The notes: generated by a model not told the origin, from the sequence alone. A stretch of DNA of 64,000 nucleotides from Leucoraja erinacea (GCF_028641065.1 NC_073407.1:186001-250000); one strand, 5' to 3'. Positions 1 through 64,000 are shown, numbered from the stretch's first letter. A program made the numbers and translations.

Positions 1-1221
1 GTGGTTGCAAGGGAAAGTGCCCGGGGAGGGGGTGGTACGAGAGGGAAGGGAAGAATTGATGAGGGAGTTATGGAGGGAGCGGTCTTTGCGGAAGGCAGAT
101 ATGGAGGGAGATGGGAAGATGTGGCAAGTGGTGGGGTCATGTTGGAGGTGACGAAACTGACGGAGGAATACTTTTTGTATGTGACGGCTGGTGGGGTGAA
201 AGGTGAGGACTAGGGGGACTCTGCCATTGTTGCGAGTGGGGGGATGGGGAGAGAGAGCAGTGTTGCGGGGTATGGAAGAGACCCTGGTGTGAGACTCATC
301 TATGGTGGAGGAGGGGAATCCACGTTCCCTGAATAATGAGGACATTTCAAATGTCCTGGTGTGGAACGCCTCATCCGTGGAACAGATGCGGCATAGACGG
401 AGGAATTGGGAGTAGGGGATGGAGTCCTTACAGGAAGCTGGGTGGGAAGAAGTGTAGTCCAGATAGCCATTGGAGTCAGTGGGTTTATAGTGGATGTCGG
501 TCAGAAGCCTATCACCTGCAATGGAGATAGTGAGGTCAAGGAATGGTAGGGAAGTGTCGGAAATGGTCCAGGTGTATATTTGAGTGCCGGATGGAAGTTA
601 GTGGTGAAGTGGATTAAGTCAGTCAGTTGTGTGCGGGTGCAGGAGGTGGCACCAAAGCAGTCATCGATGTAGCGGAGGTTGAGGTCGGGGATGGGGCCCT
701 GGTATGTATTGAACAAGGATTGCGTGGCGTAACCGACAAATAGGCAGGCATAGCTGGGGCCCATGCGCGTGCCCATAGCTACGCCTTGTATTTGGAGGAA
801 ATGGGAGGAGTCGAACATGAAGTTATTGAGGGTAAGGACCAGCTCCGCAATGCGGAGGAGAGTGTCAATGGCTGGGTATAGATTGCTTCTCTGGTCGAGG
901 AAGAACCGGAGGGCTATGAGACCATCGTGGTGGGGGATGGAGGTGTAGAGTGAGTCCTTGCTATCTCCTCCCCTTCCTCAGTCCCCCTGCTGTCTCCTCC
1001 TATCCCCCAGCCTTCGGGCTCCTCCTCCTTTTCCCTTTCTTGTCCCCACCCACCCCCGCCCCCCCCCCCCCCCCCCCCACCCCCGATCAGTCTGAAGAAG
1101 GGTTTCGGCCGGAAACGTTGCCTATTTCCTTCGCTCCATAGATGCTGCTGCACCCGTTGAGTTTCTCCAGCTTTTTTGTGTACCTTCGATTTTCCAGCAT
1201 CTGCAGTTCCTTCTTAAACAT
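1..1221 (-). mobile_element. Penelope-like element (PLE) fragment: RT on minus strand (1-950) joined to an oppositely oriented terminal-repeat segment (951-1221)
   Basis: ORF 501..818 reads FLQIQGVAMGTRMGPSYACLFVG...LRYIDD, a PLE-type RT. The terminal segment carries CTGAAGAAGGGTTTCGGCCGGAAACGTT (1092-1119), which recurs with PLE fragments elsewhere in the window. Confidence 0.8.
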
Positions 1222-2411
1222 TCAGAATATGGAGTTCAGTTCTGGGAAAGATATTGTCAATCTTGAAACGGTTTAGAATAGATTTATGAGGATGTTTCCA
1301 GGATTAGAGGGTATGAGCTATAGGGGGAGGGGGGGGGGGGATGGGTTGAGTAACATAGAAACATAGAAAATAGGTGCAGAGGGAAGCCATTCAGCCCTTC
1401 GAGCCAACACCGCCATTCGTGATCATGACTGATCATCCCCAATCAATAACCCGTGCCTGCCTTCTCCCCATATCCCTTGATTCCACTAGCCCCTAGAGCT
1501 CAAACTAACTCTCTCTTAAATCCACCCAGTGACTTGGCCTCTGTGGCAGGGAATTCCACAAATTCAAAACTCTCCGGGTGAAAAAGGTTGTTCTCACCTC
1601 AATTCACAGCTCTCTGGGAGAAAACGTGTTTTCTCACCTCAGTAGGCTGGGTCTCTATTCCATGGAGCATAGGAGAATGAGTGGAAATGTTATAGAGTTA
1701 TACAAAATCATGAGAGGAATAGATCGGGTAGATGCACAGTCTTTACCCAGAGTAGGGGAATCGAGGAGCACAGGACATAGGTTCAAGAGGAAATATTTAA
1801 ATGGAATCCGAGAGGTAACTCGCTGCCAGAGGAGGTAGATGAGACCAGGACTATCCCATCGTTTAGGAAACGGTTGGACAGGTACATGGATAGGACGGGT
1901 TTGGAGGATTATGGAACAAGCGCAGGCAAGTGTGACTGATGTAGCTACATTATTGGCCAGTGTGGGCGAGATGTGCCGAAGGGCCTGTTTCCCCACTGTA
2001 TTAATCTATGACCCCATGACTAATATATGCAACGTGTACAGCAATGCACTTTGGCAGATGGAATGAAGGGTAGATTATTTTCGAAATGTTGAGACATTTT
2101 GAGAAATCGGAGGTGCAAAGAGACTTGGGAGCACGTGCAGGATCCCAAGAGGTTACTTAGAAGGGAGAGTAAGGAAGGCAAAGGCGATGTTAGTATTCAT
2201 TTCGTGCGATTAACATATATATTTTTTAAAAAGTACTATACTATATGAGCCGCTGGTCTGAAAAAAAAAATTGAATTTTCGAAGCAGCTTTGAAGATATC
2301 TGAAGGGGGTCCCAGCGTTGGAAAGGATCCATATGAACTTTACGAGAATGATCCCGGGGTTGATTGGGTTAACCTATAAGGAGCGCTTGATAGTTCTGGG
2401 CTTGTCTGGGC

Positions 2412-2450
<39 letters not shown>

Positions 2451-3110
2451 GACGACGACGACGACGACATTCATACCTATCGAATAACGAAATGTCTAGA
2501 GAGAGTGGGTGGACAGGATGTTTCCAGGAGTAGGAGAGTCTAGGCTCAGAGGACAAATTCTCTGCCTCCGGAGACAGTGGAGGTCAATTCATAGAAACAC
2601 GGAAACATAGAAAATAGGTGCAGGAGTAAGCCATTCGGCCATTCGAGCCTGCAACGCCATTCAATATGATCATGGCTGATCACCGAATTCACCGGATGTA
2701 TTCAAGAGTTTGATATAGCTCTTAGGGCTAACGGAATCAATTGATATTGGGAGAAAACAGGTAAGAGGTAGTGCTTCTGGATGATCAGCCATGATCATAT
2801 TGAATGGCGGAGCAGACTCCAAGGGCCGAATGGCCTACTAATGCACATATTTTTTTAAATGTTTCTAAATGAGGAATTATTTCTTTAGCCACAAGGTGGT
2901 GAATCCATGTGATTCATTGCCATGGGCGGGGGTGGAGGCCAGGCCATTGGGTATTTTTAAAGCAGAGATTAATATGTTCCGTATTGGCAATGGTGTCAGA
3001 GGTTAGGGAGAAGGCAGGATAATTGATTTGAGAGGGAAAATAAATAGCCATGATCGATATTCGGAATAAATGTGATGGGCCGAATGCCCTAATTGTTCTC
3101 CTCTATGTAT
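1222..3110. mobile_element. Cluster of nested, truncated CR1 LINE 3' fragments in both orientations
   Basis: Translations such as LGLYSMEHRRMSGNVIELYKIMRG and FTRMIPGL; repeated CR1 3' tail (ACATAGAAACATAGAAAATAGGTGCAG). Confidence 0.8.
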
Positions 3111-4324
3111 TTAATTTGTAAAGTTAATCGCTGGCATCCAGAAGAATACATTTCGCCATTGTCTGCCGCTGCTCAATGAAAACAAAAATCTCAATTTGCA
3201 TAATATTAAAACTTGTAATCAACCCGCTCTAGTTCACAGAATGCAATACGATTCATTAAGAATCATAAGCGCCAACTATTAATAATTTTCCAGTGGTTTC
3301 AAAACAAACAAGTATTCAGGATGATGCACGTAATGTAATCCATTCTAAAATTATCACCGAATCTAACTACGCATATGGAATGCTAAGAAATTACCAAGCG
3401 GAATGTGATTTCCCGATTAAATTATCAACAAACGGCATGGCATAAATAACTGCTGTTACAGTAATATATTTTATTTAAATATTTTTTTGTATATATTACG
3501 TGTTTCTCCAGGGACAGATCCATTAATAATCTCGCAGCTTCTCGGTTGTAGACTGTTGCTATATGCACTTCCTTCTCTCACCAGGCAATCCCTCCTCACC
3601 TATCGCTCACTAAGTCTTGGCCCACTCTTCTGCCTATCTATTTATTGCGGCTACATCCTATCGATACTTTCAGGGTATGAAAGTGAGATGAATGATCTCG
3701 AGCCAAAGCGCCAACTGTCTATTTCCCTCCACATTTGCTCCCCCAGTCCGCTGGATTTTCCCCGCCGTTCTCCATTTTCGAATCCGAGTTAAATTTGTCA
3801 GGTCGAAGACCGGTCGATGACAAAGTTTCTTCAACCTAAAATATGAATGCTAAACCCTTGCAGCACATGCTCTCGCAAACGGTGAATGTTTGAAGCAATT
3901 ATGTTAATCGATAATCTTAGCATCTACAGTTATATATTTAAAACAATATATGCAATATATAGCTTTCTTTGTTACATACGTCGAATTGGCGGTTAGCAAA
4001 ACAGAAATAATTGCTGCAACTCTAAAAATATTCGGAAGTGTCACATGTCCCATATAGGAGTCACGAAATGACACCGCTATTGGGATGAATCTCATACATA
4101 ACTTTTGAAACCCACTTCAGCAGACTAAATTTGCAAAGAAAATCTCCAATGAGCCATCTTACCTTGGTCGCATTGAATAATTATTCTTTAAAATCTCTGC
4201 ACATACAACGACAAATGAATTTGTGTTCAATGGGTCGCATTGATTATCATTGTGACTTCGTAGCATTAGTGTGATACCAATTCAAGTTATCCCTTGAGAG
4301 TATATCCAGGTATATTGGTGCATT

Positions 4325-5830
4325 CGGACACAAAATGATGGGTAAACTCCGCGCGGGTCAGACAGCATCTCTGGAGAAAAAGAATAGCTGACGTTTCCGC
4401 TCGGAACACAACTTCAGGCTGAAAGTAGATTTGGGGCGAGATAAACAGGAGGCGAGAAAAAGTCACAATAACCAATGACCGCCGGCAATAGGTGACCCCA
4501 GGAAGGGTGGAGTCCATAATTGTCCATTGTTGGTTGGGCACGATGTGCTAACGAGGGGGATATAATGGTGTGAACAGCGGAACTAGTAGGTATGTTACAA
4601 AACCTACCTGAATCGCCATTGGGAATCTGCCCACAGCCAGGTCCGCGATTTTGGCGCTGTTTGGGGGGGGGGGGGCGGGTTTAAAACGCGATTTTTACTA
4701 GGCTGTACTAATCGCAGATGTTCAGCCTAGTAAATCATTAACGAAAAATCGCTGCAAGACCCGGTCGCAAAAGGTATTATTAGTTTTATAGGCCTCGATA
4801 ATATAGTTATAATAGTTTAAAATTACTCTCTGATTCCGCAACATTTCGCAGCCCCAGGGTTTTATAAAGCAAACAATTAAAGGTATGTACCTTATTTTTA
4901 CATTAAATGGGGCATATATATAAACCTATATATCAAGTTATCTATAGCGAGTAGTTCATTTTGGGCTTTTTATATCCCGCAGTATTTTTCTCGGCATTTG
5001 AGGGCACTAATCCAGCGCGCTGTCAACGTTCTAAACCAGCGCGTTCACAGAAACCCACTAGAAAGCCGATTTAAATGGGCATATATTTACAGCAATTGAA
5101 CACTAAATTCCTTCCATTTGGCCTATAAATTAATGTAAATTGGATATAAAAATCATGTTATATTGTGAATTATTTGTGAATAATCTTTGGACACAGGCTA
5201 TTTAAAAATGTTAATCTTTCCTTAAGAAATGAGCCTTTGATTATCCAAGATCACAGCTTTTTTGTAATGTCCATTGAAAATCAATAGGGAACAAGATGCT
5301 AATTTCCGAGTATGAAAATGGCCATAACCTTTTTAATACTTGAGATATGAAAGTGAATTTGGTGTCAAATTAAACTTATTGTTATGCTTTATCTGATGGG
5401 ATAAATTGCAGACTTGATTTTTTAAATCTCAACATTTTGTAACATTGCTAGAACTAGTAGGACGTAAAGGGTGGGGAGCGGGAGAGAGGGAAGGGGAGGG
5501 TTATGCAGGAGTTACTTCAAGTTAGAGAAATCTGCTGGGTTCATACTGCTGGGTTATTGCATTCAAAAGCGTAAATTGTATTCTGTTCCTCCAATTTGCT
5601 TCTGGCCTAACTCTGGCAGAATGGTCAGTATGGGAATGGGAAGGGGAGATAGAACGTTTGGCAACCGCGAGAACGCGAGGCCAAGGCGAACTGGGTGTAA
5701 ATATTCAGCTAAACAATTGCCAAGTCTACGCTTGGTCTCGCCGATAGATAGGAGCCACATCGGGAACGCTGGATGCAGTAGATGAGGAAGAGGTTCAAGT
5801 AAACCTTTCCCTCACAAGAAAGGAATGTTG
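4325..5830 (-). mobile_element. PLE 3' fragment (GIY-YIG end plus terminal repeat), interrupted by a TIR element
   Basis: Minus-strand ORFs give IYCIQRSRCG..Y.IGETKRRLG, a frameshifted GIY-YIG-type motif. The terminal segment is similar to the other PLE ends. Confidence 0.65.
4587..5450. mobile_element. Non-autonomous DNA transposon (864 bp) with 16-bp imperfect TIRs and a 7-bp TSD
   Basis: Left end TAGGTATGTTACAAAA versus reverse complement of right end TAGCAATGTTACAAAA (14/16). Flanked by GAACTAG at 4580-4586 and 5451-5457. No coding capacity. Confidence 0.8.
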
Positions 5831-6136
5831 GAGTCCCTGGATGGATTTGAGGGAGGAGGTATAAGACAATTCTCACAATCAATGAACCCCGAACCTTTGC
5901 ACACATCTTACTTTGCAAATAGACACCACATCACATGCAGCACAGAGTCAATGCATCAAAGTGTCTTAAATCATCGAAAAATAGCGTCATTCGCGAATTT
6001 AGCTGGAGAAGCATCACGTAACACTTCTAAAGCGATGAAGCTCCAGCGTTGCACGGGACGCAATATAACAAAAAAACACGAAAAATATTCGAAATATAGA
6101 GTAAAATCGCAACAGAAACAAGGGCAGATTTCTTAC

Positions 6137-6508
6137 CGTCAGTCACCGTCACCGTGGTTCCTACTCCCCAGTCTTGAAGGTAATAGTGTCCAGCAGGATT
6201 GTCGTATCTAGCACAGTAATAAACGGCGGAGTCTTCAGCGTTCAGATCTTTCATATCCATGACAAATACGCCGCTTGAAGTCTCTTTGGACGGTGTAAAC
6301 CTGTTCCGGATCCCTGGGGCTAAGGTTTTGCTCGATGAGTCTTTGTATTCAAGGAGCCACTCCAGATCCTGCCCGCGGACCTGACGGAGCCAGCTCATCC
6401 AGGTGTCTCCAAGATTGAACCCGCTGGTTTGACAGCTCAACTTGAGTGACCCGCCAGGTCGAACGGTTTCCACCGCCCGCTGATTCAGCACGATTTCGGA
6501 ATGCACAC
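6137..6508 (-). CDS. IGH: Immunoglobulin heavy chain germline-joined V-D-J exon (IgM-like VH), 372 bp, phase 1/phase 1
   Basis: Translation (S)VHS-EIVLNQRAVETVRPGGSLKLSCQTSGFNLGDTWMSWLRQVRGQDLEWLLEYKDSSSKTLAPGIRNRFTPSKETSSGVFVMDMKDLNAEDSAVYYCARYDNPAGHYYLQDWGVGTTVTVTD shows both V-set Cys, the FR2 Trp, the DxAxYYCAR motif and the J motif WGxGTTVTVT. Acceptor tttgcAG at 6510/6509; donor G|GTAAGA at 6137/6136. Confidence 0.93.
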
Positions 6509-6603
6509 CTGCAAACATAAAGATAAACAAGATGAGGATTAATCCCAGGACAATGATTCCTGGCACTGTAGCACCTGGGACACAATTTAACGAGGAACAA
6601 TAT

Positions 6604-6780
6604 GTGTTTAAGAAGGAACTGCAGATGCTGGAAAATCGAAGGTACACAAAAATGCTGCAGAAACTCAGCGGGTGTAGCATCACCTATGGAGCGAAGGAGA
6701 TAGGCAACGTTTCGGCCCGAAACGTTGCCTGTCTCCTTCGCTCCATAGATGTTGCTGCACCCGCTGAGTTTCTCCAGCAT
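6604..6780. mobile_element. Foldback (inverted pair) of PLE terminal repeat inside the Ig leader-V intron; right end runs into a gap
   Basis: Arms 6652-6715 and 6717-6780 are near reverse complements around axis 6716 (AGGCAACGTTTCGG-C-CCGAAACGTTGCCT). Confidence 0.85.
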
Positions 6781-6916
6781 NNNNNNNNNNNNNNNNNNNN
6801 NNNNNNNNNNNNNNNNNNNNNNNNNNNNNNNNNNNNNNNNNNNNNNNNNNNNNNNNNNNNNNNNNNNNNNNNNNNNNNNNNNNNNNNNNNNNNNNNNNNN
6901 NNNNNNNNNNNNNNNN
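6781..6916. other. Assembly gap (136 N)
   Basis: Run of N. Confidence 1.
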
Positions 6917-6971
6917 GTACGATGAAGGTCGCCACCACCGATGCAGTCCGCGATCGTGAGAAATTATTTAC

Positions 6972-7017
6972 TGGATAGGAAGGCCAGAAATACGCTTAGT
7001 ACAGTGGAAGACTTCAT
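6972..7017 (-). CDS. IGH: Ig heavy chain leader (signal peptide) exon
   Basis: ATG AAG TCT TCC ACT GTA CTA AGC GTA TTT CTG GCC TTC CTA TCC A|GTAAAT encodes MKSSTVLSVFLAFLS, 46 nt, phase 1. It splices in frame to GT-GTG-CAT-TCC at 6508, giving MKSSTVLSVFLAFLSSVHS|EIVL. Confidence 0.88.
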
Positions 7018-7104
7018 CCCACTGGGAATGTTAACGGAATTGTTTCTGCGTGGGTCCAGTCAGTAGCAGACCGTGTAAACAATTGATTGTGGAGCCCCTG
7101 GGAA

Positions 7105-7230
7105 GCATTTAAATATCCAACAGAGATGGGCGTGGTGGTTGTGGGTAGCGTGTGTTGATTCAGAAGGCTGGTCACCTGAACACAGTCACCCATCCACCAG
7201 CACTGGGGCAATTAACTCCTGATTGGGGAG
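7105..7230 (-). promoter_or_regulatory. Candidate VH promoter (TATA-like TATTTAAA, E-box CAGGTG, CCAAT)
   Basis: Minus strand: TATTTAAAT about 90-100 bp upstream of the ATG (7107-7115), CAGGTG at 7173-7178, CCAATC at 7221-7226. No octamer in the sequenced part. Confidence 0.5.
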
Positions 7231-7238
7231 GTGGAGGG

Positions 7239-7463
7239 NNNNNNNNNNNNNNNNNNNNNNNNNNNNNNNNNNNNNNNNNNNNNNNNNNNNNNNNNNNNNN
7301 NNNNNNNNNNNNNNNNNNNNNNNNNNNNNNNNNNNNNNNNNNNNNNNNNNNNNNNNNNNNNNNNNNNNNNNNNNNNNNNNNNNNNNNNNNNNNNNNNNNN
7401 NNNNNNNNNNNNNNNNNNNNNNNNNNNNNNNNNNNNNNNNNNNNNNNNNNNNNNNNNNNNNNN
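7239..7463. other. Assembly gap (225 N) embedded in a purine-rich GGA/GGGGA tract extending to ~7585
   Basis: Run of N flanked by GGAGG repeats. Confidence 0.95.
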
Positions 7464-7589
7464 GAGGAGGGGGAGGGGAGGGGCGGGAGGAGGAGGAGGA
7501 GGGGGGAGGGGGAGGGGGAGGGGGGGGGGGGAGGAGGACGAGGAGGGGGAGGAGGAGGAGGAGGTGGAGGAGGGAGGAGGAGGCTGGAA

Positions 7590-7842
7590 ATGATATCTAG
7601 GGTGGTTCTATCTGGTTTGCTTCCAGTGTCTCGTGCTAGTGAGGGCAGGAACAGAGAGATAGGGGATCTGAATGTGTGTCTGAGTAACTTGCGCAAAGGG
7701 GCAGGATTTAGATTTATAGACCATTGGGATCTCTTCTAGGGTAGACGTGACCTGTACAAAAGGAACGGCTGCATCATAACTGGAGGGGACCTACATTTTG
7801 TCGGGTTTGCTAGTACTACACGAGTGAGTTTAAACAAAATAG

Positions 7843-7885
<43 letters not shown>

Positions 7886-9540
7886 ATTGGAAGTATAAGA
7901 ATGGAGTTAAAGGGAAATAGAGTACAGAGAAAGTTAGGAATGACACCTGAATTAACGGGATGGGAAGTTCAAGAAGGGATAAGAGAGTAAGGTCAGGTGA
8001 AATAGGAACCGGTATGAGAGGAGAGATGAATGCTGAATTAAAAGAGCTATATATGAATGTGCGAAGTATACGAAATGAAGTGGATGAGTTGAATTTTGGA
8101 TCCATCTTCCCTAAGGAGGACACAAACAATCTCCCTGATGTACTAGTGGCCAGACGATCTGGGGTGACGGAGGAACTGAAGGAAATTCACATTAGTCAGG
8201 AAATGGTATTGGGTAGACTGATGGGACTGAAGGCTGATAAATCCCCAGGGCCTGATGGCCTGAATCCCAGGGTGCTCAAGAAAGTGGCTCTAGAAATCGT
8301 GGACGCATTGGTAATCATTTTCCAATGTTCGATAGATGCTGGATCATTTCCTCTGAAATGGAGGGTAGCTCATGTTATCCCACTTTTTACAAAAGGAGGG
8401 AGAGAGGATGCAGGTAATTATTGATTAGTTAGCCTGACATCGGTGTTGGGGAAGATGCTGCTGTCAATTATTAAAGATGGAATAGCGGAGCATTTGGATA
8501 GCAGTAACAGGATCGGTCTGAGTCAGCATGGGTTTACGAAGGGGAAATCTTGCTTGACTAATCTTCTGGATTTTTGGAGGATGTAACAAGTAACATGGAT
8601 AAGAGTGGATGTAGTGTATCTGGACTTTAGCAAATTTGCAGATGACACAAAGCTGTGTGGCAGTGTGAACCGTGAAGAAGATGTGAGGATGCAGGGTGAC
8701 TTGGATAGGCAGGGTGAGTGGACAGATGCATATCAGATGCAGTTGCTAAAGGTGAGGTTATCCACTTTGGTGGCAAGAACAAGAAGGCAGATTATTATGT
8801 GAATGTAGTCAGATTAGGAAAAGGGGAAGTACAACGGGATCTGGGTGTCCTTGTTCATCAGTCACTGAAAGTAAACATGCAGGTACAGCATATGGCATGG
8901 AGGCCTTCATAACGGGAAGATTCGAGTATAAGAGCAAAGAGGTCTTTCTGCAGTTGTGCAGGGCCCTGGTGAGACCACACATGGAGTAATGGGTGCAGTT
9001 TTAGTCTCGTAATTTGAGGAAGGATGTTCTTGCTATTGAGGGAGCGCGCCGTAGGTTCACGAGCTTAATTCCCGGGATGGCGGGACTGTCATATGGTGGA
9101 AGAATGGAACGACTGAACTTGTATTCACTGGAATTTAGCAGGACGAAAGGGAATCTTATAGAAAAATGTGCAATTAATATGGGATTGGTGCAGGAAATAT
9201 GTTCCAGATATTGGGGAGTCCAGAACCAGGGATCACAGTTTAAGAATAAGGGGTCGGCCATTTAGAAGTGAGATGAAGAAAACCTCTTTCACCCAGAGAG
9301 TTGTGAATCTGTGGAAATTTCTGCCTGTCTCTCTGTCTGAGAAGGCAGTAGAGGCCGACTCACTGGATGCATTCAAAAGAGAGTTACATAAAGTTCTTAG
9401 GGCTAGCTGAATCAAGGGATATGGGGAGAAGGCAGGAACGGGGTACTGATTGTGGATTATCAGCCATGGTCACATTGAATGGTGGTGGTGGCTTGATGGG
9501 ACGATGGCCTACTCCTGCACCTATATTCTGTGTATCCCTC
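7590..9540 (+). mobile_element. Internally deleted, degenerate CR1 LINE
   Basis: LYMNVRSIRN (EN start), KSPGPDG, YLDFSKFADDTKL (fused by deletion), FTQRVVNLW, CR1 3' tail. Confidence 0.88.
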
Positions 9541-10419
9541 ACGGATGAACTTCAGAGTGGCAATATATTTCTTACCCACCTTAGATGTAGATACCGCATT
9601 TACCACCTACACCACCACCATCACTATCGAAGACACGACTTTAAAATAAACCTTTACTTTTACTCACATATCACGCTTCTCCACAACACTCCCCAGTTCT
9701 CCAGCTTTCACTACCAAGGCCTACCCTGGTTGAACTCCCAAAATTCAACACCTCGCGCTTCTGTGAAGTAATCCAATTCATCGGCAGAACTTCCCATCTG
9801 GTTAAGATCCCGCTGTAATTCTGGATAACTACCTCCACTGTCATGATACTGGCTATTACAGTGTTGATGTCAATCTTACTAAACATTACTCATCCAAATG
9901 GTTGATCGGGGCAGCAAATGACCATCCGTTCAACACCGAGCCCCGAAGCACACCATTAGTATCAGGCCTCCAATCCCCAAATAAACCCGACAGCATCACC
10001 CTCTGTCTGAAGTCAAATCTGTATCCAATCAGCTAGCCCTCCCTGGAGCTCATGTGGTCTAACATTCCAGAGCAGCTTACCAAGGACAAACGTAACCAAA
10101 GGCCTTGTTCAAATGTACCGACCTGTCTATATCTACCTCTGTCTACTTCTAAAAACGCAGTTAAAGTCGTCTGACGATCTCCACGCACATAACCATACTA
10201 ATCGCCAATAATCAACCCTAGGCGATTGAAACCTGCCCCAGACAATAACAAGACTATGACAAGGAAAGTTACTTTTCGGCACTAATTTCGAAGACGGTAG
10301 AGCTGTATACGTTTAATCCTGACTTCGGGCGCTATCTATGTGGAGTTTGCACGTTCTCCCTGTGACATCATGTGTTCCACTCGGGTGCACAAGTTTCACC
10401 CCACTTTCCAAAGTTCTGA

Positions 10420-10843
10420 AAGCCTTGGATAAGGTGCCACACGTAAAGCTGCTAAGGAGGATGAAAGCCCATGGTATCAAATGGCAGATACTAGTATGGA
10501 AAGCAGGTTGGCTGGATGGAAGAAGGCAAAGAATGACTAGCAGAATAAAGGGGTTTTTTTGTGGTTACCTGACAGTGACTAGCAGAGTTCCGCGTGGGTC
10601 GGCGCTGGAGCTGCTACTCTTCACGTTGTATATTAATGATTTGAATGATGGGATTGAAGGTTTTGTGGCCATGTTTGCGGATGATACGATAGTAGGTAGA
10701 GGGGCAGGTAGAGTAGAGAAAGCAGGGACTCTGCAGAAGGAGTTGGACTGTTTGGGAGAGTGGGCAGAGAAGTGGCAGATAGAATATAGTGTAACAAAGT
10801 GTGGAGTCATTCCAGGTATTGGAGGGAAGGAGAGAGAGGGGGG

Positions 10844-10895
<52 letters not shown>

Positions 10896-13800
10896 GCACC
10901 AGTTTTATTGAACATTTACTCGTTCACGTTCCGCTTTCAAGTTCTATCGTGGGAAAATACACTGTACACTCGCCGTATATATTCTCCTCGTGATTGTATG
11001 TTTCTCTGTAAAAACCTTCTCAAAACCTATTGCGCTCCAAGGAATAAAGTTGTAGCCTCAGCAAACTCTCCCCACACCCCGGGCTCTCGGGTCATGGTAC
11101 AACCCACGAAAAAGGTATATGCAACCTTTCCAGCGAAATCATATATTTCCTGCAGCATGGTCACCCCCAATTGATCACAACACAATTCCCACAACGCCAA
11201 TCTGCAAGTCGAATCGGTTGAAAAGAAAGCAAACCCGATGCTAACATTTATTTCGAGAGAGCTTGGATACAAAAACAGAGATGTAATGCTGACGCTCTAT
11301 AATACGCTGGTCCGGCGGAATTTGGAATATTGTGAGGATTTTTGTGCACCATTTGTGAGGGACGACGTGCTGCCTCTAGTGAGGGTCCAGACGAGGTTTA
11401 CAGGAATGATCCCAGGAATTAGTAGGTTAACGTATGATGAGCGTTTGACGACACTGGGACTGTACTCGCTGGAGTTTCGAAGAATGAGGGGGGACCTCAT
11501 TGAAACGTACAGAATGGTGATAAGCTCGGATAGAGTGGATGTGCCGAGGATGTTTCCACTAGTGGGATATGTTGGACTAGAAGTCATAGCGTCAGAATTA
11601 AAGGACGTTCTTCTAGGATGGAGTTGAGGAGGAATTTATTTGGTAATGGGTGGTGAATCTAGAATTATTTGCCACATAAAGCCGTGGAGGCCAAGTCAGT
11701 TGATATTTTTAAAGAAGAGAGTTAGATTCTTGATCGGTACGGGTTATGGGGGTAAGGCAGGGTAATGGGGTTAAGAGGGAGAGATACTGTAGATCAGCCA
11801 TGATTGAATGGTAGAGTAGACTTGCTGGGCCGAATGGCGTAATTCTGACCCTATCACTTACGACCTCATGATCATATGACGTGCGGGTTTGTAGGTGAAT
11901 TGGCTTGTGTATTGCACCTAGTGTGCAGAATGAGCAAGTGGGATAACATGGATTCTACGGGTAATCAATGGCCGGCGTGAACTCGGTGAGTCGAAGGGCC
12001 TGTTTCCACGTGGTGTTTCTAAACCAAACTAAGCTGAATAAATGGACGAATGGCTTTCCTAATATGACCGAAGCGAAGGTCGCAAGAAGATCACTGGTGC
12101 GTTATTTCAATATATACAGGGCATAGAAGCCTGTATGTAAAACATTGTATATATCCAAGCATATACTGCTGAGGTATTGATTGAACCGACTCGATTGAGA
12201 AAGTCAATACTGTTCTGCCAGATTGTTTTTCTGTATTTCCACATTGTGAGATGCAATTGAGAAAGCATCTGAACACCACATGACCTTGTTCCCAGTTCAT
12301 TGCCGTGCAATAGTGGTAAAACACGGCATGGCAGTTAAGGGCCTTGCCTCTAATCGCATATTCTCCTCAGGCATTCGACCTCCCAAAGAGTAACCTCCCA
12401 AATGCTCACATTAAATCACGTCTGCCATTTATCTGCGTATTTCTGGCTGATGTATATCCCATTGGATACTTCATCACAGCCCGGAATTTCAGCAATGTTG
12501 GTGTCATCTGTAAATATACTAACCATAGCATCTACATTGACGTCCCGTTATTGATGCATATCAAAAACAACAGAGGTCACTACACAGATCCCTCCAGAAT
12601 CCCACTTGTCACGGTCCTCCAGCCTGAAAAACATCTTACTCTGTCCTCCATCGGTAAGTCAGTTATGCGTCCATGAGATCAAGGCACAGGTTGTTAATCC
12701 CTTGCACATTCCCCGGGATCAGCCTCCCATGATAGACTTTATCAAATGCCTTACTAAAATGTGTGTTCACAATGTCCACTACCCTTCCCTCAACCATCAT
12801 CTTCGTCATCTCCACAAAAACTCAAACACGTTAAAGGATACGACGTGCCGCATATAGATTCATGCTGACTGTCCGCAATTATCCCATTCTCATCTAGATG
12901 GGTGTCAGTCATGTTATGAAGCCACTCCTCCAGCTTCACAATCACCCACTAGAGGCCAACAGCCTAAAATTCCCTGGGTTCTGTGTACTTCCGTTCGTCC
13001 AGAAAGGGGCAATGTTAGGTACTCTCCAGTACACCAGGATATTGTCTGTGGGCAGAGAAGGTCAAACATAATCGTCAAAGGTCTTGCAATCTCCGCCCTT
13101 ACCTCTCTCAACAATCTGGTATAGATTCCTTCAGACCCCTGGGATTAACCAATTTAACCATATAACCATATAACAATTACAGCACGGAAACAGGCCATCT
13201 CGACCCTTCTAGTCCGTGCCGAACACATATTCTCCCCTAGTCCCATATACCTGCGCTCAGACCATAACCTTCCATTCCCTTCCCGTCCATATGACTATCC
13301 ACTTTATTTTTAAATGATAAAAACGAACCTGCCTCCACCACCTTCACTGGAAGCTCATTCCACACAGCTACCACTCTCTGAGTAAAGAAGTTCCCCCTCA
13401 TGTTACCCCTAAACTTCAGTCCCTTAATTCTCAAGCCATGTCCCCTTGTCCCTCAAGTCATGTCCCTTTAAAGCCCATCAACAGCCACAACAAATCGTTC
13501 TTGTTTGTGCCGGAAAACATTCAGTGTGTTTCCTGTCTTGCTTCTAATGGAGGGATGAAACGTCTTGTGATTTTCTTGAACCCGATTCGCCAAAACCATT
13601 TCGTGCCCACATTTGGCCGTTCTTTTGGCCAGATTAAGCTCTTTCCTCTTTGCTTTATATTCCTCAAAAACGCTTCTCTGGTTTCACATTCTTCAAACCT
13701 GCATGCTCTTCATTTTTCCTTTGACACAAACTGGAAACTCCTTGTTCAACCAGGTTCCCTAACGTATACCCCCATACCCCCACTGGCAGGCATACCCACA

Positions 13801-14340
13801 CCTCTACTCCCTAAAAAGAGTTAGGAAGTTCGGCATGTCCCCACTATCCCTCGCCAACTTCTACAGATGTACGCAGAAAGCATTTCATTGGCACGTGTCA
13901 CTGCTTAGTTTGGGAACAGCTCCATCCAAGACCGCAAGAAATTACAGCAAATTGTGGACATCATTTGTGGCCACGCTGCCTCTCAAAAACCGGCAGCATT
14001 ATGAAGGGCGAGTCGCAGCCCAACCACTCCCTCTTCTCCCCTCTCTAATCGGGTAAAACTATACAAGTGTGGAAAAGCACACCGTCAATCTCCGGGACAA
14101 TTTCGTCCCAGCTGTTGTCAGCTAACTGAAGCATCCAAACGCAACCAGAGAGCAGTCATGAACTACTGTTTACCTTATCGAGGCCCTCGGACTATCGTTG
14201 ATAGGACTTAAGTGCTTTAACCTTGCAGTAAAAGTCATTCCATTGGTCATGTACACTCGATTGTAATCACATATTGTCCTTCCGCTGGCTAGTTAGCACT
14301 CAGCAGAAGCTTTTCACTGTACATCGGTACAGTTACAATA
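10420..14340. mobile_element. Mosaic of old CR1 fragments (both strands), a (GA)n microsatellite at ~10847-10894 and an old Rex1-like fragment (~13820-14340)
   Basis: KALDKVPH...FADDT; LGLYSLEFRRMRGDLIE; GNFFTQRVVAVWNELP on minus; LANFYRCT (Rex1-like). Confidence 0.7.
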
Positions 14341-15944
14341 AACGAAACTTAACTGAAACTGATCTCAACTGAAATGAAATACCAGAGGGTATAGATTTAA
14401 GGTAAGATGGGCAAACTTTAGGCGATAAATGCTTTTTACACATAGTGTGATGGGTGCGTGGAACGCGCTGCCATGGGTTGTAGTATAAGATGATTTGATG
14501 GTAGCCCTTGGATAAGCCCATGCATATACAAATTATTGGGGCTATGGATTATGTGCATGTAGGTAAGGATTTGGTTGGGAATCCTGTCGGCGCATTTTGG
14601 GGTAGAGTGCCTCTTTCTGTGCTATACTGTTCTATATTGTCTATGTGCAGGCAGACGAAATTAGTTTTACTTGGCAGTATGTTCTGCGAATACAATATAG
14701 GACGTACGGTCGGTGTTGCACTTTTTTATGCTCTGCTATAACTTTATCAAATTATAAGTATTCCTTTTCCTCTGGACAATACCCAATATAGGATAGCATT
14801 TTCTCTGGTCAGTTTACCAACGCAAATGTCTACCAACGTATCGAGGTTTCAATCTCCACAATGTTATTGTTTTGCATAACATGCACGTGAAGACCAGTGA
14901 CCTGTTCTTGAACGTGCCTCAAATTGTCTGTTTGATTCGACGCACCACAATCACCCGAAGGCTATTTCTTTGGCCTTTCTTAGTTCCACCCACGTAGAGA
15001 CCAGCCATCCTTTTCCAAATGCACGTCCTTCTCACCGTGGCATTAAATTCATCCTTCAGTAATATCCCTCACTGGTTTTTCCCACCGTCCAGTTCCTATC
15101 CTTGGTCACTCCGCAGTATTTTATCTATAACAGTACCAACCGCGTATGTGAGTTATCCATTCTCCAATCTTTGGGTGGGGAAACTCGGCTGCAGATAATG
15201 GAATTGTTATCTCATGTCATTGGTTTGATATTTCACTGAAATCTGTGTAAAGTTTTCACGTTCTCCAGTTCATTGTGTACTCCTCGGTAATCAGTTTTCC
15301 ACCGTCAAACGAAAGATATGTGAGTTGGCATGTTAATTGCTCCTGGTGCCAGTCTGAGTGGGAGAATTGGGGGAAAGTGGATGTGAATCCAGTGAATGTA
15401 AAATTGAATTACTGTCACATGTCTTATATCGGTGGTTGGTGGGCGGCATGGATTTGTTGGGCGGAAGGGCCTGTTTCTATGATGTGTGACTGTGTAAATG
15501 ACGGATCGTTTTCGGATTACCCATCAATATCTTGTGGGATGCCACTAAGATTAACGTTAATTTCTCAACTAAACGCAATCTGTAATAATGTACCGGACGG
15601 TACATTTTTATTCATCATAAAAAAAATAGTGCGGTATGAAATTGTGAGAAAACGCAATGGCTGTACTGGATTCTGAACAGTGGATACGAAATTAACAGAT
15701 ATAGACAATATACAATAGATCCAGGAGTAGGCCATTTGGCCCTTCGAGTCAGCACCGCCATTCAATGTGATCATGGCTGATCATCCCCAATCAGTACCTC
15801 GTTCCTGCCTTCTCCCTATATCCCCCGACTCCGCTATTTTGAAAAGCCCTATCGAGCTCTCTCTTGAAAGCATCCAGAGAACCGGCCTCCACCGCCCGAT
15901 GAGGCAGAGAATTCAACAGACTCACCACTCTCTGTGAGAAAAAT

Positions 15945-17233
15945 ACAATACAATACAATAATACAATACCATGTATTTGTCATTTGAACCCCATTGAGGT
16001 TCAAACGAAATGTTGTTTCTGCAGTCATACACACAAGAAAGAACCAAGACACAACACAATTTACACAAACATCCATCACAGCGCATCTCCTCCTCGCTGT
16101 GATGGAAGGCAAAGACTTATCTCTCCCCGCATTCCCCTCCCGATGTCAGAGTCAAAGCCCCCAGCGGGGGATGGTAATTGTCCCGCGGCCATTTACGCCG
16201 CGCCGGGTGATAATAATAATAATAATAATATTTACTTATATAGCACTTTTAAACAAAATCACTTTGAACCAAAGTGCTTTACAGAGATTGATCAAATTAA
16301 TTGAATAGATTCAATGTCACAAATTCATACAAAATATATATATTTTTTTTAAATAAATAAATAAATAAAAAGGAAAATGACACAGAACAGTACACTATAG
16401 AAATCAACAAGAAACGTCCCCCACAGCAGAATTCACTGTGAGGGAAGGCACTGAAAATATCCAGTTCTCCTCCTCATAGTCCACCCGAGGTCGGGGTCTA
16501 TATGTGGCCTCCTCAGCCAACCCGGTGTTTTCAGGCCCTCTTGCCGCGAAGCTGAATCATCGGCGTCGGGTGAACATCCTTCAGCGGCTCGGACTGAAGC
16601 GGCCGCTTCCTCCCCGAAGACTGCAATGTCCAAAGTTCACAGGCCGCGCCAGCCGGACCTCCGACTCTGGCGATCCCGGATGCAAGGCCGTGCTCCGGGT
16701 CTTGTTGTTGGAGCCCCCGGCGGGTGCTAGTCCCCCAAGCCGCGCGTGGCGATGATGTACGGCCCCGCTCCAGGTAATCTTCAATCCCACAACTCGGGCG
16801 GGTGAAGTCGCCGAAAAGAGGTCTCCCAGCAGGGACCCGCGGGCTCCCGGTGTTCCTGTCTGCCAGACCTTGGAGCTTCCGAATCCCCGGGGTCGGGTCG
16901 CAGCAGCTCGCCACCACCGCTCCTCCAGCTCCGCGATGGCGAGTAGGACCGCAGGCTCCGCGACTGGAGCCCCAGGTCGTTCCTGCTGGAGGCCGCTCCA
17001 CGGTGCTAGGCCCCAATGACAACGGAGACCCGGCAGAGAAAAGGTCGGGTTCTCCATGCAGGGGATAGAACATTTTTAAAGTTTCTCCCACCACCCCCTG
17101 CCCCCCACACACATACCCACACACATACACAAAATGTTTTAATAAAAACTACATTCAAACGAGACAAAAAATAATTTAAAAAGACAGACGGACTGCATAG
17201 GCCGCTGCGACTTGAGTCGCGCCGCCCACCGAT
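15945..17233 (-). mobile_element. GC-rich non-autonomous retroposon inserted into a CR1 fragment, with a nested L2-type tail (~16210-16440)
   Basis: Splits the CR1 sequence CTCTGTGAGAAA|AGTGTTTCCTCGTC. Minus-strand 3' end is TTTCGTTTGAACC...AATGACAAATACATGG(TATTG)n. No credible ORF. Confidence 0.6.
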
Positions 17234-17490
17234 CAGTGTTTCCTCGTCTCCGTTCCAAATGGCTTACTCCTTATTCTTAAACTGTGGCCCCTGGTTTTGG
17301 ACTCCCCAAACATCGGGAACATATTTCCTGCCTCTAGCGTGTCCAAGCCCTTAACATCCTTGATATATGATATATGATATTGAAATTAAGAGATTATACA
17401 TTTTAAATGCAGAAAATAAGAAATATTGTTTAAATAGAGTTGTACATCAACTGAATACCTATTGCGGATTACGGAAGACAATGTTTTTGC

Positions 17491-17678
17491 GGTAGACACA
17501 AAAATGCTGGAGCAACTCAGCGGGACGGGCAGCATTTCTGGAGAGAAGGAAACGGGTGACGTTTAGGGTTTAGACCCTTATTCAGAATGAAGAGGGTCTC
17601 GACCTGAAACTTCACCCGTTTCTTCTCTCCAGAGGTGCTGACTGTCCCGCTAAATTACTCCAGCATTTTGTGTTTACC
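17491..17678. mobile_element. Foldback PLE-derived mini-element
   Basis: Left and right halves are reverse complements, each with a degenerate CTGAAGA...GAAACGTC core. The orthologous copy in unit B (29113-29232 plus 32410-32460) is split by an L2. Confidence 0.75.
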
Positions 17679-20545
17679 TTCGATTGAGAATCACATATGA
17701 AAGTTATTGGATTATTCTATTGGAGGCAGTACAAATGTTCACTTAGATAACCCTTGGGCAAAAGAGATGACATACAAATACACGTTAAATAGATTGGGGC
17801 AAGACCCACTGGAGTTTATAAAAATCGACAGCTGATTGGAGATTGAAGGGGCAGGGGCTGAGATGAGGAGTCCTCCACGTGGTTTATACAGACTGGGGGG
17901 ACATAATCTCTTAATAAAGGATAACACAATGAAGATGAAGAGGCGGGACGAATGCTCTCTGACGGAGAGAAAGAGAGACCAGTCAAACTCCCACTGCCTT
18001 CTGTGTGATATCAAAAGGGGTTAAGAAAAATCAACGGTAAATTATATTTCACGTCTGTTTCTGCGCTTATTTCCACATAGCATTCTACGGGATGTAGTAT
18101 AATTACACACCTTACAGCAACCCCACGAATAAAAGCATTATGGATGTAATAATACTGAGAGGAGCCGTTCTATGATAAAGTATATTTAGAAGCAGGATTG
18201 GCCGCAGCACCTGTGAGCTCAACTCATCAAACGAATCATGGCTGTTTGACCTGTTTCCTCCAAGAATCATTGTGTCCCACTCGTTCTAAGAGCTATATCT
18301 ATCCCCGCGTTGGATGCATTTAACGCTTTGCTATTTGATGTAATTTCCCTTCCAACACGATTCATTCAGTATTCACCGGCTTGAGTCTATGTCGTCGAAA
18401 CGGCAGCCTGGAAATGTTTACCGGAGTGATGCATCAATAACGTCTCGCGCGAACCGGGCGAGTCATGTGTTGCTGGGCAGGGTTGGGAGTCTTTGGGATG
18501 CAGTCACTATCATGGGTTCGCTCCCTGAACAGCGAGCTGGAACATCTGCACATGTCTGCACGGAACCCACAGGTGTTTCCGTTCAGTTGCTTTGTGAGCT
18601 CCTTCCCCGTGGCGGTCCACGAAATGTTGTACACCGGCCCTACTTATTAATGAGATTTCACAAGGGATATATTACGCATTGTCTGTTCATTTAAGGGATA
18701 GTAAACGTTTCTTTTATATCAATTGATGTTCTGTCCACTACTCTCCAGCATATTCTTAGGCCGCGGATCTATATATTACTGCCAGCGATGGACAGGAGCT
18801 TGCAAAGTAACTGAAAGGAAGCACGTGTGGTTTACTTACAGTTAAAATCTATGGTTTGTTTCCAGTCCGCTGCTCAGCGATGATGAATGGGATCCAACAA
18901 GACAAAAGTCTTCTCAGCAACAGTTCTGTCATAGCACCAACAAACGTTGCAATTGGCGGCATGTTAGATCATTAGATTTACGTTTTAATGGTTTGCGTTC
19001 TGCACGAGTGGACATAGTGCTGTTGGACTCGATTGAGATTTGATGGAAGCACCGTTAGAATGTGTATCAAATACGCGATTATTCTAGCGAGAATATATTT
19101 CTCACACAAACACGCCAGACAGTTCATACATTGGAATTGATTAAAGGGCGCACACCACACTCAACGTAGGCTTGGCGTGTCCCATATCCCCCACCCCACG
19201 TGGTTTGGGTCAATAGAGTCACCTTCATTATGTGAAGAAATTTGAGAGAATGCAAGTACTTTTGTGTAAATTCCACCGAAGGCAATTTGAACATGGGTTC
19301 AATACAATATGTATTTCCCGTTACATCTCCACACTCAATGCAGTTAGCCCGATCAATACACAGGTCATGTTTTTATTGTAATGTATCTTCAGAAGGCTTC
19401 ATCAACTGCACAATGCCTCATATGTAGGCCGAAAGATTGTTTTCTCCCGTCGTTCTCATCTTCCAAATGTGTCAAGCTATTGAAGAGAGACGTGACAAAT
19501 AGGATGTTGGGAGGTTTTAAAGAGAGGGGTGCAGAGTCTATCCCGCGTCGGCATTCAGTATGGTCCCATTCATTATGTCTAGTGGAGATTTTTGCCCATA
19601 GTTCTGTTTTCCTACAATAACATAAGAACATCTGAAACATTAACTATTTATCCGGAATCGCTTGAAGATTTGCATCTCACTCTCTCGGATGCTATTCTGC
19701 GCTGCTGGGGACAATGTGATTCTCTTTTTGTATTTTTATGTTCTAATCTGAGACCTCTGGTTCTGAGATTATTTGCATCAATGCCTCCATCACGTCCAGC
19801 TGCGATCACAGAACATATAAACACATCAACTACGTTTCTGATTGATTTCTCTCAACTGTTCATCGGGACATCTTAAGAATTTCAGCAACTGATGAAAGAT
19901 GACCCAAAATGTCACGGACAGTAACATCTGGTATATGGTGCAAAGAGATCAACCTGTGAATAGCCTGCATTGGAATAGAGTGTGTCACTAATGGAAGTTC
20001 CATATGCAAACTCAATGGCACAGTTCTGAACAGGATACTATTTTACTTAATATCCATCTGCAGGCAGCCTTAACATCCCTAAACTTACCAACTTCAGTCT
20101 TGGCCATACGAGAGCCTAACACGCCCAACAATTTTTATTTAACGTCACAGTGTCGTGGTGACCAGGCCGCTTGGGGATATACAGGATGGAAATACACCCT
20201 TCTACTGGTCTCCGCCATATTGACCATAATGTCCCATCTACAACAATTCCATGTGCTCGCGATTGGTCCATATCCCTCCAAACATTTCCTCGCCATTACC
20301 CTGTCTTTAAAACGTCTTTTAAATGTCTCTTGAATAATCCCTGCTGGTTCGCTCCGTTTACAACAGCGTGTGTGGGAAAAGGTCCCCCTACATTCTCCTC
20401 TCACCTTAACTGTATGCATCACAGTCCTCGATTCTCCGACGTAAAAAAAGACTGAATTGACATTTCATATCCCCTCATGATTGTATACACCTATTTAAAA
20501 TTACCCCTCAGCCGCTCGCGGAACTATCCTAACCAACCTCTCCCG

Positions 20546-23043
20546 GTAGTGATTGTGGGAGATTTCAATTTTCCACACATAGACTGGGAAACACATTCTG
20601 TAAATGGGCTGGATGGGTTGGAGTTTGTAAAATGTGTGCAGGATAGTTTTTTGCAGCAATACATAGAAGTACCTACTAGAGAAGGGGCAGTGCTGGACCC
20701 CCTGTTAGGAAATGAGACAGGTCAGGTGGCAGAAGTATGCGTTGGGGAACAGTTCGGGACCAGTGATCACAATACCATTAGTTTCAATATAATTATGGAG
20801 AGGGTCAGAACTGGACCGAGGGTTGAGATTTTTGATTGGAGAAAGGCTAACATTGATGAGATGCGAAAGGATTTAAAAGGAGTAAATTGGGACAGTTTGT
20901 TTTATGGGAAAGTTGTGGAAGAGAAATGGAGGACATTTAAAGGTGAAATTTTAAGAGTACAGAATCTTTATGTCCCTGTTCGGTTGAAAGGAAATAGTAA
21001 AAATTGGAAAGAGCCACGGTTTTCAAGGGAAATTGGACACTTGGTTCGGAAAAAGAGAGAGATCTACAATAATTATAGGCAGCATCGAGTAAGGGAGGTG
21101 CTTGAGGAGTATAAAGAATGTAAAAAGAATCTCAAGAAATAAATTAGAAAAGCTAAAAGAAGATATGAGGTTGCTTTGGCAAGTAAGGTGAAAGTAAATC
21201 CTAAGGGTTTCTACAGCTATATTAATAGCAAAAGGATAACGAGGGATAAAGTTGGTCCATTAGAGAGTCAGAGTGAACAGCTATCTGCAGAGCCAAAAGA
21301 GATGTGGGAAATATTGAACAATTTCTTTTCTTCGGTATTCACCAAGGAGAAGGATATTGAATTATGTGAGGTAAGGGAAACAAGTAGAGTAGCTATGAAA
21401 ACTATGAGGATCAAAGAAGAGGAAGTACTGACACTTTTGAGAAATATAAAAGTGGATAAGTCTCCAGGTCCGGACAGGATATCCCCTAGGACATTGAGGG
21501 AAGGTAGTGTAGAAATAACAGGGGCTATGACAGAAATATTTCAAATGTCATTAGAAACGGGAATAGTGCCGGAGGATTGGCGTACTGCGCATGTTGTTCC
21601 ATTGTTTAAAAAGTGGTCTAAGGGTAAACCTAGCAATTATAGACCTGTTAGTTTGACGTCAGTGGTGGGCAAATTAATGGAGAGGATACTTAGAGATAAT
21701 ATATATAAGCATCTGGATAAACAGGGTCTGATTAGGAACAGTCAACATGAATTTGTGCCTGGAAGGTCATGTTTGACTAATCTTCTTGAATGTTTTGAAG
21801 AGGTTACTCGGGAAATTGATGAGGGTAAAGCAGTGGATGTTGTATACATGGACTTCAGTAAAGCCTTTGACAAGGTTCCTCACGGAAGGTTGGTTAAGAA
21901 GGTTCAATGGTTGGGGATTAATGGAGGAGTAGCAAGATGGATTCAACAGTGGCTGAATGGGAGATGCCAGAGAGTAATGGTGGATGGTTGTTTGTCAGGT
22001 TGGAGGCCAGTGACTAGTGGGGGTGCCACAGGGATCTGTGTTGGGTCCACTGTTGTTTGTCATGTACATCAATGATCTGGATGATGGTGTGGTAAATTGG
22101 ATTAGTAAGTATGCAGATGATAGTAAGATAGGTGGGGTTGTGGATAATGAAGTAGATTTTCAAAGTCTACAGAGAGATTTATGCCAGTTGGAAGAGTGGG
22201 CTGAAAGATGGCAGATGGAGTTTAATGCTGATAAGTGTGAGGTGCTACATCTTGGCAGGACAAATCAAAATAGGACGTACATGGTAAATGGTAGGGAATT
22301 GAAGAATGCAGGTGAACAGAGGGATCTGGGAATAACTGTGCACAGTTTCCTGAAAGTGGATTCTCATGTAGATAGGGTGGTAAAGAAAGATTTTGGTGTG
22401 CTGGCCTTTATAAATCAGAGCATTGAGTATAGAAGTTGGGATGTAATGTTAAAATTGTACAAGGCATTGGTGAGGCCAATTTTGGAGTATGGTGTACAAT
22501 TTTGGTCGCCTAATTATAGGAAGGATATCAACAAAATAGAGAGAGTACAGAGGAGATTTACTAGAATGTTGCCTGGGTTTCAGCAACTAAGATACAGAGA
22601 AAGGTTGAACAAGTTAGGGCTTTATTCTTTGGAGCGCAGAAGGTTAAGGGGGGACTTGATAGAGGTCTTTAAAACGATGAGAGGGATAGACACAGTTGAT
22701 GTGGATAAGCTTTTCCCACTGAGAGTAGGGAAGATTCAAACAAGGGGACATGACTTGAGAATTAAGGGACAGAAGTTTAGGGGTAACATGAGGGGGAACG
22801 TCTTTACTCAGAGAGTGGTGGCTGTGTGGAATGAGCTTCCAGTGAAGGTGGTAGAGGCAGGTTCGTTTTTTTTTATCATTTAAAAATAAATTGGATAGTT
22901 ATATGGACGGGAAAGTTATGGAGGGTTATGATCTGAACGCAGGTGTATGGGACTAGGGGAGAATACGTGTTCGGCACGGACTAGAAGGGTCGAGATGGCC
23001 TGTTTCCATGCTGTAATTGTTATATGGTTATATATGGTTATAC
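20546..23043 (+). mobile_element. 5'-truncated CR1 LINE ORF2 (EN C-terminus, RT, 3' tail), specific to unit A
   Basis: [44 protein letters not shown]; one stop (21140-21142) and homopolymer frameshifts (~22020, ~22870); (TATGGTTA)n tail. Absent from unit B at ~37615. Confidence 0.95.
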
Positions 23044-24459
23044 CTTAGACCCTCGTCGCTGGTAACATCTTTGTAAGTTCCATTTGAGTTCATTCCAGTA
23101 CAGCGGCAATTTAGCTACCCGACTTTAATTAATTTGTTGACTCATTAAGTCCCAACACCTTTCTCACTTTCCTATTTACCTCCGACGATTCTTTCAGGGA
23201 GGTGTGTACTGAAATCCTAGATCCTTCTGCTCTCCAGCAAACACCAGGACGTTACTGTTCACTGTAAATGTAATTGCCTTGAGCTCCGAAAATGCAACAG
23301 CTTGTACCATTCTGAATTAAATGCAATTCGTCATTTCTGGGACCATTTGCCCAACTGATCCAGATCTCGCTGTGATGCTTGATCTTCCCTGTTTACGATG
23401 CCAACTCTGTAATATCATTCGAAAACATATTAACTTGCAAACATTTTTAAATGCATTGAACATTCTCAATGAAATCATTGATGTAGATGACAAACAGCAA
23501 TGGCTCTCTTCGAATACCGAGGTACAACATTAATTACAGTTATCCAATCCGGACAGCAAGCTTGTGCCATCCTTTGTTTACTATCATGAAGCCACCTCCA
23601 AAGTTCTGTCCAAAGCTCATGCAATCTAATCTTCTGGAACCAGCAGTACGGAATCCCATCAAAGGGCTAGTTCAAGTCCACACATATACATGTAGGAACT
23701 GCGAATGCTGGTTTATACCGAGGATAGATACAAAATTCAGGAGTAACTCAACGGGTCAGACAGCATATCTGGATGAAACGGTGAGTGATGTTTTGGGTTT
23801 GAACCTTTCTTCTGAATGAAAGTAAAGGTGGGATGTGGGCGGCGGGGGGATAAACTGATGACGAGAAATGGCCAGAATAAATCAGGACCGGCAACAAGTT
23901 ACTTCAGGAGGTTGGACCCCATAATGGCCCATTGTTGGTTGGGGAAGGTGTGACATACAAGGATACGAACAGCAGAACTGGTAAAACGACTAGGGTGTGG
24001 ATGGTGGCAGGGGAGAGAAGGGATTGCAGGAGTTTAGTTTCGTTTAAGTTTAGAGTAAAGCTACAGCTTGGAAACAGGCCCAACGAGTCCACGATGACCA
24101 GCGATCATCCGTACACTAGCACTATCCTACACACTAGGAGCAATTTACAATTTGCAGAAGCTAAATAAACCTACAGTGCCTACAAAACAGGTTATATCTT
24201 CAATAACCCAATATAATTCGTCAGATACGATCTCCCTCTGCAAAAAAAGAAAACTTGCTGGCAACAACTATTCAACCTCCAAATGTATTCATACTTTAGA
24301 ATCCTCCCCAGTAACTACTAGATATGTTAGGCTCACTGGTCTTGTGTTTCTATGTCTTACTGTGCAGGCTTCGTAAATAGAGGCAGAGCATTAGCCACCG
24401 TCGTCTTTAGACATCTCACATTTATTTAACAATGATTGATATATCTCAGCTAGGGCTCC

Positions 24460-24940
24460 AACTGAAGACTAGCTACAGACACCACTTCACAAACCAGGAG
24501 ATCTACCGCAAAACTCCAACAAAACCTCTCAGCCAGGACATAAAGGTACGCAGGATGAAATGTAACCATATAACCATATAACCATATAACAATTACAGCA
24601 CGGAAACAGGCCATCTCGACCCTTCTAGTCCGTGCCGAACACATAATCTCCCCTAGTCCCATATACCTGCGCTCAGACCATAACCCTCCATTCCCTTCCC
24701 ATTTTGCAGCACATGTACTCGGAATGTCACCAGAACTTGCACCGAAGGTAGCAATGACATGGCAACCAGACGGAAGATGGAAAAGAGGCCGACCAAAACT
24801 CACATGGAGGCGAACATTCCAGAAGGATTTGGAAGCCCGGGACGCAAACCTATCGAGGGTGGAAGACATCGCACATAACCGAACAGAATGGCGAAAGCTT
24901 GCTGCCCAATGCACTAAACAGTGTGTGAGGAACTAAGTCT
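24460..24940 (+). mobile_element. RTE-clade LINE 3' fragment (copy in unit B at 40090-40430); the unit-A copy has a 140-bp CR1 tail inserted (~24562-24701)
   Basis: PKVAMTWQPDGRWKRGRPKLTWRRTFQKDL...AHNRTEWRKL is a typical RTE ORF C-terminus. Confidence 0.7.
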
Positions 24941-24959
24941 ACCAACTTGCATTGTATCC

Positions 24960-25535
24960 TTGCATATAAATCTTTCTAACTTCTACAGGTGCACAATAGA
25001 GAGCATGCTGACCGGTTGCATCGTGGCTTGGTTCGGCAACTTGAACGCCCTGGAGAGAAAAAGACTACAAAAAGTAGTAAACACTGCCCAGTCCATCATC
25101 GGCCCTGACCTCCGTCCCATCGAGGCGATCTATCGCAGTCGCTGCCTCAAAAAGGCTGGCAGCATCATCATGGACTACACACTCCTGGCCACACACTCAT
25201 CTCTCTGCTAACTTAATGTAGAAGGTACAGGAGCCTGAAGACTGCAACGACCAGGTTGAGTAAAAGCTACTTCCCCACAGCCATCAGGTTACTAAACATG
25301 GCTCGGACAAAACTCTGAACATTAATAGCCCATTATCTGTTATTTGCACGTAATCAGTTTATTCATTCATGCGTGTATGTATTTATATAATGGTATATGA
25401 ACACACTGATTTGTTCTGTAGTCATGCCTACTATGTTCAGTTGTGCTGAAGCAAAGCACAAATTTCATGGTCCTTTCAGGGACACATGACAATAAACTTT
25501 CTTGAATCTTGAATCGTGAATCTTGAATCTGAACG
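24960..25535 (+). mobile_element. Rex1-like LINE 3' fragment containing the empty DIRS target site (AATAG 25324-25328)
   Basis: NFYRCTIESMLTGCIVAWFGN...RLQKVVNTAQSIIG; tail GACAATAAA(CTTGAAT)n. Confidence 0.8.
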
Positions 25536-25949
25536 TGCCTTGGAAAGTTGTGCATGTTCATGCTTCTTAGGACATTTAACAACTCCTCTGACTGTAATGT
25601 AAATTGCCCTCAAGACATTGCCTTTGATTTCTCTAACTTCTCTCATCCTCATATCTTTCTCAGCAGTACAAACAAAGGAGAAATGTTCATGGACAGAACC
25701 CAGCTCCTGCGACTTCACATATAGGTGATCGATTTAGTTTCAGAGAGTCCTTTGATTTCGATTATGTACTATCAGCAATATTACATTTGGACCTGAGACC
25801 AGGCCGGCTCACATTTCGTTTTGCAGGACCATGAAAGGACTTAACAAGGGATCGGAGTACAATTGCCTCTTATTGAACGACGTAACCAACTCTCTCGATG
25901 AAGATGTATTTCCATGTGATTGTGCACCGGGTATGTTCACGTACCACAT

Positions 25950-26920
25950 TCAGATTAATGATTCGGATAAAGGAATTAAAAATAACATTAACAAATTTAC
26001 AGATGACACAACCCTGGGTGGCTGTGTGAACTGTGAAGATGATGTTATGAGGATGCAGGGTGACTTGAACAGGTTAGGTTGTGGGCCAATGCATGGCAGG
26101 TGCATATAATGTGGATAAATGTGAAGTTGTCCACTTCGGTGGTAAGAACCGGAATGCAGATTCTTATCTGAATGGCGTCTGGTTATGAAAAGGGGAAGTA
26201 CAATGAGACCTGGGTGTCCTTGTACATCAGTCACTGAAAGTAAGCATGCAGGTACAACGGGTAGTGAAGAAAGCTATTGGCATGTTGGCCTTCATAACGA
26301 GAGGAGTTGAGTATAGGAGCAAATACGTCCTTCTGCAGTTATACAGGGCCCTGGTGATACTACACCTGCCGTATTGTGTGCAGTTTTGGTCTCCTAATTT
26401 GAGGAAGGGCATTCTTACTAATGAGGGAGTGCAGCGTAGGTTCACGAGGTTAACTACCGGAATGGCGGGACTGTCATATGATGAAAGAATGTATTCATTG
26501 AAATTTATTTAGAAGGAGGAGAGGGTATCTTATAAAAAACATAAACAATTATTAAGAAATTAGACACGTTAGATGCAGGAAACATGTTTCCGATGTTGGG
26601 GAATCCAGAACAAGGGACCACAGTTTAAGAATAAGGGGTATGCCATTTAGAACTGAGAGGAGGAAAAACTTTTTCTCACAGAAAGGTGTGAATTTGTGAA
26701 ATTCTCTGCCTCAGAAGACAGTGGAGGCCAATTCAGTGGATGCATTCAAAAGAGAGTTCGATAGAGCTCTTCAGGCTAGCGGAATCAAGGGGTATGGGGA
26801 GAAGGCAGGAACGGGGTACTGATTGTGGAAGATCAGCCAAGATCACATTGAATGGCGGTTTTGCATCGAAGGGCCGAATGTCTTAATCCTACATCTATTG
26901 TCTATGTTGCTATGTATCTA
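25950..26920 (+). mobile_element. CR1 3' fragment shared by both duplication units (B copy 46330-47710)
   Basis: KFTDDTTLGG, YCVQFWSPNLRK, CR1 tail. Confidence 0.85.
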
Positions 26921-29232
26921 ATGTGATTTAATAGTAAAAATGTCATTGGAACAATGGTTGCGTGAGCCGTTTTACAACATAATGAGAAATAGGAGCAGAG
27001 GAACATGTTCGTGCTTATTCCCCTCTTCACATTGATGTTGGGGTATCGTGCACTTCCAATTCCTTATCCTTCTTTCTTCAAGTATTTACTCATGCCACTG
27101 CTCCCAGCAACAACAGCTAACCAATTTGTGGATATATTTAATGATTTCATATTAATTGCCATTCCTATTCCAACTCAGTTCATCCAGTCTACGCGGCTTT
27201 AAGTCTCCAATGGTTTGACTGCGGTCTGACATTGTTAATCGGAGCTTCACATTAGGTCGCATCGTGACGTGCGTTGAGGTGACAAGATATGTGTTGATGA
27301 TTGATGTGTTTCTGCTTCCATTGAATTTCACCGTGATCTCATAAGTTGAGACAGTTCATAAGTGCTCGGAGCCGAATTAGGTCATTCGACCCATCAAGTC
27401 TGCTCCACTATTCAATAATGGCTGATCTATGTTTCCTTCTTAACATAATTCTCCTGCCTTCTTCCCACCAGCCCCGCACTAATCAAGAATGAATCTGCGT
27501 TGAAGATATCCACAGCCTTCTTTTCAGTGGCGGATTGAAATCGGGCCACATGGTCCTACCTATTAGTGAGATTACACGACGAATATTTTCCTCCTGGATT
27601 ACTGCTTGAAGGAAAGGTTACATTTAATTTAATATATCAATGGCAACTTTACTACGTATTCTGAAACCAGGGATTGACATTTCACTGCCAACGATGGGCG
27701 AGAGCTTGCAATGCAACTGAAAGTATATATCTATGGAATATGTGCAGCTAAAAGTGATGAGCTGTGTCCAGTCCACTACCCGGAGAGCAAAAGCCACAGT
27801 TGATGAATTGGATACAACAAGAAAAAAATACTTCACAGCAACAGAGCTGTCATACAAACGTTACACGGTACACAAAAATGCTGGAGAAACTCAGCGGGTG
27901 CAGCAGCATCTATGGAGCTAGGACATAGGCAACGTTTCGGGCCGAAACCCTTCTTCAGAACAAACGTTCCAATTGGCTGCATGGTACATCATTCGATGCA
28001 ATTGTTGATGATAAGCACTCTGAAGAGTGGACACAATGTGTCTGGAATGGCCGGGATTAGCTCCACGGTAGCACAGCCTTGCCACTATACGGGTATTCCA
28101 GACAGGATGCGAGTAAGGGATTATCTCACACAGACACAACGGAGAGATCAGATATCTGGACTGATTGAAAATCACACACAGCACAATCAGTGTATATCTG
28201 AAGTGTAGAAGATCGCCAATACCCAAAAAAGGACTTTGGGTGAACTCATCTGTCTAAGGTAGACAAAATGCTGGAGAAACTCAGCGGGTGAGGCGAAGGA
28301 ATAGGTGACGATTCGGCTCCAGTCCCTTCTTCAGACTGATGTGGGGGTGGGGGGCAGGGGAAAGGAAGAGACCGTAGGCTGTGCGAGAGTTGGGAATGGG
28401 GAAGGGAAGGAGGGAGAAAGCAAGGACTACCGCAAAATGTTCAATGTTCATACCGCTGGGATGTAAACTACCCAGGCGAAATATGAGGTGCTGCTCCTCC
28501 AATTTGTGGTGGAGGCCCAGGACAGAAAGGTATGGATTTGGTGGTCAGAAGGGCCTGTTTCTACGCCGTGTGACCATGACAATGGCGGATTTTTTCGGAT
28601 TACCCATCGATTTCTTGTGGGAAACCACTAAGATTAGCGTTAATACCTCAACTAAACGCAATCTGTAGAATGTACCGTACGCACTGGAGCGCCGTTGCTT
28701 CATCATAAAAAATAGTACGGTGTCAAATTGTGAGAACACGCAATGGCTGTACTGAGTTGTGAACAGTGGCAACGAAATTAACATATGATATATCACGAAT
28801 GAAATTGTGAGATTATATATTTTCAAATGCAAACAGAAAAAGCAACTATTGTTTAAATAGAGTTGCACCTCAACTGAATAATTGTTGCGGATTTTGAAAG
28901 ACTCTGCCTCAGCGGTGGAGGCAGGTTCTCTGGTTGGTTTAAAGAGAGAACTATATAAGGCTCTTAAAATAGCGGAGTCAGACGATATGGGAGGAAGGCA
29001 GGAACGGGGTGCTGATTGGGGATGATCAGCCATAATCACATTGAATGGCGGTGCTGGCTCGACGGGCCAGGTGGCCTGCTCCGGCACATATTGTCTAAGA
29101 CAACGTGTTAGAGGTAGACAAAAAAATGCTGTAGCAACTCAGCGGGACGGGCAGCATTTCTGCAGAGAAGAAACGGGTGACTGACGAAGAAGGGTCTTGA
29201 CCTGACACGTCACACGTTCCTTCTCTCCAGAG

Positions 29233-32200
29233 GCAAGGCAAAGCAAGGCAAGTTTATTTGTATAGCACCATTCGTGCAAACAGCAATTCAAGGTGCTTTA
29301 CAGGAAAGAAAAAATAAAATAGTCAATAATTAAAAATTGCAAAACAAGCAATACGACAAATGTGTGAATAATAAAACAACGTCAATGAAACAATAAAACG
29401 ATTTTAAAAAGCACATAAAATGGTTAAAATTAGACGGTTAAGATTACCTGCATGTCGGGTTATGGACAAGCTATAGTAAACAGTGTTTTGAGAAAAAAAA
29501 AAATGAAATGAAATGATTCAATTTATTGTCATTGTCAGTGTACAGTACAGAGACAACGAAATGCATTTTTAGCATCTCCCTTGAAAGGGAGACACAGGGC
29601 GTCGCGGTGTGCCCGCGCCTGCCGCCGTAACATTCCATTACAGGCAAAGGTAGGTGAAGTGTCTTGCCCAAGGACACAACGACAGTATGCACTCCAAGCG
29701 GGATTTGAACCGGCTACCTTCCGGTCGCCAGCCGAACTCTTAGCCCATTGTGCTATCTGTCGGCCTGATTTAAATGCGCTTACAGTCTGTGCACACCTCA
29801 GGTGTTCAGGGAGCTTGTTCCACAGGTGTGGAGCATAAAAACCGAATGCTGCTTCAGCCTTTTTAGTTCTGACCCTGGAAACACAGAGTAAACCTGTCCC
29901 TGAAGATCTGAGGAGTCTAGGCGCCTCATATACAACAAGTAGGTCAGAGATGTATTTTGGACCTAGACCATTCAGTGCCTTGTAGGTCAGCAACATAATT
30001 TTAAAATCTATCCTCTTACACACTGGTAGCCAGTGCAAAGATTTAAGGACAGGTGTAAATGTGATTCATTTTCTTGGTGTTGGTCAAGACTCTGGCAGCG
30101 GCATTTTGGATAAGCTGCAGTTGTTTAATTGATTTTTTATTGAGACCTGTAAATATGCCATTACAATAATCTAACCTACTAAAAATATATGCATGAACAA
30201 GTTTTTCAGTGTCTTCTTTGGACAGAAATCCCTTGATTCTTGCAATATTTTTTAGATGGTAATAGACAGATCTTGTAATGGTCTTTATATGGCTGTTAGA
30301 ATTCAAATCCGAGTCCATAACTACACCAAGGTTTCTGGCTTTGTCTGTGGTTTTCAGTGCAATTGAGTCGAGTTGAGCACTCACCTCTAGCCTTGTTTTT
30401 TTGGGACCAAAGACAATAATTTCTGTCTTATTTGCATTGAGCTGGAGGAAGTTCTGGTTCATCCACTCATTGATATGTTTGACACACTGGCTCAGTGAGT
30501 GTAGGGGACTATGGTCATGTGGTGACACTGCGATATATAGTTGTGTGTCATCGGCATAAGTGTGGTAGGATATGTTAAAATGCTGTATAATCTGAGCTGG
30601 GGGAGCATATAAATGTTGAACAAAATGGGTCCAAGAATGGAGCCCTGAGGAACCCCGCATGTGAGTTTTGTACATTCTGATTCAAAATTACCAAGGGAAA
30701 CAAAATAATCCTGATCTTTCAAGTAAGATTTGAACCAGTCCAGCGCAGAACCAGAGAGTCCCACCCACTTCTCCAGTCTGTTAAGCAGTATGTTGTGGTC
30801 CACCATATCAAAAGCAGCACTGAGATCTAGAAGTACCAGAACTGAAGCTTTTGATGCATCACTGTTTAGATGTATGTCGTTTAGGACCTTAGTGAGTGCA
30901 GTCTCGGTGCTGTGATGTGGCCGAAATCCCGACTGGAAAACATTAAAAATATTGTTTTGGGTTATAAAGCAGTACATTTGTTGGTAAACTACCCTTTCAA
31001 TAATCTTTGCCAAAAATGCTAAATCAGATATGGGCCTGTAGTTGCTCGTAGCTGAGGCATCCACATTAGGCTTCTTCAATAGGGGCTTGATCACTGCTGT
31101 TTTTAAGGCTTCGGGAAAATGCCCCAATTGAAGGGAAGTGTTTACTATGTTCAGTACTTCTGGTGCAACACTGTTAAAAATATTTTTAAAGAAGCTTGTG
31201 GGCAGCAGATCAAGACAGCAGGTAGTGGACTTTAGCTGTTGAACAGTTTCAGTCAGAGATGCACAATCTAAAAGTTTAAAATGTTGTAGATTCATTAGTG
31301 AATCTGGAGGCATAGGTGACAAAGCCATGTTCCCTGAGGTGGAGCTAGACATTGTCTTATCTTCAGAATTTTATCGGTGAAGAAATCTGCAAAGTCATTG
31401 CACGACTTGCTGGACAGGAGCTCAGGAGGGACTGATGATGAGGGGTTTGTCAGTCTATCGACAACAGCAAACAGGGTGCGGGAATTATTATTTTTGTTGA
31501 TAACCTTTGAGAAAAAGGACTGTCTTGCCCTTTCAATTCCTGATTATAGATACGGAGGTTGTCTTTGTAGATGTCGTAGTGGACCTGTAGTTTGGTTTTT
31601 CGCCACCTACGTTCGGCCTGTCTACACTTTGTTCTTTGGGATCTCACTGCTGTGCCATTTCTCCATGGTGACTTTTTCCTTCCAGATAAAACCTTGGTCT
31701 TTAGTGGTGCAATAGCATCCATAAGAGTCATAACATTGGAGCTAAAACCATCCACAAGGTCATCGACAGAGGCCGAGGGCAGAGTTGGTGGTGGTGTATA
31801 GGCCTGAGTAAACAATGCGCCGGTGTTTTCATTGATACAGCGCCTTTCGATCACCTCTGGATCTTTTCTGATTCTGCTAGCAGAGATGGTCGTTTTAAAA
31901 AATACACAGTGGTGATCGGAAAGAGCAACACCAGTCACCATAACATCAGAAATGTCGAGACCCTTGGAAACAATCAGATCCAATATATGCCCCCTATTGT
32001 GAGTTGGCTCTGTTACGTACTGATTAAGTCCAAATATGTCCAAAATGTTCAGGAGCTCTTTTGTACCTCCATCCTCTGCATTATCTATGTGAATATTAAA
32101 ATCACCCACTAAGACAACACAATCAAAATCAATGCATACAATGGACAGTAATTTGGCAATCTCATCACAAAAACTGTGCATCATATTTTGGTGGCCTGTA

Positions 32201-32409
32201 AATAGTTAAAAGTATTGTTCGCTGAGGAGAACTCAGCTGAGCAGCGACATATTCGAAGGAGTTGAAATTCCCACATAACATTTTCTTACATTGTAAAGTC
32301 TCTTTATATAAAATGGCGACTCCACTTACTTTTCTGTGTATTCTGGCTTAATTTATAAAAATAAAACCGGGAGGTTCTGATTCAATCAAAACTGTGTCAC
32401 TATTATTTA
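29233..32409 (-). mobile_element. L2-clade LINE (5'-truncated ORF2: EN-RT, frameshifted), TSD CAGAG
   Basis: VGDFNIH, THNRGHILDL, SDH, NYRPISDL, QSGFRPHHSTETAL, LLDLSAAFD, GVPQGSILGP, YADDTQLY, HWLPV..RIDFKI; tail GCTATACAAATAAA(CTTGC)n; CAGAG at 29228-29232 and 32410-32414. Confidence 0.93.
29495..29764 (-). mobile_element. tRNA-derived SINE nested in the L2 3' end
   Basis: Minus strand: A-box-like TAGCACAATGG, B-box GGTTCAAATCC, CORE-like GTGTCCTTGGGCAAGACACTT, LINE-like tail TTCGTTG...CAATGACAATAAA. Confidence 0.8.
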
Positions 32410-34805
32410 CAGAGATGCTGCCTGTCCTGCTAAATTACTCCAGCATTTTGTGTCTACCTTCGATTTAGAACAGCATCTGCAGTTCTTTCCTACACGTGTT
32501 AGCGATAGATGCAGTTCCAACTAGATAGGCTGCTGGCATGTTGCTACCTTTGCAACGGTGACAGAGGATAATGATTCGGAAGTTTGCAGTGTCCAGATCA
32601 GACCGCATCTGAATACAGTTGAGAATCCCATATGGAAGATATTGGATTATTCTATTGGAGGTAGTACAAATGTTCACTTAGATAACCCTTGGGCAAAAGA
32701 GATGACATACAAATACACGTTAAATAGATTGGGGCAAGACCCACTGTAGTTTATAAAAATCGACAGCTGATTGGGGATTGAAGGGGCAGGTGCTGAGATG
32801 AGGAGCCCTCCACGTGGTTTATACAGACTGGGGGGACATAATTTCTTAATAAGGGATAACACAATGAAGATGAAGAGGCGGGACGAATGCTCTCTGATGG
32901 AGAGAAAGAGAGTCCAGTCAAACTCCCACTGCCATCAGTGTGATATCAAAAGGGGTTAAGAAAAATCAGCGGTAAATTACATTTCACGTCTGTTTCTGCG
33001 TTTATTTCCACATAGCATTCTACGGGATGTAGTATAATTACACACCTTACAGCAAATCCACAAATAAAAGCATTATGGATGCAATAAATACTGAGAGGAG
33101 ACGTTCTATAATAAAGTATATTTAGAAGCAGGATTGGCCGTAGCACCTGTGAGCTCAACTCATCAAACAAATCATGGCTGTTTGACCTGTTTCCTCCAAG
33201 AATCATTGTGTCCCACTCGTTCTAAGAGCCATATCTATCCCCGTGTTGGATGCATTTAACGCTATGCTATTTGATGTAATTTCCCTTCCAACACGATTCA
33301 TTCAGTATTCACCGGCTTGAGTCTATGTCGTCGAAACGGCAGCCTGGAAATGTTTACCGGAGTGATGCATCAATAACGTCTCGCGCGAACCGGGCGAGTC
33401 ATGTGTTGCTGGGCAGGGTTGGGAGTCTTAGGGATGCAGTCACTATCATGGGTTCGCTCCCTGACAGCGAGCTGGAACATCTGCACATGTCTGCACGGAA
33501 CCCACAGGTGTTTCCGTTCAGTTGCTTTGTGAGCTCCTTCCCCGTGGCGGTCCATGAAATGTTGTACACCGGCCCTAGCATTCTACTTATTAATGAGATT
33601 TCACAAGGGATATATTACGCATTGTCTGTTGTTTTAAGGGATGGTAAAATGTTCTTTTATATCAATTGATGTTCTGTCCACTACTCTCCTGCATATTCTT
33701 AGGCCGCGGATCTATAAATTACTGCCAGCGATGGACAGGAGCTTGCAAAGTAACTGAAAGGAAGCACGTGTGGTTTACTTACAGTTAAAATGTATGGCTT
33801 GTTTCCAGTCCGCTGCTCAGCGATGATGAATGAGATCCAACAAGACAAAAGTCTTCTCAGCAACAGTTCTGTCAAAGCACCAACAAACGTTGCAATTGGC
33901 TACATGTTAGATCATTAGATTTTCGTTTTAATGGTCTGCATTCTGCACGAGTGGACATAGTGCTGTTGGACTCGATTGAGATTTGATGGAAACACCGTTA
34001 CAATGTGTATCAAATACGCGATTATTCTAGAGAGAATATATATCTCACACAAACACGCCAGACAATTCATACATTGGAATTGATTAAAGGGCGCACACCA
34101 CACTCAACGTAGGCTTGGCGTGTCCCATATCCCCCACCCCACGTGGTTTGGGTCAATAGAGTCACCTTCATCGTATGAAGGACACTGAGAGAATGCAAGT
34201 ACTTTTGTGTAAATTCCACCGAAGGCAATGAGGACATGGGTTCAATACAATATGTATTTCCCGTTACATCTCCACACTCAATGCAGTTAGCCCGATCAAT
34301 ACACAGGTCATGTTTTTATTGCAAGGCATATTCCGCAGGCTTCACCAACTGCACAATGCCTCATATGTAGGCCAAAAGATTGTTTTCATCCATCGTTGTC
34401 ATGTTCCATATGGGTCAAGTTATTGAAGAGGGACATGACAAATAGGATGTAAGGAGGTTTTAAAGAGAGGGGTGCCGAGTCTATCCCGCGTCGGCATTCA
34501 GTATGGTCCCATTCATTATGTCTAGTGAATAATTTTGCCCATAGTTTTGTTTTCCTACAATAACATAAGAACATCTGAAACATTAACTATTGATGCGGAA
34601 TCATTTGAAGATTTGCATCTCACTCTCTCGGATGCTATTCTGCGCTGCTGGGGACAATGTGCTTCTCTATCTGTATTTTAATGTTCTAATCTGAGACCTC
34701 TGGTTCAGCGATTATTTGCATCAATACCTCCATCGCGTCCGGCTGCGATCACAGAACATATAAACACATCATCTACGTTTCTGATTGATTTCTCTCAACT
34801 GTTCA

Positions 34806-36938
34806 ATAGGCAATAAACAATAGGTGCAGGAGGAGGCCATTTGGCCCTTCGAGTCAGCACTGCCATTCAATGTGATCATGGCTGATCATCCCCCATCTGT
34901 ACCCCGTTCCTGCCTTCTCCCCATATCCCCTGACTCCGCTATTTTTAAGTGCCCTATCTAGCTCTCTCTTGAAAACACCCAGATAACCTGTCCCCACCGC
35001 CCTCTGATGCAGTGAATTCCACAGACTCGCCACTCTCTGTGAGAAAAAGTGTTTTCTCGTCTCCATTCTAAATGGCTTACTCCTTATTCTTCAACTGTGG
35101 CCTCTGGCCCTGGACTCCCCCAACATCGGGAACATGTTTCCTGCCTCTAGTGTGTCCAAGCCCCTAACAATCGTATATGGAGGAACAACACCTCGTATTC
35201 CGCTTGGGGTGTCTTCATCCTGGGTGCATGAACATTGAACTATCCCAATTTTGTTAGCCCTTGCTGTCTCCTCCCCTTCCTATCTCTCCCTCTGCCCTCG
35301 GGCTCCTCCTCCTCCTTTTTCCTTTCTTCTCCCCGCCCCCCCCCTCCCCCACCCCTCCCACATCAGTCTGAAGAAGGGTTTAGGCCCGAAACGTTGCCTA
35401 TTTCCTTCGCTCCATAGATGCTGCTGCACCCGCTGAGTTTCTCCAGCATTTTTGTGTACCTTCGATTTTCCAGCATCTGCAGTTCCTTCTTAAACAATCT
35501 TATATGTTTCAATGAGATTCCCTCTCATCCTTCTAAACTCCAGAATGTACAAGTCCAACAGCTCCATTCTCTCAGCATATGACGGTCTCACCATCCAGGG
35601 AATTAACCTTGCGAACCTACGCTGCACTTGCTCAATAGCAAGAATGTCCTACCTCAAATTAGGGGACCAAAACTGCACACAATACTTCAGGTATGGTCTC
35701 ACTAGGGTTCTGCACAATGGCAGAAGGATCTCTTTGCTCCTATATTCGATGCATCTTGTTATAAAGGCCAACATGCCATTCGCTTTCTTCACTGCCTGCT
35801 GTACCAGCATGCTTACTTTCATAGACTGATGTACAAGGACCCCCAGATCCTGTTGTACTTCCCCTTTTCCCAAATTGACGCCATTTAGATAGTAATCTGC
35901 CTTCCTGTTTTTTCTACCAAAGTGGATAGCCTCTCATTTATCCGGATTAAACTTCATCTGCCATGCATCTGCTCACTACTCCAACCCGTCCAAGTCACCC
36001 TGCATTCTCATAGTTTCCTCCTCACAGTTCACATGTCCACCCAGCTTTGTGTCATCTGCACATGTGCCAATGTTACTTTTAATCCGTTCAACCAAATCAT
36101 TGATGTATATTGTAAATAGCTGCAGTGCCAGCACGAAGCCTTGCGGTATCCCACTAGTCACTGCCTGCCATTCTGAAGGGACCCGTTTATCCCTACTTTT
36201 TGTTTCCTGAATGCCAACCACTTCTCTATCCCTGTCAGCACTCTACCCCCAATACCATGTGCCCTAATTTTGCCCAATAATCTCCTATGTGGGACCTTAT
36301 CAAATGCTTTCTGAAAGTCCAGGTACATTATATCCACTGGCACCCCCTTGTCCATTTTCCTAGTTACATCTTCAAAGAATTCCAGAAGATTTGTCAAACA
36401 TGATTTCCCCTTCGTAAATCCATGCTGACTCAGACCGATCCTGTTACTGCTATCCAAATGTGCGGCTATCTCATTTTTATATTGACCCCAGCATCTTCCC
36501 CACCACCGATGTCAGGCTAACTGGTCTATAATTCCCCATTTTCTCCCTCCCACCTTTCTTAAAAAATGGGATAACATTAGCTACCCTCCAATCCACAGGA
36601 ACTGATCCTGAGTCTATAGAACATTGGAAAAGTATCACCAATGAATCCACGATTTCTAGAGCCACTTCCTTAAGTACCCTGGGATGCAGACCATCAGGCC
36701 CTGGGGATTTATCAGCCTTGAGTCCCATCAGTCTATCCAACACCATTTCCTGCCTAATGTAGATTTCAGTCAGTTCCTCTGTCACCCCAGATCCTCTGGC
36801 CACTACTATATCAGGAAGATTGTTTGTGTCCTCCTTAGTGAAGACTTATCCAAAGTACCTGTTCAACTCATCTGACATTCCCTTGTTCCCCATAATAAAT
36901 TCACCTTTTTCAGATTTCAAGGGACCAACTTTGGTCTT
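34806..36938 (-). mobile_element. CR1 LINE fragment specific to unit B (TSD TGTTCA) with a nested PLE end (~35170-35495)
   Basis: [36 protein letters not shown]; TGTTCA at 34800-34805 and 36939-36944; empty site at ~19857-19862. Confidence 0.9.
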
Positions 36939-37678
36939 TGTTCATCGGGACATCTTACGAATGTCAGCTAATGATGAAAAATGACCCGAAATTTCATGGA
37001 CAGTAACATCAGGTGTTTGGTGAAAAGAGATAAACGTATGCATAACCTGCATTGGAATAGAATGTGTTAGTACTGGATGTTCCATAGGCAAATTCAATGG
37101 CACAGTTCTGAACAGGATACTATTTTACTTAATATCCATCTGCAGGCAGCCTTAACATTCCTAAACTTACCAAGTGCAGTCTTGGCCATACGAGAGCCTA
37201 ACAAGCCCAATAATTCTTATTTAACATCACAGAGTGGTGGGGAACGGGCCGCTTGGGGATATACAGGACGGAAATACGTCCTTCGGCTCGTCTCCGCCAT
37301 ATTGACCATAATGTCCCATTGAGAACAATTCCATGTGCTCGCGATTGGTCCATATCCCTCCAAACATTACCTCGCCATTGCCCTGTCTTTTAAATGTCAC
37401 TTGTATATCCCCTCTGGTCCGCTCCGTTTACAACAGCGTGTGTGGGAAAATGTCCCACTTCATTCTCCCCTCATCTTAAATGTATGCATCACAGTCCTCG
37501 ATTCTCCGACGTATAAAAAGACTGAATTGACCGTTTCATATCCCCTCATATCCCCTGTATAGACCTCTTTAAAATTACCCCTCAGCCGCTTGCGGAACTA
37601 TCCAAACTCTCCCGAGAGCTTAGACACTCGTCGCTGGTAACATCTTTGTAAGTTCCCTTTTAGTTTCTTTCAGTTCAA

Positions 37679-38540
37679 GTCAAGTCAAGTTTATTCGTCA
37701 CATACACATACGAGATGTGAAGTGAAATGAAAAGTGGCAATGCTCGCGGACTTTTGTGCAAAAAGACAAACAAACAAACAACCAAACAAACTATAAACAC
37801 AATCACATATTCTTTTACATATTACATATTGTGGGCGGAAGGAAAAACGTTCAGTAAAGTTAGTCCCTGGTGATATAGGAGTTTACAGTCCGAATAGCCT
37901 CTGGGAAGAAACTCCTTCTCAACCTTTCCGTTCTCACAGCATGGCAACGGAGGCGTTTGCCTGACCGTAGCAGCTGGAACAGTCTGTTGCTGGGGTGGAA
38001 GGGGTCTCCTATGATTTTATTGGCTCTGGAGTTGCACCTCCTGATGTATAGTTCCTGCAGGGGGTCGAGTGAAGTTCCCATAGTGCGTTCGGCTGAACGC
38101 ACTACTCTCTGCAGAGCCTTCTTGTCCTCGGCAGAGCAATTCCCAAACCAGATGGTAATATTTCCGGACAAGATGCTTTCCACAGCCGCTGAGTAGAAGC
38201 ACTGGAGGATCCTCAGAGACACTCTGAATGTCCACAATTGCCTGAGGTGGTAAAGGCGCTGCCTTGCCTTACTCATGAGTGCTGCGGCGTGCGATGTCCA
38301 TGTCATATCCTCAGAGATGTGGACTCCCGGATATTTGAAACAGCTGACCCTATCCACAGTATCCCCATTTATCCTCAATGGAGTGTACGTCCTCGGATGA
38401 TGTGCCCTCCTAATGTCCATGATCAGCTCCTTAGTTTTTTTGATGTTCAAGAGGAGGCTGTTGTCCTGACACCAGAATGCTAAATCAGCCACCTTCTCCC
38501 CGTAGGCCTTCTCATCATTGTCTGAGATCAGGCCCACCAC
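37679..38540 (-). mobile_element. Rex1-like LINE 3' fragment, TSD CAGTTCAA
   Basis: ORF 37860..38540 reads WCQDNSLLLNIKKTKEL...KARQRLYHLRQL...SFFPEAIR; (CTTGA)n tail; TSD at 37671-37678 and 38541-38548. Confidence 0.9.
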
Positions 38541-41038
38541 CAGTTCAATGGTATTCTTCTTATAAAACCTTGACCAAACGCAAAGTCAGTATTCCAAGGT
38601 ACACAAAAATGCTGGAGAAACTCAGCGGTTGCAGCAGCAGCTATGGAGCGAAGGGAATAGGCAACGTTTCAGACCAAAACCCTTCTTCAAACCATAGATG
38701 CAGTCTCAAAATCAGCCTCAAAATCGTCCTGTACAACTTTACTTCCCGACATTAATTAATTTGTTGACTCATTAAGTCCCAACACCTTTCTCACCTTCCT
38801 ATCTACCTCCGATGATTCTTTCAGGGAAGTATGTACCGAAATCCTACATCCTTCTGCTCTCCAGCAATCACCAGGACGTTACTGTTCATTGTAAATGCAA
38901 TTGCCTTGAACTCCTAAAATGGAACAGCTTGTACCCTTCTGAATTAAATGCAATTCGTCATTTCTCGGACCATTTGCCCAACTGATCCAGATCTCGCTGT
39001 GATGCCTGATCTCCCTGTTGACGATGCCAACTCTGTAATATAATTTGCAAACATATTAATTTCCAAACATTTTTAAATGCATTGTACATTCTCAATGAAA
39101 TCATTGATGTAGATGACAAACAGCAATGGCTCTCATCGAATACCGAGGTACAACATTAATTACAGTTATCCAATCCGGACAGCCAGCTTGTGCCATCCTT
39201 TGTTTACTATCAGGAAGCCAATTACAAAGCTCTGTCCAAAACTCATGCAATCTAATCTTCTAGAACCAGCAGTACGGAATCCTATCAAAGAGCTAGTTCA
39301 AGTCCATACATATACATGTAGGAACTGCGAATGCTGGTTTATACCGAGGATAGAAACAAAATTTTGGAGTAACTCAACGGGTCAGGCAGCACATTTGGAT
39401 TAAACTGATGAGTGATGTTTTGGGTCTGAACTTTTTTTCTGAATGAAAGTAAAGGTGGGATGTGGGCGACGGGGAGATAAACTGAGGGCGAGAAACGGCC
39501 AGAATAAATCAGGACCGGCAACGAGTTACCTCAGGAGGTTGGACCCCATAATGGCACAATGTTGGTTGGGGAAGGTGTGACATACATGGATACGAACAGT
39601 AGAACTGGTAAGACAACTAGGGTAGGGATGGTGGCAGGGGAGAGAATGGATGGCAGGAATTTAGTTTGGTTTATGTTTAGATTAAACCTACAGCTTGGAA
39701 ACAGGCCACGGCCCATCGAGTCCACGCTGACCAGCGATCATCCGTACACTAGCACCATCCTACACACTAGGAACAATTTACAATTTGCAGAAGCTAATGA
39801 AACCTACAGTCCCTACAAAAACATGTTATATCTTCAATAACCCGATATAATTTGTGAGATACGATCTCCCTCTGCAAAAAATGAATACATGTTGCCAACA
39901 ACTACTCAACCTCCAAATGCATTCATATTTTAGAATCCTCATCAGTAACTTCCTACTAGATATGTTAGGCTCACTGGTCTTGTGTTTCTATGTCTTACTG
40001 TGCAGGCTTCGTAAATAGAGGCAGAGCATTAGCCACCGTCGTCTTCCGACATCTCACATTTATTTAACAATGATTGATATACCTCAGCTAGGGCTCCAAC
40101 TGAAGACTAGCTACAGACACCACTTTACAAACCAGGAGATCTACCGTGAAACTGCAACAAAACCTCTCAGCCAGGACATAAAGGTACGCAGGATGAAATT
40201 TGCAGCACATGTACTCAGAATGTCACCAGAACGTGCACCGAAAGTAGCAATGACATGGTAAACTGACGGAACAAGGAAAAGAGGCCGACCAAAACTCACA
40301 TGGAGGCGAACATTCCAGAAGGATTTGGAAGCCCGGGACGCAAACCTATCGAGGGTGGAAGACATCGCACATAACCGAACAGAATGGCGAAAGCTTGCTG
40401 CCCAATGCACTCACCAGTGTGGGAGGAACTATGTCTACCAACTTGCATTGTATCCTTGCATATACATCTCTCTAACTTCTCCAGGTGCACAGTAGAGAGC
40501 ATGCTGGCCGGTTGCATCGTGGCTTGGTTTGGCAACTGTAGCGCCCTGGAGAGGAAAATACTACAAAAATTAAACACTGCCCAGTCCATCATCGGCTCTG
40601 ACCCCCGTCCCATCGAGGGGATCTATCGCAGTCGCTGCCTCAAAAAGGCTGGCAGCATCATCAAGGATTTACATCCTCCTGGCCACACACCCATCTCTCT
40701 GCTAACTTAAGGTAGGAGGTACAGGAGCCTGAAGACTGCAATGACCAGGTTCAGGAAAAGTTACTTCCCCACAGCCATTAGGCTATTAATCTTGGCTCAG
40801 ACAACAATTTGAACATTAATAGTAAGATTAAACGAGAACTTACCAGTTTGAAGTTTGATCTGTATTTTATGAGGAGGAACGTTGAGGGAATACATGAAGA
40901 AGCCCGCCCACAGCGCTAGCGTGTCATCCTTCAAAGCAGCGGTGTGAGGTCACAGATACCCAATATTGACCTAAAATAGCAAGATTATTAAAGAGATACC
41001 AGCTTAAGATATGACCCTATGAGGGTGGGAGCGGAGGG

Positions 41039-41151
41039 CATGTATTCCCTCAACGTTCCTCCTCATAAAATACAGATCAAACTTCAAACTGGTAAGTTCT
41101 CGTTTAATCTTACTATTTTACTTCGGAGTCACGTGAGGGACTCCATGAAGA
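41039..41151 (+). repeat. DIRS internal complementary region (ICR)
   Basis: 41039-41117 is the exact reverse complement of 40818-40896, and 41113-41151 is the exact reverse complement of 45890-45928. The two overlap at CTATT. Confidence 0.95.
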
Positions 41152-41335
41152 TTTCAAAGCTCTGTGACCTCACGCCCTGGAAAAACCGAGTCCATGCTTC
41201 ACAACTGCCTTGGTAGTTTGGGAGAAATTGTTAATGATTTTTTAAAACCAGAAAAACATTGATACCAATTGTTTAACGTAACAATAAATAATATTTATTA
41301 ATTCAAATCATAAACCCTTGTTCATCAGGGATAAA

Positions 41336-42307
41336 TTATAATACGGAACTTAAAAGTTTCCCCGAAAACGTTTCTATACCACTAAGTGGTTTATTATAGA
41401 ATTTTTGAAATGTCCTCTCCGACGACCATCCTGCAGTCCTGAGGATTTGGTCCATGGAGACCTCAAGGCGTTTTGCTGCGGATGTAGCTGCCGCCCTGGT
41501 GGAGTGAGATTTAAATATATTAGTGTCCACTCCTGCCTTCCTTAACCCATATTTAATCCACCGTGAAATAGTCTGAGTAGACACCCTCTGGTATGGTTTC
41601 CTATAGCTGATTAACAGCCCCATTTCTTTGCCTCTAATGGCCTTAGTCCGTTCAATATACAACAAAATATGTTTCATAATACAGAGACGTTCGTCCTCCG
41701 GGTAAGCCAGAAATTCAATGACCTGTCCTGCTGATCCTGGTCTATTTTGTTTAATTAAATCCTGTATTACAAAGACCAAACGTCCTGCCGCCATAGAGAA
41801 GCTATCCAGTCTCAACTTTCGCAGTGACTGGACCCTCTGTGCTGTGACCAATGCCATCAGCATAACCATTTTTCTAGTTAACGTGTCCAGAGTCAATGCT
41901 GTGGCCGGCGACCAACTTCTTAGCATGTTGAGGACCACACTTGCATCCCAGATCTGGGTATATCTTGGTTTTGGTGGTCTGGTGTTAAAAATACCTCTTA
42001 ACAGTTTAATTACCAGCGGATGAGACCCCACTGAAAGACTATCTGTTCCTTGCCACAAAAAGGTTGATAAAGCACTTCTGGCACTATTAACAGTCCTATA
42101 ACTAAGTCCTTCGTAGTGCAGACTGGTGAGGAACTCTAGCACTGCTGGCACATTCTTATCTCTGTGGTCCAGATGATTATAATGGCAGTAATTAATCCAT
42201 TTCCTAATGTGACTTAAATATTGCTTTTGTGTTGACCTTCTTTGCGCTGCTGTGATCATATCCACAGTTCTACTGGATAGCCCCATGTCTCGTAGAGGTT
42301 CCTTCAA
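41336..42307 (-). CDS. DIRS tyrosine recombinase (open ORF, 323 aa)
   Basis: TAQRVQSL (catalytic Arg), HSTRAAATS (HxxR), AGWSSERTFQKFY (W...Y nucleophile). The start codon is uncertain. Confidence 0.92.
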   Translation of the reverse strand: MKEPLRDMGLSSRTVDMITAAQRRSTQKQYLSHIRKWINYCHYNHLDHRDKNVPAVLEFLTSLHYEGLSYRTVNSARSALSTFLWQGTDSLSVGSHPLVIKLLRGIFNTRPPKPRYTQIWDASVVLNMLRSWSPATALTLDTLTRKMVMLMALVTAQRVQSLRKLRLDSFSMAAGRLVFVIQDLIKQNRPGSAGQVIEFLAYPEDERLCIMKHILLYIERTKAIRGKEMGLLISYRKPYQRVSTQTISRWIKYGLRKAGVDTNIFKSHSTRAAATSAAKRLEVSMDQILRTAGWSSERTFQKFYNKPLSGIETFSGKLLSSVL

Positions 42308-44398
42308 AGTCTACAAGCCAACAAAGCAATATTTTTATAACATGGATGGCTATCGTGAGTTACCGGATGCACCAGCAACTTAGGACTATGTTTAAAGTGC
42401 ATACATGGTTCTAAAACCATATCCTGTATCACCGAGAACCATGGTTGTGTAGGCCAATCAGGTACTATGAGAATCCCAGATGCCGAATCCTGTTGAATTT
42501 TCCTTAGTACCCGATTGATGAGGCAGAAAGGAGGAAATGCATATATGAACCATTTCCCCCAGTGCAGTGAAAATGCATCTGTAGCTTCTGCCCCAGGATC
42601 TGGTTCCCATGATACATACCTTGGTAACTGGTGATTTAACCTGGATGCAAAAAGATCAATATCCATACTTCCATACTTTTCTGTGATTTCCCCAAAGACA
42701 TATTCAACATCCATTCTGTATTTTCATTAAATTTTCGTGACCTGGCGTCCGCCACTGAATTTAGTATCCCTGGTAGATACGTAGCCGATAACCAAATATT
42801 CCTTTGGATACACCATTGCCAAATTAAATTTGCCAATTTATCACAAGATATTGATATATTTCCACCCATATGATTTATATATGCCACCACGTGGTATTGT
42901 CTATCTGCAATCTAACATGCTGCTGATTCATACCTGAGCAAAAAGACTTAAGCCCATGAAATGCACTTAACATTTCTAAATAATTTATACCCTTAGTATT
43001 TAGTAGGTTAGCTTCTTGAATATTCCATCTCCCTCCACAGCTCGAGATGGTATCCGTTGCACCCCAACCAATTGCACTGGCATCTGTTTGTAATACCACA
43101 GACGGGTTGTCAATAACTATTGGGTTGGAGCCATACTTAACATTGTGTTCCCACCATTGTAATTCTTTTATAGCTTCAATTGTTAGCTCCATTGGCCTAT
43201 CAAAATGGCCTCTATTAATTTTGAGTGCTCTTATTTTGTCTCTCTGTAAATTTTGGTAATGTAATGGTCCAAATTGTATGGCAGGAAATGTAGCCACAAT
43301 TTTTCCAATCATTCTGGCTACCCGTCTAATGGATGGTTTAACGGTATTAATAAGCTCTGTGCAATCCTTTTGTATTTCTGTGGCTTTCCCTAGTGGTAAA
43401 GTCACTAACATATCAATTGAGTTAATGGTGAACCCCAGGTAATCCATATTAGTTGATGGTGTTAATTTAGACTTAATTGGATGGATAATGAACCCCAGGT
43501 GTTCAAACAATTGCTTAGTGGCCACCACTGCCTGACATGCCAATTCATAAGTTTTCCCCACTATAAGAATATCATCCAAATATGCCATTACTCTATGATT
43601 TTGTTGTCGCAATAATGCCAAAGCTGGTTTTAGAATTTTTGTAAATAACCTGGGCGCTGACGTAAGCCCATTTGGCAAAGCCTTATACTGCCAAAGCTGT
43701 CCCATCCAATTAAATTTCAAAAACCTCCTGTGTCTATTTCTAATGGGTATTGTATAGTAAGCATCCTTAAGATCAATACTTGCCATAAAATAGCCTTTAG
43801 ACACTAAGTCTATAGCAGTGCTAAACGTATCCATTTTAAAATGAACATATTGCACAAATTTGTTAAGTGTTGACAAATCAATAATAACACGACAACCCCC
43901 ATCTTTCTTATTCCTAATAAATATGTTAGAGACAAACTCCTGTTTTTCAGGTTTGGTTTGTTCAATTACCCCTTGATTGAATAATCTTTTTATTTCTATG
44001 TGAGCTTTTGCTTGTTCTAATTTAGTAAGTATATATTTTCTGTCCGGTGTATGTTGTACTGGAGGGTTATGTTTGTGTAAGAACTCTATCAGATATCCCT
44101 TAATACTGCTAAGGATATATCTGTCCATAGTTATATTGCACCATGCTTCCAAATGAAGTTGCAATGCCCCTCCAACTTCCGTGCTCCCTACAACTTTTGG
44201 AGCCGCAGATTCACCTACCTCCATGGTTATCGGTGGTAATTTAGTTATTTCCTTATTTTTATTCGTGGATGTGGAGGCCCTTGAAGTTGAGGTTGCGATG
44301 GCTGCTGATGTACTGGCTTCCGCATTTTCCACAGCGGACGTCCCGGGCCAAACCCTAAAAAAGGACGCTGCTGCTGCTGGGGGCTCCTCTCTCTCCAA
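42304..44398 (-). pseudogene. DIRS pol: RT, RNase H and Dam-like methyltransferase domain, broken by two frameshifts (~42890, ~42705)
   Basis: SIDLKDAYY, LPNGLTSAPR, AYLDDIL (RT); QTDASAIGWG, INYLEM, IDNTT/VAYIN (RNase H); DLFAS...DAF...YAFPPF...PDWPTQPWF (MT). Likely start MEVG near 44224. Confidence 0.9.
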
Positions 44399-45747
44399 TT
44401 CCTGGTGGTATTATAGAGCCCACCCTTTTTTGGACGCCCATAGGGTTGATATCTCTTTCCTAGATACCCTTTGGCTGCCCTTATCAGCCCCAAAGTCCTG
44501 GCCTCCTCATCCAACTCTTTGACCTGTTTAGACAAGTCTCCTCCAAATAGTAGGGTTTGGGGTTTTATATCCCTTTGCTTGCACAAAACAGCAAATTTAG
44601 GGTCTAGAACTGGCTGAATAGCTCCCTTTCTTAAATTGTTTAATTCCAATTGTACATTACACAATAATGCTAATGCATCCTTTTGATCACTATTCATCTC
44701 CACTTTCTCGAACGAACGGGCCAAAGCTGTAATCCCCGCTGTGAGACTTTTGAGGGCATTTTGGACCTTAAGATCCTGATTCCTAATACCCCCCCCCACA
44801 TGCTTCCAAATACACCTATTTACACTGGCTACATGCAGCGCAGTACAATTCCCTGGTGGTAAGTGCCTTGCCAATACTTCAGCCATCGTATTAGCCTGCA
44901 ACTGGTGTGTGGACATGTACTCGATACTTGCAGCCATCCTGTCCTCGAGGTTCTTGCCGGTCTGCTCCTGCTGGAAGTACTGTCCCACCATGTCCAGTAA
45001 GTTGTGTTCCTTCCCTTCAATGGGAGAAGACGGTTCCACCTCTTGCTCAGACTCTGAGCTGGTCAGACATTCGATATCCTCCTCAGAGGAGTCTGATATA
45101 TCTTGCAGCCCTTTAAGGGAACCTGCTGTGGGGCTTACATTATGCCCACTGTGGCTATCCTCCCTCTCACGGAGCCTGCCACTATGGATAATTTCATCCA
45201 GCAGCCGCTCCAGCCGACTTTCGCGCTCTCGGGCGCTAGTCGATCGCGGGTGCTTATCGGGCCGCTCCAGCCGACTTCCGTGCACTCGGGCACTAGTCGC
45301 TCGCGGTTCCCGCAGCCGGTCCCCATGCCTCCCTGCACTGGTCGCTCCCGGCCGCCCAATATTCTCCTGCCGCCCTTCCCGGCCCCGGTACTCACGAGCA
45401 CCTGTCGCCGGCGGCTGGATATCCATCCATTGGTAGTGGCTTTCCAGCTCCGTAAGGCTGGCCGCTCCTGGCTGCTCCTGGCTGCTCCTTTCCCGCAGCT
45501 GCTCGTCAGTTCTCCTGAACTGGTAAGTACTGTCTCCACCACCAGAATTAAGGTGATGGGACTTTTGTTTTGCCTTCCCGCCCGGCCGCGAAATCGATTT
45601 TGCCGGCGCGGGGTTCAAGTCGGGCACAGCTGGTTCCTCCATCGGTAACACCTGTGGCATCGGCTGCTGCTGCTGCAGGTCCCCGGCTCCTTCCCGACTT
45701 ACTTGCTGCTCCTTTCTCACCGACTTCCTCCGAGGTGCTCTGTCCAT
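44245..45747 (-). CDS. DIRS gag-like ORF1 (500 aa, open)
   Basis: Long ORF upstream of and overlapping pol. PGNC...VN..IW, DALALL, LLFGGDL motifs are also present in the second DIRS copy. Confidence 0.85.
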   Translation of the reverse strand: MDRAPRRKSVRKEQQVSREGAGDLQQQQPMPQVLPMEEPAVPDLNPAPAKSISRPGGKAKQKSHHLNSGGGDSTYQFRRTDEQLRERSSQEQPGAASLTELESHYQWMDIQPPATGAREYRGREGRQENIGRPGATSAGRHGDRLREPRATSARVHGSRLERPDKHPRSTSARERESRLERLLDEIIHSGRLREREDSHSGHNVSPTAGSLKGLQDISDSSEEDIECLTSSESEQEVEPSSPIEGKEHNLLDMVGQYFQQEQTGKNLEDRMAASIEYMSTHQLQANTMAEVLARHLPPGNCTALHVASVNRCIWKHVGGGIRNQDLKVQNALKSLTAGITALARSFEKVEMNSDQKDALALLCNVQLELNNLRKGAIQPVLDPKFAVLCKQRDIKPQTLLFGGDLSKQVKELDEEARTLGLIRAAKGYLGKRYQPYGRPKKGGLYNTTRNWRERSPQQQQRPFLGFGPGRPLWKMRKPVHQQPSQPQLQGPPHPRIKIRK

Positions 45748-46599
45748 TCCTACAACAAAGTTAAAAATGCAGAGTCACTTACCTGCCGTTCGTCGGCTTT
45801 TTACTCTCCCATTCACGGGGACGTCCTCCCCAGGTGTGACACGTCCATGCGTTGTTTGCGATATGACACGCTAGCGCTGTGGGCGGGCTTCTTCATGGAG
45901 TCCCTCACGTGACTCCGAAGTAAAATAGCCCATTATCTGTTATTTGCACTTTATCAGTTTATTTATTCATATATGTATATATTTATATAATGGTATTTGG
46001 ACACACTGATCTGTTCTGTAGTCATGCCTACCATGTTCTGTTGTGCTGAAGAAAAGCACAAATTTCATTGTCCTATCAGGGACACATGACAATAAACTCT
46101 CTTGAATCTTGAATCGTGAATCTTGAATCTGAACGTGCCTTGGAATGTTGTGCATATTCATGCTTCTTAGGGCATTTAACACCTCCTCTGAATGTAATAT
46201 ATACTGACTGCCCTCAAGACATTGCCATTGATTTCCCTAACTTCTCTCATCTTCATATCCTTCTTTGCAGTTCAAACAAAGGAGAAATGTTCATGGACAG
46301 AACCCACCTCCTTTTTAAACTGAAGTTTAATCCGGATAAATGAGCGGCTATCCACTTTGGTAGCACAAACAGGAATGCAGATTATTATCTGAATGGTGTC
46401 CGGTTATGAAAAGGTGAAGTACAACGAGACCTGGGTGTCCTTGTACATCAGTCACTGAAAGTAAGCATGCAGGTACAACAGGTAGTGAAGAAAGCAAATG
46501 GCATGTTGGCCTTCATAACGAGAGGAGTTGAGTATAGGAGCAAAGATGTCCTTCTGCAGTTATACAGGGCCCTGGTGATACTACACCTGCCGTATTGTG

Positions 46600-47192
46600 A
46601 GTGAGGCAAGGCAGCGCCTTTACCACCTCAGGCAATTGAGGAAATTCAGAGTGTCTCCGAGGATCCTCCAGTGCTTCTACGCAGCGGCGGTGGAAAGCAT
46701 CTTGTCCGGGAACATTACCATCTGGTTCGGGAATTGCTCTGCCAAGGACAAGAAGGCTCTGCAGAGAGTAGTGCGCTCGGCCGAACGCACTATGGGAACT
46801 TCACTCACCCCCCTGCAGGAACTATACAACAGGAGGTGCAACTCCAGAGCAAACAAAATCATGAGAGACCTCTTCCACCCCTGCAACAGACTGTTCCAGC
46901 CGCTACGGTCAGGCAAACGCCTCCGTTGCCATGCAGTGAGAACGGAGAGGTTGAGAAGGAGTTTCTTCCCAGAGGCAATTCGGACTGTAAACGCCTTTCT
47001 CACCAGGGACTAACTGTACAGAACGTTTTTCTTTCTATTATTTATTATGTAAAATAATATGTGTGTTATGTTTGTGTTTATAATTTGTTTGGTTGTTTTG
47101 TTGTTCCGCGAGCATTGCCACTTTCATTTCACTGCGCATCTCGTATGTGTATGTGACAAATAAACTTGACTTGACTTGACTTGACTTGACTT
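46600..47192 (+). mobile_element. Rex1-like LINE 3' fragment, TSD GTATTGTG, inserted in a CR1 of unit B
   Basis: ARQRLYHLRQL...SFFPEAIR; (CTTGA)n tail; TSD at 46592-46599 and 47193-47200; empty site at ~26371. Confidence 0.92.
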
Positions 47193-48144
47193 GTATTGTG
47201 TGCAGTTTTGGTCTCCTAATTTGAGGAAGGCCATTCTTACTATTGAGGGAGTGCAGCATAGGTTCACGAGGTTAACCCGGAATGGCGGGACTATCATATG
47301 ATGAAAGAATGGTTTCATTGGAATTTAGAAGGATGAGAGGGTATCTTATAAAAATATAAACGCGGGAAACGTGTTTTCGATGTTGGGGGAGTCCAGAACA
47401 AGGGACCACAGTTTAAGAATAAGGAGTAAGCCATTTAGAACTGAGAGGAGGAAAACCTTTTTCACACAGAAAGTTGTGAACTTGTGAAATTCTCTGCCTC
47501 AGAAGGCAGTGGAGGCTGATTCAGTGGATGAATTCAAAAGAGAGTTCAATAGAGCTCTTAGGTCTAGCGGAAACAAGCGGTATGGGGAGAAGGCAGGAAC
47601 GGGGTACTGATTGTGGATGATCAGCCAAGATCACAGTGAATGGCGGTGCTGGCTCAAAGGGCCAAATGACCTAATCCTACACCAATTGTTTATGTATCTA
47701 TGTATCTAATGCGATTTAATATTAACAAATGTCCATGGAACAATGGTTGCATGAGCTGTTTTACAACAAAATGAGAAATAAGAGCAGGAGAAGGACATGT
47801 TCGTGCTTATTCCCCTCTTCACATTGAAAGTGCATATCGTGCACTTTCAATTCCTTATCCTTCTTTCTTCAATTATTAACTTATGCCACTGCTCCCAACA
47901 ACAACAGCTAACCACTTTGTGGATATATTTAATGATTTCATATTAATTACCATTCCTATTCCGACTCAGTTCATCCAGTCTGTCGTGGCTTTGAGTCCCC
48001 AATGGTTTGACTGCAGTCTGACATTGTTAATCGGAGCTTCACATTAGGTCGCATCGTGATGTGCGTTGAGGTGACGAGAAATGTGTTGATGATTGATTTG
48101 TTTCTGGGCAGATTTGTGTGTCGTTGTGACAGAATCATAATATT

Positions 48145-48181
<37 letters not shown>

Positions 48182-48529
48182 GCGGTGGTTTGGAGTTAGC
48201 ACATTCATATCCACACACAAAATATATTGCTGCTTCCTTTGAATTTCACCGTGATCTCATAAGTTGAGACAGTTCATAAGTGCTCGGAGCAGAATTATCA
48301 ATTCGAGCCATCAAGCCATCAAATCTGCTCCGCTAGTCAATAATGGTTGTTCTATCTTCCCTTTTAACATAATTCTCCTGCCTTCTCCCCATAAGCCCTA
48401 ACACCCGCACTAGTCAAAAAAGTATGTAAATCTGCCTTCTTTTCAGTGGCATATTGTAAAATATTGAAATCGGGCCACATGATGCTACCAGTGAAATTAC
48501 ACAAGTAATATTTTCCTCCTGGACTACTG

Positions 48530-49141
48530 TCCGATCTACAAAGCTGAGGCCAGATGCCAACTCTCGGACACCTCGTCCTACGTACCCCTGGACCATGCCC
48601 CCACAGACGAGCACCAGGCCACTATCTCTAGCACCATCACAGACTTCATCCCCTCAGGCTCCCTGCCCCCCTATGCCTCCAAGCTCATCGTTCCCCAGCC
48701 CCGCACGGCCCTGATTTTACCTTCTCCCCAAAATCCACAAACCTGACTGTCCTGGTAGACCCATTACCTCTGCCTGTTCATGTCCTACCGAACATATTCC
48801 CACATACCTCAACTCCATCCTATCCCCCCTGATTAAATCTCTCCCTGCCTATGTTCAAGACACCTCAGACACTCTCCGTCGTCTCCGCGCATTCCATTCT
48901 CTAGGCCCTCACCCCTCATCTTTACCATGGACGTCCAGTCACTCTATACCTCCATCCCCCACCAGGAGGGTCTCAAAGCCCTTTAGTTCTTCCTCGACCG
49001 GACAACTAACCAATCCTCATCCACAGATACTCTCCTCCGCCTAGTAGAGCTGGTCCTTACCTTTAATAACTTCTCATTTGACTCCTCCCATTTCCTCCAA
49101 ATACAAGGCGTAGCGATGGGCACGCACGTGAGCCCCAGCTA
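48530..49141 (+). mobile_element. PLE RT fragment
   Basis: FYLLPKIHKPDCPGRPI...TMDVQSLYTSIPH...FLQIQGVAMG, homologous to 501-950. Confidence 0.8.
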
Positions 49142-49454
49142 TATAACCATATAACAATTACAGCACGGAAACAGGCCATCTCGGCCCTTCTAGTCCATGC
49201 TGAACACTTACTATGACCTAGTCCCATCTACCTGCACTCAGACCATAACCCTCCATCCCTTTCCCGTCCATATACCTATCCAGTTTATTTTTAAATGATA
49301 AAATCGAACCAGCCTCCACCACTTTCACGTGAAGCTCATTCCACACAGCTACCACTCTCTGAGTAAAGAAGTTCCCCCTCATGTTAACCCTAAACTTTTG
49401 TCCCTTAATTCTCCAATCATGTCCTCTTGTTTGAAACACCCTTCCTTTCTATTC

Positions 49455-52400
49455 CTTTCTTAGCAGGTGGGGGACCAGAATTCTGGCAGGCAGGTTTGCC
49501 ACTGCTACACGGGTGGTTTTAAACTGAATAAGGGGGGTGGGGTGCCAAATAGGATAGTTGACGATGGAGTTAAAGGGAAAGGATTTCTTAAATGTGTGAG
49601 CGTAGACAGAGGGGTGTAAAATGAGGGTAGAAGCAATAGGTAGCAAGGTGAAAAGTAAAAGTGGCAGGCAGCCAAATCCAGGGCAAAAATCAAAAAGAGC
49701 GACTTTTCACCATAATTGTATAAGGGGTAAGAGTGTTGTAAAAACAAGCCTGAAGGCTTTGTTTCTCAATGCAAGGAGCATTCGTAATAAGGTGGATGAG
49801 GTGCATGTGCAGATAGCTATTAATGACTATGATATAGTTGGGATCACGGAGACATGGCTCCAGGGTGACCAAGGCTGGGAGTTGAACATCCAGGGATATT
49901 CAATATTCAGGAGGGATAGACAGAAAGGAAAAGGAGGCGGGGTAGCGTTGCTGGTTAGAGAGGAGATTAACACAATAGAAAGGAAGGACATCAGCTTGGA
50001 GGATGTGGAATCGATATGGGTAGAGCTGCAAAACACTGAGGGGCCGAAAACGCTAGTGGGAGTTGTGTACAGGCCACCTAACAGTAGTAGTGGAGTTGGG
50101 GATGGCATCAAACAGGAAATTAGAAATGCGTGCAACAAAGTTAAAACAGTTATAATGGGTAACTTCAATCTACATGTAGATTGGGTGAATCAAATTGGCA
50201 AGGATGCTGAGGAAGAGGATTTCTTGGTATGTATGCGGGATAGTTTTCTAAACCAACATGTAGAGGAACATGTAGAGGAACCAACGAGAGAGCAGGCTAT
50301 TCTAGACTAGGTATTGAATTTCCTTTATTGAATTTCCTTTATTGTCATTCAGACCTTTCAGTCTGAACGAAATTTATTGAGTAATGAGGAAGGGATAGTT
50401 AGCAGTCTTGTTGTGCATGGCCCCTTGGGCAAGAGTGACCATAATATGGTTGAGTTCTTCATTAGGATGGAGAGTGACATTGTTAATTCAGAAACAAGGG
50501 TCCAGAACTTAAAGAAAGGTAACTTTGACAGTTTGAGACGTGAATTGGCCAGGATAGACTGGCAATCGATTCTTAAAGGGTTGACGGTGGATATGCAATG
50601 GAAGGCATTTAAAGACTGCATGGATGAGCTACAACAATTATTCATCCCAGTTTGGCAAAAGAATAAATCAGGGAAGGTAGTGCATCCGTGGATAACAAGG
50701 GAAATCAGGGATAGTATCAAAACAAAAGATGAAGCATACAAATTAGCCAGAAAAAGCAGCCTACCAAAGGACTGGGAGAAATTCAGAGTCCAGCAGAGGA
50801 GGACAAGGGGCTTTATTAGGAAAGGGAAAATAGATTATGAAAGAAAACTGGCAGGGAACATAAAAACTGACTGCAAAAGTTTTTATAGATATGTGAAGAG
50901 AAAAATGTAGGTCGCTTGAAGTCAGAAACAGGTGAATTGATCATGGGTACAAGGACATGGCAGACCAATTGAATAATTACTTTGGGTTCTGTCTTCACTA
51001 AGGAAGACATAAATAATCTGCCGGAAATAGCAGGGGACCGGGGGTCAAATGAGATGGAGGAACTGAGTGAAATCCAGGTTAGCCGGGAAGTGGTGTTAGG
51101 TAAATTGAATGGATTATAGCCGATAAATCCCCAGGGCCAGATAGGCTGCATCCCAGAGTACTTAAGGAAGTACCCCCAGAAATAGTGGATGCATTAGTGA
51201 TAATTTAAAAAAACTCTTTAGATTCTGGAGTTGTGGATTGGAGGGTAGCGAATGTAACCCCACTTTTTAAAAAGGGAGGGAGAGAGAAAGCAGGGAATTA
51301 CAGACCAGTTAGTCTAACATCGGTAGTGGGGAAACTGTTAGAATCAGTTATTAAAGATGGGATAGCAGCACATTTGGAAAGTGGTGAAACTATTGGACAA
51401 AGTCAGCGTGGATTTATGAAAGGTAAATTATGTCTGACGAATCTTATAGAATTTTTCGAGGATGTAACTAGTAGCGTGGTAGGGAGAACCAGTGGATGTG
51501 TTATATCTGGACTTTCAGAAGGCTTTCAACAAGGTCCCACATAAGAGATTAGCATACAAACTTAAAGCACACGGTATTGGGGGTTCAGTATTAATGTGGA
51601 TAGAGAACTGGCTGGCAGACAGGAAGCAAAGTGTAGGAGTAAATGGGTCCTTTTCACAATGGCAGGCAGTGACTAGTGGGGTACCGCAAGGCTCAGTGCT
51701 GGGACCCCAGCTATTTACAATATATATTAATGATTTGGACGAGGGAATTGAATGCAACATGTCCATGTTTGCGGATGAAACGACGCTAGGGGCAGTGTTA
51801 ACTGTGAGGAGGATGCTAGGAGGCTGCAAGGTGACTTGGATAGGCTGGGTGAGTGGGAAAATGCATGGTAGATGCAGTATAATCTGGATAAATGTGAGGT
51901 TATCCACTTTGGTGAAAAAAACAGGAAAGTAGACTATTATCTGAATGGTGGCCGATTAGGAAAGGGGGGAGATGCAACGAGACCTGGGTGTCATGGTATA
52001 CGAGTCATTGAAAGTAGTCATGCAGGTGCAGCAGGCAGTGAAGAAAGTGAATGGTATGTTAGCATTCTTAGTAAAAGGATTTAAGTATAGGAGCAGGGAG
52101 GTTCTACTGCAGTTGTACAGGGTCTTGGTGAGACCACACCTGGAGTATTGCATACAGTTTTGGTCTTCTAATCTGAGGAAAGACATTCTTGCCATAGAGG
52201 GAGTGCAGAGAAGGTTCACCAGACTGATTCCTGGGATGTCAGGACTTTCATATGAAGAAAGACTGGATAGACTTGGCTTGTTCTTGTTAGAATTTAGAAA
52301 ATTGAGGGGGGATCTTATAGAAACTTACAAAATTCTTAAGGGGTTGGACAGGCTATATGCAGGAAGAGTGTTCCCGATGTTGGGGAAGTCCAGAACAAGG

Positions 52401-52703
52401 GGTCATTGTTTAAGGATAAGGGGGAAATCTTTTAGGACCGCGATGAGGAAAACATTTTTCACACAGAGAGTGGTGAATCTGTGGAATTCTCTGCCACAGA
52501 AGGCAGTTGAGGTCAGTTCATTGGCTATATTTAAGAGGGAGTTAGATGTGGCCCTTGTGGCTAAAGGGATCAGGGGGTATGGAGAGAAGGCAGGTACAGG
52601 ATACTGAGTTGGATGATCAGCCATGATCATATTGAATGGCCGTGCAGGCTAGAAGGGCTGAATGGCCTACTCCTGCACCTATTTTCTATGTTTCTATGTT
52701 TCT
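49455..52703 (+). mobile_element. CR1 LINE with near-complete but disrupted ORF2
   Basis: LNARSIRNK, GITETW, GGGVAL, YRPP, SDHN, RT motifs, CR1 tail (TTTCTATG)n; several frameshifts. Confidence 0.93.
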
Positions 52704-52704
52704 A

Positions 52705-55700
52705 TCCCTACTCTCAATGGAAAAAATTTATCCACGTCAATTCTCTCTATCCCTCTCATCACTTTAAAGACCTCTATCAGGTCCCCCCCTTAACCTTCTG
52801 CGCTCCAGAGAATAAAGACCTAACTTGTTCAACCTTTCTCTGTAACATAGTTGCTGAAACCCAGGCAACATTCTAGTAAATCTCCTCTGTACTCTCTCTA
52901 TTTTGTTGACATCCTTCCTATAATTAGGCGACCAAAATTGTACACCATACTCCAGAATTGGCCTCGCCAATGCCTTGTACAATTTTAACATTACATCCCA
53001 ACTTCTATACTCAATGCTCTGATTTATAAAGGCCAGCACACCAAAAGCTTTCTTTACCATCCTATCTACATGAGATTCCACCTTCAGGGAACTCTGCACA
53101 GTTATTCATAGATCCCTCTGTTCAACTGCATTCCTCAATTCGCCACCATTGACAATGTACGTCTTATTTTGATTTGTCCTGCCAAGATGTAGCACCTCAC
53201 TCTTGTCAGTATTAAACTCCATCTGCCATCTTTCAGCCCATTCTTCCAGAGGTAATAATGGGGCATTTTGTTAGCAGTAAAAGGATTAGTCCAAGTCAGC
53301 ATGAATTTATGAAAGGAAAATCATGCTTGACTAATCTTCTGAAATGTTTTGAGGATGTGACAAGTAAAATGGATGAAGGGAAGTGGATGTCGTGTATCTA
53401 GATTTTCAGAAAGCCTTTGATAAGGTCCCGCACGGGAGACTGGTGACTAAAATGAGAGCACATGGTATTGGAGGTAGAGTGTTGACATGGATAGAAACTT
53501 GGTTGGCAGTCAGGAAGCAGAGTCGGAGTGAACGGGTCCTTTTCAGAATGGCAGGCAGTGGTGAGTGGAGTGCCGCAAGGCTCGGTGTTGGGGCCACAAC
53601 TGTTTAGCATATATATTAATGATTTGGAAGAGGGAATTAGGAGCAACACTAGCAAGTTTGTGAATGGCACAAAGCTGGGTGGCAGTGTGAACTGTGAAGA
53701 GGATGTTAGGAGGTTGCAGGGAGACATGGACAGGTTGAGTGAATTGGCAGATGTGTGGCAGATGCAGTATAATATAGAGAAATGTGAGGTTATCCACTTT
53801 GGTGGTAAAAACAAGAGGGCAGATTATTATCTCAATGGGGTTAGGTTAGGTAAGGGGGTGGTACAACGAGACCTGGGTGTCCTTGTACACCGGTCACTGA
53901 AAGTTTGTGTACCTTCGATTTTGCAGCATCTCCAGCATCTTCTTAAACACTGAAAGTTGGCGTGCAGGTACAGTAGGTAGTGTTGAAAGCTAATCGAATG
54001 TTGGCCTTCAGAACAAGAGGATTTCAGTATAGGAGTAGAGAGGTTCTTCTGCAGTTTTATAAGGCTCTGCAGTATTGTGTACAGTTTCGGTCTCCTAATT
54101 TGAGGAAGGACATCCTCGTGATTGAGGCAATGAAGCCTAGGTTCACGAGATTGATCCCTGGGATGGCAGGACTGTCATATGAGGAACGATTGAAAAGACT
54201 AGGCTTGTATTCACTGGAGTTTAGAAGGATGAACGGGGATCTTAAAGAAACATATAAAATTATAAAAGGAGTGCACAAGCTAGATGCAGGAAAAATGTTC
54301 CCAATGTTGGGTCAGTCCAGAACCAGGGGCCACAGTCTTAGAATAAATGGGAGGCCATTTAAGACTGAGGTGAGAAAATACTTTTTCACCCAGAGAGTTG
54401 TGAATTTGTGGATTTCCCTGCCACAGAGGGCAGTGGAGGCCAAATCACTGGATGGATTTAAGAGAGAGGTAGATAGAGCTCAAGTGGCTAGTGGAATCAA
54501 GGGATATGGGGAGAAGACAGGAATGGGTTATTGATAGGGGATGATCAGCCAAGATCACAATGAATGACGGTGCTGGCTCGAAGGGCCGAATGGCCTCCTC
54601 CTGCACCTATTTTCTATATTTGTATGTCTCTATGACCCGAAGCATCACCTACTCCTTTTCTCCATAGATGCTGCCTCACCCGCTGAGTTTCTCCAGCATT
54701 GTTTGTCTAATTTAAACTAAACTAATGTTGATTTGCAAGTAGAAACGGTGATTAGGGCTACAAACTTAATGCCTCCATTTATTTCAAGAGGATTAGAATA
54801 CAAAAACAGGGATGTAATGCCTATGCTCTATAAGGCACTGGTCAGGCTGCATCTGCTGTGATGTGAGCAACTTTGGGACCTATATCTGAAGAAGAATGTG
54901 CTGGCGCTGGAGTGGGTCCACAGGAGGTTTAAAGAGACATTACGGGAATGAGTGGGTTAACACATGATGGGCGTTTGACGGCACTGGGCCTCAACTCACT
55001 GGAGTTTAGAACGATGAGGGGGGTCTTCATTGAAATTTACCGAATAATGATAGGTTTGGATAGAGTGGATGTGGAGAGGATGTTTCCACTAGTGGGAGAG
55101 TCTAGGATCAGAGGTCATAGACTCAGTATTATAGGACAATACGAAATGAGGGGGGGTTTCTTAAGTCAGAGGGTGGTGAAACTGTGGAATTATTTGCCAC
55201 AGAAGGCTGTTGAGCCCAACGGATGTCTTAAAGGCAGCGATAGATAGATTCTTGATGAGGTTGGGTTTCATGGTTTATGGGGTGAAGACAGGAGAATGGG
55301 GAAATGAGGGAGAGATTGATCAGCCATGATTGAATAGCGGAGTAGAAATTTTTTTCTATCGCTTATGACCTTATGACCATGTTTGTATTACATCAGGGAC
55401 TGTTCCTACTTATATACTTCATGGCACCATGGATATTTAGTGTTGATATGGTTTGGCATCCAACTGTACTTCTCGGGAAACATTCAAACAATCCATTTTC
55501 TTTCTTCCAATGTATATATTAATTCCGGTCTAGCGAGTGAGAGGCTGTATGAATCACTATTCCTTGTTATTATGTGGCCACACTAAATATCCGCCAATTC
55601 TTAGAACAGTCCTCTTTCTTCATTGTCTTCTTCATCTTTTAGAAACATAGAAACATAGAAATTAGGTGCAGGAGTAGGCCATTCAGCCCTTCGAGCCTGC

Positions 55701-56880
55701 GCCGCCATTCAATATGATCATGGCTGATCATCCACCTCAGTATCCTGTACCTGCCTTCTCTCCATACCCCCTGATCCCTTTAGCCACAAGGGCCACATCT
55801 AACTCCCTCTTAAATATAGCCAACAAACTGGCCTCAACTACCTTCTGCGGCAGAGAATTCCAGAGATTCACCACTCTCTGTGTGAAAATTTTTTTCCTCA
55901 TCTCGGTCCTAAAAGATTTCCCCCTTATCCTTAAACTGTGACCCCTTGTTCTGGACTTCCCCAACATTGGAAACAATCTTCCTGCATCTAGCCTCTCCAA
56001 CCCCTTAAGAATTTTGTAAGTTTCTATAAGATCCCCCCTCAATCTTCTAAATTCTAGCAAGTACAAACCGAGGCTATCCAATCTTTCTTCACATGAAAGT
56101 CCTGACATCCCAGGAATCAGTCTGGTGAACCTTCTCTGTACTCCCTCTATGACAAGAATGCCTTTCCTCAGATTAGGAGACCAAAACTGTATGCAATACT
56201 CCCGATGTGGTCTCACCAAGACCCTGTACAACTGCAATAGAACCTCCCTGCTCCTGTACTCAAATCCTTTTGCTATGAATGCTAACATACCATTCGTCTT
56301 CTTCACTGCCTGCTGCACCTGGATGCCTACTTTTAATGACTGGTGTACCATGACACCCAGGTCTCGTTGCATCTCCCCCTTTCCTAATCGGCCACCATTC
56401 AGATAATAGTCTACTTTCCTGTTTTTGCCACAAAAGTGGATTACCTCACATTTATCCACATTAAACTGCATCTGCCATGCAATTGCCCACTCACCCAGCC
56501 TATCCAAGTCACCTTGCAGCCTCCTCCTAGCATCCTCCTCACAGCTAACACTGCCCCCCAGCTTCGTGTCATCCGCAAACATGGAGATGTTGCATTAAAT
56601 TCCCTCGTCCAAATCATTAATATATATCATAAATAGCTGGGGTCCCAGCACTGAATCCCACTAGTCTCTGCCTGCATTGTGAAAAGGACCCGTTTACTCC
56701 TACTCTTTGCTTCCTGTCTACCAGCCAGTTCTCTATCCACATCAATACTGAACCCCCAAATACCGTGTGCTTTAAGTTTGTATACTAATCTCTTATGTGG
56801 GACCTTGTCGAAAGCCTTCTGAAAGTCCAGATATAACACATCCACTGGTTCTCCCTTATCCACTCTACTAGTTACATCTT
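52705..56880. mobile_element. Series of CR1 fragments: 52705-53250 (-), 53250-54635 (+), 54740-55380 (+), 55640-56880 (-)
   Basis: Repeated RT and C-terminal CR1 motifs, e.g. ORF 55737..56582 FADDTKLGG...FTQRVVNLW. Confidence 0.88.
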
Positions 56881-57077
56881 AGACATAATAAACATGCGTC
56901 CTCCTCCACTCTCGTTTTGAGACATTGTTATTATAGATGCGATCACTAGGACCTAGCGGAATCTCAATATTTAGTTCACAGTGAAAGCATCCATTTAGTG
57001 CACAACAGACAGACCACGCTGCTGCCGCCCTCTCCTGTTGCATATGTTTATTGCAGGATTTTGGATTTCAGATATAA

Positions 57078-57505
57078 TACAGGTGCACAACCTTTTATCC
57101 GAAGTTCCAAATAACGAAAACCTCCGAATAGCGACATTTTTTCAGTCCTTGAAGAAAGGTCCTTGAAAACGTTCACCGAGGGCGGCCCGCAGAGGTGACA
57201 GCGGAACCTCCGGTCGGTCCTCGAAGAAAGGGGAACTAAATCCCCATTCATAAAAGAGAAGGTGAGGGTATATTGCGCGGGAGGGTTAATAATTGACAAT
57301 CTGCTGCTGCCTGCCCGTTGAGTTAAAAAGTTCCCACGGTAGACTCACGATACACAGTGTATCGTGAGTCTTGCATGAGAACTTTTTAACTCAGCGGGCA
57401 GGCAGCAGCAAATTGTCGCTCCCTTAAGTTTCACCCCACCTACACCCCTCTGCTTCCAGGCCATGTGTGTGACCCCTTCCCTCCCCTCTCCAGCTCCCCC
57501 GGGCT
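57078..57505. mobile_element. Probable non-autonomous DNA transposon fragment with an internal 123-bp palindrome
   Basis: Starts TA-CAGGTGCACAACCTTTTATCCG, resembling a pogo/Tigger end. Palindrome at 57295-57417. No matching right TIR found. Confidence 0.45.
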
Positions 57506-57509
57506 TAAA

Positions 57510-60500
57510 TTATATATTTTCAGAATTTAAAATCCTCTCTGCAAATAATACAGGTTTAACAATTGGCTTATTATAGAACGTTTGGAAAGTTCTTTCCGTG
57601 GACCACCCCGCTGTTGCCAGGATATGGTCCAATGGCACGTCCATATTCTTCGCCGCTGATATAGGTGCTGCCCTGGTGGAGTGAGATGTGTAAATGTCAG
57701 TATCCACCCCAGCAGCTCCCAATATCTGTCTGAGCCATCTAGAGATGGTTTGTACTGACACCCGACCATGTGGCTTTTTGTAGCTGACCCATAGTGCCTT
57801 TTCTCTCCCTCGGGGTTCTTTGGTTGTGTTGCGATATTGTAGCAAATGTGTCATGACACATAAACGGGGGTCAGGTCGGTACGCCCAGAATTCCATAATT
57901 AGTCCTGAAGTTCCATAATTAGACCTGAAGTCTGCTCTGTTTTACCAGCTCCCAGATAGTAAAAGTGACTTGGTCAGCTGATATGACCATGTTGTCCAGT
58001 CTGAGAAGGTGTAAGGACTGGACTATTTGGGCTGAGACTAAAGCCATCAGCATTACCATTTTCAGGGTGAGCTGTTCCACAGTGAGGGATCTGGCTGGTG
58101 ACCATCCCCTTTGATATGACAGGACGACACTGACGTGGCCGATTAGGAAAGGGGGAGATGCAACGAGACCTGGGTGTCATGGTACACCAGTCATTAAAAG
58201 TAGGCATACAGGTGCAGCAGGCAGTGAAGAAGGCGAATGGTATGTTAGCATTCATAGCAAAAGGATTTGAGTATAGGAGCAGGGAGGTTCTACTGCAGTT
58301 GTACAGGGTCTTGGTGAGACCACACCTGGAGTATTGCGTACAGTTTTGGTCTCCTAATCTGAGGAAAGACATTCATGCCATAGAGGGAGTACAGAGAAGG
58401 TTCACCAGACTGATTCCTGGGATGTCAGGACTTTCATATGAAGAAAGACTGGATAGACTCGGTTTGTACTCGCTAGAATTTAGAAGATTGAGGGGGGATA
58501 GAAACATAGAAACATAGAAATTAGGTGCAGGAGTAGGCCATTCGGCCCTTCGAGCCTGCACCGCCATTCAATATGATCATGGCTGATCATCAACTCAGTA
58601 TCCCGTACCTGCCTTCTCTCCATACCCTCTGATCCCCTTGGCCACAAGGGCCACATCTAACTCCCTCTTAAATATAGCCAATGAACTGGCCTCAACTACC
58701 CTCTGTGGCAGAGAGTTCCAGAGATTCACCACTCTCTCTGTGTGAAAATCTTATAGAAAGTTATAAAATTCTTAAGGGGTTGGACAGGCTAGATGCAGGA
58801 AGATTGTTACTGACACACCATTGTCAGATTATGTTGACCAGATTATCACATGATATCAATTTTATCCGCCCATATGATTAATATAGGCCACCACTGTGGT
58901 ATTGTCAATTTGTAGGCGGACATGCAAATGGTGCATAGTTGAACAGTAAGCTTTTAGCCCATAAAATGCACCCAACATTTCCAATAGTTCATACCCAGTG
59001 TCTGTAGTAGTGATGATTCTTGTATGTTCCATCTACCACCCGTACTAGATATAGTGTTAGGTGCTCCCCAGCCTTGAGCACTAGAATCCGTTTGTATCGT
59101 GAATGTTGGGTTATTGATAACGATGGGGCTGGAACTATGCCAAATGTTCACTTTCTACCATTGTAACTCTGATATTGCTTTAGCTGGTAATTTCATGGTT
59201 CGGTCAAAATGACCTGCATGTTGTTTTAGCGCTTGCGCCTTTGCTCTTTGTAAGTTTTGGTAATGCAAAGGTCCAAGCTGGGTAGCTGGTAATGCTGCTA
59301 CTAATTTCCCAATTACTCTTGCCACTTGTCGAATGGTTGGTTGATTGGGAATCATTAATTTGTTGCAGGCTTGTGCTTTTTCTTTTGGCAACGTTACAGA
59401 CATGTGTACTGAGTTAATTGTGAATCCCGTGATAGTCCATAGTTGTGGATGGCACCAACTTAGATTTATCTGGATGTATGACAAATCCCAGAGTTTCAAA
59501 TAAATGTTTGGTAGCTAATACTGCTGATTTAGCTAATTCCTAGGTTTTGCCCATTATCAAAATATCATCAAGATATGCCATGATAATATGATTTTGTTTT
59601 CTTAATATTGCCAGGGCCGGTTTTAATATCTTGGTAAATAGTCTTGGGGCTGATGTTAGCCCATTAGGCAACGCTTTACACTGCCATTGTTGCCCCATCT
59701 AGTTAAACTTAAGGTATCTACGATGATCGTTATGAATGGGTACTGAATAGTATGCATCTTTTAGATCGATGCATGCCATGAAGTATTCTCTGGAAATCAA
59801 TTGTTTGGCACTAACAAATGTTTCCATTTTGAAATGTATATACTTGACAAAAGTATTCAATGTCGTTAAGTCAATGCTGATGCGACATCAACCATCTTTT
59901 TTGGTTTTAGTAAAGATATTTGATACAAATTCCAAAGGGTCATGTTCCGATTTCTATATGATTCCCTTTGTATGTAGTCTCACCAGTTCTGCCTGTCCCT
60001 CGCATTTTTCTTTTTGTGAGAGGGTAAACTCCCTGTCGGGTGTATGCTGAACTGGTGGCGTACTTTTTTAAACAAATTCAATTTTGTATCCCTGAATACT
60101 TTGTAGTATATAATTGTCGAGTGTGATAGCCCTCCATACTTCCAAAAACAGGTGTAACCTCCCCCCTGTTAGTAAAGGCCCTGCACCTTTTATGTTCTGG
60201 AAGGAACCAGACCCACCTACCTCCATTGTTACCAGTAGAATATTCATTTCATGGGTCTCCAGCTCTTCATCAGTCGAGGTGTCATTGTGTGGGGGTGGTG
60301 CATCTTCCATGGGGTCCGTTCTGGGCCCTGTCCTAAAAACGACTTCCGGGGATGATATGAGGGCCCCATGCTTTCACCAGTACCATGGTGTAGATGCCTG
60401 CTGGTGGATGCGTAAGGGTACTGCCGTCTGGGTTGCGTGGTCTTGCTCGTTCCAGGACCTGCCCTCATGAGTGCGAGTGCTTTGGATTCCTCATCCAGAT

Positions 60501-61703
60501 CTTTTACCTGCTTTGGCAGGTCTTTACCAAATAGCAGGAATTGTGGTTGTGAGGTCGGCGTTTTGCACAACCCTGCAAATTTGGGGTTGAGGGCAGGTCT
60601 TATGGCTTCTTTCCAGAGGTTATTGATTTCATACTGTGTGTTACACAACAGAGGCAGTGTGTCTTGTTGGTTGTTAGTCATTCCGACACCATCCACGGAA
60701 CGAGCGTATGAGGTTATGGCTGACGTCAGGAGCTTCAGTTTTTTTTGCAGTTTTAGTTCTTGGGTTCGGATACCCAGCCCAATGTACCCCCAGATTTGGC
60801 TAATGATGGCCGGTACTTGAGCGATATACAATTCTCCGGTGACGTGTATAATTCCATCGCCTCATTCACTACCTGTTCTTGGAGTGGGTTAAAGGACAGG
60901 TGGTCAATGTTAGCCGCCAGTTTAGGCTGCAACGGCTGTCCCACTCGCGGTGTTACAGCATAGCGGTTTACCACTTCCAGCAGCTCTTCCTGTTCCTGCA
61001 CCCCCAGCATACTGCTGTTGTCTTCAGCCAACGACCCCTGTTCTTGACCAGCCCAGCCCTGGTCGCCAACGCTCCCCTCTGCTGAGGGAGATGCGATGGC
61101 CAGTGCTGGGTACTGCACTGTGGCGGGTGTGCTTGCATTCCATGGCGGGCTGGCCCCATCTCCCGGAGCAAGTCCCGCTGGAGCATTTGCTCTATTAGCC
61201 GCTCCATGCAGGCCAAATGGCCATCTCTGCCTCTCTCGGGCGGTGAGTCTTCCATGCCGGACTCATCGGAGTAAACCGGTTAGACCGACTTCTGTTTAGC
61301 CTTGCCTCCAATCCGCTGTGGTAGTTCGAGCTGTGCAGCTTGCGGTGTTGAGCTCAGCTGCACAGATATTTTGTTGGTGACTGTGGACTGCAGCGAGTGC
61401 GGTCCAGGTGCTGCCGGTCGCCCCCCACTGCTCGAACCCTCCCGGGCCATCACAGTCAGACGAGGTGCGACCTTCATCGTTTGTCTGCCCTTGTTCATGT
61501 TCTCTATGAAGACAAATCACAACAAGGGTTTTTTCAAACACGACCTCAGAATAAGTTTTACTTACCTGGAGGTTCCATTTTAAACTCTGTTGCGGGAGAG
61601 CTCGTTCTCCCGCCCGTCGCTGTTACACTGTGTGAGACGCTATGTCACGCATGCGTGCTGGCGTGGTCTTCACGTAGTCACTCACGTGACTCCGAAGTAA
61701 AAT
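57510..61703 (-). mobile_element. Second, degraded DIRS1-type element (different subfamily) with internal deletion and CR1 insertion (58136-58808)
   Basis: YR C-terminus (HSTRAA...AGWSTERTFQTFY), RNase H (TDSSAQGWG, IDNTTVVAYIN), RT, gag (LLFGKDL). Terminus TCACGTGACTCCGAAGTAAAAT is identical to the first DIRS. Confidence 0.9.
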
Positions 61704-62210
61704 TTACGACTGCATCTGACCACTGGGTGGTGCAATAAGCTTAAGCTTTCCATGCAACATATTTTGGATTTTGCACACTAGATCATATGTTCCTCATTAA
61801 TTCTTCGTGCATATATACTTCCCATTATCTATCAAATCTGGCAGATTTTTGTGTTCAAGGTTACCGAAGGGCTTTGACTATTGATGTCCAATGTGAGAAC
61901 GGGGCAAATTCTTCAGACAGTAGTCGAAGGTAGCTGAAAGATCGGATGGGTCGGAGGTTGATGATGTGGTTCACTCCTTGTATAGCTTACTCAGTGTTTC
62001 AACCTATCTATAAATACTGAACTCTGTGTCAGTTCATATCACACACTGTGCATCATTATACCACACCAGGCAATGTCTGCATGTATTATATTTTGACTGA
62101 TATCGCTGTTCATGTGGCATAGCTCATTTAAAGAATTTAATTTAAAGAATATTGGAATATGACGTTATTCATTATCACATTGTCTTTGGGAATCAGCACA
62201 AGCTGGTATA

Positions 62211-62897
62211 TATTGATATCGCTTTGGTTCTGGGCAAAGGCCTGGTGATATACAGTAGGAAGACCAGTAGGCTCTTCTTGTGAATATGCAGGGATGTGGG
62301 TACTGTGGGAAATGGCAGGTGTCTGTGAAAGACTGGGCTTGACTGATCGTGACAATACATTGCACGGTGCTGGAGACCTAGCTGTCACCAATAAGTCTGG
62401 ACCTCAGAAGAAGCTCCAGGAAGATTCTGCCCATGTGACCCACCTGTAAGTCTGGGTTCCTAAAGAGGTATCTGTTTTGTCTCAATACACTGATGCTTGT
62501 TCCATGTTTGTGATTGGTTTGGGAGTTTTATGTTTCTGCATCTTCCCACAGGTATCTGTGATTGGTCCAGAGGGGTTACCTCACTGGATATGTTTTTACA
62601 TTGTTGCTGTGTACTGAATAGATGCCGTGATTCATTTGTAGGGGTTGCCTCCCCCTGTACTGTCATGCTGTTAGTTTTCCCACCACTGTACAGGGGTATA
62701 TAAGGGTGACCATTTTGTTGGGACGAGTCGGTTTTCTTTCCTTCTGTTCTGCTTATGTGAGACTACTGAGTGAGTGAGTGGATTCGAGGCCGGCTCCGCG
62801 GTGTTGTATGCAAATAAAGAAGGGTTTGGACTCCAGTGTTCAACACAGTGGTTTACGGAACCAGACTAGGGAGAGAGTATCTGACCCGGTATCAACA
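62211..62897 (+). mobile_element. LTR of an ERV-like element (5' boundary uncertain, ~62211 or ~62326)
   Basis: TATATAA at 62697-62703, AATAAA at 62813-62818, end ...TCAACA at 62897, immediately followed by a PBS. Confidence 0.7.
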
Positions 62898-62899
62898 TT

Positions 62900-62917
62900 T
62901 GGGGGCTCATCCGGGAT
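62900..62917 (+). promoter_or_regulatory. tRNA-Pro primer binding site
   Basis: TGGGGGCTCATCCGGGAT matches the canonical Pro PBS TGGGGGCTCGTCCGGGAT at 17/18, 2 nt after the LTR-terminal CA. Confidence 0.85.
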
Positions 62918-63490
62918 CTCAACGGATTGCCAACGTGAGACTGCAACTGAGGAGCTAAGTCGTCTCGGATCACAGGAGGAGAAATTGGAGAAATTGTATG
63001 AGTAGTTTTTGTTGCATCGGTTTTCCCCTCTCCACTAATCTGGTGACGAATTGGTCATTCGCTGACATGTGTGTGGAAACCTGATGAGATTGATTAAGCT
63101 TACTAGTCTGGCGAACACTGATTTGGGTAAGGGTTGGCGTTCATGTAGGGTTAGAGTCCACACCTTGGAGGGTTAGACTCCCAGGTTTGCGTTCGAATTC
63201 CGGGTTTAGAGTCCCCGCCCAGTATTGGGGTACGAATTGACAGGGTACCTTGAAAGACGATGCTGGAAAGGTTCATTACTCAGTGGGGTAAATACTGAGA
63301 GCCAGCGGTGAGGTGAGATTGGCAGATTCACTTTAAAGATTGGTGCTGGGAGCCAGTGCTAAGCGGAGTAAGTGCTGAGGATCAGTATCTTATAGGTAGG
63401 AGTGTTAGAGTCACTGGGGTTCGAGTCCCTGCCTGTGATGAGTTGAGTATAGGAGCAAATATGTCCTTCTGCAGTTGTATAGGGCCCTAG

Positions 63491-64000
63491 TGTTGTGTTA
63501 TGGCTGTCCAAATAACTAGCACGTTTTTCTAATAATGTGGGAACCAGGCAGGGAGGGTTACTGTAAAGCTAGTGGGCCTAACTACAAAAACACGACTCAT
63601 AACATGAGTGACACTGATCTACATCCTTCCTCTTAAAGAATCAACAACAGTACAAACCCATTAACTAAGTCAAGCATGCATAGCAATTGATAATAAACTG
63701 GAGGAAAGTCAAACATAGTCCGGGTACTTCACAACCGGCTTAAAAACACGACCAGCACGTGTACGATAGAGACCATCTCTGTTCTTTCTGTCCGGGGACA
63801 GAGCAGGTGGCTGCACAGGTGAAAGAGACTGAAGCAGCATTCCTGGAGATGAAGCAGGAGACTGTGGCACAGGCGAAGTCGTCACTGGCAGAGGAGCCGT
63901 TGCAGACATGTGTTGTTGTGCTGGTATCGGCGGAGGAATGCCGCTCGTCACAGACGGAAGTGTACTAGTGCGGTCTGGATAATACGGAGGTGGAACTGGC
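63491..64000 (-). mobile_element. Gypsy-like LTR retrotransposon 3' end: pol C-terminus, PPT and 133-bp LTR
   Basis: ORF ends YRTRAGRVFKPVVKYPDYV*. PPT AAGAGGAAGGA (63634-63624) is followed by TGTA...AACA (63623-63491). Inserted in a CR1 fragment. Confidence 0.72.

Follow-up and report, generated by a model that had tools for sequence, protein, structure and literature searches.

The closest described systems are the DIRS elements themselves and two single-strand integration systems of bacteria. An ATT/AAT core is present in most of the DIRS elements tabulated by Piednoel et al. 2011 (PMC3266345, Table 3). In Dictyostelium, DIRS-1 gives rise to antisense single-stranded cDNA, which is mostly linear, and is able to complete transposition (PMC7192593; Malicki et al. 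2020). According to that paper, the ICR (internal complementary region) is essential, junction PCR was negative and the duplex circle is a model; it further states that the specificity of the DIRS recombinase has had no experimental study.

The integron integrase IntI1 cuts AA|C and needs identity at that one base, while the other two tolerate changes (PMC2811028). Integron insertions at genomic GWT targets have uniform junctions, which were read as a single cut (bioRxiv 10.1101/2022.09.11.507474). IntI1 resolves its product by replication, as does CTX phage, in the latter case from a stem that mimics duplex DNA (PMC4792948). A search of the open literature gave no study in which the DIRS join point is mapped or single-strand exchange is put forward for it; Poulter and Butler 2015 and the work of Goodwin and Poulter may already contain part of this. 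The same literature gave no report of the arm and spacer layout or of missing ICR-opened copies described below, the reviews by Poulter and Goodwin lying outside its scope.

The DIRS1-like element and its empty counterpart

The window analysed in this study is a stretch of 64,000 nucleotides from the skate Leucoraja erinacea (GCF_028641065.1 NC_073407.1:186001-250000). On the plus strand of the window, which is the antisense strand, the 3' junction of the element is called "left" and the 5' junction "right". The features are as follows.

40820..45925, minus strand: DIRS1-like retrotransposon, 5,106 bp, counting the bases that would derive from the element with a join at AA|T (ends mapped on 39 sister copies, join from mismatch asymmetry)
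40818..40927: 3' terminus, made up of an extension and an inverted repeat; complementary to the ICR over 40818-40896 and to the 5' repeat over 40863-40927 (88%)
45863..45926: inverted repeat of the 5' terminus, complementary to the ICR over 45890-45926
41039..41151: ICR, exact mirror of the end-to-end junction, with core ATT at 41115-41117 and two arms ending GTWWAA with an 8-bp spacer between
40818..40820, plus strand: AAT core of the 3' junction; AA putatively host, T putatively element
45924..45926, plus strand: AAT core of the 5' junction; AA putatively element, T putatively host
44245..45774, minus strand: gag-like first frame, 509 aa, assigned by position only, no Pfam match
42875..44410, minus strand: reverse transcriptase / RNase H part of pol (PF00078, E 2.8e-20, above the cut-off), ending at a frameshift
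42304..42723, minus strand: methyltransferase-like part of pol (Dam PF05869, E 1.8e-4, below the cut-off), out of frame in the window copy
41336..42310, minus strand: tyrosine recombinase frame, open (PF00589 above the cut-off; putative catalytic residues located in an alignment of 26)
25324..25326, plus strand: AAT of the empty target in unit A of the duplication, lying within the tail of a dispersed LINE-like repeat
57522..61703, minus strand: second DIRS, diverged, interrupted and without a 3' terminus; 5' junction AAT, then TT

The termini are inverted and non-identical, and the ICR is complementary to both outer ends, as is the hallmark of DIRS1-like elements. A preliminary description had held that the ICR spells the end-to-end junction, and this is borne out exactly, as the ICR is the reverse complement of the 3' terminus at 40818-40896 (79/79) and of the 5' terminus at 45890-45928 (39/39). 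The 79-bp hairpin at the 3' terminus has a z of -19. The centre of the ICR has 6,360 exact matches in the 2.19-Gb genome.

Two further hallmarks are a pol with an RT/RH and an MT-like part and a separate tyrosine recombinase (YR) frame. The RNase H part has no Pfam match to RNase H and was assigned by characteristic motifs only. The YR frame is intact, as first described, with 324 aa from stop to stop and 28.5 bits to PF00589 against a cut-off of 27.1; R159, K187, H269, R272, W295 and Y305 are presumably its catalytic residues. The element had also been called complete, which holds for its structure and fails for its coding capacity, since pol of the window copy is frameshifted twice, near 42889 and within 42670-42730. 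These frameshifts are missing from 35/39 and 37/38 aligned sister copies, respectively, and with two such rare lesions the window copy does not appear to be autonomous. Among the sisters, the recombinase frame is open in 32/39 and a pol frame of at least 700 aa is found in 17/39. Against solved sequences the nearest relatives of the recombinase are weak Cre matches (E 0.11 or worse), and its AlphaFold model (pLDDT 53) is too poor for structural comparison. In two public RNA runs, depth over the coding part was near or below 1-3, with neither a start nor an end signal; in contigs from public runs, the circle junction is indistinguishable from the ICR.

The element lies in unit B (32619-48529) of a duplication, collinear with unit A (17684-27604), the long blocks being mostly 88-95% identical. 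Unit A holds the matching empty site proposed earlier: it reads CATT-AATAG-CCCATTATC, with a single AATAG at 25324-25328 and the same flanks as the filled site, where AATAG stands on both sides of the element as noted before (40818-40822 and 45924-45928). The empty form was also found in contigs of run X4, which have a loose end at 45924. The LINE-like repeat at the insertion site gave 8 spanning matches in the sampled loci, and among its four nearest other copies two have AATAG and two have AATAA. Insertion of a DIRS1-like element at AAT in one copy of a tandem duplication is the best explanation, and junction, target and product are visible together in the window, as originally suggested. 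The second DIRS likewise ends in AAT (61701-61703).

By anatomy the element does not differ from DIRS1-like elements. It shares with them gag, RT/RH/MT and YR, inverted termini, an ICR overlapping on the 3-bp junction, the ATT/AAT core, insertion without target duplication and insertion into older DIRS copies. It is an ordinary member of this type, and both the element and the 3-bp rule were already known.

Extent of the core and position of the join

The preliminary description took the 5-bp repeat AATAG to be encoded by the element and to be a core of up to 5 bp that the target must match. To examine the flanks, the best 40 matches to the element's 3' end were used, of which 39 were retrieved whole; the left-end count of 39 excludes one nested copy and includes the window copy. 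No right end could be used in five retrieved copies; further loci supplied it for L035 and L047, and three ends were added. The left end reads AATAG in 36/39, and at the 3' junction AG is part of the element (39/39). The right end is AAT in 37/39, which together with AAT in 36/39 on the left gives the 3-bp NTT junction at both ends, without target duplication, that is the remaining DIRS1-like hallmark. Bases 4-5 on the right take 13 different values, with AG in the window copy only.

A second sample, anchored on ICR matches, had AG after the right core in 1/50. Pooled, AG follows the core in 2/88 ends, one of them the window copy, against a background of 4.5% after AAT. A at +1 is depleted (5/88 against 21 expected), 6,435 right ends genome-wide carry a base other than A after the core, and the second DIRS of the window continues with TT. 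These sister ends and genome-wide counts rule out a 5-bp core as a requirement, and the AG at 45927-45928 proves to be host DNA, so that the repeat is not element-encoded. A 5-bp core would hold at the window site alone. AG does continue 7/19 AAC-type 5' ends, and a longer match may help at a mismatched site; as a general rule for the target, the 5-bp reading is nonetheless hardly credible. Judged from the copies, the shared core is 3 bp, the published ATT/AAT, and the extra AG at the window site is there by chance.

Empty sites were compared for 39 elements, namely those with empty repeat copies of their flanks among 125 with both ends. A gap of exactly 3 nt between the flanks was commonest in 35/39 elements, which supports the earlier proposal of recombination without target duplication; the accompanying idea of crossing over along a run of identical bases turned out to be too simple, as follows from the deviations within the core. 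The commonest empty triplet was AAT in 25/35 of the 3-nt gaps and another triplet in 10/35, so the repeat copies are proxies for the true target.

Deviations from AAT were counted genome-wide with exact patterns at 3,339 left and 6,435 right ends, the two counts using different arm patterns and thus sampling different subfamilies. Core base 1 deviates in 81/3,339 left and 33/6,435 right ends (odds ratio 4.8; Fisher p 8e-16), and base 2 in 111/3,339 and 45/6,435 (odds ratio 4.9; Fisher p 3e-21). Base 3 behaves in the opposite way (38/3,339 left against 140/6,435 right; odds ratio 0.52; Fisher p 2e-4), an effect that is small (2.2% against 1.1%) and diluted, as 30 of the first 100 5' deviants listed are AAA. 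Such AAA ends, mostly A-run slippage, were set aside as evidence for the join. Over about 6,400 copies, bases 1-2 thus deviate some five times more at the 3' junction and base 3 some two times more at the 5' junction. The reversal at base 3 cannot be explained by a simple age difference between left and right samples.

Empty copies of individual sites agree in most cases, the informative ones being few (6, 5 and 5). Right AAC ends had an AAC target in 5/6 cases, three of the six at one LINE site. Left AAC ends had T as target base 3 in 5/5, which we read as later mutation; perhaps half of all AAC ends are later T-to-C mutations. Left GAT, ATT or ACT ends matched the target in 3/5, with L313 against and L006 ambiguous. 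The right AAG end of L186 and the right AAC end of L105 run against an AA|T rule. One LINE site, AAC in 35/43 empty copies, holds three independent insertions (L304, L313 and L315), and in each of them base 3 is T at the left end but C at the right. These insertions lie on two chromosomes in diverged LINE copies and belong to different subfamilies, with 3' ends 73-79% alike.

Two other sources of deviant ends were considered. Sibling families with an AAC ICR were rejected as the origin of AAC ends, as the ICR is AAT in 13/13 elements having a 3' end (7/20 elements had none in the stretch examined), and two "AAG 3' ends" were dropped as LINE look-alikes.

From these end counts it is very likely that the host supplies the first two core bases on the left and the third on the right, and that the join is AA|T on the antisense strand. 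Each end would take only part of the 3-bp core from the element, and mismatches at bases 1-2 appear to be tolerated and to stay on the host side, from which the identity required at the join is probably one base. The textbook alternative places staggered cuts at both edges of a 3-bp overlap, needs ATT identity and leaves the asymmetries to mutation, slippage and sampling. It can point to AAT at all three bases in about 93-97% of ends and to the different subfamilies behind the left and right patterns. It predicts deviations that are alike at both ends or three bases on one side, whereas in the data the asymmetry at bases 1-2 is opposite to that at base 3, and the core is split in all three insertions at the AAC site. 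Tyrosine recombinases moreover normally have 6-8-bp spacers (PMC2811028), and we regard the 3-bp overlap as improbable.

Junction arms, target preference and product type

The ICR gives the junction as GTAAAA|TAGTAAGA|TTAAAC, with two inverted arms ending GTWWAA and 8 bp between them. ICR and junction are identical over 111 bp, and the 8-bp spacer is not common to circle and target. The targets resemble one arm, on the 5' side of the join, and the preference is mostly located there: T at -8 (69 of 126 targets, 36 expected), R at -7 (95 of 126), W at -2 (117/126) and avoidance of C at -1 (3/126, 31 expected). In addition, a TT is enriched at +7 to +9 (27/108 right flanks at +7, 8 expected; 23/108 at +8, 9 expected), approximately where the second arm of the circle starts. 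In PMC3266345 and PMC7192593 the triplet is treated as the unit of identity and the circle is assumed to be duplex, whereas here the triplet would be split AA|T and the preference spans -8 to +9.

If two exchanges took place across the 8-bp spacer, which is unmatched, a heteroduplex would result, and both reciprocal outcomes would be expected. The insertions are of one uniform product type. Left ends, found by the inner repeat, keep the element spacer at 7 or 8 of 8 bases in 175/175 cases, and the element spacer is on the right in at most 1/179 5' ends. Among 181 right-arm motifs followed by other DNA, 3 were spacer-like, two of which are deleted ICRs, so at most one (L219) is left.

Were the circle duplex, it would carry in the ICR another site, identical to the junction over 111 bp, and roughly one insertion in two could open there. 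ICR-opened ends were found in 0/182 ends adjoining other DNA. Six ICR-side candidates were inspected and none was opened: four prove to be internal deletions and another a diverged ICR, and the sixth is split by a TA-inserting transposon, whose other copies adjoin TA in 8/8. The internal junction-like motifs number 146; the ICR-side motif accompanies 141 of them, and 2 mark places where two different DIRS are joined head to tail, the ICR-side classification being made by motif check. The loci were picked by end, ICR and mismatch patterns and are a non-random sample; the ICR pattern would have caught permuted copies.

A putative single-strand route of integration

All evidence on the join and mechanism comes from finished insertions, and the following route is proposed from it. 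Reverse transcription would yield antisense single-stranded DNA, the ends of which would be rebuilt and joined on the ICR. In the resulting single-stranded circle, junction and ICR would pair into a 111-bp duplex with two arms and the 8-bp spacer. The recombinase would cut after AA on the junction strand and on the target, docking through about one base of identity, and only the antisense strand would be exchanged, at AA|T. The branched product would be finished by replication or repair with no second exchange, which would be abortive by joining the ICR strand to the chromosome.

The mismatched copies place the join inside the triplet, which points to a folded single strand as the likely form at insertion. 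We further count in favour of single-strand exchange that AA|T is read on the antisense strand, and it is this strand that Dictyostelium was found to contain as single-stranded cDNA. The 0/182 ICR-opened ends fit a folded single strand as the reactive substrate. The weak second arm in targets (the TT at +7) could also be used by a two-exchange reaction and counts against a single exchange. On balance, integration by exchange of the single antisense strand at AA|T, from a single-stranded circle paired with its ICR, seems to us an evenly weighted proposition.

The same AA|T cut could also be made with a double-stranded circle as substrate. The one-stranded look would then come from resolution by replication, or from repair of the unmatched 8-bp spacer with the antisense strand as constant template. 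In such a circle, the ICR might escape use through distant sequence or a bound protein. The published model assumes such a circle (PMC3266345, PMC7192593), the junction is two-armed with a weak second arm in targets, and IntI1 is described as resolving duplex-duplex reactions by either path (PMC4792948). Extra devices are required, however, to account for the absence of ICR-opened ends and the uniformity of the 3' spacers, and the duplex circle was not recovered in Dictyostelium (PMC7192593). We consider a double-stranded substrate possible, if rather doubtful.

The single-strand route has its nearest likeness in IntI1 acting on attC with attI or attG. Both share, in the DIRS case as a prediction, a cut after AA in AAN, tolerance at AA, unmatched spacers and uniform junctions, and both use short degenerate genomic targets (GWT for IntI1, AWT for the skate DIRS). 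A join after AA with one-base identity, as in integrons, was found here statistically and indirectly. The element differs from an integron in being a eukaryotic retroelement whose ICR/junction stem is perfectly paired, without extrahelical bases. It was not assigned to the integrons, as its ICR matches both ends without mismatch and its recombinase has only the weak Cre matches. In integration of CTX phage by XerC/D (PMC4792948), the substrate is likewise a folded single strand with a duplex-mimicking stem, as it would be here; the phage differs in using host recombinases and one fixed site, whereas DIRS has its own enzyme and thousands of sites. Tentatively, and a little less confidently than for the strand exchange as such, we suggest that DIRS integrates in the manner of integron cassettes and CTX phage, the ICR serving both as the template on which ends are rebuilt and as the partner strand of a folded site, with one strand exchanged at AA|N on one base of identity.

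This DIRS family yields a predicted cut bond and strand, the layout of arms and spacer, a logo for the target and open reading frames for the recombinase, by which the question of DIRS integration becomes a defined oligonucleotide assay. If the proposal is true, what is called the ATT/GTT "circular junction" throughout the group would amount to the end of a recombinase arm plus a docking base, and DIRS elements would represent a widespread pathway of single-strand site-specific integration in eukaryotes.

Repeats surrounding the elements in the window

Besides its DIRS elements, the window possesses further repeat structures:
17684-27604 and 32619-48529, units of a tandem duplication whose long blocks mostly share 88-95% identity
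51461-56878, CR1-like LINE fragments forming a large inverted pair, arms 51461-52704 and 55640-56878, 92% identical
57080-57550, small TA-inserting DNA-transposon-like element

Each unit of the tandem duplication bears later insertions of its own. The small TA-inserting element contains an internal palindrome (57290-57420) and adjoins the second DIRS where the 3' end of that DIRS is broken; the end sequence of the small element recurs at another genomic locus, L206, where it interrupts an internal complementary region.

Junction centre and recombinase frames

Across the whole genome, the same 34-bp junction centre is kept in about 6,400 elements, and the recombinases of the subfamilies sharing it are merely 50% identical to each other. 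Separate pol and recombinase frames were found in the sister copies other than L059, where a single 1,026-aa frame (L059:1111-4188, minus strand) encodes both.

Targets with a deviating core

A single LINE base was the target of three independent DIRS insertions (L304, L313 and L315) despite the site reading AAC, and is a mismatched hotspot. Among the AAC-type 5' ends (loci L100-L129 and L200-L219), the base following the core is A in 12 of 19, versus 8 of 108 AAT ends, and seven of the 19 continue with AG. This excess may be attributed to CpG decay; alternatively, extra identity beyond the AAC core perhaps rescues the mismatched docking base.

DIRS elements joined to DIRS elements

At L068/L280 (G000:C4 near 26,606,933), a DIRS is joined exactly at AAT to the 5' end of a DIRS from a different subfamily, and a second such case lies at position 1182 of L279, again precisely at AAT. 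Both joins recreate the circle junction in the chromosome, which fits the published insertion of DIRS into DIRS.
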